DNA from: Bacteroidales bacterium
GTDB taxonomy: Bacteria; Bacteroidota; Bacteroidia; Bacteroidales; UBA932
NCBI GenBank assembly: GCA_017647795.1
Contig: JAGCJX010000031.1
Span: 1,428 to 65,427, forward strand
Direction: 5' to 3'
DNA length: 64,000 bases
Under the pieces are notes generated by a model, which was not told where the DNA came from, made no database searches, and was given only the letters and a program-made list of their open reading frames with translations. A program made the translations under genes and the position numbers. Below, piece by piece: positions 1 through 64,000 of the stretch (positions within the stretch are counted from its first letter, which is position 1; the number at the start of each line of letters is the position of its first letter).

Positions 1-401
1 TGCTGCTTATAGGTCTGTTCATGCTGTTTGGAGGCCAGATTAAACTCCCATCAACAGGAATAAGCCGGAACCGTGAAGGACTTGCCGCCAAAGGAGGACT
101 TGGAGCTCTGCTGCTCGGGATGTTGTTTGCTATGGCATTCTGTCCCACAAGTGGAGTACTTTACTTCGGGATGCTGATACCGATGTCGGCAACCTCCCCC
201 GAAGGTTATCTCTATCCCATCTTGTTCGCAATAGCCACTGCCCTGCCGGTAATCATCGTCGCTTGGGTCCTGGCCTTCAGCGCCAGCAAGATATCGGAAA
301 CATACGGCAAGATGAAGACCATTCAGAAATGGCTCAACATCATAGTAGGAATCCTGTTCACATGCATAGGAATATATTACACAATCATTTCAATCAGTTA
401 G
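1..401 (+). CDS. CcdA/DsbD_2-like transmembrane thiol:disulfide protein (possibly ArsG-like), C-terminal part; the 5' end lies outside the window
   Basis: The frame is open from the window edge. The protein has hydrophobic helices and an AFCPTSG motif, and it sits in an ars-type cluster next to a thioredoxin-like gene. Confidence 0.65.
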   Translation, partial: LLIGLFMLFGGQIKLPSTGISRNREGLAAKGGLGALLLGMLFAMAFCPTSGVLYFGMLIPMSATSPEGYLYPILFAIATALPVIIVAWVLAFSASKISETYGKMKTIQKWLNIIVGILFTCIGIYYTIISIS

Positions 402-403
402 TT

Positions 404-637
404 ATGGAAATCAAAGTATTAGGCCCAGGCTGCGCCAGATGCAAGACAGCCTATTCAGTGGTAGAAAAGGTAATCAAGGACAACAATGTAAACGCCACAC
501 TCTCGAAGGTCGATGACATCATGGAGATGATGCAGTACAATATAATGAGAACTCCGGCAATAGTCGTTGACGGAGTCGTACGAATCAAAGGCAAGGTGCC
601 TACAGAGGCAGAAGTAAAGGAGGTACTCGGACTATGA
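404..637 (+). CDS. thioredoxin-family protein (redox-active disulfide protein 2 type)
   Basis: A 77-aa protein starting MEIKVLGPGCARCK with a CxxC motif. The ATG at 404 lies inside listed ORF 263..637 and 3 nt after the upstream stop. Confidence 0.85.
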   Translation: MEIKVLGPGCARCKTAYSVVEKVIKDNNVNATLSKVDDIMEMMQYNIMRTPAIVVDGVVRIKGKVPTEAEVKEVLGL

Positions 638-1602
638 TCCAAAGATTTGCAGACTGGCTCGTCTATGGCATATTCGGTCTGGACGCAGCCACACCTCTGG
701 GAACAGCAGTGAACTTCTTCTTCTATGACACAATCAAGATAGTCATACTGCTGTTCTTCATCAGTCTCATAATGGGCATAATCAATGCCTATTTCCCGAT
801 AGAGAGACTCAGGAAGTTCCTCTCCACACACAAACTGTACGGACTGGATTACTTCCTTGCAGCCCTGTTCGGAGGAATAACACCATTCTGTTCATGCTCG
901 TCAGTTCCTCTTTTCATCGGATTCGTAAAGGGAGGCATACCGCTAGGAGTAACATTTGCCTTTCTCATAGCCTCCCCACTGGTCAGTGAAGTGGCGGTGG
1001 CAATGTTCCTGGGTACATTCGGTCTTAAAGCCACTCTCATCTACATCATCAGCGGAACCCTGTTGGGAATGCTCGGAGGCTTCATACTCGGCAAGATGAA
1101 TCTGGAAAGATACCTCAGCGACTGGGTAAAGACAGCACAGCAACAGTCTGATATCCAGAGCGAAAACTGGGAAATGGAAAAGACCCCGTTCTTCAAGAGG
1201 CTCCCAGCCATAGCAAAGGACTCATTCGGCATAGTCAAAGGAGTATTCATCTACATCCTCATAGGTATCGGAATCGGCGCTGCAATGCATGGTTTCGTGC
1301 CGGAGGGCTTCTTTGAGAACATCCTCTCAGCAGACAAATGGTGGGGAGTTCCGGCAGCAGTCATCCTTGCCGTACCTATGTACGCCAACGCAGCAGGTAT
1401 CGTCCCCATAGTGGAAGTCTTCGTAGCCAAAGGCATTCCGCTCGGCACGGCCATAGCATTCATGATGGCAGTAATCGGCCTCTCGGTTCCTGAAGCAACA
1501 ATGCTCAAAAAAGTAATGACTTGGAAGCTCGTAGGAATATTCTTTGGAGTCGTCACAATATTCATCATCCTCTCAGGATACATATTCAACTGGATACTAT
1601 GA
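634..1602 (+). CDS. ArsP-type permease (predicted permease family with vicinal Cys pair)
   Basis: A 322-aa polytopic protein with a TPFCSCSSVPL motif (CxC). Its start overlaps the upstream stop (ATGA), and arsC follows. Confidence 0.75.
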   Translation: MIQRFADWLVYGIFGLDAATPLGTAVNFFFYDTIKIVILLFFISLIMGIINAYFPIERLRKFLSTHKLYGLDYFLAALFGGITPFCSCSSVPLFIGFVKGGIPLGVTFAFLIASPLVSEVAVAMFLGTFGLKATLIYIISGTLLGMLGGFILGKMNLERYLSDWVKTAQQQSDIQSENWEMEKTPFFKRLPAIAKDSFGIVKGVFIYILIGIGIGAAMHGFVPEGFFENILSADKWWGVPAAVILAVPMYANAAGIVPIVEVFVAKGIPLGTAIAFMMAVIGLSVPEATMLKKVMTWKLVGIFFGVVTIFIILSGYIFNWIL

Positions 1603-2018
1603 GAATACTGATACTTTGCACCGGCAACAGCTGCCGAAGCCAGATGGCCCACGGAATCCTCCAGTCACTCCATCACGACTGGGATGTCCACTCAGCCGGA
1701 ACAAGACCTGCCCTACAGGTCAATCCAAGAGCCATACAAGTGATGGCCGAAATCGGGATAGACATCTCAGACCATACTCCTAAACCAGTAGAAGACTACC
1801 TCGGCCAGGAATGGGACTATGTAATAACAGTATGCGGCGGGGCAAACGAAACCTGCCCCGCCTTCATCGGCAAAGTCCGCCACAGACTCCACATAGGCTT
1901 CGAAGATCCCTCAGAAACAATTGGAGATGAACAGACTATAATGGATGACTTCCGCAGAATACGAGATCAAATCAAAGTACATCTTCCCGATACGATAACA
2001 GAAGACATAGAATCGTAA
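1599..2018 (+). CDS. arsC: arsenate reductase, LMW-PTP / thioredoxin-coupled type
   Basis: N-terminal MRILILCTGNSCRSQMA P-loop (CX5R) plus downstream Cys residues (VCGGANETCP). The ATG at 1599 overlaps the stop of the permease gene. Confidence 0.9.
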   Translation: MRILILCTGNSCRSQMAHGILQSLHHDWDVHSAGTRPALQVNPRAIQVMAEIGIDISDHTPKPVEDYLGQEWDYVITVCGGANETCPAFIGKVRHRLHIGFEDPSETIGDEQTIMDDFRRIRDQIKVHLPDTITEDIES

Positions 2019-2024
2019 GCACAA

Positions 2025-2099
2025 GTAAATTCGAATTTATCTGCGAGATACAAGCCTAGCAACCGCGTCAGGCTTCGTTGTATATATAAATCGGCACTT
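2025..2099 (+). repeat. about 75-nt hairpin-containing element, copy A (paired with 5134..5210)
   Basis: GTAAATTC..ATTTATCT..GAGATA..AGCCT[loop]AGGCTTCGTTGTATATATAAA..GGCACTT, starting just after the arsC stop. By-eye alignment to copy B gives roughly three quarters identity. Confidence 0.6.
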
Positions 2100-2186
2100 T
2101 CGACACATAACTGCCAAATCAAGGCTTAATTGTGTATGTTAGCAAGGTGTCCCTGAATCGGGACTGAACAGTTTTCAGGTAAATCC

Positions 2187-3536
2187 TTATGGAATGATGA
2201 TGCTTTCTGGTGTACTTGGCTTGAAGAACATAGAATAATATATCGGAAGATATGAAATCTTATCCTTAACCACAATCTCACGGTCATTCGAAAGAACAAC
2301 AGCCCGCTTGATATTGTATTCTTCATTATCTACAAACTTATCAAGTGCCCTATGGCCCTTGTAGTCCTTACCCGACTTTACCTCTATCGGTAAAACCGTA
2401 AGATTGTCATAGTCATCTACCAGGTAATCCACCTCTCCTTTGGCCTTATTGTCATAATACTTTAGTTCATATCCGTGTGCTTTCAGTTCCTGCGCCACAA
2501 CAGTTTCATAGACAGCACCTAGGTTTATACTTCTCTCGTCAGCCAGTATTGCATTGATATTGTATTTGTAAAGGATATTGGTCAACAACCCCACATCATT
2601 GAGATACAGTTTTATCAGCTTCTTGCTTTCTGACTCCTTTAACGGAAACTTCGGATTGGAAATAGCCAGTACGTCAAGAGCAATTCCTGACGCGACAAGG
2701 TATTCCAGTTCTTCTAGGTAATCGGAACTACGCTTACCCTTCTTACCTTCGATGTCCTTATAATACAACCTATTCTTTTTGTTCTCCATGTTGGAAGGAA
2801 TCATTCCGTAAATCCTTTTAATTATAAGAGCCTTGGCCGGATTATACTGGACTGCATCATCCTTATAAAGTGAATAAATTTCATCATGCACAGCACGTAC
2901 TGCAACAATATTACTTGTCTGAAGATATGTATTAACTGCATCCGGAAGACCTCCAATAAGGAGATACCTCTTATATAAATCCAGAAACTTCCTATGAAGA
3001 GACTGCTCCAATGGATGGAAATTGTCGAACTGCTTTCGGGCATGGTCTATAACCTCTTCTCCAACATCATTTGCCCAAAGGAACTCCTCAAAATCCAAAG
3101 GAGACATCTTAAGCCTTTGAATCCTGCCACCAGGTCTTGACATAGTCTGGTTAAGGGCTAGTCCCAGCTGTGAGCCACTTGCTATGTAGGTAAACCTTTC
3201 GTCATCCTTTAGAAATTTTAGCAATGTCAGAAGAGGAGGATACACCTGTATCTCGTCCAGAAAGACAAGTGTATCATCTGCATTACCCATTCTGTCACCC
3301 GCATACGCACTTAGTCGAAGATAGAAATCCTTCACAGTCGTGACATCTGCAAACAACTGATCACCTCTCTTATCCTCCCAGAAGTTAACCTCAATGTAGT
3401 TTTTGAAGTATTTCTGTCCTTCATGCCTGATTATATATGACTTACCTATCTGTCTGGCACCATCTATTACCAGGACCTTATTTGAACCATTCTGATAATA
3501 ATCCTGAAGGATTCTTTGAACTTTTCTCCTTAGCAT
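2187..3536 (-). CDS. AAA+ ATPase with C-terminal DUF4143-like domain
   Basis: 449 aa with a Walker A motif, GARQIGKS. The architecture is typical of Bacteroidales ATP-binding proteins, and the block is AT-rich. Confidence 0.8.
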   Translation of the reverse strand: MLRRKVQRILQDYYQNGSNKVLVIDGARQIGKSYIIRHEGQKYFKNYIEVNFWEDKRGDQLFADVTTVKDFYLRLSAYAGDRMGNADDTLVFLDEIQVYPPLLTLLKFLKDDERFTYIASGSQLGLALNQTMSRPGGRIQRLKMSPLDFEEFLWANDVGEEVIDHARKQFDNFHPLEQSLHRKFLDLYKRYLLIGGLPDAVNTYLQTSNIVAVRAVHDEIYSLYKDDAVQYNPAKALIIKRIYGMIPSNMENKKNRLYYKDIEGKKGKRSSDYLEELEYLVASGIALDVLAISNPKFPLKESESKKLIKLYLNDVGLLTNILYKYNINAILADERSINLGAVYETVVAQELKAHGYELKYYDNKAKGEVDYLVDDYDNLTVLPIEVKSGKDYKGHRALDKFVDNEEYNIKRAVVLSNDREIVVKDKISYLPIYYSMFFKPSTPESIIIP

Positions 3537-3633
3537 ACACTTATTCTAATATTTTGATAGCTCAAAAATACACTTATTCCAAAAATATTGCAAGGAATTT
3601 ATACACTTATTCCAAAAGAAAGAGCCACAGTGT
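3535..3633. repeat. three tandem 33-bp units, each beginning ATACACTTATTC(C/T)AA
   Basis: Units start at 3535, 3568 and 3601 with an exact 33-bp period. The first unit overlaps the start codon of the minus-strand ATPase gene. Confidence 0.7.
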
Positions 3634-3832
3634 GGAGATTCTGACTGATTAGCAGCATGAGGTTCTTGAATGTGTTCGGAAGAGGAATCTACATTTGCAG
3701 ATATAAATGAGTGAAGCCGAGATAGACTATTATTTCTCACTCCTATTTTGTAATTTTACACTCACAAATCGGGATTTGTGTGTCACGGATTAAGTGTTAC
3801 AAGCATCTTGTAAGTGAAGAAAATAAAATGTT

Positions 3833-4381
3833 ATGAAACGGTTATTGCAAACGTTAATACTTACCACAACATTTTTCAGCTTAGTTTCATGCGATAAGAA
3901 TAATAATCTTGTGCATCATACTGTAGATAATCCAGTCTCCGCTGAAATAGATGGGACACTATTCCAAAGTGCTCCTGAGAAGATATTAAATTATGGTGGT
4001 AATGTTCATCAATTGATCGAAAGTGATGATGAATTCGTTTTTATCACAGCTCGGAGAATCAGTTCAAATGAAAGATCATATACTATCCGTATTGAACTGA
4101 ATCATAACGAATCATTTGAATTGAACAAACGATATACATTCAATGGAGAAGTAACTGACGATTATTATATAATAGGACTTCTTCTTGATACTGATGAAAA
4201 GTGGTTGGAGCATGGTGCAACCTCAGGTTGGATAGAGTTTACTGAATTGTCAAAAGGTTACCACACATCTGTTTCTGGAAAATTTGAGATGGAATGCATA
4301 GACTCAGACAATAGCTCTATTGAGGTCAAGAATGGTGAATTCGGACCACTACGGGTCTCTTATGATTACATTAAGGAGTAA
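3833..4381 (+). CDS. hypothetical lipoprotein
   Basis: Signal peptide with lipobox (FFSLVSC); 182 aa; no family recognised. Confidence 0.6.
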   Translation: MKRLLQTLILTTTFFSLVSCDKNNNLVHHTVDNPVSAEIDGTLFQSAPEKILNYGGNVHQLIESDDEFVFITARRISSNERSYTIRIELNHNESFELNKRYTFNGEVTDDYYIIGLLLDTDEKWLEHGATSGWIEFTELSKGYHTSVSGKFEMECIDSDNSSIEVKNGEFGPLRVSYDYIKE

Positions 4382-4591
4382 ATACCAATTTAACTTAGTG
4401 ATTAAGTCTATCTGAAATAGCCGGATTGATCAAAAGTTATGCTTGATAGATTTTGAGGCGGTTCGAAGCAAATAAGACTTTGAAGATAAAGCACATACAG
4501 ATACTTGCTGATAGATTATAGGCCTATTGAAATAGCACTAAAGAGATTTAATCAATCTAACTTTGTCTAATAACTAATAAAAATTTCAATT

Positions 4592-5134
4592 ATGGACATC
4601 AAGAGCTTAATCAATCTTTTCAGAGCACGACTCTTTAACATCAAGTTGTTCGGCAATCTTCGTATAGGATTATACAGGGAGATTTCCATTGAAGAACTCA
4701 TAGAATTCATCACCGATTTCCGAAATTTCTGTCAGTCCAAAAACGTACAGATTGAGGAAACGGGGACAAAACTCCCACTTCCCGTAAACAGTAATTTCAG
4801 TATACTAGAAAGGCTTTGCGAACAGTATTATATATATGAGGATACTGATAAATTCCAGAAAAAAATCATTCAAGAGGTGAATGAGATAATTGATGAGTTG
4901 CGTAGGGATCCAAAAACTCAAAAAGATCTGGAGGCATGGCTAAATGCAACTCAAGATAATGTAGTCTCTAAACTCCGGGCAGCCCACCCAGAATTTAAGG
5001 AGGAAGATATCAGATTGTTCTGCTATATATCTGCCGGATTCACTCCTACGATGATATCAGTTTTGCTCAAAAAGGACAAAAGCGTAGTCTACAACAGAGT
5101 ATCGCGACTTAAAGCGAAGATCAAGTGTTTATAG
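4592..5134 (+). CDS. hypothetical protein with C-terminal LuxR-like HTH
   Basis: The C-terminal segment DIRLFCYISAGFTPTMISVLLKKDKSVVYNRVSRLKAKI resembles LuxR/GerE-type HTH tails of small Bacteroidales regulators. Confidence 0.5.
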   Translation: MDIKSLINLFRARLFNIKLFGNLRIGLYREISIEELIEFITDFRNFCQSKNVQIEETGTKLPLPVNSNFSILERLCEQYYIYEDTDKFQKKIIQEVNEIIDELRRDPKTQKDLEAWLNATQDNVVSKLRAAHPEFKEEDIRLFCYISAGFTPTMISVLLKKDKSVVYNRVSRLKAKIKCL

Positions 5135-5210
5135 TAAATTCAGATTTATCTAAGAGATATGAGCCTGGTACACTGTGCCGGGCTTCGTCGTATATATAAA
5201 GGCGGCACTT
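5134..5210 (+). repeat. about 75-nt hairpin-containing element, copy B (paired with 2025..2099)
   Basis: Same conserved blocks as copy A. The hairpin stem is retained with a different loop (AGCCTGG..CCGGGCT). The element starts on the stop codon of the preceding gene. Confidence 0.6.
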
Positions 5211-5533
5211 GCCTACTTCCATCCAGTCAGTCGGCAACCTTCTATACCCCATGCACACATAAAACGCCCGGCAAGACTTCAGCCAGCACAGCTGTCAGAA
5301 GACTTGCCCTGATAGGCAGAGCGGTATCAGAAGGCTTACGCCCTCTTCACTTTTATAACTCGCTCCGCTCGATCGGAGCAACTGGTAATCTTGTGATTCC
5401 ACCCAAAATCGCATATCTTTACACAAACAAAATTAATTTGCAGGAGTATTATCCCCCTTACAATTGTAGCTGCAATAGCTACTTTTGCAGCAATTCAGGA
5501 AGGATATTATATTGGAACAGGGCGTGAAATTAT

Positions 5534-6352
5534 ATGATCCAGGAAGCATTCAATTTTTATAAACCGTGTAAGTTGTTACAGCCTTATGTGAGGTACTATT
5601 GGGTATTCAGTAGCAATCAGATGCCGAATACCTATACATTTCCCATAGGATGCCCTCAGATTATCTTCCATAAGCGGACGCCGTTGTATATTCCAGAATT
5701 GGGTACGACACAGAGCAAACTGACAATCAGCGGCCAAGTCAATTTCTCATCACATCTGCAAGCGGATGACAACATTGAAATGATTGTTGTGGTGTTCCAT
5801 CCCCACACGATAAATATGTTTCTGAATGCACCGGCTTCGTCATTCTATAATCAAGAAATTTCCGGATACGATATTGAAGATGAACAGCTGAACGAATTGG
5901 CAACACAAGTGTTCGAATGTGAGGATAACAACCTTTGCGTGACTCTGATCGAAAACTGGTTGCTGGATCGCTTATCAATCAGATCATACGACACCCTATA
6001 TCGGGTAAAACGAATGAATGCGGCTATAGAACAGCTGTTTACTGCACCTCAGACCCTGGTGGCAGACTTGTCTTCAGCCTGCTGCTTAAGTAAAAAACAA
6101 TTCGAGCGTGAGTTCAATCTGCACATAGGGATGAACCCTAAAGAATATGCACGTATTGTCCGCTTTCAGAAAGCCTTGAAACAAATGCAGCATCGGCAAG
6201 GCAAAATCAATCAGGCAGATTTGGCATATACATGCGGCTATTCCGACCAGTCGCACCTCATAAGAGAGTTCAGAAAGCTTTGCGGCTACACTCCTCTATC
6301 CCTGCTTGAAGTTGCAACTCCTTATTCCGATTTATTTGCTACACCAGTCTAA
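5534..6352 (+). CDS. AraC-family transcriptional regulator
   Basis: C-terminal double HTH (KKQFEREFNLHIGMNPKEYARIVRF ... GYSDQSHLIREFRKLCGYTP). A TACTTTTG -7 box lies at 5480..5487. Confidence 0.85.
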   Translation: MIQEAFNFYKPCKLLQPYVRYYWVFSSNQMPNTYTFPIGCPQIIFHKRTPLYIPELGTTQSKLTISGQVNFSSHLQADDNIEMIVVVFHPHTINMFLNAPASSFYNQEISGYDIEDEQLNELATQVFECEDNNLCVTLIENWLLDRLSIRSYDTLYRVKRMNAAIEQLFTAPQTLVADLSSACCLSKKQFEREFNLHIGMNPKEYARIVRFQKALKQMQHRQGKINQADLAYTCGYSDQSHLIREFRKLCGYTPLSLLEVATPYSDLFATPV

Positions 6353-6417
6353 AAGTCTCATTTGTTCTATAGAAGGAAGTATGCTTCTTCTACTTTTGCA
6401 GCTACAAACAGAAAAGT

Positions 6418-7038
6418 ATGAAAGAAGTCAATCCTCAAGAAACTACACGTGCATACGCCTTTGAGATGTGGATGAAGGCACCTAATCCGATGGTCACATT
6501 CATCAAGACTCTAGACATCACACGCCTAGTGAAGGTCAGCCGGCGCAGAAGACTGAAGTTCAATATGCTCCTTGACTGGTGTATCGGTAAGGCAGCTGCG
6601 TCTGTCAAGGAGTTCTACCTACTGCCGGTCCGTGATAAACTAATTCAGTACGATAGCATTGCTGTCAATACCATTGTGAAGAACAGGACAGGAGAAGTCA
6701 GTTCCTGCGACATCCTCTTCCACGACAGTCTATCTGACTTCAACGTGGAATATTTGCAATATACAGCACAGGTAGCAGAAACCTGCCAAGATAGAGACCT
6801 GTCAGGCAGCAGCATGGTCATCGGTACCTCAGCCATCATCGACACTGAACTGGACGGAGCAATCGGTATGAACAGCGGTATTTTCAACAATCCGTTCCTC
6901 ATCTGGGGCAGGTACAAGAAGAGATTCTTCCGCTACTACCTGACACTCTCCTTCCAGTTCCACCACACCCAGATGGACGGCGCTCACGCAGGTAAATTCT
7001 TAGCCAACCTGCAGAACGAAATCAACAGGTTGGCATAG
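6418..7038 (+). CDS. CAT-family (type A chloramphenicol acetyltransferase-like) O-acetyltransferase
   Basis: 206 aa with the catalytic-region motif FQFHHTQMDGAHAGKF. A TACTTTTG box lies at 6391..6398. Confidence 0.75.
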   Translation: MKEVNPQETTRAYAFEMWMKAPNPMVTFIKTLDITRLVKVSRRRRLKFNMLLDWCIGKAAASVKEFYLLPVRDKLIQYDSIAVNTIVKNRTGEVSSCDILFHDSLSDFNVEYLQYTAQVAETCQDRDLSGSSMVIGTSAIIDTELDGAIGMNSGIFNNPFLIWGRYKKRFFRYYLTLSFQFHHTQMDGAHAGKFLANLQNEINRLA

Positions 7039-7220
7039 CTCAGACTATCTGCTTACAGGTACTTCCCATGGCTGCAACCTGCTCGCAGTACTCAATGTCC
7101 ATATTCTCCTGCCTGCCGATTATGTAATCAGGTCACCCAAATGTCCAGGTGACATAACATAGAAACTATTTGAAAAATTTCAAGAATCAATCAACAGCTG
7201 GGAGCCCTTGTGCGACCTAG

Positions 7221-7814
7221 TCAAGGGCACGGGAATCGGATACTATTGAGACCGGAAAGCGTCAGGTATTCCAGTGCCTTGGCATTGTACAGGGCGCCGA
7301 TCATGGCCACACCACCAAATCCGAGGTGTTTCAGATAAGGTATGGAATCGAACGTGACTCCTCCAAGGGCCACGACCTTTTTGTCAATAATACCCTGGGC
7401 GGATGCTTCCTGCAATTCCTCTTTGCTGAAGCCCGCTTTGTATCCGACTTTGGAAATGCTGTCGAAGATCGGGCTGAGGAAGACGTAGTCGCATGCATCC
7501 TTGTATCGGATAACTTCCTCGAACGTGTGGCAGGAACGGGTTCGAGAGCCGGTATAACCTTCCGGCAGGCATCTTACCTTCCCGTTCAGATGGATCCCCT
7601 TGAGCGAGAATTCATCGTACAGTTCCGGATAATCGTGGACGACGATCCGTTTTCTTTCATGCTCCGTCAATTCCTGCAGCAGGCTCCGGCAATCGTCCAC
7701 AGTAGCATCCGGTTTCCTCAGGTGGAGGGTGTCGATTCCGCATCGGATCAGACCTCGGATCAGACGGACATCGTCCTCCTCCACCCTTGGAGTCGTGATG
7801 GCCAGGATCCTCAT
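7221..7814 (-). CDS. ThiE/TenI-family protein (thiamine-phosphate synthase-like)
   Basis: 197 aa with a TIM-barrel ThiE-like sequence (LHLRKP..., FLSPIFDS, ALGG). It overlaps the thi4 stop by 4 nt. Confidence 0.7.
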   Translation of the reverse strand: MRILAITTPRVEEDDVRLIRGLIRCGIDTLHLRKPDATVDDCRSLLQELTEHERKRIVVHDYPELYDEFSLKGIHLNGKVRCLPEGYTGSRTRSCHTFEEVIRYKDACDYVFLSPIFDSISKVGYKAGFSKEELQEASAQGIIDKKVVALGGVTFDSIPYLKHLGFGGVAMIGALYNAKALEYLTLSGLNSIRFPCP

Positions 7815-8584
7815 GATTTCAATTTCTCAATGATCAGATCGGCTACCTTTTTGCCCGACATGAGCATACCGCCGAAAATAGGTCCCATGCGGGGGGTTCC
7901 ACTGACCGCAGAGGCGGCCATGCCACACACATACAGTCCCGGATAAATCTCCTTCGTTCCGTTTACGACCTCCTCTTCACCGGAAACTACATCCAGCGAG
8001 CGTTCGCCGATGACATCGCCTGTATCCGTGGCCAGGCGTATGCCGTTCTTACGCGCTACGGTCCTGCACATTTCGCTGTCATGGCCCGTACCGTCGATTA
8101 CACATTTTGCCAGAATGTTCAGCGGATCCACGTGCATCCCTTCCCGGAGAACCGGAGTCCAATTCACCACGACGCCGCTGACTACATTGTTTTTGAAGAT
8201 AACATCTTCCACAGAATAGCAGTTGAACAGGGTCGCACCTGCGTGAACTGCCTGGTACAGGAGCGCGGAGGTACTCTCAACGGAATCCATGACATAAAGA
8301 CCCTCATCATACCGTTCATAGTTGATCGCAAACTCCTTTACGATGGGAAGTGCTTCTTCCTGAACGACAATCTGGTTGAACATCATGGCTCCACCCCACA
8401 TACCGCCACCCGGAGCAAGTTTCCGGTCAAACTGCGCCACTTTCAAACCGGCCTTTGCCAGATAGTAGGCGGCCACAATACCGGACGGACCTCCACCCAC
8501 AATGGCCACATCCAAATCCAAATTTCTTTCCAACTTGTTAAAATAGGTACTGATGATACCTCTTGAAACGTTCTTTTCAATCAT
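7811..8584 (-). CDS. thi4: Thi4-type thiazole synthase, non-Cys (His) active-site variant
   Basis: FAD/NAD-fold motif VAIVGGGPSGI and GGGMWGGAMMFN. The segment NWTPVLREGMHVDP aligns with yeast NWT..QCCMDP and places His where the yeast suicide Cys sits. Confidence 0.85.
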   Translation of the reverse strand: MIEKNVSRGIISTYFNKLERNLDLDVAIVGGGPSGIVAAYYLAKAGLKVAQFDRKLAPGGGMWGGAMMFNQIVVQEEALPIVKEFAINYERYDEGLYVMDSVESTSALLYQAVHAGATLFNCYSVEDVIFKNNVVSGVVVNWTPVLREGMHVDPLNILAKCVIDGTGHDSEMCRTVARKNGIRLATDTGDVIGERSLDVVSGEEEVVNGTKEIYPGLYVCGMAASAVSGTPRMGPIFGGMLMSGKKVADLIIEKLKS

Positions 8585-8614
8585 AACAATTTAGTTAAAT
8601 GGTTTATGAATCAA

Positions 8615-9283
8615 TTATCTGTTTGTTTTTATAAGATCCACGATGTGCCGCATCTCTTCCACGGGATCATTGGCGTTGATGATGCTTCCGCTTAGGGCAA
8701 TGCCGTGCACACCGCAGGTCAACAGCTGCGGAATATCTTCTCGATGAATTCCTCCGATAGCAACCACCGGAATGTGGATATCGGCCTCACGCATCCTATC
8801 CAGCAGATCGCGATAACCTTCCAGCCCGAGAACCGGAGCAAGATTCTTTTTGGTCGTGGTAAAACGAAAAGGACCGCAACCGAAATAATCGGGTCTGGAA
8901 TCACGGAGGACCGATGACAGGTCTTCGAAAGAATGGATGGTACTGCCGATGATGAAACGGTCGCCAAGTATTTTACGGGCTTCTGCCACAGGCATATCAT
9001 TCTTGCCCAGATGCACCCCGTCGGCATGAATTTTTTTGGCCACGGAAACATGGTCATCGATGATGAAGGTGGCACCATACTCCCGGCACATTGTCTGAAC
9101 GGTGCGTGCCGTTTCTTCCAATACGGATGCCGGGGCCTCTTTCATGCGTAACTGGATCCAGCGGCAGCCGCCTTCCAGGGCAAGACGAGCAGAATCGACG
9201 TAAGAATACACATCATTGTGATGCGTGATGAACTGAAGCCTGCATTTCTCGGTTAGATCTTCTGAGATTGTTGTGGTTTTCAT
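8615..9283 (-). CDS. thiE: thiamine-phosphate synthase
   Basis: ThiE motifs are present (QLRMKE, FIIDDHV, DGVHLGKND, AIGGI). The ATG at 9283 is preferred over the TTG at 9340 listed in the ORF track. Confidence 0.85.
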   Translation of the reverse strand: MKTTTISEDLTEKCRLQFITHHNDVYSYVDSARLALEGGCRWIQLRMKEAPASVLEETARTVQTMCREYGATFIIDDHVSVAKKIHADGVHLGKNDMPVAEARKILGDRFIIGSTIHSFEDLSSVLRDSRPDYFGCGPFRFTTTKKNLAPVLGLEGYRDLLDRMREADIHIPVVAIGGIHREDIPQLLTCGVHGIALSGSIINANDPVEEMRHIVDLIKTNR

Positions 9284-9350
9284 TGTCAATTTGTTCGTAT
9301 ACAACCCAGAGAAGACGGCTTGATCCAAGCCTGCAAACAATGAATACCAT

Positions 9351-9435
9351 ACCGTTTCCCTGCGCTGTCATTATACATATCAGGTTCATAGGGTATAATC
9401 TCAGCCGAGCCAATTGTGCTCAGCACCCCTAACAG
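9351..9435 (-). promoter_or_regulatory. TPP (THI-box) riboswitch A
   Basis: The minus strand reads GGGGTGCTGAGC...GCTGAGATTATACCCTATGAACCTGATATGTATAATGACAGCGCAGGGAAACGG, which carries the conserved CUGAGA and ACCUGAU..AUAAUG..AGCG..GGGAA blocks. It lies upstream of thiE. Confidence 0.85.
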
Positions 9436-9440
9436 CCATG

Positions 9441-9448
9441 CAAATGTA
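9441..9448 (-). promoter_or_regulatory. Bacteroidetes -7 promoter box (TACATTTG) for riboswitch A
   Basis: Matches TAnnTTTG on the minus strand a few nt upstream of the aptamer. The same arrangement is seen at the other two riboswitches. Confidence 0.5.
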
Positions 9449-9965
9449 AGAATTTATTTGCGGGATCGCCAACGTTGCCGTACAAAATTTTATGGATATC
9501 CGGTTTGTCCCGTTAGGGCGTAAACGGCAAATATCCGCTGACGTTGTGCATACCCATGACGGCATGGGCAGCCCCAAGCACCTGAAAATGCGATAGCGCA
9601 AAAAATGGTTAAAATTCTTTTCATTTCTTCACTGCACTAATTTTACGGCGGCAAAGGTACGGCTAAGCGGAGAGGAATACTTTTCAGAAAAGCTGATGAA
9701 TTGGTCCATTTGACGGCCTATTTGAGGAATTCGGAGCCGATTTGCACCGGCCTCGCCCCTTGAGATCGGATCGGTCGCTCCCTTTGGATTGATTTTCCAG
9801 AGCAATCTTACGCATCCCAGTCATGATGATCGCCAGCAGCCTTATCTGTTGCAGATAGGATTGAAAATCATTATCTTTGGATGTCTGAAAGTCAGCTTGT
9901 CCTATGAGCTTAAAAGTCAGAGTATCCGATAACAATACTTTAATAACCCTTTAATCCCGTTGATT

Positions 9966-10343
9966 ATGATAGACTTTAACAATGCGAGTGTCTTTAAGTT
10001 GAAAAAAACAGAGGTATCCAAGTTTGATTCTGAAATGCGTGACATCCTCCTTGAGGACGAGACGATCGTCGGATGTTATCAGGATATCCGGGATCATGTG
10101 GTCTTCACGAACAAGCGAATCATCGCCGTCAATGTGCAGGGAATTACTGGCAAGAAGAAGGATTTTACGACCCTTCCCTACTCCAAGATTACTGCCTATT
10201 CTATTGAGACGGCCGGCACCTTCGATTTGGACAGTGAGTTGGACCTGTTCCTTAGCGGCATGGGTAAAGTGAGGTTTGAATTCAGGGGATCTTCGGACAT
10301 TCTGGAAATCGGACGCATCATTGCCAAGTATGCCCTGCGATGA
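9966..10343 (+). CDS. bacterial PH-domain protein (YokE-like)
   Basis: About 125 aa with the pattern VFTNKRIIAV...ITGKKKDFTTLPYSKI. Its stop overlaps the crcB start. Confidence 0.55.
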   Translation: MIDFNNASVFKLKKTEVSKFDSEMRDILLEDETIVGCYQDIRDHVVFTNKRIIAVNVQGITGKKKDFTTLPYSKITAYSIETAGTFDLDSELDLFLSGMGKVRFEFRGSSDILEIGRIIAKYALR

Positions 10344-10723
10344 TTACAGAGCTCTTAAAAAATACAATGTGGATCGGTGCCGGCAGCTTTATCGGAGGTG
10401 CGGCCAGGTACCTGGTTTCCATGGCCATGAAGACGGTCGGCAAAGGGTCTCCATGGGGAACGGTTTTGGTGAATCTTACCGGCTGCCTGGTTATCGGCCT
10501 GCTCTGGGGCTTCTTCAGCAAGAGTGGGAACGAGGATGGATCGTGGGCACTCTTCTTAACCGTCGGCATTTGTGGGGGATTCACTACTTTTTCGACGTTC
10601 TCCAAAGAAGCCTTGGTGATGCTCCAGGCCGGTAACATCACGAGCCTTCTTGCTTATGTCGCCATTAGTGTTGTCATCGGTATTGCCCTGGTGGCTGCCG
10701 GGTATTATCTTGTCCGTCTATGA
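10340..10723 (+). CDS. crcB: fluoride channel CrcB/FluC
   Basis: 127 aa with four TM helices and the motifs GTVLVNLTGC and GICGGFTTFSTF. Confidence 0.9.
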   Translation: MITELLKNTMWIGAGSFIGGAARYLVSMAMKTVGKGSPWGTVLVNLTGCLVIGLLWGFFSKSGNEDGSWALFLTVGICGGFTTFSTFSKEALVMLQAGNITSLLAYVAISVVIGIALVAAGYYLVRL

Positions 10724-11244
10724 TAGAAACCAAACGACTCCTATTCCGGCCGTGGCAGGCATCCGATGCAAGGGAACTGTTCCAACTTGCCTCCGATCCC
10801 GATGTGGGGCCCAGGGCCGGATGGCCACCGCACCAGTCGGTTGAAGAAAGCCTGGAAATTATCAGAACGGTCTTCAACAGTGACCATGTTTGGGCTTTGG
10901 TCTTGAAAGAAAGCAACCGGTTGATCGGCTGCATGGGATATTATGACTTTACCGAGAGCAACATTGGCATTGAAGAAGGTGATGCGGAAGTCGGATATTG
11001 GATTGGAAAGCCGTTCTGGAATCAGGGATACTGTACCGAAGCATTGCGAGCCATGATTGACTATTGTTTCAACACAAAGGGATTCATCACCTTGTGGGCA
11101 GACCATTTCGTTGACAACCCGGCTTCTGGAAACGTGATGGAAAAATGTGGATTTCGGGATACCGGAGAAACGAATTGGCTCAGCAATCTTTATCGAGGCG
11201 ACGAACGGCCTGTGAAAATCATGCGGCTGGATTATGCGTTGTAA
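10720..11244 (+). CDS. GNAT-family N-acetyltransferase (RimJ/RimL-like)
   Basis: N-terminal ETKRLLFRPW plus the WNQGYCTEALRAMIDY acetyl-CoA-binding region. It overlaps the crcB stop. Confidence 0.85.
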   Translation: MIETKRLLFRPWQASDARELFQLASDPDVGPRAGWPPHQSVEESLEIIRTVFNSDHVWALVLKESNRLIGCMGYYDFTESNIGIEEGDAEVGYWIGKPFWNQGYCTEALRAMIDYCFNTKGFITLWADHFVDNPASGNVMEKCGFRDTGETNWLSNLYRGDERPVKIMRLDYAL

Positions 11245-11660
11245 TCAGTAATCAGTAAAGAGAACCGTTGCAAGTTCTTTTATCAGGGTGATGTGCGATC
11301 AAGAGTCATCTACCTATCGGCCCAGATAAATTGAAGATGCTATGGGGTTTGTTGATGAGTTAAAAACGAAAAGGAGGCTGTTCAGGAACCAGAGTCCCCA
11401 AACAGCCCCGAAAAATAACTTGACACAGTTTAGTTTCCGATTGCTTTAATTATAACTAACCTCTGTCCAATCTTCTCCCGTGATTACATTCGGTTTGATA
11501 CCAGCATTCACAGCATTGAGAACTTCCTCTATATCCAATGTAATATTCAATTTTGTCGTATCTACGTTGAGCATAGAATATATCTTTACGCTTCCTTTAT
11601 GGAGATTGGTCGCCGTAACATTCAGACCAACCTTGCTTGAGGTTCAAGCAATAGAGAGAT

Positions 11661-12092
11661 ATGACTATGAAGGATTTAACCGTTACAAAACCATTCAGCG
11701 AAGAAGATTACAATGAATTACTGCAACAGGCTGTAGCAGTTTTACCGTGGAGTCATAATCTGCTCCTTATGAGTTACGATTTGTCTCCAGAGTATATCGT
11801 ATTCTACGCCAACGAAGTATATGCAAAAGGATGGTCACGAGACATGTTAAATCACGCATTGAAGTCTGAATACCACCTGTCAATACAAGCAGTAGAGAAG
11901 TCCAACAACTTTGGATCCACATTGCCTGCTAATATCCTTTGTGCCGAAAAAGACCATTTGGAGGTTGAATTGGCTCTGCAAGATGTAAACAAGCCTATTG
12001 GCGTTGCCGAATATCAATACTTGCTTCCGAAGAATAAGTTGCAAGAATTGGTTGCCAATGAAATGAAAAGGTCAAGCAATGATGAAGACTAA
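11661..12092 (+). pseudogene. internally deleted DUF1016/YhcG-like (PDDEXK nuclease) remnant
   Basis: N-terminal-type segment (LPWSHNLLLMS...YANEVYAKGWSRDMLNHALKSEY) joined directly to a C-terminal-type segment (KPIGVAEYQYLLP). At 143 aa it is far shorter than I recall for intact members. Confidence 0.55.
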
Positions 12093-12343
12093 TAGAATGA
12101 GGCTCTCCGAATCGGTTTGACCGTTGGGTCAGTTTCCGCCAGGTCTTTGAAGTCGCTGTAGTCGAGCTGGACCAGCCTGTTCAGAAGAAGCTCTTCGATA
12201 TTCAATGAACGCCAGGCTGCAAGCGCCTCTTGTGCTTTTGAAAAATAGAATTCCGTCGAGTTGGCTACACTCGGGTCATAGTATTGTTCCAACAATTCTT
12301 TTCGATCGCTCATTCTTGGGTCACTGTTTTTAAGTAAAGACAA
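12089..12343 (-). CDS. hypothetical protein
   Basis: 84-aa ORF immediately downstream of the ADH-fusion gene on the same strand. No family recognised. Confidence 0.4.
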   Translation of the reverse strand: MSLLKNSDPRMSDRKELLEQYYDPSVANSTEFYFSKAQEALAAWRSLNIEELLLNRLVQLDYSDFKDLAETDPTVKPIRRASFY

Positions 12344-12369
12344 ATATAACCATTTCCAACAAATACCGG

Positions 12370-13872
12370 TTATGCCCAGGCATCATACCGACCGTCGTCG
12401 TCGGTTTCGCGGCGCAACAGCCCGGTCAAGTCCTCAATGGCATCAAACACAGCCTCAATCTCCTCCTCGATCTCAAACGAATAGGTGTCGTACCGGTGGT
12501 CTTCTAGGGCTAGGATCACAGCACCCCGGATTTCAGGACCGTAGCCGTACAATTGGGTAGCGACGGGATTGTCCTTCAACCCTTTCATTTGTGCGTTTCC
12601 GTCCACATACATGACAAGGTCCTTTTCCAACTGACATGTCCGGGTAATTTGGGCCAGCGCTTCCGACCGATGCACCGTATCCAGGCTTTCAGCATTGATC
12701 AAGGCTCCCATTTCCCGGAATGACATGGGGTTGACGTCTGCTTCCACAAATTCTGTGTAGCCCGAAGGATGGATGACCAGGACGGTAGGCACGATTTCCG
12801 TCTTGACCAGCTCGCGGGGAATTTCATAACCGGACGTCACGGCCACTTTGATGACACCGTCCAGCTTGTTTTCGAAGATGCGGTAAGCTTCCTCGATTTC
12901 GCTGAGCGGGAAACGATGGGTGATGAGTGGGGTCGTATCAATCTTCCCCTGCTCGATCAGCCGGAGCACCTCTTCGCAATCACAACCGTCCACACCACCG
13001 GTCTTGAACGTAAGGTTCTTTCCGTACATTTCCTGCAAAGGAAGCGTTTGCGGCCGATCGTACAGGGCCACCACCGTGACGATGGCATTCGGACGGGCAC
13101 ATTCCCACGCGAGGCGGAAAGTCTCTTCTCCACCAGCCACTTCCAGAACCCGGTCGGCTCCACCGTGGTCGCTGTATTCCAGCACGAACGCCTGGCAATC
13201 TTCCGGAGTCGTCAGCAACACGTCCGGGTAATGTGTCTGAACAAAATACCGTCGTTCTTCCGACTTTTCACACACGATGATGCGCTTCGGCTTGCGGAGC
13301 ATCACACACAACAAGGTGCAGATGCCCGTCGGTCCGGCTCCAATGATGAGCACGGTGTCCTCTTCTGTAATTTCACTGATGCGTGCTGCCCAGAATCCGG
13401 TCGCCAGGACATCTCCCACGAACAATGCCTGTTCGTCGCTCACACCGTCGGGAATCCGGTTCAGCCCTTGGTCGGCCAACGGTACACGTACATATTCGGC
13501 CTGTCCCCCATCGATGCGGCAGCCCAAGGCCCAACCGCCATTCGGATCGGTGCAGTTGTTCACGTAACCGTTCTTGCAGAAAAAACAGGTACCGCAAAAG
13601 GTCTCCACATTCACCGTTACCCGATCTCCTGGCCGGACCTTCGTTACCTCAGATCCCACCGCTTCAACGATGCCGACCATTTCATGTCCCACCGTGATGC
13701 CCGGAACGGCACGAGGCACACTGCCGTGTTTGATGTGCAAGTCGCTGGTGCAGATGCTGCTCATGGTTACACGGACCAAGGCATCCGTCGGAGCGGTCAA
13801 TACCGGTTTCGGCTTCTCCAACAACGCAAATTTTCCTTTATCGATGTAGGTATAAGCTAACATATCGTTCAA
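12370..13872 (-). CDS. Zn-dependent alcohol dehydrogenase fused to a C-terminal DUF3846-like domain
   Basis: The N-terminal roughly 345 aa carry MDR/ADH motifs (GHEMVGIVEAVG, Cys cluster CGTCFFCKNG, GAGPTG). The C-terminal roughly 150 aa (TVLVIHPSG..., LVMYVDGNAQMKGLKDNP, IRGAVILA, ends DDDGRYDAWA) resemble DUF3846. Confidence 0.75.
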   Translation of the reverse strand: MNDMLAYTYIDKGKFALLEKPKPVLTAPTDALVRVTMSSICTSDLHIKHGSVPRAVPGITVGHEMVGIVEAVGSEVTKVRPGDRVTVNVETFCGTCFFCKNGYVNNCTDPNGGWALGCRIDGGQAEYVRVPLADQGLNRIPDGVSDEQALFVGDVLATGFWAARISEITEEDTVLIIGAGPTGICTLLCVMLRKPKRIIVCEKSEERRYFVQTHYPDVLLTTPEDCQAFVLEYSDHGGADRVLEVAGGEETFRLAWECARPNAIVTVVALYDRPQTLPLQEMYGKNLTFKTGGVDGCDCEEVLRLIEQGKIDTTPLITHRFPLSEIEEAYRIFENKLDGVIKVAVTSGYEIPRELVKTEIVPTVLVIHPSGYTEFVEADVNPMSFREMGALINAESLDTVHRSEALAQITRTCQLEKDLVMYVDGNAQMKGLKDNPVATQLYGYGPEIRGAVILALEDHRYDTYSFEIEEEIEAVFDAIEDLTGLLRRETDDDGRYDAWA

Positions 13873-14054
13873 TTTTTAGTTCCAGAATGGGTCTATCCTC
13901 ATCCTATTTGTGCTTTTTCCATCCACCCGATTGATCTCGGCATTGGCTTGAGTCTGAATCTTGGTCTGGGTGTTGCCAGGGTGTTGACCAGGGCCAGAAT
14001 CCCGGTATCGGACTTGCCTAGGGTGCTTTCTTTTGCAGGGCTTTGTCCGGTGAT

Positions 14055-14465
14055 TTACTTTTGGGTGGAGTCCCGGCGTGATTTTACCACACAAACGACA
14101 AAGGCCACTATTGCCCCCAACAGGATGACAGGTTCCGCCAGCATAAAAATGGGCATGGTACCCGATGTCAGCGTGACCAGGGTCGACGAAAGCAGGATCA
14201 GGCACACTCCTGAGGCCAGGAAGGTTAGACCGGTCCTGAGTCGGGGCTTTATCCGAGCGATGATCCAGGCGAACACACATACTGCCACCCCGATCAGCGG
14301 ATATAGCAGCAGCATACTGCGCGACATGGTGCCACTCGCATGGCCTTGAAGATCAAAATGTGCCGGAAGAATCTCCGGCAACGAAGCCCAGCTCAAAACA
14401 ATGGCCAAAACATTTACCACCACAACCAGCACTGGAATCCACCACAATCGTTTACTCATATTCAT
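14055..14465 (-). CDS. DUF1648-like membrane protein
   Basis: 136 aa with four hydrophobic helices and the N-terminal motif LPEILPAHFDLQGHASG. Confidence 0.6.
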   Translation of the reverse strand: MNMSKRLWWIPVLVVVVNVLAIVLSWASLPEILPAHFDLQGHASGTMSRSMLLLYPLIGVAVCVFAWIIARIKPRLRTGLTFLASGVCLILLSSTLVTLTSGTMPIFMLAEPVILLGAIVAFVVCVVKSRRDSTQK

Positions 14466-14715
14466 AAATTAGAGGGTTTTGCTACAAAGATACTCATTTT
14501 TCGGCATCGGTGACGGGAGATATATGGGCTTTGTAGACTATGCTCTGGCCATAGAGACTGCGCTCCGGCATTCTGAGGCGAGAACCCTATTTTTGAAATC
14601 TAAATTTTGACAAGTGCATGTCAAATTTATTGAAAATTGATTGATGTTTATGATATGTGGATATTATTCCCTAAATTTGATTGATAAAGTAAGAAGATTT
14701 TCAAATTACATATTT

Positions 14716-14976
14716 ATGGCAAAGGTAAACACTGCCGACGTCGGATTTGAAAAGCAAATCTGGAACGCGGCCGATGTATTGCGAGGTAGCATGGACGCTG
14801 CTGAGTACAAGCATGTTGTACTCGGTCTCATCTTCCTAAAGTATATCTCTGACAGATTTGAGACAAAATATCAGGAGCTTGTGAACGAAGGCTATGGTTT
14901 GGTAAGAACACTTGTTGAAGTGCTCAAGCCATATCATGGCCGTGTATACGACCCTGCCTGCGTGCCGTCGGCCTGA
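14716..14976 (+). pseudogene. type I restriction-modification HsdM remnant
   Basis: An HsdM N-terminus ([39 protein letters not shown]) is joined to the motif-I region (VYDPAC...) and then truncated. About 86 aa remain. Confidence 0.7.
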
Positions 14977-15075
14977 AACCCTTGGACCTTCTCCTCTTTG
15001 GATCCCTCTAAATTCGTTCGATTCCCCTTTACATTGAATTAAAATTTCGTTACCTTTGGCACCCGAATTTTGGCC

Positions 15076-15624
15076 ATGGTTAGTTTGAATAAAATATTCT
15101 GGATATTTGCCAAGATTGGTGCCTTCACCATTGGTGGTGGCATCCCCATGATTGCCGCCATCAAGAAGGAACTGGTAGAGCGGAAGTGGCTCACGGATGA
15201 AGATTTTGTAGACATCATCACCCTCGCCCAGACAGCTCCCGGACTCTTTGCCGTCAACATTGCGATCCTGACAGGACACCGACTTCGCGGCACCAAGGGC
15301 AGCGTGGTTGCTACCGTAGCCAGCTGTCTGCCTCCTTTCCTGATCATCCTGCTGGTAGCCATGTTCTTTACCACATTCAAAGACAATGAATACGTCATCC
15401 GTGCCTTCAAGGGAATCCGCCCGGTGGTGGTAGCCCTCATTGCTGTCCCCATGATGGACATGATCAAAGCCACCCGGATGCGGTGGTGGTCGTGGCTCAT
15501 TGTGCTATCCGCCATGTTGCTGGTCTGCTTCCTGAGTGTATCTCCAATCTACATCCTGATCTGTGTCATTGTCGTGGCTGCTTTCATCAGCTGGTACAAC
15601 AACAAAAAGGAGGTCCGCAAATGA
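15076..15624 (+). CDS. chrA: chromate transporter family protein (half-size, N-type)
   Basis: Motifs FAKIGAFTIGGG and AQTAPGLFAVN. The ATG at 15076 lies inside the listed ORF, and the stop overlaps the next start. Confidence 0.85.
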   Translation: MVSLNKIFWIFAKIGAFTIGGGIPMIAAIKKELVERKWLTDEDFVDIITLAQTAPGLFAVNIAILTGHRLRGTKGSVVATVASCLPPFLIILLVAMFFTTFKDNEYVIRAFKGIRPVVVALIAVPMMDMIKATRMRWWSWLIVLSAMLLVCFLSVSPIYILICVIVVAAFISWYNNKKEVRK

Positions 15625-16169
15625 TTTACGCAGAACTTTTCATGACCTTCTTCCTGATCGGCATGTTCACGATCGGTGGGGGCTACGCCATGCTCTCGCT
15701 GATCCAGAATGAAGTGGTAACCGTCCATGGTTGGATTACCGATGCCACCTTCACTGACATCGTTGCCATCTCCCAGATGACACCCGGACCCATCGGCATC
15801 AACTCCGCCACCTATGTAGGTTACGAAGTCCTCTCCCAGCAGGGAGCCTCCGAGTTCATGAGTATCCTCGGTTCCCTGACCGCGACCTTTGCGGTGGTAC
15901 TCCCCTCATTCATCATCGTATTGCTGCTTTGTAAAGTGTACGAAAAGTGGAAGGAACATTACCTGTTTCAAGGGATCCTGACGGGGCTGAAACCCGCCAC
16001 CCTGGGTCTCATCGGGACAGCTGCCCTCAGCCTGGCTACCCCCGAAAATTTCATTGACTGGAAAAGTTTTGCCATTTGCCTGATCGCCTTTCTAGCCTTG
16101 TATTTCAAGAAAGTCGGACCATTTGCTATCATTGGCCTCGGCGCCTTGGTCGGATTGTTGATTTATTAA
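15621..16169 (+). CDS. chrA: chromate transporter family protein (half-size, C-type)
   Basis: Motifs FLIGMFTIGGGYAM and SQMTPGPIGIN. The ATG at 15621 overlaps the upstream TGA. Confidence 0.85.
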   Translation: MIYAELFMTFFLIGMFTIGGGYAMLSLIQNEVVTVHGWITDATFTDIVAISQMTPGPIGINSATYVGYEVLSQQGASEFMSILGSLTATFAVVLPSFIIVLLLCKVYEKWKEHYLFQGILTGLKPATLGLIGTAALSLATPENFIDWKSFAICLIAFLALYFKKVGPFAIIGLGALVGLLIY

Positions 16170-16253
16170 CAAATACATTATTGATTTATTAACAAATAAT
16201 ACTATATTTGGCACCGAATTCAAGCATAGGGCTTGTAACGATGAACGATTGAC

Positions 16254-16634
16254 ATGAGTAGGCTGTTGCGATACCTGATTCCTTTCTTTGTGGTACTGGC
16301 TTTTGGCCTGGCCGCAGACAAGTCCGATTCAGCGAATCCGGAACCTGTTTCTCACCTCTCCCTCGTCGAGGATGGTGCCACATGGACCCTACTGAACACC
16401 CCCGAATCGGTACCGGCCGTGCCCCGTCAGATTTCAAACAGCAGATCGCTTTTGCGCTCCAATGCGCGAAGAACCGTCCCCTCGCAAACCCGTTCTCATG
16501 TCGAGATGACCCGGTCCGGAAAGTCGGTTCACGCCGAAGTTCCCAGTCTGTATCGGAGTCGTTCATCGATGTCAGATGTCTTTTATCGGGAACACATCCA
16601 CGAACTTGAGTTTATCTGCAAATTCAACATTTAG
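16254..16634 (+). CDS. hypothetical secreted Ser/Arg-rich protein
   Basis: Signal-peptide-like N-terminus and a TATATTTG box at 16203..16210, but low-complexity composition and no family. Confidence 0.35.
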   Translation: MSRLLRYLIPFFVVLAFGLAADKSDSANPEPVSHLSLVEDGATWTLLNTPESVPAVPRQISNSRSLLRSNARRTVPSQTRSHVEMTRSGKSVHAEVPSLYRSRSSMSDVFYREHIHELEFICKFNI

Positions 16635-16766
16635 AGGTAGTAAAACATATTTGTTTTATACTATTATCACTTTGTTTCCATTCCATTATGGAAAGTTCTT
16701 CAGTGTTTGTACACAGACAAACCACATTTTAATATGATTATTTAATACCTCTATTTACAACATTCT

Positions 16767-18524
16767 ATGTTACTTCAAATTTTAACCCTGGTAGGAGCTT
16801 TGGGCATGTTCTTGTATGGGATGAACATGATGAGTTCCGGATTGCAGAAGGCTGCCGGTGACCGGTTGCGCAATTTCCTCTCTGCAATGACCTCAAATCC
16901 GTTCAAAGGCGTACTGACAGGCCTTGGTATCACTTCTGTAATCCAGTCTTCCAGTGCTACCACGGTGATGGTGGTCAGCTTTGTCAATGCCGGCTTGCTG
17001 ACATTGGCACAAGCCATCAGCGTCATCATGGGGGCCAACATCGGCACGACCGTAACGGCCTGGCTCGTCTCTTGGCTGGGATTCAAGGCTGACATCTCCA
17101 TCCTGGCTGTACCGTTGATGGCTTTGGGATTTGTTTTTTCTCTTTCCAAGAAAGACAAAAGAAGAAACATCTCGGAACTGATTGTCGGTTTCTCCCTCCT
17201 CTTCTTGGGTCTTTCCCTGATGAAGAATTCCGTTCCTGACCTGCAACAGACCCCCGAAGTACTTTCGTTCATTCAAGGTTGGCAAGGACTCGGATTCGGT
17301 TCCGTGCTGATTTTCCTGGTGTTGGGTACTGTTCTGACCCTTGTCCTCCAATCTTCCAGTGCCACCATGGCGCTGACGCTCATTATGTTGAACATGGGAT
17401 GGATCCGGTTTGATATGGCTTGTGCCATGGTCTTGGGTGAAAACATCGGAACCACAATTACTGCCAACATTGCGGCGGCAGTGGGCAATACCCCGGCCAA
17501 ACGGGCAGCCCTTGCACACACCATCTTCAACGTCTTTGGCGTAATTTGGGCCCTGATCGCCTTCCCGGTATTCCTCCGCCTCATCGGCTGGATTACTGCC
17601 GGTGTTTTCGGCGTTCCCAATCCGGCGGCTGCAGATTTCACGGTAGAAGTGCTTCACGATGCCAACGGACTTCCCATACAGACAGACTCGCAGACAGCGG
17701 CTTTGTACGGATTGTCCATGCTTCATACCTTATTCAATACCATCAATACCTGCATCTTGATCTGGTTTATTCCAGCAATTCAAAGACTGGTGTGTGCCAT
17801 CATCAAGGAATCCGCAAAAAAGAGCGAAGAGGTATTCCGTCTCAAATACATCGAAGCCGGTCCGCTTGCCACTCCGGAGCTTGCAACCGAACAAGCATTC
17901 AAGGAAATCATTCATTTTGCTGAGATTTCACGCAATGGAATGCTGTATGCCCAAGAAGCCATCCTGACGTCGGAGACTGACAAATTTGAAGAACTCAGGA
18001 CCAAACTGGTCAAGTACGAGGAAATCTCAGACCGTATAGAAGGCGAAATCGCTTCGTTCCTGAATGCCGTGTCCGCCTCAGACATCAGCGAGGAGACATC
18101 CCGGAGGATCAAGGCTATGTACAAAATCATCGGCGAACTCGAGTCATTGGGTGACTCTGGAGAATCGATCAGCCGCATCCTTTCCCGCAGAAACATCCAT
18201 AAAAAAATCTTCGATGAAGCTACACTCAAAAACCTAGAAAAGATGAGTGGAGAAATCCTGTCGGCATACGACGCCATGATCTCCAACCTTTCTGCTGCTT
18301 ACAATGGTACCCTGACAGAGGTGTCGAATGCGTACAATGCCGAAGGCCGCATCAACAACCTCCGTAATTACTTGCGCGATGCTGAGATCGAAAGTTTCGA
18401 GAGCGAATCGAAAAATTATCAGACCAGTGTATATTACCTAGATATCATTGGAGAACTCGAAAAAATGGGCGATTTTATGATCAATATTTCGCAGGATCTT
18501 GAAAAAGCATTCATAAAACATTAA
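16767..18524 (+). CDS. Na/Pi cotransporter family protein with C-terminal PhoU-like repeats
   Basis: 585 aa with duplicated motifs (QSSSATTVM / QSSSATMAL, GANIGTT / GENIGTT) and a helical PhoU-like tail. Confidence 0.9.
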   Translation: MLLQILTLVGALGMFLYGMNMMSSGLQKAAGDRLRNFLSAMTSNPFKGVLTGLGITSVIQSSSATTVMVVSFVNAGLLTLAQAISVIMGANIGTTVTAWLVSWLGFKADISILAVPLMALGFVFSLSKKDKRRNISELIVGFSLLFLGLSLMKNSVPDLQQTPEVLSFIQGWQGLGFGSVLIFLVLGTVLTLVLQSSSATMALTLIMLNMGWIRFDMACAMVLGENIGTTITANIAAAVGNTPAKRAALAHTIFNVFGVIWALIAFPVFLRLIGWITAGVFGVPNPAAADFTVEVLHDANGLPIQTDSQTAALYGLSMLHTLFNTINTCILIWFIPAIQRLVCAIIKESAKKSEEVFRLKYIEAGPLATPELATEQAFKEIIHFAEISRNGMLYAQEAILTSETDKFEELRTKLVKYEEISDRIEGEIASFLNAVSASDISEETSRRIKAMYKIIGELESLGDSGESISRILSRRNIHKKIFDEATLKNLEKMSGEILSAYDAMISNLSAAYNGTLTEVSNAYNAEGRINNLRNYLRDAEIESFESESKNYQTSVYYLDIIGELEKMGDFMINISQDLEKAFIKH

Positions 18525-18603
18525 TAAGTTTAATTGTTTTAGAAAAAATATGTACGTAAATTCGTACGTTCAAATTTTAATTAACCAACTAACTATTTAA
18601 GTT

Positions 18604-20643
18604 ATGCTTAAATTAAGAAAACTTTCTTGGACCTTGTTGGCCGTTTTAGGCCTTGGTCTTGCTGTGTCTTGTGAAGAAGACAAACCCACTCCTGAGCCCA
18701 CACCCGAGGCTCCCGTCATTACCTTGAACATGACTGAAATCGATGCACCTAAGGAAGGCAACACCTATGCGGTGGAATTTTCCATCACCAATCCCATAGA
18801 AGGTGTAAGCGCATCCATCGCAGTTCCCGAAGTGCAATGGATTTCCGGTGTGGATACTTCTATTGATGGTATCGTTAAATTTGACGTACTTGCCAACACC
18901 GTTGTAGAAACTCGTGAAGCAACCTTTACCGTTTCTTATGAAGGAGCTGCCGATGCATCTTTTGTTGTAAGACAAGCTGCTGGTGACCCGGAAGCGTTTG
19001 TATTCTCTAACCTGCAAGCCGGCATTGATGCATATACCGTTGAAGTAGCTCCTGCAGACAAACAAACCCCCTACATTTACTTCTCTTCTACTTTGGAATA
19101 CATTGAAGAAAGTGGTCTCCAAGATGACGAAGCTTTGTTCCAAGACGATATGGAATTTTTTGTCCTCTTGGCTGATATGTATGGCTATAGCTTGGCGGAT
19201 GTCCTGCAAATGTACACCTTGGTTGGTGACCAAACCCTGAGCAGCGATGGATTGTCTCCCAAAACAGACTATGTTGCTTACGTTTACCACATCAACCTTG
19301 AAACCCAAGAACGTTTGAGCGACATCGCTCGTTGCAATATCCGCACGGCTGAGATGGAACTGGAACAAATCAACTTTGATGTTGACTTTGATATCCAAGG
19401 CCCCATTGTAACCGTAACCATTACTCCGGAAAATTATGATGGTCACTACTTCTGGGATGGTGTCCCGGTACTTGATTATGAAGCACAATATCCCGATATG
19501 GAACTTGCTGACTATGCAATTTCTAACTGGTTGAGCTACGTTAACTTGTACTTGTCTTACGGTATTCCCCTTGAAGAATTGCTTGCATTGTGTCCTCAAG
19601 GTGTTTTCACCAATACCCTCACCAACATGAATGCAGAAACCGAATATGCATTCTATGTAATGGCCATTGATAGCGAAACCGCATACCCGATTTCAGAACC
19701 TGTTATTGAAAATGTAACGACTGGTTCCGTAGAAACGTCTGACCTCGTTGTTGATATCGAAATTTCAGAAGTTGGTTCAACCACAGCGGTTGTAAGCTAC
19801 GTTGCAAGCAACGATACGGATCCTTATGTTGCTACCGTTATCGACCAACAAACTTTCAACGAATTGGGTACTACCGACGAAGAAAGAATGGACTACCTGG
19901 TAACTTACTACTATGTTTCTACCTTTATGGGTTCTCTCATCGATCAAAACATGTCTGGTCTGACTCCCGAAACGGACTACTATGCAATTGCATTTGGTTT
20001 CGTAGGTGGTGTTGTCAATACCGACTTGTACAAAGCTGAATTCACTACTGGTGAAGCTGTTTTGGCTGAGTGCACCATGTCAGTAGAAATCGGTGATTAC
20101 TACGATGCTGATGCAGTGATCGCTCTTGACTCGTATTTCGCTGGTTACGAAGGTATGGCATTCGTTCGGATGGCTGCTTCAATCGAAGGTGAATACACTG
20201 AATACTACTACGGTGTTTATGAAGATGATGGCGCAACTTATTCCGACATGGAATGGATTGGTTATTTGACTCAAAACTATCCTAAGACTGCCCTCGAAAC
20301 ACTTTATGTATTGGATTTCGACATGCCGTTTATCTTTGTAGGTGTAGCAAAAGATGCTGCAGGTAACTATGGTCCTGTTTGCACCCAAACCTTCACCCTC
20401 AGCAGAGATCAAGTATCTGATCCCGAAGATTTGCTGGAATGGTGGTATTCTGATGCACAACCCCGTCGTCAAATGGTTGCTACCGATCAAATGACCAAAT
20501 GCGAAGACTTCTTCGGTTTGAAGAAAGCAGACGCTCCGATCGTTTACGAAAGACAAAACGCTGTAGTAGACTTGAATGCTCCCCTCACTTTCCGTGAGTT
20601 CAAAGCCATCGAAACCAACAAGTTTACAGAAAAAACCCGCTAA
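18604..20643 (+). CDS. acidic surface lipoprotein with BACON-like N-terminal Ig domain and three repeated modules
   Basis: Lipobox LAVSC. A BACON-like segment ends FVVRQAAG. Three modules each carry L(S/T)P(K/E)TDY..., MNAETEY... signatures. Codon usage differs from neighbouring genes. Confidence 0.7.
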   Translation: MLKLRKLSWTLLAVLGLGLAVSCEEDKPTPEPTPEAPVITLNMTEIDAPKEGNTYAVEFSITNPIEGVSASIAVPEVQWISGVDTSIDGIVKFDVLANTVVETREATFTVSYEGAADASFVVRQAAGDPEAFVFSNLQAGIDAYTVEVAPADKQTPYIYFSSTLEYIEESGLQDDEALFQDDMEFFVLLADMYGYSLADVLQMYTLVGDQTLSSDGLSPKTDYVAYVYHINLETQERLSDIARCNIRTAEMELEQINFDVDFDIQGPIVTVTITPENYDGHYFWDGVPVLDYEAQYPDMELADYAISNWLSYVNLYLSYGIPLEELLALCPQGVFTNTLTNMNAETEYAFYVMAIDSETAYPISEPVIENVTTGSVETSDLVVDIEISEVGSTTAVVSYVASNDTDPYVATVIDQQTFNELGTTDEERMDYLVTYYYVSTFMGSLIDQNMSGLTPETDYYAIAFGFVGGVVNTDLYKAEFTTGEAVLAECTMSVEIGDYYDADAVIALDSYFAGYEGMAFVRMAASIEGEYTEYYYGVYEDDGATYSDMEWIGYLTQNYPKTALETLYVLDFDMPFIFVGVAKDAAGNYGPVCTQTFTLSRDQVSDPEDLLEWWYSDAQPRRQMVATDQMTKCEDFFGLKKADAPIVYERQNAVVDLNAPLTFREFKAIETNKFTEKTR

Positions 20644-20684
20644 TTCATCCGATCGATAAGATCCTGAATTACATACCAAAGGGG

Positions 20685-20726
20685 CTGACTAAAAAGTCAA
20701 TATGACTGATTAGTCAGTCTCTTTTC
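20685..20726 (+). terminator. stem-loop terminator candidate after the lipoprotein gene
   Basis: CTGACTAA (20685..20692) pairs with TTAGTCAG (20710..20717) and is followed by TCTCTTTTC. Confidence 0.45.
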
Positions 20727-20765
20727 TATAAATATGGTGACACCGGGAAGGTAGTATATAAATCA

Positions 20766-21110
20766 TACAATCAGAACGATTCTCTTCTTTTTCCTCCCTG
20801 TATCGGTGACTTTATCCCTGAAAATGATCTAGTACGCGTCCTGGATGGCATAGTTGAGCATCTAGATATCAAGTGCAATCGAAGCCACTGTAGTCATATC
20901 CATATAAACACGAAATAATGTATATCCTGTAAGGGCATGTTCTGACCGGAATAGTAGCCGGTCTATTTCTGCGGTCGAATAGTCCCCGATGGCATCGTGG
21001 TAAACCATAAGATCGGGTTGGAGATAGAATGCGGCAGATAGCCCAACTGGTTGATTCGGATCCACTGGCCAGCGCTCGCCGATGCAATGCCTGCAAATTC
21101 TGCCCTGAAA
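20766..21110 (+). mobile_element. decayed IS1182-family transposase remnant
   Basis: The translation YNQNDSLLFPPCIGDFIPENDLVRVLDGIVEHLDI matches the characteristic IS1182 transposase N-terminus. There is no start codon, and downstream frames are broken by stops. Confidence 0.55.
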
Positions 21111-21164
21111 GAGCTGGGATGAAGCGAAATATGCTATCTTTACCCCGAAAAATCCGAATCGATT

Positions 21165-21875
21165 ATGATCAGGCCTGCCCTTTCAACATCCTTGCTGTTT
21201 TTTGTACTTTGCCTGTTGGCAACCAACCGGAGCGAAGCGCAAAACGTACAATTGTTTTATGATACCGGAAGAGGTTGCGCAACTTCCACGGTGGAGATGT
21301 TCCGTCCGGACGTTGGTGGAAACACTTTCTTTTTTGTTGACTTCGACTATGCACCGAAAGCAACAAGCGCTTACTGGGAAATTGCACGGGAACTGAATTT
21401 CTGGCAAGATTCACCACTGGACTGGCTCTCGGTCCATCTCGAGTACAACGGGGGACTGTCCAATACGGTGTCCTACGACAATGCATTCCTTGGTGGGCTG
21501 ACGTATTCCGGCCATTCATCGGATTTCTCCAAAACCTGGTCACTTTCTGTCCTGTACAAGGCCATACCGGGATTGGCAGATGACTTCGGCGGGCTACATG
21601 AGCATACTTTTCAGATAACCGGTGTCTGCGTCGTTGACTTTGCCAGGGGCTGGTGTACCTTCACTAGTTTCTTCGATTTGTCAAGAGAGTTGCGACCCTG
21701 GCAGGAGGTGGCATACATTTTTGTGACAGAGCCGCAAATCTGGGTGAATTTGAATCAGATTCGCGGATGGGAACACATCCGCCTCTCCCTGGGAGCAGAA
21801 TTGGAACTGTCTGCCAATTTCCTGGGAAAAGGATTTTTTGCGATGCCGGCCGTCGGGGCCAAATGGACGTTCTAG
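21165..21875 (+). CDS. DUF5020-family outer-membrane protein
   Basis: Signal peptide followed by NVQLFYDTGRGCATSTVEMFRPDVGGNTFFFVDFDY and AYWEIARE. The C-terminus ends KWTF. Confidence 0.75.
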   Translation: MIRPALSTSLLFFVLCLLATNRSEAQNVQLFYDTGRGCATSTVEMFRPDVGGNTFFFVDFDYAPKATSAYWEIARELNFWQDSPLDWLSVHLEYNGGLSNTVSYDNAFLGGLTYSGHSSDFSKTWSLSVLYKAIPGLADDFGGLHEHTFQITGVCVVDFARGWCTFTSFFDLSRELRPWQEVAYIFVTEPQIWVNLNQIRGWEHIRLSLGAELELSANFLGKGFFAMPAVGAKWTF

Positions 21876-21884
21876 ATCACCGGT

Positions 21885-23174
21885 TCACCGGGTTTTCATC
21901 GTAAATTCAAACCGCAGGCCGCCTTGAGGACGGTTGGAGACCGAAATCGTACCTCCATGAAACTGGACAGCGTGTTTCACGATGGACAAACCTAGGCCCG
22001 TACCCCCTTTCTGGCGAGAACGGCCTTTGTCCACCCGATAAAAGCGGTCAAACAAATGCACCAGCTGGTGCGGAGCAACGCCCTTTCCGTCGTCTTCAAA
22101 TCGGATCCGGCAGTGTCCGCCGTTGTTTTCCAGCAAGGTAATCCAGATATTCTTCCCTTCAGAATAAGCTATGGCATTTTCCGTCAGGTTGCGGAAAATG
22201 GATCCCAGCAGGGAAAGATTCCCCTCCACCGTTACTTCTTCCGAAAAATCAATGTGCAGGGTCAGCTGTTCCTCATCCGGCAAGACGTCCAGTTCGCCGG
22301 CAATCTCCTGCAGGATGTGGTTGAGAACGATTCGTTCACGGGTGATGTGTTGTCCTCCGTCCTCCATTCGGGTAATGAGTGAGACATCGTTCAGCATCCG
22401 TCGAAGCCGTTCGTTGTTGATGTAGCAGCGTTCAATAAGCTCCTGTCGTTTTGTATCACTGAGCGGGATGCCGGAAAGCAGAGTCTCAAGACATACCTGG
22501 ATGGAGGCAACCGGGGTTTTCAGTTCGTGGTTGATGTTGTTGGTCAGCTGGCGTTTGATCCGGTTTCTTTCCTGTTCTGCTTCATAGCGGTTGACCCGTT
22601 CGATGGCTTTGCCGAGTCTGCGGGTGGTAAAGTAAGCTACTATACTCATACACAGACTGATGGAGAGTATGGTGACCAGAAAGGACCAGTCGGATTTGAG
22701 CAGGTCCTGCAAGGTATTGGAATAAGGGATGGCCGTACGGACGATCACCCTTTCTCCCCGCGTTGCCGAATAAAAATATTCCCGCCCGTCGCTGACGGAC
22801 AAGCGGCCGATGTGGTAGCCATATCCTTTTTTCAGGGCAGACGCCACCTCGGGACGTTCGCGGTGATTGTCCAGTACATCCAGCGGTACGGTATTGTCAT
22901 ACACCACGGCACCGGAAAGTGTAATAATCGAGATCCGCAACTCGTCAAAGGGCTTGTTGCGGGTAGCAATGAAGTCTTCGTACGGAAGTCCTTCCTCCAC
23001 CGTTTCCACCAGGTAGCGGTTGTACTGTTGCAGCTGTTTGTTCAGAAAATCAGAGCGGTATTCTTTCTCCCGAAAATATTGGAACCCAATGAAACACAGC
23101 ACAATTGCCCAGGAGAAAGCAAGCAGCAGCAAAAATAGGCGCTTGTGGAAGGATATTTTAATCTCGGAAGCCAT
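21885..23174 (-). CDS. sensor histidine kinase (PhoR-like by context)
   Basis: Two TM segments, H-box HELKTPVASI and an HATPase region (GTGLGLSIV). It overlaps the response-regulator stop. Confidence 0.85.
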   Translation of the reverse strand: MASEIKISFHKRLFLLLLAFSWAIVLCFIGFQYFREKEYRSDFLNKQLQQYNRYLVETVEEGLPYEDFIATRNKPFDELRISIITLSGAVVYDNTVPLDVLDNHRERPEVASALKKGYGYHIGRLSVSDGREYFYSATRGERVIVRTAIPYSNTLQDLLKSDWSFLVTILSISLCMSIVAYFTTRRLGKAIERVNRYEAEQERNRIKRQLTNNINHELKTPVASIQVCLETLLSGIPLSDTKRQELIERCYINNERLRRMLNDVSLITRMEDGGQHITRERIVLNHILQEIAGELDVLPDEEQLTLHIDFSEEVTVEGNLSLLGSIFRNLTENAIAYSEGKNIWITLLENNGGHCRIRFEDDGKGVAPHQLVHLFDRFYRVDKGRSRQKGGTGLGLSIVKHAVQFHGGTISVSNRPQGGLRFEFTMKTR

Positions 23175-23856
23175 AACCAAAGCCTGAACGGGTTACAATG
23201 TACGATCCATAGGGGCCGATTTTGGAACGCAAGCGCGTGATATTCACGTCAATAGTGCGGTCCAACACCACCACTTCGTCGCTCCACACGCGGCTGAGCA
23301 GCTCCTCCCGTGAACAAATCTTCCCGCGGTGAGCCACCAGATAGACCAGCAGTTCAAACTCCTTGCGCGCCAGCTTGACTTCTCCCCCATCCACCGTGCA
23401 ACGTTTGAATTCCACATCCAGCACCAACCCGTCAGCCTGCAACAGATTCGGCTTTTCGGTGCGTGGATTGCCCCCTTTCTGCGTAGCCGTACGTCGCAGG
23501 ACACTTTTGACCCTGGCAATCACATTGCGCAGTGTATACGGTTTCATGATGTAATCATCCGCCCCGATGTTCAGTCCCATTACCATATCATCTTCCGAAT
23601 CCCGGGCCGTGCAGAAAATGATGGGAATGTCTGCCGTCGCCACATCGGCTTTCAACATCTTTGCCATCCGTATGCCACTGATTTCACCCATCATAATATC
23701 CAATAAAATAAGCGAATACGACTTCAGGTCATAACCCAATGCCTGTTCGGCGCTGAAGGCGATGTCCACATCATATCCCTCGTTTTCAAGGTTGATTTTC
23801 AAGACTTCGCACAGCGTTTCCTCATCGTCCACAATCAATATCCGGTTTGTTGTCAT
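23158..23856 (-). CDS. OmpR/PhoB-family response regulator
   Basis: Receiver domain (ILIVDDEE, LLDIMM) plus a winged-helix C-terminus (LTRKEFELL-type, RLRSKI). It is divergent from the porin-pst operon. Confidence 0.9.
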   Translation of the reverse strand: MTTNRILIVDDEETLCEVLKINLENEGYDVDIAFSAEQALGYDLKSYSLILLDIMMGEISGIRMAKMLKADVATADIPIIFCTARDSEDDMVMGLNIGADDYIMKPYTLRNVIARVKSVLRRTATQKGGNPRTEKPNLLQADGLVLDVEFKRCTVDGGEVKLARKEFELLVYLVAHRGKICSREELLSRVWSDEVVVLDRTIDVNITRLRSKIGPYGSYIVTRSGFGYGFRD

Positions 23857-23989
23857 ATCCTTGTTTTTCTTGATCTGTCTGCAATATTACAGAGAATTTT
23901 TCATTTCACGAAAGCCTAACTTTTTTGTAACATTCCTGTAATATTTTCCCGGTACTTTTGTCGTGTCAAATTTAATAAGACAGCACAAT

Positions 23990-24970
23990 ATGAAAACAAA
24001 AGCAATCTTCGCAGGTATTCTGGCCTGCATCGGTATCACTGTCCAGGCACAGGATGCCAACATCGAGGAATCGAAGGGAAAAGCAATCGTACAAGCCTTC
24101 GGAAATTTCCACACCGGTTTGGGTGCACACTACAACGACCGCGGGTTTGATTTGGAACGCAGTTACCTGGGATACGAATACAAACTCACCGAGGGGCTGA
24201 CCGTCAAAGGGGTTATGGACATCGGTCAATCCAACGATGTTTCGGATTATCAACGGATTGCATACATCAAAAATGCCATGATTACCTGGAAAAAAGACCG
24301 ATTCACCCTCAATGGCGGTCTGATTTCCAACAACCAATTCAACTTTCAGGAAAAATTCTGGGGATACCGGTATGTGATGAAATCATTTCAGGACTTGTAC
24401 AAATTTGGTCACAGCGCAGACTTGGGCCTCTCGGTGGCCTATGAATTTGCGGATTGGATAGCTGCGGACGCCATCATCGTCAATGGCGAAGGTTACAAGA
24501 AAATCCAGCGCAGCAATGGCTTGGCTTACGGATTGGGTGTAACAATGACGCCGGTTGAAGGTCTCCAACTGCGTCTGTATGGAGGTCTGAACGAAGGAGG
24601 TGCTCCGGGTGAAAGGGATGTTACCAACTTTGCCGCATTTGCCGGATACAAACACGAAAGGTTCTCCATCGGAGCCGAGTTCAACAAAATGTGGAATGCC
24701 TCCCACCGTCCGGACGCCGATCAGCAGGGTTACTCTGTTTTTGCATCGTTCCGATTGTCCGATATGGCCGATCTCTACGTGCGGTACGACGACCTTGCTT
24801 CGCGAAATGATTGGAACCGGGATATCGATCAGGCACTCGCCATCCTCGGCGCGCAGTTCAAGCTTGGCAAGTACGTCAAGATCGCTCCAAACCTCCGTAT
24901 GAGTATGCCCAAAGCGGCTGGCGCGAATCATGCATATGCTGCTTTCATCAGTTGTTACTTTGGTTTATAA
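23990..24970 (+). CDS. outer-membrane porin (phosphate-porin-like by context)
   Basis: Signal peptide MKTKAIFAGILACIGITVQA and an alternating beta-strand pattern. A TACTTTTG box lies at 23953..23960, and the gene is directly upstream of pstS. Confidence 0.55.
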   Translation: MKTKAIFAGILACIGITVQAQDANIEESKGKAIVQAFGNFHTGLGAHYNDRGFDLERSYLGYEYKLTEGLTVKGVMDIGQSNDVSDYQRIAYIKNAMITWKKDRFTLNGGLISNNQFNFQEKFWGYRYVMKSFQDLYKFGHSADLGLSVAYEFADWIAADAIIVNGEGYKKIQRSNGLAYGLGVTMTPVEGLQLRLYGGLNEGGAPGERDVTNFAAFAGYKHERFSIGAEFNKMWNASHRPDADQQGYSVFASFRLSDMADLYVRYDDLASRNDWNRDIDQALAILGAQFKLGKYVKIAPNLRMSMPKAAGANHAYAAFISCYFGL

Positions 24971-24999
24971 CAAAACAACCATTGAATAGATATTAAGTT

Positions 25000-26061
25000 A
25001 TGAGAAAGATTTTTTCATCCGTGATGATGTGTGCTGTAGCCCTTGCGCTTGTTGCCTGTGGCGGTCAGTCAAACAAAGGGGGGCGCAAGGCCCAGGAACT
25101 CTCGGGAGCCGGTGCAACATTCCCTCTTCCGTTCTACAATGTGGTGTTTGAGAACTTTGCCGTGAAACAAGGTGATGCCGTTGCATACGGTGGTATCGGT
25201 TCCGGTGGCGGGATCCGTAACCTGCGCGACAAAATTGTCGATTTTGCAGCCAGTGACGCCTTCCTGACGGAAAAAGAAATGGCTGAGATGAATCCGGTCA
25301 TTCACATACCAAGTTGCATGGGTGCTGTGGTCCTGGCCTACAACCTTGAAGGCGTGGACGAACTCAAACTCTCGGGCGAGGTAATTGCCGATATCTTTGC
25401 CGGCAACATCAAAACATGGAACGATGAACGTCTGGCGGCACTCAACCCCGGTGTGACCCTCCCGGCTGAAACCATCATCCCCGTTTTCCGTTCAGACGGT
25501 TCGGGTACGACCTTCGTCTTCACAGACTACCTGACAAAGGTAAGCCCGATGTGGGCATCCCGTTTTGGTGCAGGCAAGTCTGTCAACTTTACGGTCGGAC
25601 AGGCAGCCAAAGGTAATCCTGGCGTGGCAGGTGTCATCAAGCAGACCAGGAACGCTATCGGTTATGTCGGCTCGGAATATGCCTTCGCACAGAAACTTCC
25701 CTATGCAAGCATCCAAAACCCGCGCGGTGAGTTTGTTACACCGACTGCAGCAAGCATTTCAGCTGCGGCCTCAGGAGAGATTCCGGCAGATACCCGCTGC
25801 TCGATTACCAACGCCGACGCTGCAGGTGCCTATCCCATCTCAACATTTACCTGGTTGATCCTCTACCAGGAACAAAACTACTCGGACCGCCGTAAGGAAC
25901 AGGCTCTTGCTACCTTGGATCTTTTGAAGTTCATCCTTTCCGATGAATCCCAGCAGATTACCGCAGAAGTTCACTACGCACCCCTACCTGCGAAAGTGAA
26001 AGCCTTGAGTCTGGAAAACCTGAAGTCGCTGACTTTCGACGGAGCTGCCCTCACAGAATAA
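25000..26061 (+). CDS. pstS: phosphate ABC transporter substrate-binding protein
   Basis: Motifs GAGATFPLPFY and FRSDGSGTTFVFT. Confidence 0.9.
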   Translation: MRKIFSSVMMCAVALALVACGGQSNKGGRKAQELSGAGATFPLPFYNVVFENFAVKQGDAVAYGGIGSGGGIRNLRDKIVDFAASDAFLTEKEMAEMNPVIHIPSCMGAVVLAYNLEGVDELKLSGEVIADIFAGNIKTWNDERLAALNPGVTLPAETIIPVFRSDGSGTTFVFTDYLTKVSPMWASRFGAGKSVNFTVGQAAKGNPGVAGVIKQTRNAIGYVGSEYAFAQKLPYASIQNPRGEFVTPTAASISAAASGEIPADTRCSITNADAAGAYPISTFTWLILYQEQNYSDRRKEQALATLDLLKFILSDESQQITAEVHYAPLPAKVKALSLENLKSLTFDGAALTE

Positions 26062-26070
26062 TGTACGGCC

Positions 26071-26928
26071 ATGAACGACAAAATCTATAAAATACTTCTG
26101 TTTGTAGCGGCATTGATCATGCCGGTGGTGTGCGGAGGCATTGTCTACGGTCTGGTTACGGATGCTTACGAGGCTTTTGACCACTTCGGATTCTTCAAGT
26201 TCCTCACTTCTTCCGAATGGAGCTACACCGAAGGTGCCGAACAGTACGGAGCCCTGCCCTTCATCACCGGCACGTTGATGACCACCCTGCTGGCGCTGCT
26301 CTTCTGCATCCCGTTCTCCCTGCCTGTCGCCTTGTTTGTGGGTGAATATTTCAAGGGAACGCGTGTGGCGTCGGTGTTGAGCACCGTGACCGATTTGCTG
26401 GCGGGCATTCCCTCCATCATCTACGGCTTGTGGGGCTTCTACACGTTGCGCCCGATCATCATGGCACTGGACATTTCTCCCCAGGGTTCGGGCATTCTTA
26501 CAGCCTCCCTGGTGTTGGCAATCATGATTGTTCCGTATGCCGCATCCCTGAGTGCCGAGTTCATCAAGATGGTGCCGAACGATTTGAAGGAAGGAGCCTA
26601 CAGCTTGGGGGCAACCCGTGCCGAAGTCATCCGCAAAGTGGTTTTCCCGGTCGCCGGTTCCGGTATCTTTTCCTCCTATGTGCTGGCCATTGGCCGGGCA
26701 TTGGGAGAGACCATGACGGTCACGATGCTGATTGGAAACACCAACAACATGCCGGATTCCATCACTTCCACCGGCAATTCCATGGCTTCCATCATTGCCA
26801 ACCAGTTTGGGGAAGCTGATGATCTGCGCCTCTCTTCCCTGATTGCCATCGGTCTGATCCTCTTCCTGATAACAGCCCTGATCAACCTCATCGGAAAAAT
26901 GATGATCAAACGTGCAAGAATTGCTTAA
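26071..26928 (+). CDS. pstC: phosphate ABC transporter permease PstC
   Basis: Six-TM permease with an EAA-like loop (EGAYSLGATRAEVIRKVVFP). Confidence 0.9.
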   Translation: MNDKIYKILLFVAALIMPVVCGGIVYGLVTDAYEAFDHFGFFKFLTSSEWSYTEGAEQYGALPFITGTLMTTLLALLFCIPFSLPVALFVGEYFKGTRVASVLSTVTDLLAGIPSIIYGLWGFYTLRPIIMALDISPQGSGILTASLVLAIMIVPYAASLSAEFIKMVPNDLKEGAYSLGATRAEVIRKVVFPVAGSGIFSSYVLAIGRALGETMTVTMLIGNTNNMPDSITSTGNSMASIIANQFGEADDLRLSSLIAIGLILFLITALINLIGKMMIKRARIA

Positions 26929-26930
26929 TT

Positions 26931-27797
26931 ATGATGACCTTGAAAATTAAAAACAGATTGTTGCAGGACCGCCTGATGTTATGGGGCGTATGCCTGTTCG
27001 CTGCGCTGACGGCAGTACCGCTGCTCGCCATCCTGGGAGAAGTGCTGCTGCGTGGTTATGACCAGCTCTCGTGGTCGTTTTTTACCGAACCGACTCCTAC
27101 AGCCTACAAGGCAATGAAAGCCATCGAAGCCGGAGAACGCATTCCCGGCGGGATTGCAAACGGCATCATCGGGACGATGATCATGTTGGGCATGGCGGTG
27201 GTGTTTGCCGTTCCTGCCGGTATTTTGTGCGGAGCCTATTTGTCTGAACACCCCAAAAACCGTTTTGCCAAGGCCGTCAGTTACCTGACAGACTTGCTGC
27301 AAGGAACCCCCTCTGTAATCATCGGCATCATCACCTACATCTGGGTGGTCGTACCCATGAAAGGATATTCGGCCATTGCCGGCAGTGTCGCCTTGTTCAT
27401 TATGATGCTGCCACTGATCATCCGTTCTACCGAAGAAACCCTGAAAATCCTTCCGGCCTCGCTCAAGGAAGCCGGCCTGGCCCTGGGCGGAAACAAGGCC
27501 CGGGTCATGATGAAGGTGCAGCTTCCCGCGGCCTTTGGCGGGATCTTTACCGGTGTGTTGCTTGCCATTTCCCGCGTGATTGGAGAAACGGCTCCCCTGA
27601 TGTTTACCGCCCTGGGATGCTCCCTGATCCGCTTCTCTGTTGACAAACCCATTTCTGCGGTCCCCTTGCTCATCTGGGAGTTCTTCAACGACCCCTACCT
27701 GCAGGAACTCATCTGGGGAGCCTCCCTCTTCCTGCTATTGTTTGTACTTACGTTAAATATTTTATCCAAATACCTAGCTAAAAAATGGAATCAGTAA
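26931..27797 (+). CDS. pstA: phosphate ABC transporter permease PstA
   Basis: Permease with the motif KEAGLALGGNKARVMMKVQLP. Confidence 0.9.
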   Translation: MMTLKIKNRLLQDRLMLWGVCLFAALTAVPLLAILGEVLLRGYDQLSWSFFTEPTPTAYKAMKAIEAGERIPGGIANGIIGTMIMLGMAVVFAVPAGILCGAYLSEHPKNRFAKAVSYLTDLLQGTPSVIIGIITYIWVVVPMKGYSAIAGSVALFIMMLPLIIRSTEETLKILPASLKEAGLALGGNKARVMMKVQLPAAFGGIFTGVLLAISRVIGETAPLMFTALGCSLIRFSVDKPISAVPLLIWEFFNDPYLQELIWGASLFLLLFVLTLNILSKYLAKKWNQ

Positions 27798-28552
27798 CCC
27801 CTATCCTTGAATTCAAGAAAACTTGTGTTTCCTATACCAAACAAACCATGGCTGTCAAATATGTGTCAGCAGCCATCGAACGGAACACCATCACGGCCAT
27901 TATGGGACCTTCGGGATGTGGAAAATCAACGTTGTTGCGTGCGGTAAACCTGATGCACAACCTCTATCCGAACATCCGCGTGGATGGTGAGATTCTGTTG
28001 AATGGCGAAAACATCCTCTCGATGGAACCGATCGATGTGCGCCGTCGAGTGGGGATGGTCTTCCAGCGTCCGGCCCCCTTCCCGACCATGAGCATCTACG
28101 ACAATGTGCTGTCAGGATTTGCGTTGAATGGCATCAAACTCACCAAAGCGGAGAAGGATGCCACGGTCGAACGGTGCCTGCGCAGTGTAGCCCTCTGGGA
28201 CGAAGTGAAAGATGTGCTCAACAAAAAGGGAACCTTTCTCTCCGGCGGTCAACAGCAACGGTTGTGCATAGCCCGGGCTCTGGCCATGAAACCGGATGTC
28301 CTGCTGATGGACGAGCCGACCTCTGCCCTTGACCCGATTGCCACCAAGCACATTGAGGAACTCTTGTTGCAATTGCAGAAGGAGGTGACCATCCTGATCG
28401 TTACCCATAACATGGGACAGGCAAAGCGCATATCTTCCAAATCCATGTTCATGTACCTGGGTGAACTGGTCGAATACGGAGACACCGAAACCCTGTTTAC
28501 CGAAGCGACGGACGAACGGACCAAGGCTTATCTGACGGGAAAAATGGGGTAA
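27785..28552 (+). CDS. pstB: phosphate ABC transporter ATP-binding protein
   Basis: Walker A GPSGCGKST, signature LSGGQQQR and Walker B LLMDEP. Confidence 0.95.
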   Translation: MESVTPILEFKKTCVSYTKQTMAVKYVSAAIERNTITAIMGPSGCGKSTLLRAVNLMHNLYPNIRVDGEILLNGENILSMEPIDVRRRVGMVFQRPAPFPTMSIYDNVLSGFALNGIKLTKAEKDATVERCLRSVALWDEVKDVLNKKGTFLSGGQQQRLCIARALAMKPDVLLMDEPTSALDPIATKHIEELLLQLQKEVTILIVTHNMGQAKRISSKSMFMYLGELVEYGDTETLFTEATDERTKAYLTGKMG

Positions 28553-28617
28553 CCGGACATTCTATGAATGGACCATCCGTCAGAATGCTTATTTTTGCAC
28601 GTTAAAAAAGAACAGAT

Positions 28618-28941
28618 ATGAATTTCAACGGAATCATCATTGGACTGATCACTTTTCTGATTATCGGATTGTTTCACCCGATTGTCATCAAGGCAGAATA
28701 CTATTTTGGGAAACGTTGCTGGTGGGCCTTTGCGCTGGCCGGTGTCGTGTTCGGTTTGCTCTCACTCTTGCTGGATGACATCCTGTGGTCCAGCGTGGCC
28801 GGCGTTACCGCATTCTCCAGTTTCTGGTCCATTCACGAAGTGATAGAGCAGGAAAATCGCGTAAAGAAAGGATGGTTCCCGGCCAATCCCAAACGCAAGA
28901 ACCGGCAGACAAATTCATCCAAGGATTCTCCGGTGGGATGA
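28618..28941 (+). CDS. DUF4491-family small membrane protein (paralog of 41299..41586)
   Basis: The segment IIGLFHPIVIKAEYYFG...SFWSIHEVIEQENRVKKGWFP is clearly homologous to the second copy, but the C-terminal tail differs. A TATTTTTG box lies upstream. Confidence 0.7.
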   Translation: MNFNGIIIGLITFLIIGLFHPIVIKAEYYFGKRCWWAFALAGVVFGLLSLLLDDILWSSVAGVTAFSSFWSIHEVIEQENRVKKGWFPANPKRKNRQTNSSKDSPVG

Positions 28942-29118
28942 TGGTGCATACCTCTTTTTTCCTGTTTGAAGGAAACAAGAACGATTGGGAAATCGAGTCC
29001 CGCACCTTGTTGCACAAACAGTCATTCTTCGCGCTGGATCCGTACATCGGCCTGGAATACAAGGTTGGCAGTGCCCTCCGGTCCCCGCATCTACTTCGGC
29101 TTCATCTTTGCCCATTAG
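28905..29118 (+). pseudogene. internally deleted, frameshifted remnant of the beta-barrel OMP gene found intact at 41602..42210
   Basis: It retains KFIQGFSGGMMVH, then SFFLFEGNKNDWEIE...FFALDPYIGLEYKVG, then in another frame GPRIYFGFIFAH-stop. The large middle part is missing. Confidence 0.75.
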
Positions 29119-29255
29119 ACGTTTCCTTGTCCAGCTGCAACAGCAGGCTAACAGGACGGTGGTCCGATGCCGAAATGGCAATCAGCAAGCCTGTTATCAA
29201 GAGAGCCAGTTTCTTCATTTTTCGCTGTGTTTGGGTTTCTTTAGCCTTGGTCAAT

Positions 29256-30131
29256 TTAGTTGATTCCCATCATAATCGCCGATAGCCCTGCAAAGACCAG
29301 CAGGTTGATGGCGGTGCGGCCCAGAATGGGGTTGAGTTGGGGACCACAGGCACGTGTGAGTGCGCGCCAGGTACGAACGTGCAGCAACAGGTAGAGGCCC
29401 GGAGCGATGAGTGCCCAATGGGGCAGGCGGATCCATACCGGTATCATCAGGAGCATCCCGGCCACACCGGAAACCAAGTAAGCCCAACCCATTACGCAGC
29501 GGCCAAAGAGAACTACCGTCGTGCGTTTGTTCACTGCTACATCGTCCTCCATATCGCGGTAATTGTTCACTACCAGCACATTCGCAGCCAACAGACCAAC
29601 TGCCAGGGAAGTCGGGAGCGATACCTGAAACGAGGTCCATGTGCCGGCTTGCAGGAAGCAGGTCAGGGTCACCGGAACAACACCGAAGAACAGTATGACG
29701 GCCACATCCCCCAAACCATGATGGGACAAGGGATAAGGTCCTGCACTGTAAGCAAGGGCGAACAAGAGGATGAAGACCCCCACGATGATCAGCCACCCGG
29801 GGCCAAAGCATAACAAAGAGCCACCGACAAGGGCAGCCAGGCCCAGTGTTACAAAAGTCGCGGTCTTCATGGCCTGTGGTGTAATTTCGCCTTCGGTAAC
29901 ACCGCGACGAAAGCCGACCCGTCCTTTTTTGTCTATGCCATTTTTGTAGTCAAAGTATTCATTGGCAAAGTTGGAGGCCACCTGCGCCAACACGGCAAAC
30001 ACGAGGCAGAGCAAAGCCGGAGCGAACCGGAAAGCGTCCAACATCAGGGCGCAACCAATGCCCGCCATCACCCCCGCCACACTCACCGGCAGGGTACGCA
30101 AACGCATGGCCTCAATCCACCGACGGATCAT
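29256..30131 (-). CDS. menA: 1,4-dihydroxy-2-naphthoate polyprenyltransferase
   Basis: UbiA-family motifs (NEYFDYKNGID, NNYRDMEDD) in a polytopic protein. It overlaps menG. Confidence 0.85.
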   Translation of the reverse strand: MIRRWIEAMRLRTLPVSVAGVMAGIGCALMLDAFRFAPALLCLVFAVLAQVASNFANEYFDYKNGIDKKGRVGFRRGVTEGEITPQAMKTATFVTLGLAALVGGSLLCFGPGWLIIVGVFILLFALAYSAGPYPLSHHGLGDVAVILFFGVVPVTLTCFLQAGTWTSFQVSLPTSLAVGLLAANVLVVNNYRDMEDDVAVNKRTTVVLFGRCVMGWAYLVSGVAGMLLMIPVWIRLPHWALIAPGLYLLLHVRTWRALTRACGPQLNPILGRTAINLLVFAGLSAIMMGIN

Positions 30132-30832
30132 GAGCGGGCCTTTTTACCCACATACATCCGGCAAATGCCCAACGTCAGCGGGGTGTGTTCCACCGTCTCA
30201 AAACCGGCTTCTTTTATCATACCGATGAATCTCTCCGGTGCCGGAAACTTCAGCACCGAGGCCGGCAAGTATTCGTATGCACCACGATCGCCGGAAATCA
30301 TTCCGCCAATTGCCGGCAATACCTTCAAGAAATACAGTTTGTAACACCAGCGGATGAAGGCATTTTTCGGAACCGAGAGTTCCAGGATTACCAGTTTTCC
30401 CCCAGGAACCAGGACCCGGTGCATTTCCTGCAACCCAAGCTCCAGGTGCTCGAAATTACGGACACCAAAACCCACGGAAATGCGGTCAAATGTCCCCGCT
30501 TCGTAAGGAAGCGCTTCACAGTCAGCCACCGACAAGGCTGCATCGAGTCCGGTTTGCCGGATTTTTTCCCGACCAATGGCCAACATCCCCTCAGAAATGT
30601 CCACACCCAATACCTGGCTGCCATTGACCAGGGTCCGGGCAATTTCTATGGTAAAATCTGCCGTACCACAGGCCACATCCAGGACCTTCAAAGGCCTATT
30701 TTCATCCGCCAGCTCCCGCACAGCTTTCTTGCGCCAGCCTTTGTCGATGTTCAGGGAAAGAATGTGGTTCAACCGGTCGTAATCCGGGGCAATGTTGTCA
30801 AAAAGCTTTCGAATTCCTTCTTTCTTTGCCAT
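30128..30832 (-). CDS. menG: demethylmenaquinone methyltransferase
   Basis: UbiE/MenG signatures are present (FDNIAPDYDRLNHILSL, LDVACGTADFT, FGVRNF). Confidence 0.9.
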   Translation of the reverse strand: MAKKEGIRKLFDNIAPDYDRLNHILSLNIDKGWRKKAVRELADENRPLKVLDVACGTADFTIEIARTLVNGSQVLGVDISEGMLAIGREKIRQTGLDAALSVADCEALPYEAGTFDRISVGFGVRNFEHLELGLQEMHRVLVPGGKLVILELSVPKNAFIRWCYKLYFLKVLPAIGGMISGDRGAYEYLPASVLKFPAPERFIGMIKEAGFETVEHTPLTLGICRMYVGKKARS

Positions 30833-30834
30833 GG

Positions 30835-31686
30835 TTATTTCTTCTTGATAAAATATACGTACGTCAACAAAATTACATTCATCAGCAGGGCATAAATGAT
30901 GGCCGGCAAAGCCATTTCCCCGCTGTTAAAAATAAAGGGAGAAGATGCGATGGCAATGGCCTGCGCCGCATTCTGCATACCGACCTCGATCACGATGGTC
31001 CGTTGGATGGGTTTCCCGAAACTGCCCAAGCGGGACAGGCCCGAACTACAGGCCATCGCTGCCAGAATCAGAAAGGCTCCGGAAAGTCCCAGGACCAGGA
31101 AATGATCGGCAATCTCCTGACGGTATTGCAGAAAGAACACGAGGGCCAGGGTCATCAACGCCGGGAATGCGACCTTTCCGAGGCCTTTGCTGACCTTCTC
31201 AGCAGCCTTCGGTGCATAATGACGGAACAAACTGCCCAAAATCATGGGCACAAAAATCAGCACCAGATTCTGCACCAGCAATTTGCCGATCGGAAGGTGG
31301 ATCTCCACCCCCGACAGGTCCGAAACGACACCCGTTACAAATTCCATGATAACGGGCAAGGTAAACAAGGTGATGACGCTGCTGAAGGCCGTCAAGGTCA
31401 CCGACAAGGCCACATCGCCTTTGATCAGCATCGTAAAAACATTGGAAGAACTGCCTCCCGGACAACAAGCCACCAGGACCAGCCCCATAAAATAAACCGG
31501 AGGCAATTTCAGCAACCAGGCAACCGCAAAAGCAATGACCGGAAGCACAACCAATTGTCCGAACAAGCCTACCAAGACCGCCTTGGGATTCCGGGCAATC
31601 TCCGTAAAGGATTTTTTATTCAGGTCAATTCCCAACAGAAACATCAGCACGATGAGAATTGGCATCACAATCCAAATGGTATTCAT
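30835..31686 (-). CDS. bile acid:sodium symporter (BASS) family transporter
   Basis: 283-aa polytopic protein with the motifs GLVLVACCPGGSSSNVFT and VIEVGMQNA. Confidence 0.8.
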   Translation of the reverse strand: MNTIWIVMPILIVLMFLLGIDLNKKSFTEIARNPKAVLVGLFGQLVVLPVIAFAVAWLLKLPPVYFMGLVLVACCPGGSSSNVFTMLIKGDVALSVTLTAFSSVITLFTLPVIMEFVTGVVSDLSGVEIHLPIGKLLVQNLVLIFVPMILGSLFRHYAPKAAEKVSKGLGKVAFPALMTLALVFFLQYRQEIADHFLVLGLSGAFLILAAMACSSGLSRLGSFGKPIQRTIVIEVGMQNAAQAIAIASSPFIFNSGEMALPAIIYALLMNVILLTYVYFIKKK

Positions 31687-31925
31687 ATACGCTTACATTT
31701 TTATTTTTTACTCAACCACTTCCGTACGGGCACGTCGTAGAATTTCAGACACAGCACCGCCAACACAAGGCTGGCTGCAATCACCGTCTATAATGCGGCT
31801 TTGTATCTGTAAAATTCATTCTATAATGATGTTTTGAGTCAATCTAGACAAAGGTAATCATATTCTTGCTCTTCTCAAGAATTAATGCCTACCTTTAGAT
31901 CCCAAATCAAGATTTGCCGAATAGG

Positions 31926-32846
31926 ATGAAAACAGGAAACTCATTGCGCGGACATGCTGCGGCCTTTGTCGCTTATGCCATTTTTGGATTCAACATCATT
32001 GTATGCAAGGACCTGACCAGCGAGGGACTCATTCCTCCTCTGGGTATTTTTACCCTGCGTTCCCTGGTGGCTGGGGCACTCTTCTGGTTACTGTCCCTAT
32101 TCCTGCCTGCGGAAAAAGTAGAGAAGAAAGATTACCTGAAAATCTTTGCTGCCTCGATGCTGGGATTCCTCACCTGCCAGCTCACCTTCCTGGTCGGCAT
32201 TCCCCACATCACGCCCATGGACTGTTCCATTCTCACGGTCATGACCCCGATTTATACGATGTTTGTTGCAGCCCTGGTACTCAAGGAACCCATTACCCTC
32301 AAAAAAGCCGGCGGAGTAATCCTTAGTTTTGCCGGCATCATCTACCTGGTCATCAGCCGGGTGACTGCGCCTGGAACCGTCACCGAAAGCTCTCCCTTCG
32401 GCATTTTCATGATCGTCCTGAACAGTCTTAGCTTTGCCCTGTACCTGGGTATCTTCCGACCTCTGATTGCCAAATATTCCGTGGTGACGTTCATGAAATG
32501 GATCTTCCTCTTCTCTGCCCTTGTCGCCACCCCCCTGGCCCTGCCTGGCCTCATCCGGGTGGATTGGGTGACGATCCCGGGAGAACAGTTTGCAGAGCTG
32601 GCCTACCTCATCGTTTGTGCTACTTTCATCAGCTATTTCCTCATCCCGGTCGCCCAAAAGTCCATCCGTCCGACCCTGGTCAGCATGTACAGTTATGTCC
32701 AACCCATCATTGCCATCGCCGTGAGCATCGGCATGGGCATGGAAGCACTGACCTGGCAAAAGATTCTCGCTACGGTCCTGGTCTTTTCTGGTGTGATTCT
32801 TGTAAACAAGAGTCGGGAAGGCTCTAAAACTCCCCAAAAGAAATGA
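31926..32846 (+). CDS. DMT-superfamily (EamA) transporter
   Basis: Ten TM helices forming duplicated EamA halves. The ATG at 31926 lies inside the listed TTG-start ORF. Confidence 0.8.
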   Translation: MKTGNSLRGHAAAFVAYAIFGFNIIVCKDLTSEGLIPPLGIFTLRSLVAGALFWLLSLFLPAEKVEKKDYLKIFAASMLGFLTCQLTFLVGIPHITPMDCSILTVMTPIYTMFVAALVLKEPITLKKAGGVILSFAGIIYLVISRVTAPGTVTESSPFGIFMIVLNSLSFALYLGIFRPLIAKYSVVTFMKWIFLFSALVATPLALPGLIRVDWVTIPGEQFAELAYLIVCATFISYFLIPVAQKSIRPTLVSMYSYVQPIIAIAVSIGMGMEALTWQKILATVLVFSGVILVNKSREGSKTPQKK

Positions 32847-34117
32847 AAACAAGAACGTTTTATACATTATTAATCAGCTTATTATTCATGTCAACCACCT
32901 ACTCTTGCGGCCCTACCCGTCAAGTTTCACAGTCAACCGAAGAAAGAAGGGCTGTACACAACAAGACGGAGGCCTCTGCTGGTGATACAGTTTGCGACGC
33001 ACATCATGATGCAGAATCTCAAGGGGAGCTGTCCTTCCGATTGCTGAAACACCTCTACCAGGGGGAGAATTTCGTATGCTCACCAATGAGCCTGAACTAT
33101 GCCCTGGCGATGGCAGCCGAAGGAGCCAGTGGCCAAACCCGGGAGGAAATGATCCGCCTGATCGGTGACCTGTCAAGCGGGGAAGTATTGCCTACCCCGA
33201 CCGACAATGCCCGCGTGAAGCTCCAGCTCGCCAACGCCCTGCTGGTCAATCAGGATTTCTCTCTCCAAAACAGTTACCAGAAAACCGTCGAAGACCGTTT
33301 TCATGCGACCGTGGAGTCCATGGACTTCTCACACCCGGATCCCGTTGCCAATCACATCAATGCCTGGTCCCAGGAACACACCCACGGCATGATAGAGAAG
33401 ATGCTGGATCCCAAAGATATTGCTCCGGCAGCCGTTGCCTACTTGCTCAATGCCCTGTATTTTCAAGGGGAATGGGCCGGATCAGCACACAAACCCATGT
33501 TCTTGAGCGACAATACTCAGACCGAAGATTTCCATTTGTCTGACGGCACCATCCGTCCCGTGGACATGATGTACAACGTGCAATACCATCGCTATGCAGA
33601 AATGCCGGGGTACAAGGTCCTCGCCCTGCCCTATGCCGGCAACCAATTCTTTTTCTATGTCTTTCTGCCTGATGAAAACAACGTGGACGGCCTCCTGGAG
33701 GAGCTGCAAACCACTTCGTGGTCCAGCATCCTGGAGCAGTTCAAAACCGATGCGCAGGTCTATGTCCGGTTGCCGAAGTTTGAGGTGGAGAACCGGTTTG
33801 ATGTATCAGAAACCTTGGTAAAAATGGGTGTTGAAAAGGCCTTCCAACCCGATATGGCGGAATTTGATCGGATGTTCGTTCCGAAAGACGACTATTCGTT
33901 CTGCATCAGCAAAGTGATTCAAGGGGCCAAGATCGCAGTGACAGAGAAAGGCACCGAGGCCGGAGCTGTTACCATCGTAGAAATGATGGCCACCAGCGCT
34001 TTCCGTCCCGAAGAACCCAAACGCGTATATTTCTATGCGGACCGTCCGTTCCTGTTTTTCCTGGGCGACCTGCACGGCAATGTCCTCTTCCAAGGCGCGT
34101 TTGTTGGGGAAAAGTAG
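32843..34117 (+). CDS. serpin-family lipoprotein (likely inhibitory)
   Basis: Lipobox TTYSCG. The serpin core includes NALYFQGEWA, the hinge EKGTEAGAVT and the C-terminus FYADRPFLFFL. Confidence 0.9.
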   Translation: MKTRTFYTLLISLLFMSTTYSCGPTRQVSQSTEERRAVHNKTEASAGDTVCDAHHDAESQGELSFRLLKHLYQGENFVCSPMSLNYALAMAAEGASGQTREEMIRLIGDLSSGEVLPTPTDNARVKLQLANALLVNQDFSLQNSYQKTVEDRFHATVESMDFSHPDPVANHINAWSQEHTHGMIEKMLDPKDIAPAAVAYLLNALYFQGEWAGSAHKPMFLSDNTQTEDFHLSDGTIRPVDMMYNVQYHRYAEMPGYKVLALPYAGNQFFFYVFLPDENNVDGLLEELQTTSWSSILEQFKTDAQVYVRLPKFEVENRFDVSETLVKMGVEKAFQPDMAEFDRMFVPKDDYSFCISKVIQGAKIAVTEKGTEAGAVTIVEMMATSAFRPEEPKRVYFYADRPFLFFLGDLHGNVLFQGAFVGEK

Positions 34118-34129
34118 GAGGCGGCCACC

Positions 34130-34204
34130 GGATCGTACCACCTGAACGAGCATGCGGACGCAACCTGGCTCACCCGCACCATCTCGTGGAACCAAGAGTA
34201 TTGA
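34130..34204 (+). pseudogene. NUDIX hydrolase C-terminal remnant
   Basis: The translation GSYHLNEHADATWLTR is close at nucleotide level to 57410..57460 of the intact NUDIX gene. Only about 24 codons remain. Confidence 0.6.
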
Positions 34205-34206
34205 TC

Positions 34207-34570
34207 ATGATCGTATTCCACGGCAGTGCAGCAGAAGTATCCACCCCCGAAATCAGACATAGTAAATTCTCAAAAGACTTCGGAGAAGGCTTCTATTGTA
34301 CCAAACTGAAAAGGCAAGCCAGGAGATGGGCACCTCCCCGACAAAACATTATCCATCCTTGAATTCAAAGGAATGAACGATGAATGGTTAGATTTCATTG
34401 TAAACTGCAGAAAAGGAATCACCCACCGCTACGACATCGTAATTGGAGCCATGGCAAATGACCAAATCTACAATTACATAGAAGATTTCATAGCTGGAGT
34501 TCTTACCCGTGAGCAGTTCTGGGTCCTTGCAAAGTTCAAATACCCCACCCATCAGAAACGACTTGTTCTA
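34207..34570 (+). pseudogene. disrupted DUF3990-family gene
   Basis: The N-terminal piece MIVFHGSAAEVSTPEIRHSKFSKDFGEGFYCT..QARRWA hits a stop. The central piece NDEWLDFIVNCRKGITHRYDIVIGAMANDQ continues in another frame. Confidence 0.7.
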
Positions 34571-34982
34571 TCTCTGTGCCCTTATTGAATACATGGCTCG
34601 TACCACAAAAAACAGGAATCGTGTCATTGTCAATGCCTTGGGAGAAGAACGTCTGAACAAAATCTACAAACTGGCAGACATATACCACAGTGACAACATG
34701 GCCCGTATCGCTGACGAACTCATTCAAGAATGCCAGATTGAAAACGACTATTTTGACATTACGAATACAAGATACGATGTTCCGACTCATTGGGATATCG
34801 CTAAAGTATACAAACGCCTGATCATCCGCATTGCCGATGACAAACCGAGGCAATACATCAAAACCCTGATTACCGTTTACAACTCCTGGATTGCCGATAA
34901 AATAGATGACTACAACAGCAGTTTCTACTATGAACCCTCAGAGTGTCATTACCAATCCTATCTCACTGGCAAGGCATTGTAA
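34509..34982 (+). CDS. DUF3791-like protein, N-terminus probably lost by deletion (possibly a pseudogene)
   Basis: The segment LFYLCALIEYMARTTKNRNRVIVNALG...YHSDNMARIADELIQE resembles DUF3791. The upstream part of the ORF overlaps the DUF3990 remnant. Confidence 0.4.
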   Translation: MSSSGSLQSSNTPPIRNDLFYLCALIEYMARTTKNRNRVIVNALGEERLNKIYKLADIYHSDNMARIADELIQECQIENDYFDITNTRYDVPTHWDIAKVYKRLIIRIADDKPRQYIKTLITVYNSWIADKIDDYNSSFYYEPSECHYQSYLTGKAL

Positions 34983-35510
34983 CGGAGCTAACGGAGCGGT
35001 AACGACGGATTAGCTGAAGACCCCGCGTGCAGTCCACGCACCCAGGTGGGCCGCCATCTGACGAAGATCCGGTCGGATGTACACATGAATTCCTATTACA
35101 ACGAAGCCTGCACCAACATCTGCAAGGTCCTATAACAGCGTTTACCTTCGTAAAATTTAACCAAAACTTCGTTGAAAACGTCATTCGGCGAGACCGGTAA
35201 GCATCCGACCAAGTACTAGCCACCACTACCCGGTACTACCGAGTAATGGCGGCTAATTGGTCAATATGTGCTTGGTTGGATGCTTACTGGAAGATAGACA
35301 CTCCCTTAATAGCTTCTAAAGAGGCAAAGCCTCTCTATTCCCTTCTTTTAAACTTTACTTTAATCAACATATATATGTACGGCTATAAAGTAAAGTGTTT
35401 ATTAATGGGAGAGTTCCCAAAAATACAATATTGCTTGTGGAAATCTATGAAATAATCACACATTTCCACCACGGATAAATATCTTTTTCGTATATTTGCA
35501 CAAAACAATA

Positions 35511-36962
35511 ATGAAATTTGACATGCTAATAGGTAGAGACAAAGAAGTAAAGCTCCTTCAAAATCTTATGACTGCTAACGAGTCCCAATTTGTTGCAGTT
35601 TATGGCCGTCGTAGAGTTGGTAAGACGTATCTTATTAGAGAAGCGTTTAATTATAGTTTTACATTCCAACATACAGGAATCTATAATGCGACAATGAAGG
35701 AGCAGCTTAAGGAGTTCAGAGAATCTCTTTATGCTGCCGGCATGAAGCGTGCAGCAATGCCTAAGACATGGAATGATGCCTTTCATTTATTGGAGGGTTT
35801 CATTGCCGGACTGCCAGAAGAAGGTAAAAAGCTAATATTCATAGATGAATTACCATGGATGGATACCCACAAATCTAATTTTGTTCGTTCATTGGACCAC
35901 TTCTGGAATGGTTGGGCTACAACTCGTAGGGATATAGTTCTTATTATATGTGGAAGTGCTACATCTTGGATAATAGATAATGTCATCATGAATTATGGTG
36001 GATTGCATAACAGATTGACAAGCCAAATATTTGTAGAGCCTTTCTGCTTGAGAGAGTGTAAACAATATTGTGAATGGAAAGGACTCGGATACACTGATAA
36101 CCAAGTGTTGGAGGCATATATGGCTTTGGGTGGAATTCCATACTATTGGAACTTCTTGCGCAAAGGTGAGAGTGTTGCTCAGAACTTTGACCGTATGTTC
36201 TTTTCTGAAAGGGGAGAACTCACTCATGAATTTGACGCTTTGTACGCTTCTCTTTTCAGATCTCCAAAAATCCACATCGCTATTATCGTTGCGTTGGCAA
36301 AAAAGAAGATGGGCTTGTTAAGAGAGGATTTGTTGTCGGCGACAAAACTGCATGACAATTCAAGATTTAGCACAGCTCTTAGGGAACTTGAACAATGTGG
36401 ATTCATTCGCAAGTATATTTCTATTGGCAAGAAGAACAAACAAGCTATATATCAATTAATAGATAATTATACATTGTTCTATTTTGATTTCATCTCTTCT
36501 AATGTAAATGGAGATGAGCATTTTTGGACATCTCAATTGAATACTAGCGTTCATCATGGATGGGCCGGACGGGCTTTTGAAAGAGTATGCATCCAGCATC
36601 TTCCTCAGATTAAATCAGCTCTCGGTTTCTCTGGAATTATAAGCAGTGCTCATTCATGGGTGTATAGGCCAAATAAAACTGGTGATACAGATAAGGCGAG
36701 CGATACTGGTGTGCAGATAGATTTGCTTATTGATCGTAATGACCAGACTATCAATCTATGTGAGATGAAATATTCTTCAGCTCAATATACCATAACGGCA
36801 GAAGAAGATTTGCGCATACGAAACCGTAAGGCTGTATTTATGCGTGAAACAGAAACGACAAAGGCAGTTATGGTTACAATGATAACCACCTATGGTCTTA
36901 CCCCTGGTGGATATTCAAACGATATTCCATGTCAGGTTACAATGACTGATTTGTTTAAGTGA
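35511..36962 (+). CDS. AAA-type ATPase (archaeal-ATPase/DUF234-like)
   Basis: The N-terminus reads GRDKEVKLLQNL...FVAVYGRRRVGKTYLIRE. A TATATTTG box lies at 35491..35498. The block is AT-rich. Confidence 0.8.
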   Translation: MKFDMLIGRDKEVKLLQNLMTANESQFVAVYGRRRVGKTYLIREAFNYSFTFQHTGIYNATMKEQLKEFRESLYAAGMKRAAMPKTWNDAFHLLEGFIAGLPEEGKKLIFIDELPWMDTHKSNFVRSLDHFWNGWATTRRDIVLIICGSATSWIIDNVIMNYGGLHNRLTSQIFVEPFCLRECKQYCEWKGLGYTDNQVLEAYMALGGIPYYWNFLRKGESVAQNFDRMFFSERGELTHEFDALYASLFRSPKIHIAIIVALAKKKMGLLREDLLSATKLHDNSRFSTALRELEQCGFIRKYISIGKKNKQAIYQLIDNYTLFYFDFISSNVNGDEHFWTSQLNTSVHHGWAGRAFERVCIQHLPQIKSALGFSGIISSAHSWVYRPNKTGDTDKASDTGVQIDLLIDRNDQTINLCEMKYSSAQYTITAEEDLRIRNRKAVFMRETETTKAVMVTMITTYGLTPGGYSNDIPCQVTMTDLFK

Positions 36963-37164
36963 TAACCTGCAGATGCGAAACAGATGTCACGTCCTTGGTT
37001 AACAATTCCAGCTACAAAGGATAGAATTTACTTCAACATATGCATGATTAAGTTCTTCTTGGATATCATTTCACCAAGCAACGACTTCAAGAATAAACTG
37101 CATACATTATTTAGCAAGTTCCCTCAAATAGATTAGATTTTTGTCTACGAAGAGAAGTGTACAC

Positions 37165-37398
37165 ACAGAAAGTGAAATGGTAAAAGCTGCACAGGAATTG
37201 GAAAGCTGAATTGATGCAGAGACAGTAGCCCGCAATCACGGCATTTCCAAAGCGACATTGTACAATTGGAAGAGTAAGTACAGTGGTATGGAAGTAAGTC
37301 AGGTAAGGCGTTTGAAGGAACTGGAAGAGGAGAATCGCAAGTTGAAGAAACGCCTTCCTGCGAGAGTAAAGAACCCATTAATAAAACCTCCCCAGTAG
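37165..37398 (+). mobile_element. IS3-family transposase OrfA remnant
   Basis: The translation VARNHGISKATLYNWKSKYSGMEVSQVRRLKELEEENRKLKK is preceded by an in-frame stop. There is no OrfB. Confidence 0.7.
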
Positions 37399-37634
37399 CA
37401 AAACTACCAGGGAGGTTATTATATTCAAGCGGTAATCAAATTACTGTCAATTCCCACATGGTTCTCCCCCATTCCCGTGGTTTCGGATGCCAACTTCAAT
37501 TCCTGGCTGGTCGCATAGGCGGCGAACACGGATGAATTCAGGGAACACCCATCCAATATATGAATTTGTTTGAAATGACGGCATCTCATTTTAACTACGA
37601 TTTCGATAGAAATTTTGTATTTTCGTCGTTGATT

Positions 37635-38093
37635 ATGACACCTTTTATCCTTGTAGCACCCAACGATCTTTCGTTTGCAGAAACATTGACCCGTTTCCAA
37701 GTCGATATGGCCATGGAATCGGAAGGCCTGGCCTTGGATTACGCACGTACGCTCAACGGTGTACGAGCCGTATTGCAGGACGAAACCAAAGGCCGGTATC
37801 TTGTGGCAACCCTTGATGACAAGCCGGTAGGCTCCCTGATGCTGACCCGCGAATGGAGCGATTGGAACTGTTGCTGGTATCTTTGGATCCAGAGTGTTTA
37901 TGTGTCACCGGATCACCGAAACAAAGGCATTTTCAAGGCCATGTACAACAAGGTGCTGGAATTGGCAGCATCGGAAGGAGTCACTCAGGTGCGCTTATAT
38001 GTTGACCGAGACAATACAAAAGCCCAGAAGGTTTATCAAAAATTGGGCATGTCTGAGTGTCATTACCTCCTGTATGAGACCCAGATCGGATAG
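37635..38093 (+). CDS. GNAT-family N-acetyltransferase
   Basis: Carries the motifs IQSVYVSPDHRNKGIFKAMY and RLYVDRDNTKAQKVYQKLGM. The internal ATG at 37635 is preferred. Confidence 0.8.
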   Translation: MTPFILVAPNDLSFAETLTRFQVDMAMESEGLALDYARTLNGVRAVLQDETKGRYLVATLDDKPVGSLMLTREWSDWNCCWYLWIQSVYVSPDHRNKGIFKAMYNKVLELAASEGVTQVRLYVDRDNTKAQKVYQKLGMSECHYLLYETQIG

Positions 38094-38112
38094 ATGAGAC
38101 TACCTGCAAACA

Positions 38113-38487
38113 CTACCGTTTTTCCAAGGTAAGTACGTAGGAGTAATTGTATCTACCGAAATCGAAGCTTTCTGAATGTTTCGGTTCTGCGAAAGAAATC
38201 TTGAATTGTGGCCGGTAGGAGGAGGAATATGTAAACGATCTTTCCAGAACTACTCCGTCGTTATGGATCTCCAGCACATGGAAATTAAAATCCGGGAAAA
38301 TTAGATTCTCTATTCCGTATTTCTTCCACACTTCCTTCTTTGGAGAAAACAAAGACATACCTTCGGTAAGGGTAACACCTTGGAGGTCACACTCAAATCG
38401 ATCTTCCAGATCAATGTCTTTACCAGTCACTTCGTTCTCAGACGATGCACGGGTCTTGAGGACAAACTTGTAATTGTCAAATCTCAT
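38113..38487 (-). CDS. hypothetical protein
   Basis: 124-aa ORF, last in a co-directional run. No family recognised. Confidence 0.45.
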   Translation of the reverse strand: MRFDNYKFVLKTRASSENEVTGKDIDLEDRFECDLQGVTLTEGMSLFSPKKEVWKKYGIENLIFPDFNFHVLEIHNDGVVLERSFTYSSSYRPQFKISFAEPKHSESFDFGRYNYSYVLTLEKR

Positions 38488-38529
38488 AATGCTTTCAGTT
38501 ATAAGGTGATTTTATTGATTTATCAGGGG

Positions 38530-39141
38530 TTATGACGAATGCAGGAAGAAGGTTGCCTCGGAAAAGTCATCTCGCTGACGGTCCGTCGGCACCATGAAGT
38601 TCACGGTACCGCAGTCGAAAAACCGAAGTCCCCATCGCTCCTCTTCATCCAGTTGCAGCAATGACATCAAGCCTTCGTTCTCGTTCTCATAGCCTTCGGT
38701 CATGGCCGGCATTCCAAGAAGTTTGAAGCCAAAATCGGTCTCAGACGTGGTTTGGAACGTTATTTCTTCGGCCTTGAGAACGGCAGGTTCGCTGTCTTCG
38801 TAGTAATATTCGTGGGTGTGCAGGTCCGAGCTGTCGTCGCTGTAAAGCACCCGGAAACTGCCGGCGGTCCATTCTCCCGAGCCGCCACAGGGCGCATCCA
38901 GGTCCCCCAGGAAATAGTCCAGATCGGCAAAGAACCAGAGCATGCCTTTGTGCGGCAATCTTCCCTCCGGATCCAATGCCGCAATCTCTTCCAGCCGGAT
39001 CTGGCAAATGAAAGTAAGTAAGGTCTCTCCATCGTCGCCACAAGGCCAATCCATTGCCTCTGGCAAATCGGGGAAGCCCCACCAGTGACTTTTTCCAGTG
39101 AGGTCTTCTGAGGTCGGTTGTATGTTGATTTTAATTGCCAT
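38530..39141 (-). CDS. DUF1963 (YwqG-like) domain protein
   Basis: Carries the motifs GKSHWWGFPDLPEAMDWP and LLTFICQIRLEE. The start is uncertain; the alternative is 39225. Confidence 0.65.
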   Translation of the reverse strand: MAIKINIQPTSEDLTGKSHWWGFPDLPEAMDWPCGDDGETLLTFICQIRLEEIAALDPEGRLPHKGMLWFFADLDYFLGDLDAPCGGSGEWTAGSFRVLYSDDSSDLHTHEYYYEDSEPAVLKAEEITFQTTSETDFGFKLLGMPAMTEGYENENEGLMSLLQLDEEERWGLRFFDCGTVNFMVPTDRQRDDFSEATFFLHSS

Positions 39142-39234
39142 TGTCTTAAGTCCATGCGTCATAACGTCCGTCATCGTCCCATTCTTCGTCCTCTTCATCG
39201 AACTCATTGATGGATTCGTCGTCAAGAAGTGTAA

Positions 39235-40170
39235 TTAATCAAACATGACACCCGGATTCATGGCCGAAGGACTCTTCCATTCAATGCCACGACGGGCCAA
39301 CGCTACTTTTTTTGCGCTCCAATAGCTGAAGCAGAAGCCCATGCCTCGTGGTTCGTCCTTCAACTGTTCGTCCACTTCTTTTTCCACCTCATAAATCACA
39401 TCTTCCCATTGTTGGGTGGCCTGAACGGGATCGACCTTGAGCATGCCTCCCAGTAGCTTCCAGCTATTGAGGGCCACTTCACTTGTCGGATTGTTGGAAA
39501 TCCAAGCGAAGTGGTAGATCCAGCGGTCGATCTGCCGGAAGTAATATTTGTCAAAGTTTTCCTGCAGGTACTCGTCAAAGTCGGATGCCAATTCAAAATC
39601 CCGGTAAATACGGTACAATTCGCACAAAGATTGGTACAGCCTGGGGGTCTCCCGTTTAACGACGTAATCATTTTCGAGGATGCATGCAATGTAATGCGCC
39701 TTGTAAACCGGATTGATCGTCGCAGAACGGAACGGCGCCACGTCCTTGAATTCGTGGATCAACTCGCGGACGAGGGGAATGTTTTTCCAGAGTTCACCGG
39801 CCTGGGTATGCTCATTCATGCGATCCACCAATTCTCCTGCATGGCTGTCGGACCACTCTTCTACGACGTCCTTGTCTTTGCTAAAAAAGAACACACACCG
39901 GCCATCAACAGAAATCCGTTCATTCGGCATCGTAAATTCCGGTGTGCCGATTACCTGCCAAGACTTGTCCAGGGTGATTGTTTTGCTCATGTAGGTAAAC
40001 ACCATCCGGTTTTCATCCAGGGACACGACGGTCAAATCGTTCCCATGGAATTTGTACACGTTCCCGGCCATCAGATCCTTGTCAGGAATGCGTTCCCAGA
40101 CTGCCTTACGATTGCCGATTCCCATGTCCCGAGAGGTCTCGATTCGGATTACATTAAAGTCCTGTTTCAT
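39235..40170 (-). CDS. hypothetical protein
   Basis: Long ORF with the conserved-looking C-terminus GMGFCFSYWSAKKVALARRGIEWKSPSAMNPGVMFD. The start is placed at MKQDF; the listed ORF extends to 40386. Confidence 0.5.
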   Translation of the reverse strand: MKQDFNVIRIETSRDMGIGNRKAVWERIPDKDLMAGNVYKFHGNDLTVVSLDENRMVFTYMSKTITLDKSWQVIGTPEFTMPNERISVDGRCVFFFSKDKDVVEEWSDSHAGELVDRMNEHTQAGELWKNIPLVRELIHEFKDVAPFRSATINPVYKAHYIACILENDYVVKRETPRLYQSLCELYRIYRDFELASDFDEYLQENFDKYYFRQIDRWIYHFAWISNNPTSEVALNSWKLLGGMLKVDPVQATQQWEDVIYEVEKEVDEQLKDEPRGMGFCFSYWSAKKVALARRGIEWKSPSAMNPGVMFD

Positions 40171-40336
40171 CCTATCCACGGATATTTTACCCACAAATCT
40201 AACATTTTTTATGAGCTTTTGCAAGAGCATTGGGCAAGGAGACCCCAAATCCAACGAGAGCCGCCAGGCAGACAACAGCTCCAATGACCGGATACAGGAG
40301 CAAGAGGTTGCGAGGCATGGAACCGCGTCTGATCGG

Positions 40337-41038
40337 TTATTTGTAGGCGATGATGGCAACGTACGATCCACGGTCATACCCTTCACAGGGGTCCTCTACC
40401 CGTTCGTGTGAATAGCAGGGGGCAGCGACCAGGGTCTGTGAAAATTCCAGGTTCTCAAATCCTGCAGCTTTCACCAGTTCAATCTTCTCGGCCGTCGTAC
40501 GCCAGTTGGCTTGTTTTACCAGTTCAATCGGGTAAGGCATTAAGGGAGAACATCCTTCCAATAACGGATGGGACCAGGTGCCGACTGAAAGGGCCAGGTT
40601 GTACAACAGTCCGTAGGCACTCTCCTTCGGAACATCGATAACAACCACCTTTCCCCCTTTTTTCAAGGCTGCATGGGCCTTGCGCAGGGCCAGTCCAAGA
40701 TCCTGCATGTAACACGGGCAACCGTTGAATAGGACCGTATCAAATTCTTCAATCCCGTAGTCCGTTTCTTCACCGGTACCGACGATCACGTCCATTCCCC
40801 GTTTGCGGGCGATTTCAGCCATCGCAGCAGAGGGTTCAATCCCTTTTTTCACCACGATGCCGTATTGGTCGGCCATGATTTTTTCGAACAATCCACTGCC
40901 ACAACCAATCGACAGTACATTGCCTGCATTCTTCAAGCAAGAGGCCACCAGTCGGACCTCGGTCTCAAGCACATTGCTGTTTTCAATAAACCATGAATCG
41001 TATTCATTGGCATAACGATCAAATCCTTGATATCCCAT
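40337..41038 (-). CDS. class I SAM-dependent methyltransferase
   Basis: Motif I VLSIGCGSG and post-I GIEPS. At 233 aa, it is the first gene downstream of riboswitch B. Confidence 0.85.
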   Translation of the reverse strand: MGYQGFDRYANEYDSWFIENSNVLETEVRLVASCLKNAGNVLSIGCGSGLFEKIMADQYGIVVKKGIEPSAAMAEIARKRGMDVIVGTGEETDYGIEEFDTVLFNGCPCYMQDLGLALRKAHAALKKGGKVVVIDVPKESAYGLLYNLALSVGTWSHPLLEGCSPLMPYPIELVKQANWRTTAEKIELVKAAGFENLEFSQTLVAAPCYSHERVEDPCEGYDRGSYVAIIAYK

Positions 41039-41043
41039 CGTAT

Positions 41044-41081
41044 TAAAAAATTAAAGCCACATTCCATCATGGAATACGGCC
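41044..41081 (-). terminator. intrinsic-terminator expression platform of riboswitch B
   Basis: The minus strand reads GCCGTATTCCAT-G-ATGGAATGTGGC, a stem of about 10 bp including GU pairs, followed by TTTAATTTTTT. It lies between the aptamer and the ATG. Confidence 0.55.
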
Positions 41082-41114
41082 TATTATCAATAAAATATAG
41101 TTTAGAAATAAGGT

Positions 41115-41199
41115 ACCGTTTCCCTGCGCTGTCATTATACATATCAGGTTCATAGGGTATAATCTCAGCCAAGCCTCGTGGGCCCAGCACCCCTAACTG
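41115..41199 (-). promoter_or_regulatory. TPP (THI-box) riboswitch B
   Basis: Has the same conserved blocks as riboswitch A, with 56 consecutive identical nt (41115..41170 vs 9351..9406). A TATATTTG box lies at 41205..41212. Confidence 0.85.
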
Positions 41200-41298
41200 T
41201 CACGCAAATATACAAATTTTTCCTTAGGGAAACTCCATGGTTACTTGTAATTCTAAACAAAATCGCATATTTTTGGCCAAATAGAATAAATTTTGAAG

Positions 41299-41586
41299 AT
41301 GAACTTTACCGGACTGCTAGTGGGTCTATCCACCTTCTTAATCATCGGACTTTTCCATCCGCTGGTCGTAAAAGCGGAATATTACATGGGTGTCAGAAGC
41401 TGGATCCTGTTTGCCCTTGCTGGCGTACTTTTTGCGATTGCTTCTTTGTGGGTCAGTGACTTGATTGGATCAACCCTCCTGGGCGTACTTGCCTTCTCGT
41501 CCTTCTGGAGCATCCTGGAAGTGATCCATCAGCGGGAACGCGTACAAAAAGGCTGGTTCCCCGAAGGACCCGGACATAAGAAATAA
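41299..41586 (+). CDS. DUF4491-family small membrane protein
   Basis: The sequence MNFTGLLVGLSTFLIIGLFHPLVVKAEYYMG...QRERVQKGWFP is a paralog of 28618..28941. Confidence 0.75.
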   Translation: MNFTGLLVGLSTFLIIGLFHPLVVKAEYYMGVRSWILFALAGVLFAIASLWVSDLIGSTLLGVLAFSSFWSILEVIHQRERVQKGWFPEGPGHKK

Positions 41587-41601
41587 AAACACGAACGAAC
41601 G

Positions 41602-42210
41602 ATGAAACTGTATCGATTTATAGTGGCAGTGATGCTATCCATTTCCTTTGTGACCCTCGCGTCTGCGGAGGAAAAGAAACTAATCAAAGGATTCTCCGGC
41701 GGTATGATGGTCCACAGCGGCTATCAGTATGGCGGTGACAATCCCTACAACTTGAACATCAGCAGCCCTACTTTCGGGATTGGTGGTTGCGCCAAACTCC
41801 ACCTCTCGAAGCATTTTAGAGCAGGATTCGAAGGCTATTTTTCTACCGCACCCATCAGCAAGGGTGTTCAAAGTGGCAGCCACAACAAACTGTTCTGGAC
41901 CGGCGCTCTGGCGGAATGCTATTGGCAAACAGGAAAATGGATTCCCTACCTCGGAGCCACGCTGGGTGGCGGTATGGAAACCTCTTTCTATCTGTTTGAA
42001 GGCGACAAACACGATTGGGAATTGGAACAGGTATCTGTGTTTCACAAACAACCGTTTTTTGTGGTCGATCCCTATGTAGGCATCGAATACATCGTCGGGA
42101 AAGCCCTACGCCTCACCTTGAAAGCCGATTGGGTACTTGCATTGAACTCGGACGGTCTGAACAGACCCATGGGACCTCGTATCTATTTTGGCTTTATCTT
42201 CGCGCACTAG
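41602..42210 (+). CDS. small outer-membrane beta-barrel protein
   Basis: Signal peptide, motif GFSGGMMVHSGY and C-terminus IYFGFIFAH. This is the intact version of remnant 28905..29118. Confidence 0.65.
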   Translation: MKLYRFIVAVMLSISFVTLASAEEKKLIKGFSGGMMVHSGYQYGGDNPYNLNISSPTFGIGGCAKLHLSKHFRAGFEGYFSTAPISKGVQSGSHNKLFWTGALAECYWQTGKWIPYLGATLGGGMETSFYLFEGDKHDWELEQVSVFHKQPFFVVDPYVGIEYIVGKALRLTLKADWVLALNSDGLNRPMGPRIYFGFIFAH

Positions 42211-42289
42211 CATGATTTCAGACATTCTCAAGCATACCCTGATCATCGGCCTCGTAGCCCTGGGCTATGTTTTGACAAAATAAAAGAAT

Positions 42290-44125
42290 CTATCGCTTGG
42301 AAGACCAGTCCAACAGGCATTCGCCTCGGGTGTTGAGCACCCGGATTGTTAGTTCGTCGCCGGTTTTGGTGAGTACCATCACCGTAGCATTGTCCATTCC
42401 CTTACCGCCACCGATGATGACCGGATAATTGTTTTCCGAGGTTCCTTTCGGATGGAAGGCAAAATGGTGAGTATGACCGTGGATGGCTACATCAAAACGG
42501 GCATCGTCCAAAAGCGGCCGCCACAAGGGCTCGCAAAGGTTTTCGCCCAACATTCCATAGATGGGAATGTGGTGGAACAAAATCCGTTTTTCGGCTCGGC
42601 GGAAGGCCTTGGAATCCAATTCTTCTTCCAAAAAAGTCACCTGTTCCTGGCGCAGGCTGGTAAAATCATTCAGACCAGAATATTCGGGGTGGTCATCGGG
42701 TTTGTCCTCCCCACAATCGAGCATTACGATGCGGGTATCACCCCAGTTGAAGGCTCCGTAGGTTCTTCCACCGGCATAATCCAAGTGTTTCCGCAAGCCG
42801 ATGGAATAGGCGTTGCGAATCTCGTGGTTGCCACGGATGAAAATGGTGGGAATACTGCTTCCATTGACGGTTTCGGTCAGGACTTTCAGGGTCTCGGTTA
42901 CTTGTTCGTGGTCCTTCGGATCGTCGATGCAGTCCCCGTTGAAGATGACAAAATCATAATCAACCCCTTGGACCTGAGCATACAACGCCTGAAACAGGTC
43001 CTTGCGTTGGTGCAGGTCGTTGAAAACAAGGACGGTAAAATGGTCTACATCTTCAGCCGGAGTTTCGAATGAATAAAACGGTGAAACAGCCGTATTGCCA
43101 TAAATCTTGTGATAACCTCCGTAATACAGGATCTCTTGCGAGCAGACCCGGTAATAGTAACGCTGCCCCGGATCCAGGTCGTTCAACCGGATTTTGTGGA
43201 TGGACTCATTGAACTCGACCTGACCGTCCACCAGGCAGCGGACGCGTTGCAGCTGTGTGGTGTCGGTACCGTATTCCACCCAACTGTGTGCTGGAATGAC
43301 GGTTTCCCACAGGACAGTCATACCCCGATTGGTCGGATTTTGCAAGTAAGGTTGGGTCCGGAAAAGTTCCTCAGCCGGAAGGGCCGTCCGCAGCAGGACA
43401 GAAACCGGACGGTGGTCCGAGGCCAGGGGTTCTTCCAGGACTTCCCGGGTTACCCAATCCAATTTCGGGGCACTGTCTTTCCAGACTGAGATGTAATCCA
43501 AGGTCCGGTCTGGAAGGGGTGCTGGAAAGGTCTGTGCACGAACATCGTTCAAGATGCGGAAGTTCTCCTGGAATTCTTCTAGGAAGACAGAGCCCGGCAC
43601 ATCATTCAGATCTCCAGCCAGGTAGAAGGGTTTGGTTGTGTTTTGGGCCAGGTTGGCAACGATCTCCAACGAGGCCATCCGATCGGCTTCGGTGAGGGAG
43701 AAATGCGTGCAGGCAAAAACATAGTCTTCAAATTCAGCCACCAAAATCGCCCGTTTTTCCTCGGCACCCGGCAGCGGATAACCTTGGACCGCCAAGGGCT
43801 TTTCTTTGGACAAAATGCCAATGCCGTACTTGCCTCCATCAAAATCAATGGCGGGGAAATAGGCCGAATGCAGGTCGGTGTATTGTGCAATCTCCTCCAG
43901 GACATATTTCTGACCGTAACGTTGGGTCATGCTGTCCAGTTCCTGTACGGCCACCAAATCCGGATTCTCATTCCGGATCACTCGCGCAATCCGTCTGCAA
44001 TCCATAACGTTGTCCATCCCTTTTGCATTGCGCACGTTGTAGGACATGATTTTGATATAATCCTGGGCAGGAACAACGGTTGCACCCACCAATAAACAGG
44101 TCAGGAGGAGGAGGATTTTTTTCAT
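42290..44125 (-). CDS. secreted fusion of an endonuclease/exonuclease/phosphatase (EEP) domain and a purple-acid-phosphatase-like metallophosphoesterase
   Basis: Signal peptide. The EEP domain has IMSYNVRN and LVAVQELD. An FN3-like linker carries PYLQNPT...YYYRV. The metallophosphoesterase (MPE) domain motifs are GDCID, GNHE and HGHTH. Confidence 0.8.
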   Translation of the reverse strand: MKKILLLLTCLLVGATVVPAQDYIKIMSYNVRNAKGMDNVMDCRRIARVIRNENPDLVAVQELDSMTQRYGQKYVLEEIAQYTDLHSAYFPAIDFDGGKYGIGILSKEKPLAVQGYPLPGAEEKRAILVAEFEDYVFACTHFSLTEADRMASLEIVANLAQNTTKPFYLAGDLNDVPGSVFLEEFQENFRILNDVRAQTFPAPLPDRTLDYISVWKDSAPKLDWVTREVLEEPLASDHRPVSVLLRTALPAEELFRTQPYLQNPTNRGMTVLWETVIPAHSWVEYGTDTTQLQRVRCLVDGQVEFNESIHKIRLNDLDPGQRYYYRVCSQEILYYGGYHKIYGNTAVSPFYSFETPAEDVDHFTVLVFNDLHQRKDLFQALYAQVQGVDYDFVIFNGDCIDDPKDHEQVTETLKVLTETVNGSSIPTIFIRGNHEIRNAYSIGLRKHLDYAGGRTYGAFNWGDTRIVMLDCGEDKPDDHPEYSGLNDFTSLRQEQVTFLEEELDSKAFRRAEKRILFHHIPIYGMLGENLCEPLWRPLLDDARFDVAIHGHTHHFAFHPKGTSENNYPVIIGGGKGMDNATVMVLTKTGDELTIRVLNTRGECLLDWSSKR

Positions 44126-44150
44126 AAACGGGGGACTGAAGGGTCGTACA

Positions 44151-44951
44151 TTAACGGAAGAAATGGTTCACCGGGCCGTGGCCGTGGCCAATCTCGTATT
44201 TTGCACCGGAGATGATGGCTTGGGCAATGTAGTTCTTGGCGGATACGGCTGCCTGGGTCAAGCCCTCGCCCTTGGCCAATGCGGCAGCAAATGCTGAGGA
44301 CAAGGTACAGCCGGTGCCGTGGGTATTCTTCGTATAAACGCGTTTGGAAGGAAGCAAGGTGGCTGTTCCATCCTCTGCATTGTAGAAATAATCCACCAAG
44401 TCATCGCCCGTAAGGTGACCGGCCTTCAAGAGGACAGATGCCTGGCAACGGGATGAGAGTTGGGCGGCAATGGCTTCGAACTGGTCTTCGGAAGCAATGG
44501 TACAACCGGCCAGGATTTCCGCCTCCGGAATGTTCGGCGTGATGACCCGGGCCAAAGGCATGAGCCGGGTTTTGAGGGCTTCTATGGCCTCTTCTTCAAT
44601 CAACCGGTGGCCGGAAGTCGATACCATCACCGGATCAAGAACGACATTCCGGATGCCATATTGTTCAATCTTGGAAGCCACTACCTCTACGACAGCAGCC
44701 GAATGCAACATCCCAATTTTTACAGCGTCAGCGCCAATGTCGGAGAGGACAGCATCAATCTGGCCTGCTAAAATGTCCAACGGAATGGGGTGTACAGCTT
44801 GTACGCCCACGGTATTCTGTACGGTCACAGCCGTAATCGCCGAAGCGGCAAAACAGCCCATCGCACTGATGGCCTTGATGTCGGCTTGGATGCCGGCTCC
44901 ACCACCCGAGTCGCTGCCCGCGATGGTCAAAACTTTATGATATTGTTTCAT
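44151..44951 (-). CDS. thiD: hydroxymethylpyrimidine/phosphomethylpyrimidine kinase
   Basis: Carries the motifs IAGSDSGGGAGIQADIK and HGTGCTLSSA. Confidence 0.95.
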   Translation of the reverse strand: MKQYHKVLTIAGSDSGGGAGIQADIKAISAMGCFAASAITAVTVQNTVGVQAVHPIPLDILAGQIDAVLSDIGADAVKIGMLHSAAVVEVVASKIEQYGIRNVVLDPVMVSTSGHRLIEEEAIEALKTRLMPLARVITPNIPEAEILAGCTIASEDQFEAIAAQLSSRCQASVLLKAGHLTGDDLVDYFYNAEDGTATLLPSKRVYTKNTHGTGCTLSSAFAAALAKGEGLTQAAVSAKNYIAQAIISGAKYEIGHGHGPVNHFFR

Positions 44952-44952
44952 C

Positions 44953-45903
44953 TTAAAAATGTCTGAATCCTACATAATCTTTTGCTCCGCCCACCCACGT
45001 GAGTGCATTTCCGGCCACAATCCGGCCAATGCGATGGTGAGGTACGGTTAATTGTTCGGCTTGTTCAGGAGACAAGGTGAACAAGAGTTCGTAGTCTTCT
45101 CCCCCACTCAAAGCCAATTCCAAGGGGTCCCAGCCAAAGTCGGCACATTTCTTTTGCATCACTTCGGATACGGGGATCGATCGCAAATCCACTTCTGCAC
45201 CCACGCCCGATGCCTTCAAAATGTGGCGCAGGTCGGAACCAATGCCGTCGGAAATATCCATCATGGCGTGTACGCCCGCAGCAGCCAAGGCCATCCCTTC
45301 ACGGATGCGGGGCCGGGGCAGGTAATGTCGGTCCACCAACCACTGGCCCGCTTCGTCCAAGGGTTTCTGTTGGAGGATGTGTTGCAAGCCGGCAGCAGAA
45401 TCACCCAGCGGTCCGGTGACACAAATCCAGTCACCGACCTTCGCCCCATTTCGTTTTACCGAGGTACCTGAAGGCATTTCCCCAAGAACGGTGACGTTGA
45501 TGCAAAGACGATCGGGACTGGTGGTCGTATCACCTCCCAGCAACGGGCAATCGTACAAGGCAGAAAGTTCCTTATAACCTCGAAAAAAATCCTCGATCCA
45601 AGCTTGTTGCAAGCCTTTGGGCAAGGCAAACGACAGGAAAGAACCGACGCACCGCCCCCCCATCGCTGCCAGATCGCTGATGTTCACGGCAGCGGACTTC
45701 CAGCCCAATTGGTAGGGCGTGATGTGGTCCATCAAAAAATGACTGCCTTCAACCAACATATCCGTGCTAACCAAGGTCTCGCGACCGGTCTGCTGCGGAA
45801 TGATGGCACAGTCATCGCCGATGCCCGTTATCCCTTCCGGCACTTGAATGCCTGCCTGGATGTGCTCAATCAGGCCAAATTCTCCCCAACTTTTTAGATC
45901 CAT
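44953..45903 (-). CDS. thiL: thiamine-monophosphate kinase
   Basis: AIR-synthase-like fold with the motifs GIGDDCAI and GGDT. Confidence 0.9.
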   Translation of the reverse strand: MDLKSWGEFGLIEHIQAGIQVPEGITGIGDDCAIIPQQTGRETLVSTDMLVEGSHFLMDHITPYQLGWKSAAVNISDLAAMGGRCVGSFLSFALPKGLQQAWIEDFFRGYKELSALYDCPLLGGDTTTSPDRLCINVTVLGEMPSGTSVKRNGAKVGDWICVTGPLGDSAAGLQHILQQKPLDEAGQWLVDRHYLPRPRIREGMALAAAGVHAMMDISDGIGSDLRHILKASGVGAEVDLRSIPVSEVMQKKCADFGWDPLELALSGGEDYELLFTLSPEQAEQLTVPHHRIGRIVAGNALTWVGGAKDYVGFRHF

Positions 45904-47213
45904 CCCTCCAACGAGTCTGCGTATTCGTAACCTTTGTTTTCTCCGTAATAGCCGTAATCCCAGAAGGCATATTCGTACAACGCGGCACGAAGGTATACCC
46001 GGTTCATTTCTTCCAGGGTTTGCGCATCAGCTTCCAAAGCCCATGCATCCATGATGTCCAGGACGGTGTTTACCCCTTCGGTAAACGCTTCGTTGCCGTA
46101 TTCCAGAATCCACTCTTTATAGGGGTTGCCTTCGAGTTTTGCTTGGGCAAGGATTTCCAGTCCGACACGGTTGTAAATCCACATACAAGGCAACATCACC
46201 GCCAAGGAGGCGTATTTATTGCCACTTTGAATGGTTTCTTGGATCAGACGGTTGTAGCCCTCTGTAACGACCGATGCGTTGACTTGGATGTCCATGCCGT
46301 AGCGTTCAATCAGCAATTCGTGCATGGCTTTCTCCCCTTCCATCCCGCTTTGGGCAAAGGCCACAAACAACTCGCGGTCCGCGTCGTTGTCCATCATATC
46401 AGCCAGCGCCATCATGTTGCGGTAGTAATTCCCCAGATAAATCTCGTCTTGGGCAATGTAACGGCCGAAAATCTCCATGCTCAAGCTGCCATCGGCCAGC
46501 TCTTTGAGAAAGTCCAAGGTCAGGATCTCGCGGTAAATGCGGCTGGAAGTGCGCCAGATTTGCTGGCACCAGCTCGGACGGGCATGGGTTTCTACAATTT
46601 CCTTCAGGGCTTGTGTTGCCGCAGTGATGTCCTCTGCCGAAGAAATGGCACTGACCACAGCGATGCCGTCGCATCCGGTTGCAACCACTGCCCCGGCCGT
46701 ACTTTGGTTCATTCCCCCAATGGCTACCGTCGGATGGGCCGAAAGCCGGACGGCTTCCTTCAAACCCTCCAGCCCAAAGGGAGCTGCCGTATCCGTTTTG
46801 GTCGGAGTACCGTACACCGGTGAAATACCGACATAATCAACATCCAGTTCATTCGCCATCAACAAATCCCCGATGTTTTCCACGGAGAGGCCAATGATTT
46901 TATCCGGCCCCATCAGGCGACGTACATCGGCATAATCCATGTCCGACTGGCCAATGTGAACCCCAGCAGCATCCACTGCCAAGGCTACGTCAACACGGTC
47001 GTTGATGATGAGGGGTACTCCCGCCGGTTCTAAGACGGATTTTACACGACGCGCCAGCTCCACAAACTCCCCGGTCGGGGTATCTTTTTCACGCAACTGC
47101 ACCATCGTCACGCCCCCGGCCACCGCTTTGGAGATGACTTCTTCCAAAGAACGTCCCAAAGACAAGGAACGGTCCGTCACCAAGTATAATTTTAATAACT
47201 CTTTAATTTCCAT
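45894..47213 (-). CDS. thiE: fusion of thiamine-phosphate synthase (ThiE) and TenA-type thiaminase II
   Basis: The N-terminal half has ThiE motifs (LYLVTD, VQLREKD, IINDRVD, AIGG). The C-terminal half has TenA motifs, including the catalytic-Cys context MLPCMWIY. Confidence 0.85.
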   Translation of the reverse strand: MEIKELLKLYLVTDRSLSLGRSLEEVISKAVAGGVTMVQLREKDTPTGEFVELARRVKSVLEPAGVPLIINDRVDVALAVDAAGVHIGQSDMDYADVRRLMGPDKIIGLSVENIGDLLMANELDVDYVGISPVYGTPTKTDTAAPFGLEGLKEAVRLSAHPTVAIGGMNQSTAGAVVATGCDGIAVVSAISSAEDITAATQALKEIVETHARPSWCQQIWRTSSRIYREILTLDFLKELADGSLSMEIFGRYIAQDEIYLGNYYRNMMALADMMDNDADRELFVAFAQSGMEGEKAMHELLIERYGMDIQVNASVVTEGYNRLIQETIQSGNKYASLAVMLPCMWIYNRVGLEILAQAKLEGNPYKEWILEYGNEAFTEGVNTVLDIMDAWALEADAQTLEEMNRVYLRAALYEYAFWDYGYYGENKGYEYADSLEGWI

Positions 47214-47236
47214 TATGTATAACAAATATGTTTTAC

Positions 47237-48022
47237 TTAAATATCGGCTTCTTTCAAACGGTATAGCTCATCCAGGAAGTGGATTTGCATCGAACCATTG
47301 CCCCGAGCCAGAGCGGCAGCCCGTTCGCCGGCCAAACTCATCACGGCCATGGCCGCTGTAGCCGCTTCCATCGGATCTGCGACAACGGCAGCAAATGCGC
47401 CCACGAGGGCTGTAGAGGTACAACCCATGCCGGTTACAGCCGTCATGATGGGGTGTCCGCCTTCGACCGTATGAACCCGCGTTCCGTTGGTGATGTAGTC
47501 CGTTTCACCACTGATTACCACGACGGCACCGGTCTCCAATGCAAGGATTTTGGCGGCCTCCAAGGCATCGTGGCTCGTCGCACTGCTATCTACCCCTTTG
47601 CTGCGGATGTCGGAGTTGACCAAGGCCATGATTTCACTGCCGTTTCCCCGGATGATGGTGGGATGGCAACGACGGATGAGTTCCCAGGCCGTTGCTGTCC
47701 GTTGGCTCGTTGCTCCGGCCCCGACGGGATCCAGAACAATCGGGGTTCCACGACGGGATGCGGCAAGTCCAGCCGCCAACATGCCTTCGATCCATTGGGT
47801 ATCCAAGGTACCGATGTTGATGACCAGCGCACCCGCAATGGCGGTCATTTCTTCCATCTCATCGACCCAATGGGCCATGACAGGAGACGCACCAATGGCC
47901 AAAAGCGCATTAGCTGAATTGTTCATAACTACGTAATTGGTAATGTTGTGCACGAGAGGACCCTGGGCCCTCACTGATGCAATCGCTGCCCGAAGAGCAG
48001 CTTGCGAAATGGATGTTTTCAT
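47237..48022 (-). CDS. thiM: hydroxyethylthiazole kinase
   Basis: Carries the ThiM motifs VHNITNYVVMN, IRGNGSEI and TGMGC. Confidence 0.9.
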   Translation of the reverse strand: MKTSISQAALRAAIASVRAQGPLVHNITNYVVMNNSANALLAIGASPVMAHWVDEMEEMTAIAGALVINIGTLDTQWIEGMLAAGLAASRRGTPIVLDPVGAGATSQRTATAWELIRRCHPTIIRGNGSEIMALVNSDIRSKGVDSSATSHDALEAAKILALETGAVVVISGETDYITNGTRVHTVEGGHPIMTAVTGMGCTSTALVGAFAAVVADPMEAATAAMAVMSLAGERAAALARGNGSMQIHFLDELYRLKEADI

Positions 48023-48025
48023 AAT

Positions 48026-48106
48026 TGTTTCCCTGCGCTGTTATTAAACATATCAGGTTCGAGGGTATGATCTCAGCCAAGCAAACGTGCTCAGCACCCC
48101 TAACAG
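48026..48106 (-). promoter_or_regulatory. TPP (THI-box) riboswitch C
   Basis: The minus strand reads GGGGTGCTGAGC..GCTGAGATCATACCCTCGAACCTGATATGTTTAATAACAGCGCAGGGAAACAATT. The aptamer's 3' end abuts the thiM ATG. A TACATTTG box lies at 48112..48119. Confidence 0.85.
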
Positions 48107-48155
48107 CTATGCAAATGTACGGATTTTTTCTGGCAATCCTAATTTTCCAGACGAA

Positions 48156-48599
48156 TCATCGCAAGACCAGCCGTCTGTAAAATGCCAGCAGGTAGCGTCG
48201 GACCGGTTTCAATCGGAACCACAGTTTCGCGCGATGACGGTGCCGGTCTGTCAGGCAGTCAATACGATGCCCTGCCCGGAGGATGACGCCTACTTGCGCT
48301 ACCACGTCGGCCAAAGTGCAACGTTCTACCCCAACGCAGTTCCCGTCACCCATCAAGGTCAGTTCTGTTCCCCGAATTTCAATGATCCGGTGCATTACAC
48401 AGGCACTTCCGATGCGCGCCAAGACGATGTCAAACTGCTGCAATTTTCCGGCAGGAACGAGTTCCACGGCATCCACGCCACCCCGGATAAAAGGATGCAT
48501 GCTGTTGCCCTTGGCCGTAATGACAACGGGCTTTCCGGCGGCCACCAAATGGGCTACTTCGGCAAAGAGGACTTCGTTGGCTATGATTCTCTTTTCCAT
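48156..48599 (-). CDS. S24/S26-like peptidase, apparent Ser/His (SipW/archaeal-like) variant
   Basis: The nucleophile motif is AKGNSMHPFI. The position of the LexA-type general-base Lys reads His (CVMHRII). There is no N-terminal TM segment, and the gene overlaps the upstream gene by 19 nt. Confidence 0.65.
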   Translation of the reverse strand: MEKRIIANEVLFAEVAHLVAAGKPVVITAKGNSMHPFIRGGVDAVELVPAGKLQQFDIVLARIGSACVMHRIIEIRGTELTLMGDGNCVGVERCTLADVVAQVGVILRAGHRIDCLTDRHRHRAKLWFRLKPVRRYLLAFYRRLVLR

Positions 48600-49450
48600 G
48601 TTTCACCTTCGGTTACGGCCGTAGCACAAACATAAGCTGCCTCGTCATTGGGCAAACAAGCCAAATGATAAAAAGGCACATGAGTCAACAATTCGTTGAT
48701 GACCTTGCTTACGGCATCGTACAAGGTGGAGTCGTAAGCAAATTCGGGTGGACAAGAAGGATGGATGGCTCCGTACGCCTGCAAGACCTTGAGCGGTTTG
48801 ACTTGGTTGTAAGGAGCTTGGGAGAGGCGGATACAAGCCTTCAAAGCATAACGCTCTGCTTTGTAACAAGGTGTTTTCCCACTCCAGGGACTCCCGTAAA
48901 CCCAGACCATTCCCTCCTCGACCCGCAGGATGGGACTGTCATCGTTCAGAAGAAAAGAGCCCTCAATGTGTTCGCGCCACAAGCGGGTATGCGTACTCTT
49001 TCCCGTCCCGCTCTCGCCCAAAAACAAAAATGCTTGCTCGCGGTACACGATGCAGCTGCTGTGCACCGCCAAGGTAAGTTCCGACAGGGTCATTAGGCCA
49101 TAACCCACCCACAAGGCAAACCGGATGAGACGGGCCTCAAAATTACCAGAGAGAAATACTTCACGCTCCCCTTCACTGCACCACATCGTAAGTACTTCCC
49201 CTTCTTCCGGCTGCAGTGACAGCCGATAGCCGCGGTCGGTGCGGCCAAAGATGCCCAGCACTCCCTCTGTATCAAAGCGGTATTGTTCTGCCTGCAATGC
49301 GGGAGCAGCTTCGCCTTCTCGAAAGCAGAAGGCGAATGCCATCGCCTCGGTCAGAAAGGGACGAAACCCCGCAAGGCCACCAACTACGGAGCACAAACGA
49401 TCGCCCACAACCGCAAACGGATGTCCTGCTATTTGATACTTCAACTCCAT
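48581..49450 (-). CDS. HPr-kinase C-domain-like P-loop protein (HprK-related)
   Basis: Carries a P-loop, LFLGESGTGKSTHT, followed by LLNDD. It is 289 aa and lies 11 nt downstream of the PqqD-family gene. Confidence 0.65.
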   Translation of the reverse strand: MELKYQIAGHPFAVVGDRLCSVVGGLAGFRPFLTEAMAFAFCFREGEAAPALQAEQYRFDTEGVLGIFGRTDRGYRLSLQPEEGEVLTMWCSEGEREVFLSGNFEARLIRFALWVGYGLMTLSELTLAVHSSCIVYREQAFLFLGESGTGKSTHTRLWREHIEGSFLLNDDSPILRVEEGMVWVYGSPWSGKTPCYKAERYALKACIRLSQAPYNQVKPLKVLQAYGAIHPSCPPEFAYDSTLYDAVSKVINELLTHVPFYHLACLPNDEAAYVCATAVTEGETWKRES

Positions 49451-49461
49451 TTGTGTCCGGC

Positions 49462-49728
49462 TTATTCGATTACCTCACATTGTTTCAGGGCCTCTACCCA
49501 TTTCCCTGCATCGCAAAGAGCCTGTTCGTGTTCCAGGCCGTAGGTCTCTTCCAGGATGTACGCAGCCTCCTCCAAAGAGAACTCCTTGCCTTCCAACTCG
49601 CAGAACAGCAGCCGTGCCGAGGAGTTCAAGGAGATGATACGTGTCAGGTTGATGTTGGAGGTACCTTGGTTTACAACGATAGCCTCTCCTGCAATTTCAC
49701 GGAGTTTGAAATGTGCTTTGATTCTCAT
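49462..49728 (-). CDS. PqqD-family protein (RiPP recognition element-like)
   Basis: An 88-aa protein with the pattern REIAGEAIVVN...LNSSARLLFCELEGKEFSLEEAAYIL...DAGKWVEALKQCEVI. Confidence 0.75.
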   Translation of the reverse strand: MRIKAHFKLREIAGEAIVVNQGTSNINLTRIISLNSSARLLFCELEGKEFSLEEAAYILEETYGLEHEQALCDAGKWVEALKQCEVIE

Positions 49729-49751
49729 GCTTGTAATCTTGGGTCTTTATG

Positions 49752-49787
49752 AATACAAACCTTGCTGCCCCGAAGGGGACAGCAAGG
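49752..49787 (-). terminator. strong stem-loop terminator after the 870-aa lipoprotein gene
   Basis: The minus strand reads CCTTGCTGTCCCC-TTCG-GGGGCAGCAAGG, a 12-bp stem with one bulge and a UUCG loop, followed by TTTGTATT. Confidence 0.6.
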
Positions 49788-49814
49788 CTCCTATCTAGTT
49801 GTTTCGTTCTTATC

Positions 49815-52427
49815 TTAGAACATTTCGTTGGCTGAGATTACCCACCAGTCTACATCTTCTTGGTAATCTTCCAAGTTTTCAATGTGGTAGTAGTAGAGGC
49901 CTTCATCGTAAGCCACCATTTCTTCTACGGTTTCGATCAAGTCGATCAATGCATCGTAAACTTGGAGCAATCTTGCTTTTTCGAAGAGTTCGATGCAAGT
50001 ATTCCAGTTCAACAATTTCTTGAAGATACCCCAAGGACCGTTGTTCAAGTCTGCGATGTTTGCTTCGTTGGTTGCGTTGAAGCTGTTTTCAACCAAGGTC
50101 AACGCTTCAACACGAGCTTCGATCAACGCATTGGTTTTCGCAGCGAGGATAGCAGCACGTTTGAGGTCTACGTTCTCACCGTCAATCAAGTCTTTGGATG
50201 CATCTTCGATTTCAGTAACGATGGTACGGAGAGATTCTTTCACCATGTTCATGAAGGTTTCTTGACTGAAGATGTAAGTCAGGAATCGTGATGAAAGTGA
50301 AGTCGGATCTTCTACGATACCTTCCAAAACTTCTACCAATGATTTGCTGCGGATGTCTTGAATAGCCGTATTGAGGGCAGCTCTTGCAGCAGCAATGATT
50401 GCAGAGTTTTCGTTCAGATTGTTGCTGATTTGATCCATGATGCCGTTGTATGCATCGGTTGCGTCACCCAAGAAGGTGGTCGGATCCACTTCGAAGTCGA
50501 TTACGTAGTTGCCACCAGATACGGTTTCGTCATTTTCATCAAACAAGTTTTCTACGAATTTGTATGCAACATTACCAACGACCGGAATATTTTTCAACCA
50601 ACTCATATCCACACTCGCAAGAATGTTTCTGATTGAAAGGCTCAAATCCGGTACCAATGTTTGGAATTGAACTTTAATTTTGGGAAGGGCGTTTACTTTA
50701 TCTTTGATTACAGCTACGTCGTTGAGGGAATCCAATTCGCCTTGGAATTGCTCAGCTTTGACAACAAAGTCGTTCAACGAAGCTTGCATATCAGCCACAT
50801 CTTCTGCTTCCACCAATGCAGTCGGTTGCAAAGCAGCGATGAGGGCAGTAAAGTACTCTTTGTATCGGCTTTCTTCCAATTTTTGACGAATAGAAGCTTT
50901 GGTTTGGTTGAAGCGTTCAATTGCAGCGTTGATTTCGTCAATGTTTTCTACATAAGCATCAATGGTAGAGAGAGCCGATTTTGCAGCGCTAATTGAACTG
51001 GTCAATTTTGTGTTCAAAGAACTCTTGAATGCATCGATAGCATCTTGGGTATCGTATTCGGGTTCTTCCAATTTGTTGTTTCCGTTGATGAAGTCGTCAA
51101 TCAAAGTGTCAATGTTCAACAACATTTCATCTACAGCCGCATCCAATTTACCTTGAATACCGGTTCCTTGGTAGATTTTTTCAAATTCAGAAAGGAAGTT
51201 CAAGAGTGAAGGAATATCGTTCACCAATTCCAGGTCATCCAACATAGATTGCAAGTAGCTCATACCGGTGTAGTCCACTTTTTGGATGAAGCTACCGTAT
51301 GCTTCGAAACGTTTCACGTCTTTTGTAAAGCCGGGGATACCACCCAATACTTCGTAAGCCGCTTTGTAGTTTTTCAAGGCAAGGTAAGCAACAGCTTCTT
51401 CGATCACCATCTTGATGTTTTCTTCAGCTTTCAAGTTGTTGATCCATTCTTCGATGTTAAGGTTGGTTACACAAGGGATGATGCGTTCACCGTCCATATA
51501 GGCACCGGCTTTGGCACGGATCCACAAATCAACAGCTTTGGTACCGCTCACTTCGAAAGTTCTAGCACTGAAGGTACGGCTCTTAGAACGAGTGAAGGTA
51601 TTTTCTGCAGTAATTTCTGTTTCAAAGAAGTTACCTACAGTGTCATAGAAACGAATCACCAAGTCATTGGCAGCGTAAGTACCGGGAGCCAAAACGAAGG
51701 TGAAGTTGGTTGCTTCGGTTTCGCTCAATTGAACGCCTTCGCCGCAAGACATTTCTACGATATCAGAACCTCTTTCAGATACTTCTGCCATGGGAAGCCA
51801 TCCTTCTGCAGCTGCAGCGGTGATGGTAACAGCACCAGCGAGTTTGGTGTGTGATTTGCTTTCCAAAGTAGCATAGGTAATGATTTCAGTACCGTACAAA
51901 GGCATTACCAAGAAGCTACCTACGTTTTTGAAAGCGAAGTCCAAAGTAGCATCTACAGCAACCATCGGAGAAGCGCCTTGACCGAATGAGTTCTTGCCAT
52001 AAGATTGGTAAACCGGAATCTCAGTGTTGATCAAATAGTCATCACCTTCTTTTACTACGGTGGTGTTTTCGTTGTACGGGTAAACACTTACGTTCATGAA
52101 TTCACGTTGTTGTTCGGTAGAGAAGTTCATCTCACCAGCAACGAATTTGAAGTCAGCGCGGGTTGAACCGGCACCGTTGCTCAACACCCATTGAGAGTGA
52201 GCAGTGTTGGAAGTAAAGAGGCTGATTTCATCTTGTGCAGACCACAGCACTTTAAATCCGTTTTCAGTACGTTCCATTTCGGTACGTGTTTCGGGCATAT
52301 CGCCCAAGGAAGCAGTCACCACAGCATCAGCTGCGTTCGGTTGACCTTCCAAAGTGTATTCTTCCATCTGACAAGAAGTCAGCAAGCCCATTGAAAGAAT
52401 ACCCAATGCTAAAAAGATTTTTCTCAT
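49815..52427 (-). CDS. 870-aa lipoprotein with a fimbrillin/Mfa-like N-terminal domain and a long acidic alpha-helical C-terminal region
   Basis: Lipobox LLTSC. The N-terminal roughly 300 aa show a fimbrillin-like pattern (VLWSAQDEISLF, ADFKF, VSVYPYN, LDFAFKNVGSFLVMPLYG, KLAGAVTI). The remaining roughly 560 aa are helical with heptad-like character. The gene is AT-richer than its neighbours. Confidence 0.7.
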   Translation of the reverse strand: MRKIFLALGILSMGLLTSCQMEEYTLEGQPNAADAVVTASLGDMPETRTEMERTENGFKVLWSAQDEISLFTSNTAHSQWVLSNGAGSTRADFKFVAGEMNFSTEQQREFMNVSVYPYNENTTVVKEGDDYLINTEIPVYQSYGKNSFGQGASPMVAVDATLDFAFKNVGSFLVMPLYGTEIITYATLESKSHTKLAGAVTITAAAAEGWLPMAEVSERGSDIVEMSCGEGVQLSETEATNFTFVLAPGTYAANDLVIRFYDTVGNFFETEITAENTFTRSKSRTFSARTFEVSGTKAVDLWIRAKAGAYMDGERIIPCVTNLNIEEWINNLKAEENIKMVIEEAVAYLALKNYKAAYEVLGGIPGFTKDVKRFEAYGSFIQKVDYTGMSYLQSMLDDLELVNDIPSLLNFLSEFEKIYQGTGIQGKLDAAVDEMLLNIDTLIDDFINGNNKLEEPEYDTQDAIDAFKSSLNTKLTSSISAAKSALSTIDAYVENIDEINAAIERFNQTKASIRQKLEESRYKEYFTALIAALQPTALVEAEDVADMQASLNDFVVKAEQFQGELDSLNDVAVIKDKVNALPKIKVQFQTLVPDLSLSIRNILASVDMSWLKNIPVVGNVAYKFVENLFDENDETVSGGNYVIDFEVDPTTFLGDATDAYNGIMDQISNNLNENSAIIAAARAALNTAIQDIRSKSLVEVLEGIVEDPTSLSSRFLTYIFSQETFMNMVKESLRTIVTEIEDASKDLIDGENVDLKRAAILAAKTNALIEARVEALTLVENSFNATNEANIADLNNGPWGIFKKLLNWNTCIELFEKARLLQVYDALIDLIETVEEMVAYDEGLYYYHIENLEDYQEDVDWWVISANEMF

Positions 52428-52497
52428 TGCTAAAAAAGATAGTTTATCAGTTAATTTCTTTTACGAGTCTCTAGGAATTGAGTCCTGTTTGCGCCGA

Positions 52498-52620
52498 CTA
52501 GCCTTGTCCTTCTTCGTCTTCAACGAATTCATTGCTGGCAGCGAAGCCTTTCTCAACTTCAACTTCTACGACTTCCACGAAGGGAACTTCGTAAGTTTCA
52601 ACAAAATTTTTCTTTACCAT
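52498..52620 (-). CDS. unlisted 40-aa acidic ORF (MVKKNFVETYEVPFVEVVEVEVEKGFAASNEFVEDEEGQG)
   Basis: Hand-translated, with ATG at 52620 and TAG at 52498. It lies 70 nt upstream of the lipoprotein gene on the same strand. A TATCTTTG -7 box lies at 52714..52721. It is below the ORF-track size cutoff. Confidence 0.4.
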   Translation of the reverse strand: MVKKNFVETYEVPFVEVVEVEVEKGFAASNEFVEDEEGQG

Positions 52621-52713
52621 AATTACATGTAATATAAATAGTTAATACAGATTTACCCTCTCGAGTTATCTTCCAATAAAATATATGATTTTACACAAGC
52701 CAATAATTAGGTG

Positions 52714-52721
52714 CAAAGATA
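52714..52721 (-). promoter_or_regulatory. candidate -7 promoter box (TATCTTTG) for the small ORF / lipoprotein unit
   Basis: Matches TAnnTTTG on the minus strand about 90 nt upstream of the small-ORF ATG. Confidence 0.35.
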
Positions 52722-52961
52722 TACAATCTTTTCTCTTTAAAACAATAAATTTAACAAATTATTCCCCCCTCTCAACAGGCCCTCAATAAAATCCTTTTTC
52801 GAATTCGAAAACAGTCTGATTACGAATAATCCACATTCATAAATTCCGAATAATCAAATCATAAAATAATCAAAATCCTGCCCTTGCAGATTACAAATTC
52901 AAAATAGTCTATCCGAATTCTGTACCGAAGCCGTATTTTTGCGGTGTGAAAACGAAACACA

Positions 52962-53075
52962 CGCTCACAGGACACGCTGCGGCCTTCATCGCCTATGCCA
53001 TTTTTGATTTCAACATCATCGTCTGCAAGGACTTGACCCCCCCCCATTTATACGATGTTTGTAGCCGGCTGGGTG
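52962..53075 (+). pseudogene. remnant of a DMT (EamA) transporter gene, paralogous to 31926..32846
   Basis: The sequence ...GGACACGCTGCGGCCTTCATCGCCTATGCCATTTTTGATTTCAACATCATCGTCTGCAAGGACTTGACC parallels 31950..32020. A 9-C run follows, and then the TTTATACGATGTTTGT block of 32250. Confidence 0.7.
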
Positions 53076-53089
53076 TTCGGTCGAAACAC

Positions 53090-53615
53090 AATACAAAGCA
53101 ACCGTAGACGAGCTCAACTTCTCCGATCCCCAATTCGTCGCCAATCGCATCAACCAATGGTCCAAACAGCAAACCGAAGGGAGCATCCGCGAACTGTTGG
53201 ATCCCAAGGTTGTCACACCGGCCACGGCTGCCTTTCTGATCAACGCCCTCTATTTCCTGGGCGAATGGGAGGGTACGGCTCAACAGCCGATGTTTCTGAG
53301 CGACAACACCCGGACGCAGGACTTTTACCGGGCCGACGGTTCAACCTGTGCGGTGGAAATGATGTCCAACAAACGCGAACACCGGTATGCAGAATTGGAT
53401 GGTTTTCGGGTGCTGGAACTTCCCTATGCCGGGGCTGATTGACGTGTATGAACAACTGCCCAAGTTGACCGGATGTTTGTAGCCAAGGCAACCACCGCCT
53501 TTCGCCCGCAGGAGCGCAAGCAGGTCCATTTCTACGCCGACCATCCCTTCCTGTTCCTCCTCGGTGACCTCCACGGAAATGTGCTATTCCAAGGGGCATT
53601 TGTAGGAGGAAATAG
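53090..53615 (+). pseudogene. remnant of a serpin gene, paralogous to 32843..34117
   Basis: The translation FSDPQFVANRINQWS...INALYFLGEWEGTAQQPMFLSDNT...LELPYAG ends at a stop. After a deletion it resumes as AFRPQERKQVHFYADHPFLFLLGDLHGNVLFQGAFVG. Confidence 0.8.
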
Positions 53616-53921
53616 GTGGCAGAGGGCCGCGATGGGATCGTAGAACAACATACGGGGGCCGGCCCAACGCATGATCTTACGAATCTCTTCCCGCATCGAC
53701 GGCTTGTAGCAATGGATTGGGCACTTCTTGCAGGCCGGTTTCTTCTCTCCAAACTTGCAGTACGAGAGGCGTTTGTGTGCATACTCCTCCAACGCCCGGT
53801 ACTCCTCGTTCATCTCCTTCATCCCCAACTTGTGGCGACAATACAAGGCAATCATCTTGCTCACGACTTCCTTCTCGCGTGCGATGCGGGTGTTTTTCTT
53901 CGATTTCTTATGTTTCGACAT
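53532..53921 (-). CDS. nitrous-oxide-stimulated-promoter (YgbA-like) family protein
   Basis: Cys-rich pattern in YCRHKLG...CKFGEKKPACKKCPIHCYKPSMREEIRKIMRWAGPRM. The C-terminal tail reads into the serpin remnant. Confidence 0.65.
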   Translation of the reverse strand: MSKHKKSKKNTRIAREKEVVSKMIALYCRHKLGMKEMNEEYRALEEYAHKRLSYCKFGEKKPACKKCPIHCYKPSMREEIRKIMRWAGPRMLFYDPIAALCHLFPPTNAPWNSTFPWRSPRRNRKGWSA

Positions 53922-54083
53922 TTTCGGGGTGCTTTTTCGGGGTTCTTCCGGGCGGTAATCCTGCCGCGGTTCTTCTGGGAGGTCATTCTTCCGGCTGAGC
54001 CATTTCCCGGTATTCCATTTCCGCAGGTTCTTGTCCTGTTTTTCATTCCGGTAATCCTGCCGCGGTTCTTCCGCGAGGACACC

Positions 54084-54632
54084 TCACCGCGACGCCTCGG
54101 CGTTCGCCTCTTTCGCAAATTGCATCAGTGACCAGGGCAGATGGCAATAGCCCTCGGGGTGTTTGTCCAAATAATCCTGATGGTAGTCCTCGGCCGGATA
54201 GAAATTCCGCAACGGCTCCAGCTCCACGGCCAACGGTTGGCCCACGGCCGCTTCCACCTGCAAGAATAATGCCTCAAACAGCGGACGGTCGCCCGCATCC
54301 GTGTAGTACACCCCCGTCCGATAACGCGTGCCCACATCCTCCCCCTGCCGGTTCAACGACGTCGGATCGATCGAACGAAAAAACAATTCCCCCAGCAGCT
54401 GCAGACTCACCCGCTCCGGATCATACTCAATCCGCACCGCCTCCACAAACCCCGTCGTATCAGTGTACACTTCCTCGTACGTCGGGGCCCAAACAGCAGA
54501 TGGCTGGGAAACTTCTTCCGGCACGCGACCATTGGCGTACCCCACTTCGGTCGCCACTACTCCCCGCACCTGTTTGAAGTAATGTTCTGTTCCCCAGAAA
54601 CACCCTCCCGCAAAATAGATTGATTTCGTCAT
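54084..54632 (-). CDS. msrA: peptide-methionine (S)-S-oxide reductase
   Basis: Carries the GCFWG active-site motif and YHQDYL. Confidence 0.95.
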   Translation of the reverse strand: MTKSIYFAGGCFWGTEHYFKQVRGVVATEVGYANGRVPEEVSQPSAVWAPTYEEVYTDTTGFVEAVRIEYDPERVSLQLLGELFFRSIDPTSLNRQGEDVGTRYRTGVYYTDAGDRPLFEALFLQVEAAVGQPLAVELEPLRNFYPAEDYHQDYLDKHPEGYCHLPWSLMQFAKEANAEASR

Positions 54633-54710
54633 AAAGGATGCTTATTATTTGTGAGGTAAAGATAGAAATAATTGCTAATTTCGTTGTGAATTATTTGTAG
54701 TCCTACACAC

Positions 54711-55484
54711 ATGCCCATCTTCCTCTTGATTGCCGCTATCATTGTAGCGGTCCTCGTTTCGCGAGTTAAACCGGAAACGCCCAGCAGCATCGGCCAATCT
54801 GGCGAGAAGCGCGTTGCTAAGAAATTGAATTGGTTGTCCAAGGAATATTTGGTCCTCAACGACATCATGCTTCCGACGTACTATGGGACTACTCAAATCG
54901 ACCACATCATTGTATCGCCGTACGGTATTTTCGTCTTGGAAACCAAAAACTACAAAGGCTGGGTCTTTGGACACGAGAACTCGCAGGAATGGAAGCAAAG
55001 CCTGTTGGGCAAAAAGAGATTTTGGGGCTGGAGCAGCCAGAAATATCCTTTCCGCAACCCCATCCTGCAAAACGAATCACACATCCGGGCAGTTGACCGC
55101 CTCCTTCCGGACATCCATCCGGCATCCCTGATACCCATCGTTGTCTTCTCGGACAATGCGCAACTCTATATCACAGCACCCAACCACATTGTCATCCAGT
55201 GGAAGAATTTGCGCAAGACAATCAAACGCTTCAGGAAAGTATATTTTTCGGAGAATCAGGTAAAGAGATTTGCCAAAATCATTGCATCGGCCAACATCAC
55301 TGACCCAGAAATCCGGAAGAAACACATCTCCAATATTGCCAAAGCAAAACAAAGCGCCGAAAAAAAATTAGCCAAGGAAATTTGTCCCTACTGCAACGCG
55401 CCCCTTGTCAAACGCAAAGGCGAATATGGCCTCTTCTTAGGATGCTCCAATTTTCCGAGGTGCAGGTTTACGAAGAAAGTGTAG
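54711..55484 (+). CDS. NERD-domain protein with C-terminal topoisomerase-type C4 zinc finger
   Basis: N-terminal TM segment. The NERD core reads GEKRVAKKL...QIDHIIVSPYGIFVLETKNYKGW. The C-terminus reads CPYCNAPLVKRKGEYGLFLGCSNFPRCRF. Confidence 0.8.
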   Translation: MPIFLLIAAIIVAVLVSRVKPETPSSIGQSGEKRVAKKLNWLSKEYLVLNDIMLPTYYGTTQIDHIIVSPYGIFVLETKNYKGWVFGHENSQEWKQSLLGKKRFWGWSSQKYPFRNPILQNESHIRAVDRLLPDIHPASLIPIVVFSDNAQLYITAPNHIVIQWKNLRKTIKRFRKVYFSENQVKRFAKIIASANITDPEIRKKHISNIAKAKQSAEKKLAKEICPYCNAPLVKRKGEYGLFLGCSNFPRCRFTKKV

Positions 55485-55664
55485 AATACTAACTATCCTA
55501 CGCACGTAGGGTCTAAAAGTCTTCACAAAGGTACACCTATGATTTGACAGCTTTTGTCAAAAATCAAAAATTATCGTGCAATGCACTGATTTTTAGTAGA
55601 CACCACCCACAAATCAACGAAGCCCAGCAATTAGGCAGGGCTCCTGTTGTTATTTGAGTAATGC

Positions 55665-55750
55665 AGAGATCCCCGGTCAAGCCGGGGATGACGTACTAGC
55701 GGCGCGACAAAGCCGGGGATGAGGTGCTGGCGCCAGTCATGACGTGTGAA
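55665..55750. repeat. GC-rich palindromic repeat cluster R1
   Basis: Contains GAGATCCCCGGTCAAGCCGGGGATGAC (hairpin CCCCGG/CCGGGG), plus a second AGCCGGGGATGAG and GTCATGACG. Confidence 0.7.
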
Positions 55751-55823
55751 AGGTCGTAGTCCGTAATGATCTCGGTATGGCGTGTAGAAATATTTCATTA
55801 TTTTTGCAGAAGTAATTGATAAT

Positions 55824-56063
55824 ATGGAAACCAGGATTCAGTTAAGCAAGGACGAAATCGTCATGGGGTTTGTTGCTTCGTGCATTGAAGATGTTGCGGA
55901 CACCCTGGCCCTGGATTATCTTGAAGTCTACCAGCGAATGGATGCCGTCAGGATGATTGAGGATTATATTATCCCCAATTACGAGGTCCTGCACTCGGAA
56001 AGTCGAAAAAACCTAACCGACAGCCTGATCGACACATTAAAAAGATGGGAGGAAGGAGTATGA
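55824..56063 (+). CDS. DUF3791-family protein
   Basis: 79 aa with the pattern VMGFVASCIEDVADTLALDYLEVYQRM...IEDYIIPNYEVLHSES. A TATTTTTG box lies at 55799..55806. Confidence 0.65.
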   Translation: METRIQLSKDEIVMGFVASCIEDVADTLALDYLEVYQRMDAVRMIEDYIIPNYEVLHSESRKNLTDSLIDTLKRWEEGV

Positions 56064-56492
56064 TATTGTATCATGGCGGAACAGAAGCGGTAATGCAGCC
56101 GGACTGCGCAAAGGGTCGAAAAAATCTTGACTTTGGTCAAGGTTTCTATGTTACGATGCTTGTGGAGCAAGCAGAAGGATTTGCGAGAAGAAAAGCCAAT
56201 GATCGTCGTGCCGAAGCAATTGTCAGTGTGTATGAGTTTGACTATGAAAAGGCGATCCGGGATTATCGAGTCCTGAAATTTGCTACGTACAACGAAGAGT
56301 GGTTGGATTTTGTGGTCAATAGTCGCCAACGATCGGGTTATTGATACAGTCGAATTATACAACATCGGTTTATTGGACAAGAAAGCAGCTCTTGGAAGGC
56401 TTTCGGAACACCAGCCGAACCATCAAATATGTATTTTGTCGCAAGACCTTTTGAATGAATGTTTAACATTTAAAGAAGCGATTGAGCTATGA
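56060..56492 (+). pseudogene. frameshifted DUF3990-family gene
   Basis: The segment MILYHGGTE...LDFGQGFYVT...NEEWLDFVVNSRQ hits a stop near 56344. The C-terminal part (ANDRVIDTVELYNIG...) continues in another frame to 56492. Confidence 0.7.
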
Positions 56493-56713
56493 GAGACAAA
56501 CCGAACCGTACTGTGCGAAACATCATCCGTTGGCAGCGTATCGGGCGCATCATAGTGATGATCTCGAAGAAATTAAACATTCCTCTCAAGGAAGCAATGG
56601 ACCTCTTTTATAAAAGTGAAACTTGCCGAAGATTCCACTTTGAAGAAACGGGTCTGTATCTTCAGAGCGATCTCTATGTGTTGGATGATTTTCTGATGGA
56701 ACACTCCGCCTGA
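56489..56713 (+). CDS. DUF3791-family protein
   Basis: 74 aa with the segment IGRIIVMISKKLNIPLKEAMDLFYKSETCRRF. It overlaps the preceding stop. Confidence 0.6.
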   Translation: MRDKPNRTVRNIIRWQRIGRIIVMISKKLNIPLKEAMDLFYKSETCRRFHFEETGLYLQSDLYVLDDFLMEHSA

Positions 56714-56775
56714 CGTATCACCAACATCCTTTTTTTACTTTTCTTCGTCCCGTGATTTCTGTAGCTGCAGGTTTC

Positions 56776-57045
56776 GTCATTGCCAGCGGTGTGGGCCGTC
56801 ATTGCCGACTTGATCGGCAATCTCTTTTTTGCAACCCCCCGAGCACTCTCGAAAAATGCAACCGCCTGATGTACAGCCTTCGGAGAATCCACAGCGTGCT
56901 TAGGGGGGGGCCGGCAAATACCCCCCGCGCACGCACCCCGCCCCAGAGGCACCGCTGTCAAGGATAGCCGTACGTAGGGGGTTGCGGGAGATCCCCGGTC
57001 GGGGCCGGTCATGACGCGTTAGGGCCGAGGCGCATCATGACGTGT
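56776..57045. repeat. GC-rich palindromic repeat cluster R2
   Basis: Contains GTCATTGCCAGCGG, GTCATTGCCGACTTGATCGGCAATCTC (an inverted repeat), a G8 run, GAGATCCCCGGTCGGGGCCGGTCATGACG and CATCATGACG. Confidence 0.7.
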
Positions 57046-57095
57046 TTTTTTCAATTTTCTTGTGGCAGTTGGGCTTTGATTTGTACCTTTACAGC

Positions 57096-57509
57096 ATGAG
57101 TAATGAAACTACGATAACAGGACATCCTGCCAAAACCATCGAGGTGGTGGCGGCGGTGATGGTGCGCGACGGGAAGGTGTTCGCGACGCAGCGTGGTTAT
57201 GGGGAGTTCAAAGGCTGGTGGGAATTCCCAGGCGGCAAGATTGAGCCGGGAGAATGCCCGCAGGAGGCCCTCAGACGCGAGATTCATGAGGAGCTGGACG
57301 CCGAGATTGCCGTCGGCGACCTGCTCAAGACGGTGGAATGGGACTACCCTACTTTCCACCTGACGATGCACTGTTATCTGTGCACCTTGACTTCGGATTC
57401 CGTACACCTGAACGAACACGCAGACGCCGCCTGGCTCACCCGCGACAACCTGTATTCGGTCCAATGGCTACCGGCCGATGTCGAAGTACTGGAGGAGATT
57501 GAATTATGA
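57096..57509 (+). CDS. NUDIX hydrolase (MutT-like)
   Basis: Carries the Nudix box GGKIEPGECPQEALRREIHEELD. The internal ATG at 57096 is preferred. Confidence 0.9.
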   Translation: MSNETTITGHPAKTIEVVAAVMVRDGKVFATQRGYGEFKGWWEFPGGKIEPGECPQEALRREIHEELDAEIAVGDLLKTVEWDYPTFHLTMHCYLCTLTSDSVHLNEHADAAWLTRDNLYSVQWLPADVEVLEEIEL

Positions 57510-58396
57510 AACCACTCAGCAAAAATGCCCTCATTGGGTACCCGGCGGGGATCATTACCGGGATTACGTATGGATTGAACCCGTTGTTTGGGATGCCCCT
57601 GATGCAGAAAGGAGCAGCGGTGGAGTCGATTTTGTTCTTCCGTTATGGCATTGCCGTGCTCATCTTGGGCGCCATCCTCGGCCTGGACCGGCAGAGTTTC
57701 AAGATCAATTGGAGGCAGGCCGGTGTGTTGTTGGCCCTGGGTCTGTTGTATACGGCCAGCAGCATTTTCCTGTTTCAGGCTTACCGGTTCATTCCGTCGG
57801 GTCTGGCGACGACGCTCATTTTCCTGTATCCGGTGATTGTGGCCCTGATCATGGTCTTCCTGCGGGTCGTTCCTTCGTGGCAGGTGTGGCTGGCGATTGT
57901 CGCGACGTTTGTAGGGGTGGTCATCATGTCCCAGAGCGATGGTTCACAGACAATTAACCCGATTGGCGTGCTGCTGTCCCTCGGTTCGGCGACGGTCTAT
58001 GCCCTGTTCATCGTCATCATCAACCGGAGCAAGGCCATCAGCACGTTGTCGAACTCCCTGTTGACGTTCTATTCCCTGAGCGTCGGCGCGGTCGTGTTCC
58101 TCGGTTGTATCTTGTTTTCTGACAAGGAGTTGATGACAGGAATTGAGACGAAGCTCGACTGGTTGAACCTCGTGGCACTGGCGATCCTACCCACCATCGT
58201 TTCCACCGCGTCCCTGGCCGTGGCCACCCGCAACATCGGCGCCACCAAAGCCTCGGTTCTCGGTGTGTTTGAACCGATTACGGCCATCCTCGTCGGAACG
58301 TTGGTCTTCGGCGAACTGTTGACCAACAACATCCTCGTCGGCATCCTCATCTCTACCGTCGCAGTGACGTTCATGATCCTCACGACGAAGCGGTAG
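57506..58396 (+). CDS. DMT-superfamily (EamA) transporter
   Basis: 296-aa polytopic protein that overlaps the NUDIX stop. Confidence 0.8.
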   Translation: MKPLSKNALIGYPAGIITGITYGLNPLFGMPLMQKGAAVESILFFRYGIAVLILGAILGLDRQSFKINWRQAGVLLALGLLYTASSIFLFQAYRFIPSGLATTLIFLYPVIVALIMVFLRVVPSWQVWLAIVATFVGVVIMSQSDGSQTINPIGVLLSLGSATVYALFIVIINRSKAISTLSNSLLTFYSLSVGAVVFLGCILFSDKELMTGIETKLDWLNLVALAILPTIVSTASLAVATRNIGATKASVLGVFEPITAILVGTLVFGELLTNNILVGILISTVAVTFMILTTKR

Positions 58397-58441
58397 GTTG
58401 GTGCACACCAGGGCACTAGCAGAACGGGAGTGAGCTCAATA

Positions 58442-58732
58442 CTAGAGTGTTACCTCTATCTTGAGTGTACCACCCAAACCGATTTCGACAATGTCCCGGA
58501 GCGTTTTGATGGTCAAATTACTACCATCATTTTCAATTCGGGAGATAAATTCACGCTTCTTCCCAATGCGTTCAGCCAAGTCCTCTTGCGTCAAATCAAG
58601 TTTTAATCGGCTGTCTCGAATCTGATATCCAATCCGAAGATCTGCCAACTCTTTTTCATAGCGATTTCTTTCTACCGAACCTTCCTTGCCGATGTACTTG
58701 TCCTCTAATTGTGAGAGCGTTTTTGTTGTCAT
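58442..58732 (-). CDS. higA: XRE-family HTH antitoxin (HigA-like)
   Basis: HTH_3 segment LTQEDLAERIGKKREFISRIENDGSNLTIKTL. It overlaps the upstream toxin gene by 4 nt. Confidence 0.8.
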   Translation of the reverse strand: MTTKTLSQLEDKYIGKEGSVERNRYEKELADLRIGYQIRDSRLKLDLTQEDLAERIGKKREFISRIENDGSNLTIKTLRDIVEIGLGGTLKIEVTL

Positions 58733-59079
58733 AAATACTTCTCCTTCTTTTCTTTGTAATATTCATTCATCAATCTTACTGCCTTCTCAATCTCTTTTGC
58801 AGGAGTTTTCTGAGTCTTTTTTTGAAAGCCACTTAATAATATAACTAGCTTACCATCATCAAAGAAACAAAAAACCCTAAAGATGTCGCTTGCAAACATC
58901 ACCCTTATTTCAAATAAGCCATTTGTCCCTTCAATATGCTTCAAATGGTTCTTTGGAACAACTTCAACCTCCTCAATAATTCTCATTATCTGAAGAATTT
59001 TAGCTTGGACTTTTGGTGTCTGCTCATCCAAAAACTCTTCAAAATAATGTTTATACGCAACAACTGTTCTATATTTCAT
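58729..59079 (-). CDS. higB: RelE/ParE-superfamily toxin (HigB / Gp49-like)
   Basis: Carries the motifs GLFEIRVMFASDIFRVFCFFDDGKLVILLSGFQKKTQKTP. The ATG at 59079 is preferred because a TACATTTG box lies just upstream. Confidence 0.8.
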   Translation of the reverse strand: MKYRTVVAYKHYFEEFLDEQTPKVQAKILQIMRIIEEVEVVPKNHLKHIEGTNGLFEIRVMFASDIFRVFCFFDDGKLVILLSGFQKKTQKTPAKEIEKAVRLMNEYYKEKKEKYL

Positions 59080-59179
59080 ATTGCAAATGTAACTTAAAAG
59101 TTCCATTATTCAAGAAATATTTCACACTTTTTTGTCAGCGATGATACCGGTGAGTAGTTTCTTGTAACTGCTGCCCAGC

Positions 59180-59285
59180 GTTGTGTTGCGCAATTGTAGA
59201 CTTGCTGCGTCCCGTCATTACCGGCCCCCGACCGGCAATGACGGGCTGTGGGAATGATCCCCGGTCAAAGCCAGGAATGAGAAGT
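59180..59285. repeat. GC-rich palindromic repeat cluster R3
   Basis: Contains GTCATTACCGGCCCCCGACCGGCAATGAC (a near-perfect palindrome) followed by GATCCCCGGTCAAAGCCAGGAATGAG. Confidence 0.7.
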
Positions 59286-59408
59286 TAAGTTGAATCACCG
59301 AGGTTGCGCATATAAACCCTCGGAAATTTCGGAGAATTCTTGGAATTGTAAGAGGGATGCATTATTTTTGCAACTATCGTTATAACGATACTTTAATTAC
59401 TCTTTGCG

Positions 59409-60074
59409 ATGAAACTTTACCACGGATCTATTTCGGTGATTGAGGCGCCGGTGTTGGGGAAAGGAAATCCCAGGAACGATTATGGGATGGGCCTGTATTG
59501 TACGGAGCACCTCTCATTGGCGAAAGAATGGGCCTGTGCTTCGGGTAGGGACGGGTTTGTGAATGAATACAACCTGCATACAGACGATCTTTCTGTCTTT
59601 GACCTGACACAGGGACACATCCTGAACTGGATGGCCATTCTTCTGGAAAACAGAACCTTTGACCTGTCTGCAGGCGTGGCTTCGGCTGCACGGGAGTATC
59701 TGTTGGCGACGTTTCTTCCCGATTACAAGGGCTTCGACGTTATCCGCGGCTATCGCGCCGATGATTCCTATTTTTCCTTTGCGAAAGACTTTCTCAACAA
59801 CGGTTTGTCCCTGGAGAACCTTTCTGCGGCAATGAAGTTGGGAACGCTCGGAGAACAGGTGGTCCTCAAAAGCGAAAAGGCCTTCAAAGCGTTGGTTTTT
59901 AAGGGATCTACACCCGTTGACAGTCGCATTTATCACCCGCAATGGAGAAACCGGGACCGGCAGGCACGCGAGGAGTACCAGTTCATCAAGAAGACCTCGA
60001 ACCCGCTGGAAGGCACCTACATCCTGGACATCATCCGACAACAATGGAGGAATGACGATGAACGCTTACGATAA
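59409..60074 (+). CDS. DUF3990-family protein (the only intact copy in the window)
   Basis: Sequence MKLYHGSISVIEAPV...NDYGMGLYCTEHLSLAKEWA...FDVIRGYRADDSYF. A TATTTTTG box lies at 59363..59370. Confidence 0.75.
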   Translation: MKLYHGSISVIEAPVLGKGNPRNDYGMGLYCTEHLSLAKEWACASGRDGFVNEYNLHTDDLSVFDLTQGHILNWMAILLENRTFDLSAGVASAAREYLLATFLPDYKGFDVIRGYRADDSYFSFAKDFLNNGLSLENLSAAMKLGTLGEQVVLKSEKAFKALVFKGSTPVDSRIYHPQWRNRDRQAREEYQFIKKTSNPLEGTYILDIIRQQWRNDDERLR

Positions 60075-60693
60075 AATCTACTTGGACGACGCCATGTCAA
60101 ATCTTGGCGTGATGCTGGATTACGGAGCGATGACTTATGGGGATGCGGAAGGCTTTTTCAACCGCTTTCTGGTCAGCGACATCTCCAGAGAGTTCGCTGT
60201 CGGCAACCCCCGCTATGTGGCTGGGTTATCGGGCATTGAACTAGCAGAAAAGGTCATCGAAAAAACCGGCGGAACACCCCGCTATGCCGATTACCGGACA
60301 TTCGGCAGGTCTGCAACCTATTGGGCCGGCTGGTCCCTGGCCTACCTGCAGTGGCACACCGGATATGCGTTTGAAAAACTCCACGAACGAGGCATCGACA
60401 TTCCCTTCCTGCTCGCCCTGTATCCGACCCACCACGAAGCCGATTTGTCAAAACTGGTGGATACGGCTCTCGAGAAATTGGACCCGGCTGGAGCACAGTC
60501 CCCGAATGCACTCAAACGGCAACGGAAAGCTGCCGGCCTCACACAACAGGAACTTGCCCGTCGTTCCGGTGTCAAACTCCGAATGATCCAAGCCTATGAA
60601 CAAAACTACCAGGACATTACCAAAGCCGAAGTCGGCTCCATCCTCCGCCTCGCCCGCACCCTCTCCTGCCACGTCGAGGATTTGATGGAATAA
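60052..60693 (+). CDS. protein with C-terminal XRE-type HTH, partner of DUF3990
   Basis: The C-terminus reads LKRQRKAAGLTQQELARRSGVKLRMIQAYEQNYQDI. The start overlaps the end of the DUF3990 gene. Confidence 0.7.
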   Translation: MTMNAYDKIYLDDAMSNLGVMLDYGAMTYGDAEGFFNRFLVSDISREFAVGNPRYVAGLSGIELAEKVIEKTGGTPRYADYRTFGRSATYWAGWSLAYLQWHTGYAFEKLHERGIDIPFLLALYPTHHEADLSKLVDTALEKLDPAGAQSPNALKRQRKAAGLTQQELARRSGVKLRMIQAYEQNYQDITKAEVGSILRLARTLSCHVEDLME

Positions 60694-60704
60694 TACCTCG
60701 TCAT

Positions 60705-60845
60705 AGCCGGCGAGTGCGGCGTGTTGCGTCATTGCCGATGCGCCCGGTGTCGCCCGTCATTGAGGAGGCGCCCGGTGTGTTGCGTCATTGCCTAGCGCAC
60801 CATTGCGTCACGTCATTGCCGGCCCCGACCGGCAATCTCAGGGAA
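60705..60845. repeat. GC-rich palindromic repeat cluster R4
   Basis: The unit GCGTCATTGCC occurs three times and GCGCCCGGTGT twice. The cluster ends with GTCATTGCCGGCCCCGACCGGCAATCTC. Confidence 0.7.
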
Positions 60846-61301
60846 GAGCGTTAGCGGCCAGCGGGCGGCGAAGCGGCCTTGGCGGGTAGCCATGCGGCGG
60901 GGATCGGGACGAATACCCACGCGCCCCAAATCCAACCGGTCGGCATCAAAGCAAACATCAACCGTCGGAATCCCCGTGCGCTGAAGGGTAGTATGAAAAC
61001 GGCAGGCGGTCTCCAGCAGAACGAACTCCTCTTCCGTCAGATCCGTCAAGATCGTATGGCGTATCTCGTGCAGGAAATCCGCCGCACGCGGCCCGTGCTC
61101 CAAATCCGCCCCGTTATCATAACGACAAAGGTCGTGCAAGTACGCAAAGTACCGCACCACCTTCAGGTTCACATCCTTCCGCACTCGTCCGAACCGCATG
61201 GCCAACCGGATGCCATTCTCCTCCACCCGCCTCCAATGCGACGGCCCATGCACCTCATCCAGCACCCACCGGCTGGCTGCAAATGTGATTAGAGTTTTCA
61301 T
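60813..61301 (-). CDS. HD-domain protein
   Basis: Carries HGPSHWRRV ... AYLHDLCRYDNG (an H...HD pattern) and DADRLDLGR. The C-terminal tail runs into repeat R4. Confidence 0.7.
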   Translation of the reverse strand: MKTLITFAASRWVLDEVHGPSHWRRVEENGIRLAMRFGRVRKDVNLKVVRYFAYLHDLCRYDNGADLEHGPRAADFLHEIRHTILTDLTEEEFVLLETACRFHTTLQRTGIPTVDVCFDADRLDLGRVGIRPDPRRMATRQGRFAARWPLTLFPEIAGRGRQ

Positions 61302-61339
61302 GATTAAGGCAGAAAGTGCCAGTGCATTAATATGACGCT

Positions 61340-63325
61340 CTAATGCCTGCCCAACAATTTTTGAATCCAGGTAATAGAACTTATACGTTTAATTTCCTCT
61401 TTCTGAATATGAGATACCGAATCTAGTTCCTTTATTTTATGCTCTAATTGCTCTATCTTTTGATTTGTTTCTTTGAGTTCTTGTATACTTGACACCAAAG
61501 ATTTATTTAGGTTGAAGATAGCAAGTTCTTTGCTTCTTATTTCTTCATCTTTTGAAGCAATGTCTGCCTCTTTGCTCTTTATCGTTTCCTCAGCACTTCT
61601 TAAAGAACTTTCCATAGCCTTTAGATTGCGTTTAAATGATTCTATCCGTAGTGATAAATCATTTATCTCTTCTACCTGATTCGCTATTGTCTCAGAGAGA
61701 TTATGCTCCTGCTCTGACATCTTAATTTGCATCTCTACACTCTGTTCTTTATACCTCAAAAGTTTATTTGTCCACACAGAAACATAGCGCCTAAAAATTT
61801 CGGTACTAATATCGTTCCTATACTTGATAGCCGATAGGAAATTATCTAACATTTTATCGACCTCTCGAGCGTGAAAGGCTTTTCTTGCTTCAAAATAAAA
61901 GTAATCAGCCTTACTATGCGATAGTTGCTCGGTCAACAATGTTTCCGGAGTCTCATTCTTTGCAAATTCCAGTACTCGTTTATCTGTTTTGACTGACCGA
62001 GGAAGAATTTCTGAAGTTAACACCAAACCATTCATCGAAGTACAACGGCTTAATGCCACATAAACTTGGCCAGATGCAAAAGAACTTCCTATATCAGCAA
62101 TAACTTTCTCGAACGTTAATCCTTGACTCTTATGAACAGTTATGGCCCAAGCTAGACGCAAAGGGTATTGGGTAAATATTCCCACCACTTCTTCTTTGAT
62201 GCACTGTTCTTCTTCATCCCACTTATATACAACATTTCTCCAATCCTCGGGAAAAATCACCAACTCTTGGTGGTCTCCGTGCAGAGTCTCGATTTCTACT
62301 TTGACCTCATCGTCATTAGTTGCCGTTATCTTTCCGATTTTGCCATTATAGTACCGTTTTTCTCTATCATTTTTAACAAACATGACCTGGGCACCAACTT
62401 TAAGATGCAGATCTGTATCAGTGGGACGAATATTTAAAGGGAACTCTCCTTTGATTTCTGCTGAGTATGTCTTTAATGGAGTCTTTAGCTCGTCTAACTT
62501 CGTATTATTTATATCGGAAACACGATGGTTGGTTGTGGCTAGAATTATATAATGATCGTCTTCGCCTGGTTGAAAACGAGGATTTAGTTTCCCCTTCAAC
62601 GTTTCATAATCTGCTGGTAGCATATTATTAACGCGAACACGATTGAGCAGGTCGATAAAATCTCTCTCATTCTGTCTATAAATCTTTTTCAGTTCGATGT
62701 AAAGAGGTTTACACCTTTTAATCACTTTTGCACTAAAAAAGAATTCGCTTTCATAAAAGCGATACAAAAGATCCCTTTCGTCACCTACTACCACCGGTGG
62801 TAATTGGAACGTGTCACCAATTAAGATAACTTGTACCCCCCCGAACGGCAGATTACTCTTTCTAAAAACGCGAAGTAACGTATCAACAACATCTAACAAA
62901 TCAGCCCGAACCATTGAAACCTCGTCAATAATCAACAATTCCAGACCTCTTATAAGTTTTCGTTTCTCATTCTTATACTGAAAATTGTCAAATAGAGTTG
63001 ATTGGTCTACATCATCTATCGGAGCTTGTTCCCTCAGTCTCTTGTCATTGGGGACATAGATAGAGGGAGGTATTTGAAAAAAGGAGTGAATAGTCTGCCC
63101 CCCTGCATTTACAGCAGCAACACCGGTTGGCGCCAACACAGCAATATTCTTTTCTGTAACTCCTCGCAAATATTTTAGAAAAGTTGTTTTACCAGAACCT
63201 GCTTTACCCGTCAAGTATATTGATGTATTAGTATATAGAGCATACTCTAGGGCCATTCTGAACTCCTGATTATCCGGGTCTAATTGGATTCCTTCCACTG
63301 AAAAATTCCTATTTATACTTGCCAT
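61340..63325 (-). CDS. Pif1/RecD-like SF1 helicase with C-terminal coiled-coil extension
   Basis: Walker A GKAGSGKTT, Walker B LIIDEVSM, and the motifs TVHKSQGLTF and YVALSRC. The last roughly 200 aa are heptad-rich (EEINDLSLRIESFKRNLKAMESSLRSAEE...). The gene is AT-rich. Confidence 0.85.
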   Translation of the reverse strand: MASINRNFSVEGIQLDPDNQEFRMALEYALYTNTSIYLTGKAGSGKTTFLKYLRGVTEKNIAVLAPTGVAAVNAGGQTIHSFFQIPPSIYVPNDKRLREQAPIDDVDQSTLFDNFQYKNEKRKLIRGLELLIIDEVSMVRADLLDVVDTLLRVFRKSNLPFGGVQVILIGDTFQLPPVVVGDERDLLYRFYESEFFFSAKVIKRCKPLYIELKKIYRQNERDFIDLLNRVRVNNMLPADYETLKGKLNPRFQPGEDDHYIILATTNHRVSDINNTKLDELKTPLKTYSAEIKGEFPLNIRPTDTDLHLKVGAQVMFVKNDREKRYYNGKIGKITATNDDEVKVEIETLHGDHQELVIFPEDWRNVVYKWDEEEQCIKEEVVGIFTQYPLRLAWAITVHKSQGLTFEKVIADIGSSFASGQVYVALSRCTSMNGLVLTSEILPRSVKTDKRVLEFAKNETPETLLTEQLSHSKADYFYFEARKAFHAREVDKMLDNFLSAIKYRNDISTEIFRRYVSVWTNKLLRYKEQSVEMQIKMSEQEHNLSETIANQVEEINDLSLRIESFKRNLKAMESSLRSAEETIKSKEADIASKDEEIRSKELAIFNLNKSLVSSIQELKETNQKIEQLEHKIKELDSVSHIQKEEIKRISSITWIQKLLGRH

Positions 63326-63417
63326 GTTATAGTCCCCATTTTGAATCTCCTATGCATTGGGTAGGTAAAGTAGATTTCCTGATAAACTTAGACTAAATTT
63401 CTCCCCCCGAAAAGAGG

Positions 63418-63855
63418 TTAGAGTTTTCCAATACATATCAAAGTCTTATAGCATCTTTTGCCTTGGTAAAATGTTGCCAAGACTTTGTTGAATACATCGT
63501 TCGGCGAGATTGCATCAAAGAGGGTCATCGATGAACAAACTTTCTTTGCATCAATTCCGCCCAAAATCTCAACAGCTGTTTTTGTTTTATGCGTTAGCAT
63601 CGCATCGGAGATTTCGCGGAGACGTTTTCCAAGGACCGGATGCTGTAGGTATCGTTCCGCTTCAGAGAGATCCGCAATACCATAAAAGTGTGAATGGCCA
63701 CTACGCCCCAGCCCCCGAAGCTGTGGAAAAATATACCAAATCCAATGGGTTACCTTCTGCCCAGCCAGAACCTCAGCCAAAGCCTGGGAATAATTTCCCT
63801 CCCATGACTGGTCTTGTGCTTCTAAAAATCGGTTAATATCGTTCTCGGAGTTCAT
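63418..63855 (-). CDS. DUF1810-family protein
   Basis: Carries the motifs RFLEAQ, KVTHWIWYIFPQLRGLGRS, HPVLGKRL and SSMTLF. Confidence 0.8.
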   Translation of the reverse strand: MNSENDINRFLEAQDQSWEGNYSQALAEVLAGQKVTHWIWYIFPQLRGLGRSGHSHFYGIADLSEAERYLQHPVLGKRLREISDAMLTHKTKTAVEILGGIDAKKVCSSMTLFDAISPNDVFNKVLATFYQGKRCYKTLICIGKL

Positions 63856-64000
63856 TATATTTTTGTTTTAAAAGCCTATAGCACTTTGACTCCTTAAATG
63901 CGAGGAAGAGCAATAGCGCAGCTACTGCAATGTCCAGAAACAACCAAACGTCTCGGCCAAGAGTCAGTTTAAAGAACGGCTGAAACAGTACCACCACAAT
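63833..64000 (-). CDS. partial ORF (C-terminal end of a hydrophobic protein; the 5' end lies outside the window)
   Basis: Only one minus-strand frame is open from the window edge (IVVVLFQPFFKLTLGRDVWLFLDIAVAALLLFLAF...). No family recognised. Confidence 0.25.
   Translation of the reverse strand: MVVVLFQPFFKLTLGRDVWLFLDIAVAALLLFLAFKESKCYRLLKQKYNELRERY

Follow-up and report, generated by a model that had tools for sequence, protein, structure and literature searches.

A thiamine-linked methyltransferase family behind a canonical TPP riboswitch in Bacteroidales

Why does a TPP riboswitch stand in front of a gene for a SAM-dependent methyltransferase (MT)? The question is raised by a contig of a Bacteroidales bacterium (lineage UBA932; JAGCJX010000031.1), of which a stretch of 64,000 nucleotides, here called the window, was analysed. 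A 2013 regulon survey groups TPP-regulated genes as biosynthesis or transport, and neither "methyltransferase" nor "methylase" occurs in its main text (PMC3766115); in the searchable full-text literature, we found no description of this MT. A preliminary description of the locus had placed methyltransferases outside the TPP regulon, a statement that needs a qualifier: the bacimethrin methyltransferase sits in putatively TPP-riboswitch-controlled operons of C. botulinum and Paenibacillus (PMC5627462). It had offered two explanations, an enzyme acting on a thiamine-related metabolite or an unrelated gene captured by a duplicated riboswitch. The comparative evidence favours the former. The MT family is a regular member of thiamine biosynthesis/salvage operons across Bacteroidales, and the lead worth following is this family, not the riboswitch. 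The features of the locus are collected in Table 1.

Table 1. Positions of the riboswitches, their expression signals and the associated genes in the window
Feature	Position	Strand	Remarks
TPP riboswitch aptamer (THI element), RS2	41104..41204	minus	Rfam RF00059
Bacteroidetes-type -7 promoter box TATATTTG	41205..41212	minus	consensus TAnnTTTG; adjoins 5' side of the aptamer
Aptamer 3' segment CAGGGAAACGGU	41115..41126	minus	P4 3' strand, GA junction, P1 3' strand; predicted 5' strand of the anti-terminator
Intrinsic terminator hairpin	41054..41082	minus	13-bp stem, 3-nt loop; 5' arm 41068-41080
U-tract TAATTTTTTA of the terminator	41044..41053	minus	ends ~6-7 nt before the MT start codon
Class I SAM-dependent methyltransferase (MT), 233 aa	40337..41038	minus	Pfam; ATG at 41038
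Terminator-like hairpin	40257..40282	minus	weak, poor T-tail (CGTTGGATTT); past the MT stop codon; suggestive only
-7 box TAGATTTG	40194..40201	minus	24 nt before the following ORF, whose ATG is at 40170
Paralogous TPP aptamer RS3	48013..48111	minus	drives thiM, thiE/tenA, thiL, thiD
thiM	47237-48022		RS3 unit
thiE/tenA	45894-47225		RS3 unit
thiL	44953-45903		RS3 unit
thiD	44151-44951		RS3 unit
Paralogous TPP aptamer RS1	9340..9440	minus	drives thiE, thi4, tenI-like gene
thiE	8615-9340		RS1 unit; likely ATG at 9283
thi4	7811-8584		RS1 unit
tenI-like gene	7221-7814		RS1 unit

RS2 itself is an ordinary, canonical TPP riboswitch, and nothing in it is new. The complete THI-box aptamer proposed at 41115..41199 was borne out by cmscan, in which RS2 matched RF00059 with 60.2 bits (gathering cut-off, 54.3; E = 2.6e-09) over model positions 1-105 of 105, with helix P1 at ~41199-41116; under the custom covariance model of this analysis, the score was 101.2 bits. 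At the THI-box/ligand-contact nucleotides (CUGAGA, ACCUGAU, and GCG-AGGGA), RS2 agrees with every upper-case consensus position, and these positions are invariant in the alignment of related aptamers. Among 47 distinct related aptamers, 96% of the cells were paired (78% in shuffles and 36 to 57% in slid controls), and 14 of the 22 pairs varied on both sides, with 200 cells carrying double changes; these figures are to be read with the caveat that the alignment of helices P1 to P5 was fitted to the model. The observed covariation score was reached by none of 500 shuffles. P1 of RS2 has one internal A-G mismatch, at a position where RS1 has a G-U pair. The promoter box said to precede the aptamer is indeed present as TATATTTG. 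In the window, the consensus of this box, TAnnTTTG, was counted 62 times against 36 ± 6 in shuffles, and such a box directly abuts each of the three TPP aptamers; following the known Bacteroides consensus, we take TATATTTG to be the promoter element.

The hairpin and U-run that had been noticed at 41044..41081 correspond to a stem of 13 pairs (41082-41054) with a U-run extending to 41044. A terminator scan of the region returned three candidates, which is not above the chance expectation of 1.5 ± 1.4, and the fold of the full leader was no more stable than those of shuffles (z = −1.19). The scan alone being insufficient, we take the terminator as real because it is conserved in orthologous leaders: a homologous hairpin of the GCCGTATTCC type with a U-run was found in 22 of 42. 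No terminator was recognisable in the other 20, and therefore, the family does not share a single mechanism. The duplex between the aptamer 3' segment and the terminator 5' arm has a predicted energy of −12.6 kcal/mol, compared to −5.2 ± 1.8 kcal/mol for shuffles. Furthermore, in 14 of 15 testable leaders (that of the window included), the complementarity of aptamer 3' end and terminator arm ranked within the lowest ≤2.3% of shuffles. In our model, binding of TPP would leave the 3' segment (41126-41115) sequestered by P1 and the P4/P5 arm, and the hairpin with its U-tract would form and halt transcription 6 to 16 nt before the start codon. With TPP scarce, the same segment would pair with the hairpin's 5' arm (41080-41068) as an anti-terminator, and the methyltransferase would be transcribed. 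From the sequence, we are highly confident that RS2 and the terminator make up a transcriptional OFF switch, with TPP binding and termination as its predicted steps.

The gene directly downstream of this riboswitch encodes, as had been described, a class I SAM methyltransferase. The protein matched Pfam Methyltransf_23, 11, 25, 31, and 12, all five above their cut-offs, and the motif VLSIGCGSG occupies residues 41-49. Motif I (GCGSG) is invariant at G45, G47, and S48 and nearly so at C46; E68, the acidic residue after β-2, is invariant as well. With an AlphaFold2 model of the MT (pLDDT 83.8), Foldseek returned over 1000 matches (E ≤ 0.001); methyltransferases made up almost all of the 50 best among those listed. 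In a Foldseek search against the PDB, the sole close relative was the uncharacterised protein 1vlm/TM1293 (33% identity). NCBIfam returned only generic matches below threshold, namely, the DVU_1556 family (45 bits; cut-off, 155) and CpaM. The MT is a class I SAM methyltransferase by its Rossmann-like fold of seven strands, and from this we infer methyl transfer as its activity. The invariant stretch LFNGCPCY after β-4 was considered as the PC motif of pyrimidine C5-methyltransferases, which contains the catalytic cysteine, and was rejected; its cysteines are not kept across the thiamine-linked family as a whole (NGSPSY, NGCSTY, and STVLSY), and TM1293 has VTTICF there.

The place of the MT in the thiamine regulon emerges from its relatives. 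Genomic relatives numbered 147, and the best 80, from species-representative genomes and with MT orthologs of 59 to 84% identity, were examined. Co-directional thi genes lay no more than two genes from the MT in 71 of these 80 loci (64 by script and 7 by inspection of labelled neighbours, where an antisense ORF had masked the MT), and Pfam confirmed the identity of the thi neighbours. The usual orders are riboswitch-MT-thiM-thiE/tenA-thiL-thiD and thiG-thiH-thiF-MT-tenA-thiD, and altogether the MT holds at least four different positions inside the thi operons of the 80 loci. With the custom covariance model, 42 loci were seen to have a TPP aptamer immediately before the MT, and 5 more to have one where the operon starts, which answers with 47 of 80 the question, already posed in the preliminary description, of whether orthologous methyltransferases carry THI-boxes. 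Rfam's own model placed 13 of 18 sampled loci at or above the gathering score; the five weakest aptamer matches (L034, L035, L037, L040, and L049) fall below this cut-off. A regular expression for THI-boxes had detected 29 of the 80 loci, an undercount that included one false hit (L058, 6719-6784), and was replaced by the covariance model.

It is imaginable that the MT is a hitch-hiker in thi operons that takes no part in thiamine metabolism, and that in the window a duplicated riboswitch has simply landed in front of it. In four of the 80 loci (L045, L046, L055, and L076), nothing within 4 kb connects the MT to thiamine, its NCBIfam matches are weak and generic, and TM1293, its closest solved relative, is without a known thiamine connection. 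However, the linkage to thi genes persists through extensive operon rearrangement, covers at least two divergent subfamilies and several phyla, and is strengthened by two independent kinds of fusion, to TenA and to ThiD. Furthermore, an MT that stands apart from the operon retains its own TPP riboswitch, in the window as well as in L017, L018, and L035, the three of nine loci without thi neighbours in which a riboswitch is followed by the MT alone. A hitch-hiker is, in our view, highly improbable. Judged by its neighbourhoods, the MT very probably belongs to the thiamine (TPP) regulon and very likely represents a thiamine-metabolic enzyme that has gone unstudied.

As to the branch of the pathway, the fusions are the most telling. 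An MT-TenA fusion is found in P0123, and L022 has MT/TenA as a single ORF; P0141 and P0144 are ThiD-MT fusions, and seven further ThiD-MT clusters (P0274-P0279 and P0287) were recognised by precomputed PF08543. All MT fusions seen are to TenA or ThiD, and none is to ThiM, Thi4, ThiG, or ThiE. A distant MT subfamily in other anaerobic phyla is also linked to thi genes. In L081, a TPP aptamer (69.3 bits) is followed by thiD/thiN-thi4-MT-tenA-thiC; thi4-MT makes up the whole cluster in L083 and L084; and L086 has a ThiD-MT fusion and then tenA. P0299 (L085) showed no thiamine context. In L081 and L086, the MT gene shares 4 nt with tenA, an overlap that suggests translational coupling. The TenA adjoining the MT retains the Cys, Asp, and Glu that are catalytic in B. 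subtilis TenA. In our model, the MT would methylate a small molecule from the pyrimidine (HMP) branch and would work with TenA (aminopyrimidine aminohydrolase/thiaminase II) and ThiD (HMP kinase), either as part of salvage or to pre-empt pyrimidines that are damaged or are analogues. Since the MT is often found beside thiazole-branch genes, this assignment rests mainly on the fusions, and we give a function of the MT in the pyrimidine branch about an even chance. The broader proposal, that in anaerobes the family catalyses a step in the metabolism of the thiamine pyrimidine that has so far gone unrecognised, may be right or wrong with similar probability.

Under the pyrimidine reading, an environmental or damaged HMP-related compound could be converted into a TenA/ThiD substrate or diverted from being one; another option is that an HMP analogue is produced.

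The neighbours from the thiazole branch could instead indicate that the MT acts on that branch, on thiamine, or on a thiamine phosphate, be it a precursor, a by-product, or a damaged thiamine species. Indeed, thiM comes right after the MT in 25 of the 80 loci, and thiF comes before it in 19. In the distant subfamily (L081 and L083), the MT directly follows thi4. Against this stand the fusions, which all involve the pyrimidine-branch proteins TenA and ThiD, and the overlap with tenA in L081 and L086. In addition, the MT accompanies both routes to the thiazole, Thi4 as well as ThiG/ThiH/ThiF, and is also present in operons limited to salvage, and therefore, it is not tied to one thiazole chemistry. 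A role outside the pyrimidine branch in this sense seems unlikely to us.

The gene thiC is absent within 4 kb of the MT in all 80 Bacteroidales loci and across the window. A substitution of ThiC by the MT was considered and is not supported as a general rule; L081 and L082 carry MT-tenA-thiC in one cluster.

The isolated position of the MT in the window can be understood from the two other riboswitch-controlled units there. The genes of the RS3 unit are those that follow the MT in relatives, the three aptamers of the window are mutually 78 to 87% identical, and a single operon in L008-L012 and L015 unites the gene content of all three units. We propose that an ancestral operon of the order riboswitch-MT-thiM-thiE/tenA-thiL-thiD, to which thiE-thi4 is appended in some relatives, split into three units, each of which would have kept its own copy of the riboswitch, and that the MT became a single-gene unit. 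The identical gene order in four independent metagenome contigs speaks against an assembly artefact. Of the captured-gene explanation, the duplication of the riboswitch thus holds, as the identity of the aptamers indicates, and would have accompanied the split of one thiamine operon; the gene behind it is not an unrelated one, given its thi linkage in 71 of 80 loci and the TenA/ThiD fusions.

Co-regulation with the co-directional genes downstream (39235..40170, DUF1963, and 38113..38487), which had also been suggested, is not supported. These ORFs exist as described (DUF1963, E = 2.8e-20 in Pfam); no homolog of any of them was found in the 80 related loci, and by this comparison, they are not conserved partners of the MT. 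Moreover, the gap of 166 nt between the MT and the next ORF holds the terminator-like hairpin and the box TAGATTTG, and the latter suggests, by its presumed promoter function, that the downstream genes are transcribed separately.

In sum, we consider the whole explanation, a riboswitch acting as OFF switch, an MT family of thiamine operons, and the fission of an operon, to be probable. Gut and rumen communities exchange and compete for thiamine and its precursors, and the pathway is usually taken as fully mapped. Here, an unannotated MT is found in thiamine operons of most sampled species, in Muribaculaceae, Rikenellaceae, UBA932-like lineages, and Prolixibacteraceae, and in other anaerobes, it is fused to TenA or ThiD. 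This points to a missing reaction, which may be a salvage input, a damage-control step, or the formation of an antivitamin. If true, a large proportion of the Bacteroidales in gut and rumen, and some sulfate reducers as well, would have a new vitamin B1 enzyme of salvage, damage control, or antagonism. The riboswitch offers an experimental handle, as the MT is predicted to be induced on thiamine limitation, and the window is a clear example of a riboswitch-controlled operon breaking into three with a copy of the riboswitch in each.

Compared to known TPP riboswitches of the RF00059 type with a terminator, as found in Firmicutes and Bacteroidetes, RS2 is alike in the THI-box, helices P1 to P5, and the logic of a platform that works via the P1 3' strand. 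There is no structural difference, and the short P3 is shared with the other Bacteroidales aptamers analysed here; RS2 is unusual only in the gene it regulates, a methyltransferase that forms a single-gene unit.

A second system to be compared is the bacimethrin cluster, whose methyltransferase was reportedly named BcmC by Cooper et al. in 2014. A BcmC-like MT would O-methylate 5-hydroxymethylcytosine or a similar base, giving bacimethrin or a related HMP antivitamin that ThiD would activate. A precedent exists in a SAM methyltransferase that is encoded together with thiM/thiD/thiE and a thiaminase in an apparently TPP-riboswitch-controlled operon (PMC5627462; the composition of the cluster is also given in PMC12345177). 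The MT resembles this enzyme in its predicted dependence on SAM, in the riboswitch, and in the ThiD-type kinase and thiaminase nearby, and it adjoins or is fused to ThiD and a TenA of the thiaminase II type. In gene content, however, the loci differ from bacimethrin clusters: no thymidylate-synthase-like hydroxymethylase, no nucleoside deoxyribosyltransferase-like glycosidase, and no thiaminase I was found beside the MT, and TenA is present instead. ORF labelling of the 80 loci marked only thi genes beside the MT, and of the 25 co-directional neighbours without a label, the 10 that were scanned with Pfam were all unrelated housekeeping genes. Furthermore, no second copy of the adjacent ThiD, ThiE, and ThiM was seen in the operons examined, and therefore, the cell's own pathway would make the product toxic. 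Unlike the bacimethrin enzyme, the Bacteroidales MT sits among housekeeping thi genes, and its conservation in the core of the operon, in 71 of 80 commensal species, is more in keeping with housekeeping than with allelopathy. We therefore regard antivitamin synthesis of this kind as very unlikely.

TM1293 of Thermotoga maritima (1vlm) shares the fold of the MT, with TM-scores of 0.81/0.90 and an N-terminal helical lid and a C-terminal β-hairpin common to both, but is devoid of the signatures LFNGCPCY and DVPKES of the thiamine-linked family. The closest parallel to the proposed role lies in another fold. According to Goyer et al. in 2013 (Biochem J 454:533), Nudix hydrolases that are fused to or clustered with ThiD/TenA are said to pre-empt damage in thiamin metabolism. 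The MT differs from these enzymes in fold and in chemistry, methyl transfer instead of pyrophosphate hydrolysis, and is like them an accessory enzyme of a generic superfamily, recognisable only by its clustering and fusion with ThiD and TenA. By analogy, the Nudix/ThiD/TenA case is a plausible model for a damage-control role of the MT.

The methyltransferase MT, encoded downstream of RS2, the second of the window's three TPP aptamers, is a member of a widely conserved, uncharacterised methyltransferase family of thiamine operons. Scanning one genome per species gave 147 relatives, and the best 80 (59 to 84% identity) were examined, with neighbours labelled by BLAST against Pfam-confirmed reference proteins. 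Co-directional thi genes lie at most two genes from MT in 71 of the 80 loci (64 by script and 7 in which the ORF filter had hidden MT), which argues against one of the two readings in the preliminary description, that a duplicated riboswitch had captured an unrelated gene; tenA or thiD, likewise co-directional, is present in 63. Three of the other nine loci (L017, L018, and L035) resemble the window in having only MT behind a TPP aptamer, two end at contig boundaries, and in 4 of the 80 no thiamine link was seen. Four gene orders recur behind a riboswitch: MT-thiM-thiE/tenA-(thiL)-thiD, in some cases with thiE-thi4 appended; MT-tenA-thiD-thiE-thiG-thiH; tenI/thiE-thiG-thiH-thiF-MT-tenA-thiD; and thiM-thiE/tenA-thiD-MT. 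A covariance model of our own, built from nine aptamers, placed an aptamer directly upstream of MT in 42/80 loci and at the operon start in 5 more. With Rfam's own model, 13 of 18 sampled loci reached the gathering score, the five that failed being the five weakest hits of our model. Pairing holds in 96% of cells over 47 distinct aptamers, with compensatory changes in 14 of 22 pairs. One locus, L071, also has a cobalamin riboswitch (99-300, minus strand, 77.6 bits) back to back with the TPP riboswitch (476-574, plus strand, 67.1 bits), on opposite strands within 180 nt.

In the window itself, an Rfam scan of the whole stretch (hits counted above the curated threshold) revealed three TPP aptamers, all on the minus strand. 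RS2 matches the model over its full length and keeps every strongly conserved THI-box nucleotide; its P1 has one A-G mismatch, where RS1 has a G-U pair. The promoter motif TAnnTTTG has 62 copies in the window versus 36 ± 6 in shuffles, and a box lies directly 5' of each aptamer. What had been described here from the bare sequence, a complete aptamer preceded by a promoter box and followed by a hairpin with a U-run and a class I SAM methyltransferase gene, is confirmed in every detail.

Features in and around the riboswitch-controlled units of the window
Feature	Position	Strand	Description
Thi4-family thiazole synthase gene	7811-8584	-	Pfam E 6.4e-76; in the RS1 unit, flanked by thiE and a tenI-like gene
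RS1	9340-9440	-	Rfam TPP, 65.5 bits
Bacterial serpin gene	32843-34117	+	Pfam Serpin E 2.9e-83
ORF downstream of MT	38113-38487	-	124 aa, no Pfam hit
DUF1963 ORF	between 38113 and 40170	-	second of three co-directional ORFs downstream of MT
ORF downstream of MT	39235-40170	-	311 aa, no Pfam hit
Box TAGATTTG	40194-40201	-	24 nt ahead of next ATG
Weak hairpin	40282-40257	-	after MT stop
MT	40337-41038	-	233 aa; hits to five class I methyltransferase families in Pfam
Terminator hairpin	41082-41054	-	13 bp, then U-tract TAATTTTTTA
RS2	41104-41204	-	Rfam TPP, 60.2 bits
Promoter box TATATTTG	41205-41212	-	abuts RS2; Bacteroidetes -7 consensus TAnnTTTG
Box TATTTTTG	41268-41275	+	ahead of DUF4491 gene
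DUF4491 gene	41293-41586	+	divergent from RS2-MT
ORF	41602-42210	+	202 aa, no Pfam match; divergent from RS2-MT
611-aa gene	42290-44125	-	endonuclease/exonuclease/phosphatase and purple-acid/metallophosphatase domains
RS3	48013-48111	-	Rfam TPP, 59.2 bits

The U-tract of the terminator ends 6 nt ahead of the MT start codon. When the fold is cut off at the hairpin loop, CAGGGAAACGGU (41126-41115), the aptamer 3' segment made up of the 3' strands of P4 and P1 with the GA junction between them, pairs with the 5' arm of the hairpin (41080-41068). This predicted pairing would rule out the closed aptamer and the terminator alike, and the expression platform, as modelled, is a classical OFF-switch design. 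Of 42 orthologous leaders, 22 have a hairpin with a U-run, whose 5' arm is in most cases much like that of the window (GCCGTATTCC or near variants of it), and the duplex of aptamer 3' end and arm beats at least 97.7% of shuffled arms in 14 of the 15 testable leaders, the window's included. The remaining 20 leaders are shorter (36 to 124 nt) with no terminator recognised, and therefore, their control may be at the level of translation. The riboswitch and terminator of RS2 are real and ordinary. At RS3, the thiM start codon (ATG 48022) directly follows the P1 3' strand and, in contrast to RS2, there is no terminator, which suggests translational rather than transcriptional control.

The three units of the window are RS2 with MT, RS3 with thiM-thiE/tenA-thiL-thiD, and RS1 with thiE-thi4-tenI. 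Relatives at 82 to 84% identity (L001 to L005) have riboswitch-MT-thiM-thiE/tenA-thiL-thiD, the same operon with thiE-thi4 added is found in L008 to L012, and the genes under all three aptamers form a single operon in L008 to L012 and L015. The three aptamers are 78 to 87% identical to each other, a level similar to that between each of them and its orthologs in relatives. The simplest reading of these arrangements is operon fission with riboswitch duplication, and thus the duplication suggested in the preliminary description stands, but not the capture. The gene order around RS2-MT is repeated in four independent metagenome assemblies. Co-regulation of the three downstream ORFs, also suggested earlier, is unlikely, since a weak hairpin and a separate TAGATTTG box intervene and homologs of these ORFs were found in 0 of the 80 loci; some read-through from MT may occur. 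The genes between thiD and RS2 likewise have no homolog in the 80 loci. Among them, the 611-aa gene has the same orientation as thiD, begins 25 nt past it, and may share a transcript with the RS3 operon, an arrangement repeated in four independent contigs (L087 to L090). The divergent region spans 90 nt and, with a TATTTTTG box ahead of the DUF4491 gene, seems to contain two promoters. Relatives have either Thi4 or ThiG/ThiH/ThiF in operons that are otherwise alike.

MT has 2,081 homologs in a 90%-identity cluster database, the few source-named ones being called "class I SAM-dependent methyltransferase" and deriving from Bacteroidales or Rikenellaceae; an NCBIfam search gave sub-threshold hits only. 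AlphaFold2 gave a confident model (pLDDT 83.8, pTM 0.86). TM1293 (1vlm), at 33% identity and a TM-score of 0.81/0.90, is the one close relative of solved structure among the matches listed; it comes from structural genomics and has no assigned function, and further hits are generic small-molecule methyltransferases (13 to 23% identity). The SAM-binding motif residues and E68 are invariant or nearly so, and the family signatures include LFNGCPCY and DVPKES, which TM1293 lacks. Cysteine-based catalysis was dropped because the wider thiamine-linked family does not conserve the cysteines. A profile search over 1.84 billion cluster representatives delimited a compact family of 48 representatives at E ≤ 1e-30, of which many are fragments; weaker matches blend into a wider group of TM1293-like proteins.

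Among the longer representatives, three proved to be fusions, MT-TenA in P0123, with the catalytic Cys of TenA retained, and ThiD-MT in P0141 and P0144; natural fusions are seen at the loci L086 (1310-2452, ThiD-MT) and L022 (MT-TenA). A search with the MT domain of P0141 gave 35 relatives, the six source-named ones from Deltaproteobacteria/Thermodesulfobacteriota, Verrucomicrobiota, Krumholzibacteria, and the archaeon Vulcanisaeta, and a ThiD domain was found in seven more clusters. In this distant subfamily, the source of the ThiD fusions, L081 and L082 have a TPP aptamer (69.3 bits in L081) followed by thiD/thiN-thi4-MT-tenA-thiC, L083 and L084 have thi4-MT, and in L086 the fusion is followed by tenA; the context of L085 has no thiamine link. 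These contexts argue that the linkage of MT to thiamine is old and survives rearrangement. The cluster in L081 and L082 ends with a second, unrelated UbiE-type methyltransferase gene, convergent to thiC (8785-9429 and 3999-4643, respectively, both minus strand).

Judged by its genomic neighbourhood, MT is not a captured stranger and would act as an enzyme in thiamine metabolism. All fusions seen involve enzymes of the pyrimidine branch, TenA or ThiD, tenA overlaps the MT gene by 4 nt in both L081 and L086, and the TenA adjoining MT has the same catalytic Asp, Cys, and Glu as Bacillus subtilis TenA. Together with the co-occurrence of tenA and thiD, this context gives an even chance, in our estimate, that MT methylates a compound related to the thiamine pyrimidine (HMP) with SAM, acting with TenA and ThiD in salvage or in the pre-emption of damage. 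However, thiM after MT in 25 loci and thi4 before MT in the distant subfamily run counter to a purely pyrimidine role. Replacement of ThiC is unsupported as a general rule, since the L081 cluster itself contains thiC.

No description of MT was found in the full-text literature searched, which takes in a minority of subscription journals, so that an earlier mention elsewhere may exist. The thi operon of Bacteroides thetaiotaomicron is not known to have such a methyltransferase gene. The family, its TenA and ThiD fusions, and its riboswitch control are a concrete lead, open to testing, to a reaction missing from the vitamin B1 metabolism of anaerobes. The closest published precedent is bacimethrin, whose operon, putatively under TPP-riboswitch control, combines a methyltransferase with thiM/thiD/thiE and a thiaminase (PMC5627462; PMC12345177); however, labelling of the ORFs in the 80 loci and a Pfam scan of 10 of the 25 unlabelled co-directional neighbours showed none of its hallmark partner genes beside MT, and in each operon the thi genes around MT are the only ones seen, so that a role of this type is very improbable. 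A 2013 survey of riboswitch regulons, covering the Bacteroidetes with 11 Bacteroidaceae genomes, sorted TPP-regulated genes into biosynthesis and transport, and neither "methyltransferase" nor "methylase" occurs in its main text (PMC3766115). MT is very probably a new regulon member of a known riboswitch class.

Follow-up and report, generated by a model that had tools for sequence, protein, structure and literature searches.

A locus of a Bacteroidales bacterium as a probable reduced copy of a widespread peptide-maturation operon with lasso-pathway parts

Genes and features of the locus

The window analysed here, a 64-kb stretch of Bacteroidales DNA, contains on its minus strand five genes together with the non-coding elements listed in Table 1. 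In the original prediction, three of these genes were described as a tightly packed triad of a PqqD-family protein, an HprK-like protein and a Ser-His peptidase, beside a lipoprotein gene and an "unlisted" acidic micro-ORF. All the ORFs are present, the packing of the triad is recovered on recomputation (an 11-nt gap and a 19-nt overlap) and the motifs are found as described, with GESGTGKST at residues 145-153 of the kinase-like protein and GNSM at residues 31-34 of the peptidase-like protein. The three family calls stand at superfamily level.

Table 1. Coordinates of the genes and non-coding elements at the locus, in positions of the window
Feature	Position	Strand	Remarks
Non-coding region 5' of micro-gene	52621..52730	-	candidate Bacteroidetes-type -7 element TATCTTTG
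Micro-gene (40 aa)	52498..52620	-	net charge -8
Surface-type lipoprotein (870 aa)	49815..52427	-	lipobox LLTSC
Stem-loop	49752..49787	-	between lipoprotein stop codon and PqqD start codon; UUCG tetraloop, then UUUGUAUU
PqqD-family protein (88 aa)	49462..49728	-	Pfam PqqD
HprK/PEPCK-superfamily P-loop kinase-like protein (289 aa)	48581..49450	-	fold match, motifs
S26B-type (Sec11/SipW-like) Ser/His peptidase-like protein (147 aa)	48156..48599	-	profile versus PDB
TPP riboswitch	48013..48111	-	Rfam RF00059, 59.2 bits (gathering score 54.3), E = 4.9e-10

The candidate element TATCTTTG, as read from the sequence, lies about 100 nt upstream of the peptide ATG and fits TAnnTTTG, which we take to be the Bacteroidetes -7 promoter consensus and after which we name it; the sigma-70 promoter scan is uninformative for this phylum. 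At the other end, the TPP riboswitch heads the downstream thiamine operon, is outside the module and marks its 3' boundary. Upstream of the module there is gene decay, with serpin and EamA remnants.

The hairpin between the lipoprotein and the triad is real and strong, with a 15-bp stem, dG of -31.1 kcal/mol and z = -5.77, none of 200 shuffles folding as well, and it is a candidate terminator or attenuator that would divide the structural genes from the enzyme genes. It is not peculiar to the window copy, as the positional feature recurs in these operons: hairpins at least as strong as -20 kcal/mol are present within 160 nt upstream of PqqD at 26 of 61 distinct loci versus 13 of 122 random controls, with sequences that are unrelated between lineages and with U-tracts in many.

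The five proteins

The product of the micro-gene, MVKKNFVET-YEVPFVEVVEVEVEKGFAAS-NEFVEDEEGQG, consists of a conserved leader-like block and a variable acidic tail. The family consensus of the N-terminal block is YxxPxV…EVEVEKGFAxS, which opens in the manner of a lasso leader (YxxPxL), and Y10, P13, V22, E23, G25 and S29 are invariant, S29 counting as Ser/Thr. All 38 copies taken from the loci have Ser or Thr at this position, and of 150 library representatives 149 have Ser, Thr or, in one case, Cys there. The tail is hypervariable and acidic and contains no Cys, and its last residue is usually W, F or Y. At E <= 1e-3 there are 1,109 representative peptide clusters, nearly all of 33-50 aa, and the synonymous share of the single-nucleotide codon differences in the peptide genes is 79%, versus 23% expected. 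Judged from these comparisons, the ORF that had gone unlisted is a genuine gene, and its family, which numbers at least 1,100 peptide clusters, is under strong purifying selection.

The PqqD-family protein (MBO7279466.1, named 'PqqD family protein' by NCBI) scores 31.9 bits against Pfam PqqD, with a cut-off of 23.4, and the best PDB match of its family profile is TfuB1 (6jx3_B, fusilassin B1; E = 1.2e-5). By homology it is a predicted stand-alone RiPP recognition element (RRE) of the lasso B1 type. No transmembrane segment is predicted in it, nor in the kinase-like protein or the peptidase.

Relatives of the kinase-like protein number more than 7,400, and its invariant residues are H130, G145-E-S-G-T-G-K-S152 and N169-D-D171. 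Its AF2 model has pLDDT 88.8 and pTM 0.87, and the top Foldseek matches of the model are ATP-PEPCK at E of about 1e-8, with HprK/P (1knx, 3tqf, 1kkl, 1jb1) at E = 5e-6 to 3e-4. At the sequence level it gives no match to HprK in the PDB, and against the HprK_rel_A, ScmC and hpr-ser models it scores 12-25 bits, far under the cut-offs (for hpr-ser, TIGR00679, at most 17 bits with a cut-off of 240). The model and the motifs thus indicate a predicted PEPCK/HPr-kinase fold with HprK-type motifs in a protein that is a member of no curated family. Since it fails every curated family model and PEPCK gives the top fold matches, a non-protein phosphoryl acceptor is possible for it.

The peptidase had been called S24/S26-like with His in place of the LexA-type Lys. 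The Ser-His part of this call holds, with G31, S33, M34, P36, H70, R71 and G84-D-G86 invariant and His70 within HRI throughout the family, while the S24 part does not. The profile matches SEC11C (7p2q, E = 1.4e-5) and also SEC11A (7p2p), and the Ser, His and GDxN coincide in the alignment. The window protein is under the Pfam cut-offs and, at 22 bits, under that of NCBIfam sigpep_I_arch, and a homologue in locus L083 clears the Pfam Peptidase_S26 threshold. From its sequence we take it to be a soluble Ser/His peptidase-like protein of the Sec11/SipW type (S26B).

The lipoprotein has a signal peptide and a lipobox Cys19 followed by acidic QMEE. Its N-domain (about 260 aa) is common to other peptide-linked lipoproteins, being homologous to those after the peptide genes in L001, L013 and L014, where the C-termini differ (LRR_5, Pectate_lyase_5, GLUG), and the C-terminal part of about 570 aa is unrelated, with only weak Pfam matches of the coiled-coil type at residues 428-736.

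Related loci

The context set consists of 142 related loci. Loci were collected starting from the kinase (88 loci) and starting from the peptide. The full operon has the order peptide, variable surface lipoprotein, PqqD, nucleotidyltransferase (NTP_transf_5), ABC exporter, kinase and peptidase, which is seen in all but two of the peptide-centred loci with enough downstream flank; the order peptide...PqqD-NTP-ABC-kinase-peptidase is fixed, on one strand and with overlapping genes, across several families. Thus the triad is not the self-contained orphan that it had been supposed to be but a reduced form of a larger conserved operon. As had been claimed, the 64-kb window holds no orthologue of the exporter, and the nucleotidyltransferase is likewise not found anywhere in it (both with profiles built from the relatives). 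Four other samples have the same five-gene unit intact, its proteins being 870/871, 88, 289 and 147 aa long, and clustered near-identical proteins derive from many assemblies. The window copy is a stably inherited reduced form. This gut-Bacteroidales gene cluster is very widespread and apparently undescribed, no published description of it having been found.

The invariant core is the kinase and the peptidase, not PqqD. The peptidase gene is directly downstream of or overlaps the kinase gene in 81 of the 88 loci, and the two are fused in L022 and L082. An MsbA/PglK-like exporter lies directly upstream of the kinase in 62 loci. In 33 loci, mainly of Alistipes, the exporter-kinase-peptidase trio occurs alone, PqqD and the peptide being absent within 10 kb, and the substrate there is either unlinked or something else. 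PqqD, kinase and peptidase without the exporter occur in at least 8 other loci of different lineages; in these a VanZ-like membrane domain is often joined to the peptidase, suggestive of a different but functional design.

The conserved linkage to a nearby candidate substrate, which had been looked for, is found with the peptide gene. Homologous small ORFs are present in 21 of the 88 kinase-centred loci and the peptide-centred scan gives 55 further loci. Across the kinase-centred loci the peptide gene tracks PqqD (19/45 with PqqD versus 2/43 without; Fisher p = 3e-5, the loci not being phylogenetically independent).

Proposed model

We propose, from sequence and gene order, that the locus is probably a reduced version of a peptide-maturation operon widespread in Bacteroidales, one having lasso-pathway parts without the cyclase and B2, in which a linear 40-aa peptide would undergo leader-guided phosphorylation and trimming. 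In the model, the micro-gene product is the putative substrate and its block YxxPxV...EVEVEKGFAxS would be the leader, to which the B1-type PqqD protein would bind via the lasso-like YxxPxL element. The HprK-like kinase would then phosphorylate a hydroxyl residue, for which the invariant Ser/Thr S29 at the leader/tail junction is the best candidate, and the soluble Sec11/SipW-like peptidase would cut off the leader near the GFA-x-S junction; the small residues G25/A27 or A27/S29 suit the -3/-1 rule of signal peptidases. In the full operons, the NTP_transf_5 enzyme would modify the phosphate further, like PsmN in pseudomycoidin, and a short, linear, acidic peptide without Cys would leave the cell through the half-size ABC exporter. 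The window copy having neither, its product would be phosphorylated and trimmed only, and without the exporter a secreted product is not assured. The promoter-proximal pair would be the peptide and the variable surface lipoprotein, with the strong hairpin and then the enzyme genes, whose products would be needed in catalytic amounts only, behind it.

Comparison with known systems

The nearest known systems are the lasso clusters whose products are phosphorylated or phosphoglycosylated (paeninodin and pseudomycoidin, in Firmicutes and Proteobacteria, with genes A, C, B1, B2, N, D and K). In common with these the module has a stand-alone PqqD/B1 leader-binding protein, with TfuB1 as the closest solved relative; a precursor leader that opens with YxxPx[LV] 17-18 residues before the variable part, YxxPxL being conserved in lasso leaders at positions -17 to -12 (PMC10368454); and an HPr-kinase-related kinase, an NTP_transf_5-type nucleotidyltransferase and a half-size ABC exporter together. 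By contrast, the asparagine-synthetase-like cyclase (C) and the transglutaminase-type B2 protease are absent, with no lasso cyclase and no recurrent B2-like gene in any of the 142 loci and, as had been claimed, no asparagine-synthetase-type PP-loop protein in the 64-kb window or in the kinase-centred related loci. Therefore, the product of the module cannot be a lasso. The position of the protease is held instead by the Sec11/SipW-type enzyme, the precursor gene is followed by an inserted gene for a large surface lipoprotein, and the window copy is also without N and D. Moreover, characterised lasso kinases act on the C-terminal Ser, whereas the module tails usually end with an aromatic residue, so that the target of phosphorylation must differ. 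In lasso clusters the HPr-kinase homologues phosphorylate a Ser of the linear precursor, with the N-gene product adding a hexose to the phosphate (PMC8498205).

An HprK-related P-loop protein beside a PqqD homologue is also found in Haft's cassettes (SynChlorMet ScmC, TIGR04249 / PF27840; HprK_rel_A / PqqD_rel_X, TIGR04352), which are presumed to modify peptides. Some members of the kinase family have weak precomputed PF27840 (ScmC) matches and the HprK_rel_A and ScmC scores are weak; the cut-offs being 125-200, scores of 12-25 bits place these proteins outside those families. Haft's cassettes include radical-SAM/SPASM or ATP-grasp enzymes and are found in other phyla. Of the recurrent neighbour clusters, those to which Pfam gave a name include neither kind of enzyme, several others being unmatched or unscanned.

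As in the ER and archaeal signal peptidases (S26B: Sec11, SipW, archaeal SPase I), GxSMxP, HR[IV] and GDxN are aligned and invariant in the module peptidase, and His stands where the bacterial S26A and the LexA-type S24 enzymes have Lys. It differs from the S26B enzymes in having only 147 aa with no membrane anchor or signal sequence, and in being encoded in an operon of cytoplasmic enzymes, at times fused to the kinase or to the VanZ-like domain. The kinase-like protein has the P-loop kinase fold of HprK/P and ATP-dependent PEP carboxykinase, and its motif order H...GxSGxGKS...DD presumably agrees with the HprK/P active site, but neither its N-terminal domain nor its genomic context is related to carbon catabolite control.

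Alternative explanations

Several observations count against the peptide-maturation model: the loci with the trio alone, the aromatic ends of the peptides, the low curated-model scores and PEPCK-first fold matches of the kinase, the low scores of the window peptidase, the missing exporter of the window copy, and the near-constant pairing with the lipoprotein, which is not explained by a simple secreted RiPP. An N-domain protein lies within 400 nt 3' of the peptide gene in 49 of 67 evaluable cases, and the lipoprotein gene stands between peptide and PqqD in most full operons. It could thus be supposed that the enzymes mature the adjacent lipoprotein, for example by phosphorylating or trimming its N-terminal region before or during export, with the N-domain as a common recognition target and the micro-peptide as an accessory chaperone, regulator or donor strand, and a signal-peptidase-type enzyme is an obvious candidate for acting on an exported protein. 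We consider this unlikely, because prediction places the three enzymes in the cytoplasm as soluble proteins whereas Sec exports lipoproteins unfolded, the N-domain is not the same in all lipoproteins after peptide genes and is present in only 11 of 80 kinase-centred genome loci, and in three loci (L025, L049, L061) no lipoprotein separates the peptide gene from PqqD or the kinase, which it directly adjoins. PqqD-type RREs have short leader peptides as their known ligands, and here there is such a peptide with the appropriate motif. Of the two candidate substrates that had been named, the acidic micro-ORF is better supported than the lipoprotein.

A second alternative, that the strand-prone V/E block of the exported peptide binds the fimbrillin-like N-domain by beta-strand complementation, giving a cognate surface pair that the enzymes license or regulate, is quite unlikely. 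It would account for the peptide-lipoprotein pairs that recur away from the enzymes (three pairs in L017), and the hypervariable tail and variable lipoprotein C-termini suggest co-diversification; the lasso-type leader motif in the conserved block, however, would be left unexplained. The sole significant fold match of the N-domain is the Bacteroides fragilis BF1858 'putative cell adhesion protein' (3t2l, E = 5.8e-5), with Mfa4 next and below significance, but the predicted model has pLDDT 61 (low to moderate confidence), the fimbrillin assignment is weak and Pfam Mfa_like_1 gives no match in the window lipoprotein.

Equally improbable is a decaying remnant, the five genes having become non-functional after loss of the nucleotidyltransferase and exporter. 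Although most PqqD-bearing relatives keep NTP_transf_5 and/or the ABC exporter and the adjoining upstream region has decayed, the five ORFs are intact with all family-invariant residues kept, and both the conservation of the unit in other samples and the exporter-less loci of other lineages argue against it.

Finally, it is very improbable that the kinase, peptidase and exporter have a substrate that is unlinked or not a peptide, their closeness to PqqD and the peptide in Bacteroidaceae being secondary: the trio does stand alone among housekeeping genes in the 33 loci, PEPCK gives the top fold matches of the kinase and the exporter is closer to MsbA/PglK-type lipid or glycan flippases than to bacteriocin exporters, but the gene order is fixed on one strand in several families, a serine protease of the signal-peptidase type implies that the substrate is a peptide, and in L049 and L061 the kinase gene is the direct neighbour of the peptide gene.

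Organization of the locus

All five minus-strand open reading frames of the original prediction are found at the places assigned to them, together with the packing claimed for the triad, namely a gap of 11 nt between the PqqD and kinase genes and an overlap of 19 nt between the kinase and peptidase genes. The gaps are 70 nt between the peptide and lipoprotein genes and 86 nt between the lipoprotein and PqqD genes. The features are collected in the table, together with the membrane-domain variants of the peptidase from other loci that are discussed below.

Features of the module in the window, and VanZ-fused peptidases of three related loci (L033, L035, L083)
Feature	Coordinates	Strand	Description
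Peptidase-like	48156..48599	-	147 aa
Kinase-like	48581..49450	-	289 aa
PqqD	49462..49728	-	88 aa
Lipoprotein	49815..52427	-	870 aa; signal peptide, lipobox LLTSC, then acidic QMEE
Micro-ORF peptide	52498..52620	-	40 aa, net charge -8
Hairpin	49752..49787	-	15-bp stem, UUCG loop
TPP riboswitch	48013..48111	-	RF00059, 59.2 bits
VanZ-fused peptidase, L033	1959..2780		
VanZ-fused peptidase, L035	10647..11480		
VanZ-fused peptidase, L083	10883..11695		

The strong hairpin that had been proposed between the lipoprotein and the triad is borne out by folding, with dG of -31.1 kcal/mol (z = -5.8) and none of 200 shuffles being as stable. Of 61 distinct loci, 26 have a hairpin of at least -20 kcal/mol in strength in the 160 nt upstream of PqqD, compared with 13 of 122 random controls; the sequences are unrelated between lineages, and U-tracts are frequent. 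This recurrence implies that the hairpin of the window is one case of a conserved positional feature, and it is a candidate terminator or attenuator between the promoter-proximal pair of peptide and lipoprotein genes and the enzyme genes. Such a layout is common in bacteriocin and RiPP operons, the structural gene of which is expressed at a much higher level than the enzymes. Note that the promoter/terminator scan, the sigma-70 model of which is uninformative for Bacteroidetes, overlooked the hairpin because of its weak U-tract. By inspection of the sequence, a candidate TAnnTTTG-like element (TATCTTTG) is located about 100 nt upstream of the ATG of the peptide gene.

On the other side, the TPP riboswitch opens the downstream thiamine operon and marks the 3' boundary of the module. 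This operon, which directly follows the module, comprises thiM, a thiE-TenA fusion, a thiL-like gene and thiD. The riboswitch slightly overlaps the longest-ORF start (48022) of the first thiamine gene, and thus the true start codon of that gene is probably further downstream.

In the NCBI records (MBO7279464-67) PqqD alone is named, the kinase-like, peptidase-like and lipoprotein genes being called 'hypothetical protein'. No NCBI name or accession was found for the 40-aa micro-gene in the source MAG, and the exact 40-aa peptide was found only in JGI, Logan and ENA records, again labelled 'hypothetical protein'. Four other samples contain the five-gene unit intact, which argues against the copy in the window being a simple decay product. 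A defence system is rejected, with zero matches of the five proteins to the PADLOC-DB models.

Conservation of the gene neighbourhood

We compared 88 loci, many of them redundant or clipped by contig ends: the window, 7 metagenome loci and 80 genome loci centred on the kinase, the last all being from Bacteroidales. The peptidase gene directly follows, or overlaps, the kinase gene in 81 of the 88 loci, and in two of them (L022 and L082) the kinase and peptidase are fused in one full-length protein. In 62 loci the gene directly upstream of the kinase encodes a half-transporter of some 564 aa (ABC_membrane plus ABC_tran, MsbA/PglK-like); 45 loci have PqqD and 25 the NTP_transf_5 nucleotidyltransferase. 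The order ABC-kinase-peptidase occurs in 33 loci, mostly of Alistipes and among housekeeping genes, PqqD-ABC-kinase-peptidase in 9, and PqqD-kinase-peptidase in 8 loci and the window, with the remaining loci having the order peptide...PqqD-NTP-ABC-kinase-peptidase and its permutations, where NTP and ABC denote the nucleotidyltransferase and the transporter. The sole ABC-like match of the window is a generic ATPase (27785..28552), with 109 bits against the family median of 796.

The presence of the peptide goes with that of PqqD, the peptide being found in 19 of the 45 loci with PqqD versus 2 of the other 43 (Fisher p = 3e-5, with kinship ignored). The reciprocal scan from the peptide, using a six-sequence subset and thus biased towards EVEVEKG-type peptides from two abundant species, gave 55 metagenome loci. 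Those having enough downstream flank show the fixed order of peptide, lipoprotein of about 3.3 kb, PqqD, NTP, ABC, kinase and peptidase, except for L099, which has a truncated peptide, and L103. As these loci come mostly from two abundant human-gut lineages, they are not independent.

The original prediction would have failed had the triad been a truncated canonical lasso cluster, had its three proteins belonged to unrelated families or had it shown no conserved linkage to a nearby candidate substrate. None of the three is the case. No asparagine-synthetase-like cyclase (PP-loop SGGxDS) is present in the window or in any kinase-centred locus, no cyclase-type family is present among the recurrent neighbour clusters, and the fixed seven-gene order of the peptide-centred loci leaves no room for a cyclase. 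Nor is there a transglutaminase-type B2 protease (the lasso leader protease) among the recurrent neighbour clusters, other families accounting for the whole gene order. The recurrent clusters that can be named by Pfam are housekeeping or surface proteins, several clusters being unmatched or unscanned. The truncated lasso cluster is therefore rejected, as no cyclase was found in the related loci and no B2 protease among their recurrent neighbour clusters; the three family assignments are in keeping with the evidence described below, and the linkage to the candidate substrate is conserved across the related loci.

It is also noted that the L022 locus (CAVHVD010000039.1, 15..4357), one of the two with the kinase-peptidase fusion, is in a contig binned as Faecalibacterium prausnitzii and yet carries a Bacteroidales-type PqqD-NTP-ABC-kinase::peptidase cluster, with a kinase about 50% identical to that of the window. 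The contig is probably mis-binned.

The peptide family

Small ORFs resembling the 40-aa micro-ORF first came to light in the neighbourhoods of the kinase homologues, where a local profile finds 23 copies in 21 of the 88 loci. Their consensus is M-(3-15 aa)-Y-E-[AS]-P-x-V-E-[VI]-x-E-V-E-V-E-[KQ]-G-F-A-x-S, with a tail of 6-23 aa after it. In the family alignment Y10, P13, V22, E23, G25 and S29 are invariant, as is the Y..P.[VIL] start. Gly, Asp, Glu, Asn and Pro abound in the tails, the mean charge of which is -3; Cys is all but missing from them, and in 31 of the 38 distinct peptide copies there is an aromatic residue in the last four positions.

Among the 38 distinct 60-nt blocks, 79% of the codon differences by a single nucleotide are synonymous, as against 23% expected, and the variability is 0.42 at the third codon position versus 0.17 and 0.11 at the first two, which indicates that the reading frame is under purifying selection. 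In 1.84 billion representative proteins, a profile of the family finds 1,109 peptide clusters at E <= 1e-3, nearly all of 33-50 aa. The motif is present in 149 of the best 150 of these clusters, and among the best 150 the residue at the position of S29 is Ser 145 times, Thr 3 times and Cys once. Given the pattern of synonymous and non-synonymous differences and the size of the family, a uORF or a chance ORF is rejected for the micro-ORF.

The YxxPxL leader motif of lasso precursors is at positions -17 to -12 (PMC10368454), and the Y..P.[VL] start of the peptide matches it, with the Tyr 17-18 residues ahead of the boundary between the conserved and variable parts. Lasso precursors are judged by YxxPxL, by Thr (or Ile/Val) at -2 and by a core of the form Gly/Ala/Ser/Cys1 ... 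Asp/Glu7-9. In the peptide family Thr at -2 is not conserved, and whatever core is defined, positions 7-9 of the tails include no constant acidic residue.

Two loci deserve mention for the arrangement of their peptide genes. L017, from Bacteroides intestinalis (NZ_CABJDN010000004.1, 552..20139), carries within 20 kb two copies of the kinase gene and three peptide genes whose tails differ; two of the peptide genes are each followed by a different large lipoprotein gene and the third is at the edge of the locus, so that it looks like a multi-cassette locus of peptide-lipoprotein pairs. In L003 the peptide gene (13740..13874, minus strand) is located between two Mfa_like_1/lipoprotein genes and departs from the usual co-directional order, all module genes around it being on the other strand.

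The lipoprotein and the choice of substrate

In the kinase-centred set, about 15 of the 21 evaluable peptide genes are followed by a lipoprotein gene in the same strand, at a spacing of -9 to 170 nt and encoding 355-1274 aa; over all loci, redundant ones included, the count is 49 of 67. The peptide-linked lipoproteins have only an N-terminal domain of about 170-260 aa in common, with C-termini of BspA-type LRR, pectate-lyase-like adhesive domain or GLUG, while that of the window gives weak coiled-coil-type matches. No Pfam Mfa_like_1 match was found for the lipoprotein, nor any match of the N-domain profile to the PDB sequences. In the structural model of the N-domain, which is weak (pLDDT 61), the single significant fold match is B. 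fragilis BF1858, a 'putative cell adhesion protein' (3t2l; E = 5.8e-5, TM 0.37-0.39), the match to the Mfa4 fold (E = 0.12) being not significant. With this weak model and no PDB profile match, the label 'fimbrillin-like' is tentative, and we take it as a lead and not as a result.

Both the peptide and the lipoprotein might be considered as the substrate of the enzymes. In L025, L049 and L061 the peptide gene directly adjoins PqqD or the kinase, and this gene order favours the peptide over the lipoprotein.

The PqqD protein, the kinase and the peptidase

The PqqD protein scores 31.9 bits with PF05402, against a gathering score of 23.4, with the whole profile covered. The best PDB match of the family profile (36 members) is TfuB1 (6jx3_B; E = 1.2e-5, residues 33-86), the B1 protein that binds the leader in the pathway to the lasso peptide fusilassin. 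Since a YxxPx[LV] peptide is co-encoded and co-occurs with PqqD, we propose that PqqD may bind the leader of the co-encoded precursor.

The kinase fails all of the curated family models (TIGR00679, TIGR04352, TIGR04355, TIGR04249 ScmC and PF07475), that of the window having 14 bits on HprK_rel_A against a cut-off of 200 and Hpr_kinase_C giving 13.9 bits against 33.3, while relatives score 12-25 bits on HprK_rel_A, ScmC (TIGR04249) and hpr-ser, with cut-offs of 125-240. The kinase profile finds no HprK among the PDB sequences either, and thus a search by fold is needed. The AlphaFold model is of high confidence (pLDDT 88.8, pTM 0.87), and its Foldseek matches are ATP-dependent PEP carboxykinases (PEPCK), with E of about 1e-8, and the HPr kinase/phosphorylases 1knx, 3tqf, 1kkl and 1jb1, with E = 5e-6 to 3e-4. 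Model and alignment together give a PEPCK-like P-loop kinase fold having a Walker-A GxSGxGKS and an acidic pair downstream, with H130, G145-ESGTGKS152 and N169-DD171 invariant. The kinase forms a branch of its own within the HprK/PEPCK P-loop kinase superfamily, with more than 7,400 relatives, and by analogy it may carry out ATP-dependent Ser phosphorylation of a protein or peptide. It is possible that the kinase acts instead on a non-peptide acceptor, since its top fold matches are PEPCK and 33 loci have neither PqqD nor the peptide within 10 kb. Note also that in the sequence-only PDB search every true kinase was outranked by a 48-residue match (residues 169-216, E = 2.9e-4) to the trypanosomatid ribosomal protein L35Ae (5t5h_l), which is probably a chance similarity.

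The peptidase has a catalytic-type Ser in GxSMxP, a His in HR[IV], no Lys, and the GDxN box by which S26B is recognized. In the alignment of 34 sequences G31, S33, M34, P36, H70, R71 and G84-D85-G86 are invariant. The best solved relatives of its profile are human SEC11C (E = 1.4e-5) and SEC11A (5e-5), the catalytic subunits of signal peptidase, with the motifs of which the Ser, His and GDxN boxes align. The invariant motifs and the SEC11A/C match thus point to a Sec11/SipW-type (S26B) Ser/His peptidase domain, as had been guessed from the Ser and His boxes. The peptidase of the window is under the curated cut-offs (Peptidase_S24 16.1 versus 23.3; sigpep_I_arch 22.3 versus 51.85), while with Peptidase_S26, the threshold of which is 22.9, the homologue in L083 is above (25.4) and that in L022 below (21.8). 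The known S26B signal peptidases are membrane-anchored and act on Sec signal peptides at the trans side. By contrast, no hydrophobic segment is found in the peptidase of the module (maximum KD19 1.57, in a stretch with charged residues), which is encoded in a cytoplasmic operon and also found as kinase fusions.

Of the exporter-less PqqD-kinase-peptidase loci, those examined (L033, L035 and L083) encode an S26B-like peptidase that is extended at its C-terminus by a VanZ-like (PF04892) multi-pass membrane domain, which may be an alternative coupling of processing to the membrane. The peptidase of the window is without this domain.

Proposed pathway

We propose the following pathway, all steps of which we infer. 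PqqD would bind the conserved block of the peptide via the YxxPxV element. The kinase would phosphorylate a hydroxyl residue, with Ser/Thr29 being the best candidate because only Ser and Thr occur there (with a single Cys among the 150 library representatives). The soluble S26B-type peptidase would cut off the leader near GFA-x-S, where G25/A27 or A27/S29 would supply the small -3/-1 residues that signal peptidases prefer. In the full operons, the NTP_transf_5 enzyme would decorate the phosphate, in the way reported for pseudomycoidin (PMC8498205), and the ABC protein would export the product. The reduced form in the window would give a phosphorylated, trimmed peptide without a dedicated exporter. 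The characterised lasso kinases act on a C-terminal Ser, which the peptides of the module do not have.

Relation to known pathways

The components of the module are of known kinds, and the pathway is among the RRE-dependent RiPP pathways related to lasso clusters. What may be new is the combination, in which a B1-type RRE and an HprK-like kinase (the nucleotidyltransferase and exporter genes being present or absent) are joined by a soluble Sec11-type peptidase replacing B2, with no cyclase, and by a dedicated family of acidic, Cys-free precursors that are genetically paired with variable surface lipoproteins. No published description of this combination was found in a literature search that covered few subscription-journal papers; the nearest literature is the lasso-peptide papers and a Bacteroidales RiPP survey of rSAM/GG-motif clusters, in which the module is not covered. 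There is a substantial chance that the module is a new RiPP class. In its full form, the reading of the module as a very abundant but hitherto undescribed class of ribosomal peptides in Bacteroidales, linear and acidic, made by a lasso-derived toolkit without cyclase from lipoprotein-paired precursors, seems to us a serious possibility that falls somewhat short of being probable. Taken jointly, the products would be short, linear, acidic, Cys-free peptides; the toolkit would consist of the B1 RRE and the HprK-like kinase, with or without the nucleotidyltransferase and the exporter; a cytoplasmic Sec11/SipW-type Ser/His peptidase would stand in the B2 protease's stead, the cyclase being absent; and every precursor would have a hypervariable surface lipoprotein as its genetic partner.

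In scale, precursor clusters number more than 1,100 and kinase homologues more than 7,000, those of the dominant human-gut Bacteroidaceae among them. If the new-class reading is true, gut Bacteroidales, which rank with the most abundant symbionts of humans, have a large family of modified peptides that for the most part escapes annotation pipelines, the recognition and tailoring modules of lasso pathways are reused without lasso formation, and a soluble signal-peptidase-type enzyme joins the repertoire of RiPP leader peptidases. The pairing of precursor and lipoprotein suggests cognate peptide-adhesin pairs at the cell surface, and small modified peptides would then be tied to hypervariable lipoproteins of the surface, by which colonisation and the competition between strains are shaped. 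For experiments, the family has a single invariant Ser/Thr and a defined leader motif to offer, as well as kinase-peptidase fusions that occur in nature and natural variants that either have or lack the nucleotidyltransferase and the exporter.

Finally, we note some features upstream of the peptide gene. In the stretch 52946..53613 (plus strand) two genes survive as remnants left by deletion, namely a serpin gene, of whose 392-aa product aa 116-235 and 351-392 are retained (97-100% identical), and an EamA transporter gene (aa 1-31 and 108-118). Both genes are intact immediately upstream of the peptide gene in the sister strains L143 and L144; L006 and L007 also have a serpin near the module. 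The ORF 53532..53921 (minus strand) is the syntenic counterpart of the 106-aa YgbA_NO (PF11756) gene in L143 and L144, while the 180-aa ORF 53240..53782, called as a gene in L145, overlaps this ORF and the serpin remnants and is probably spurious.
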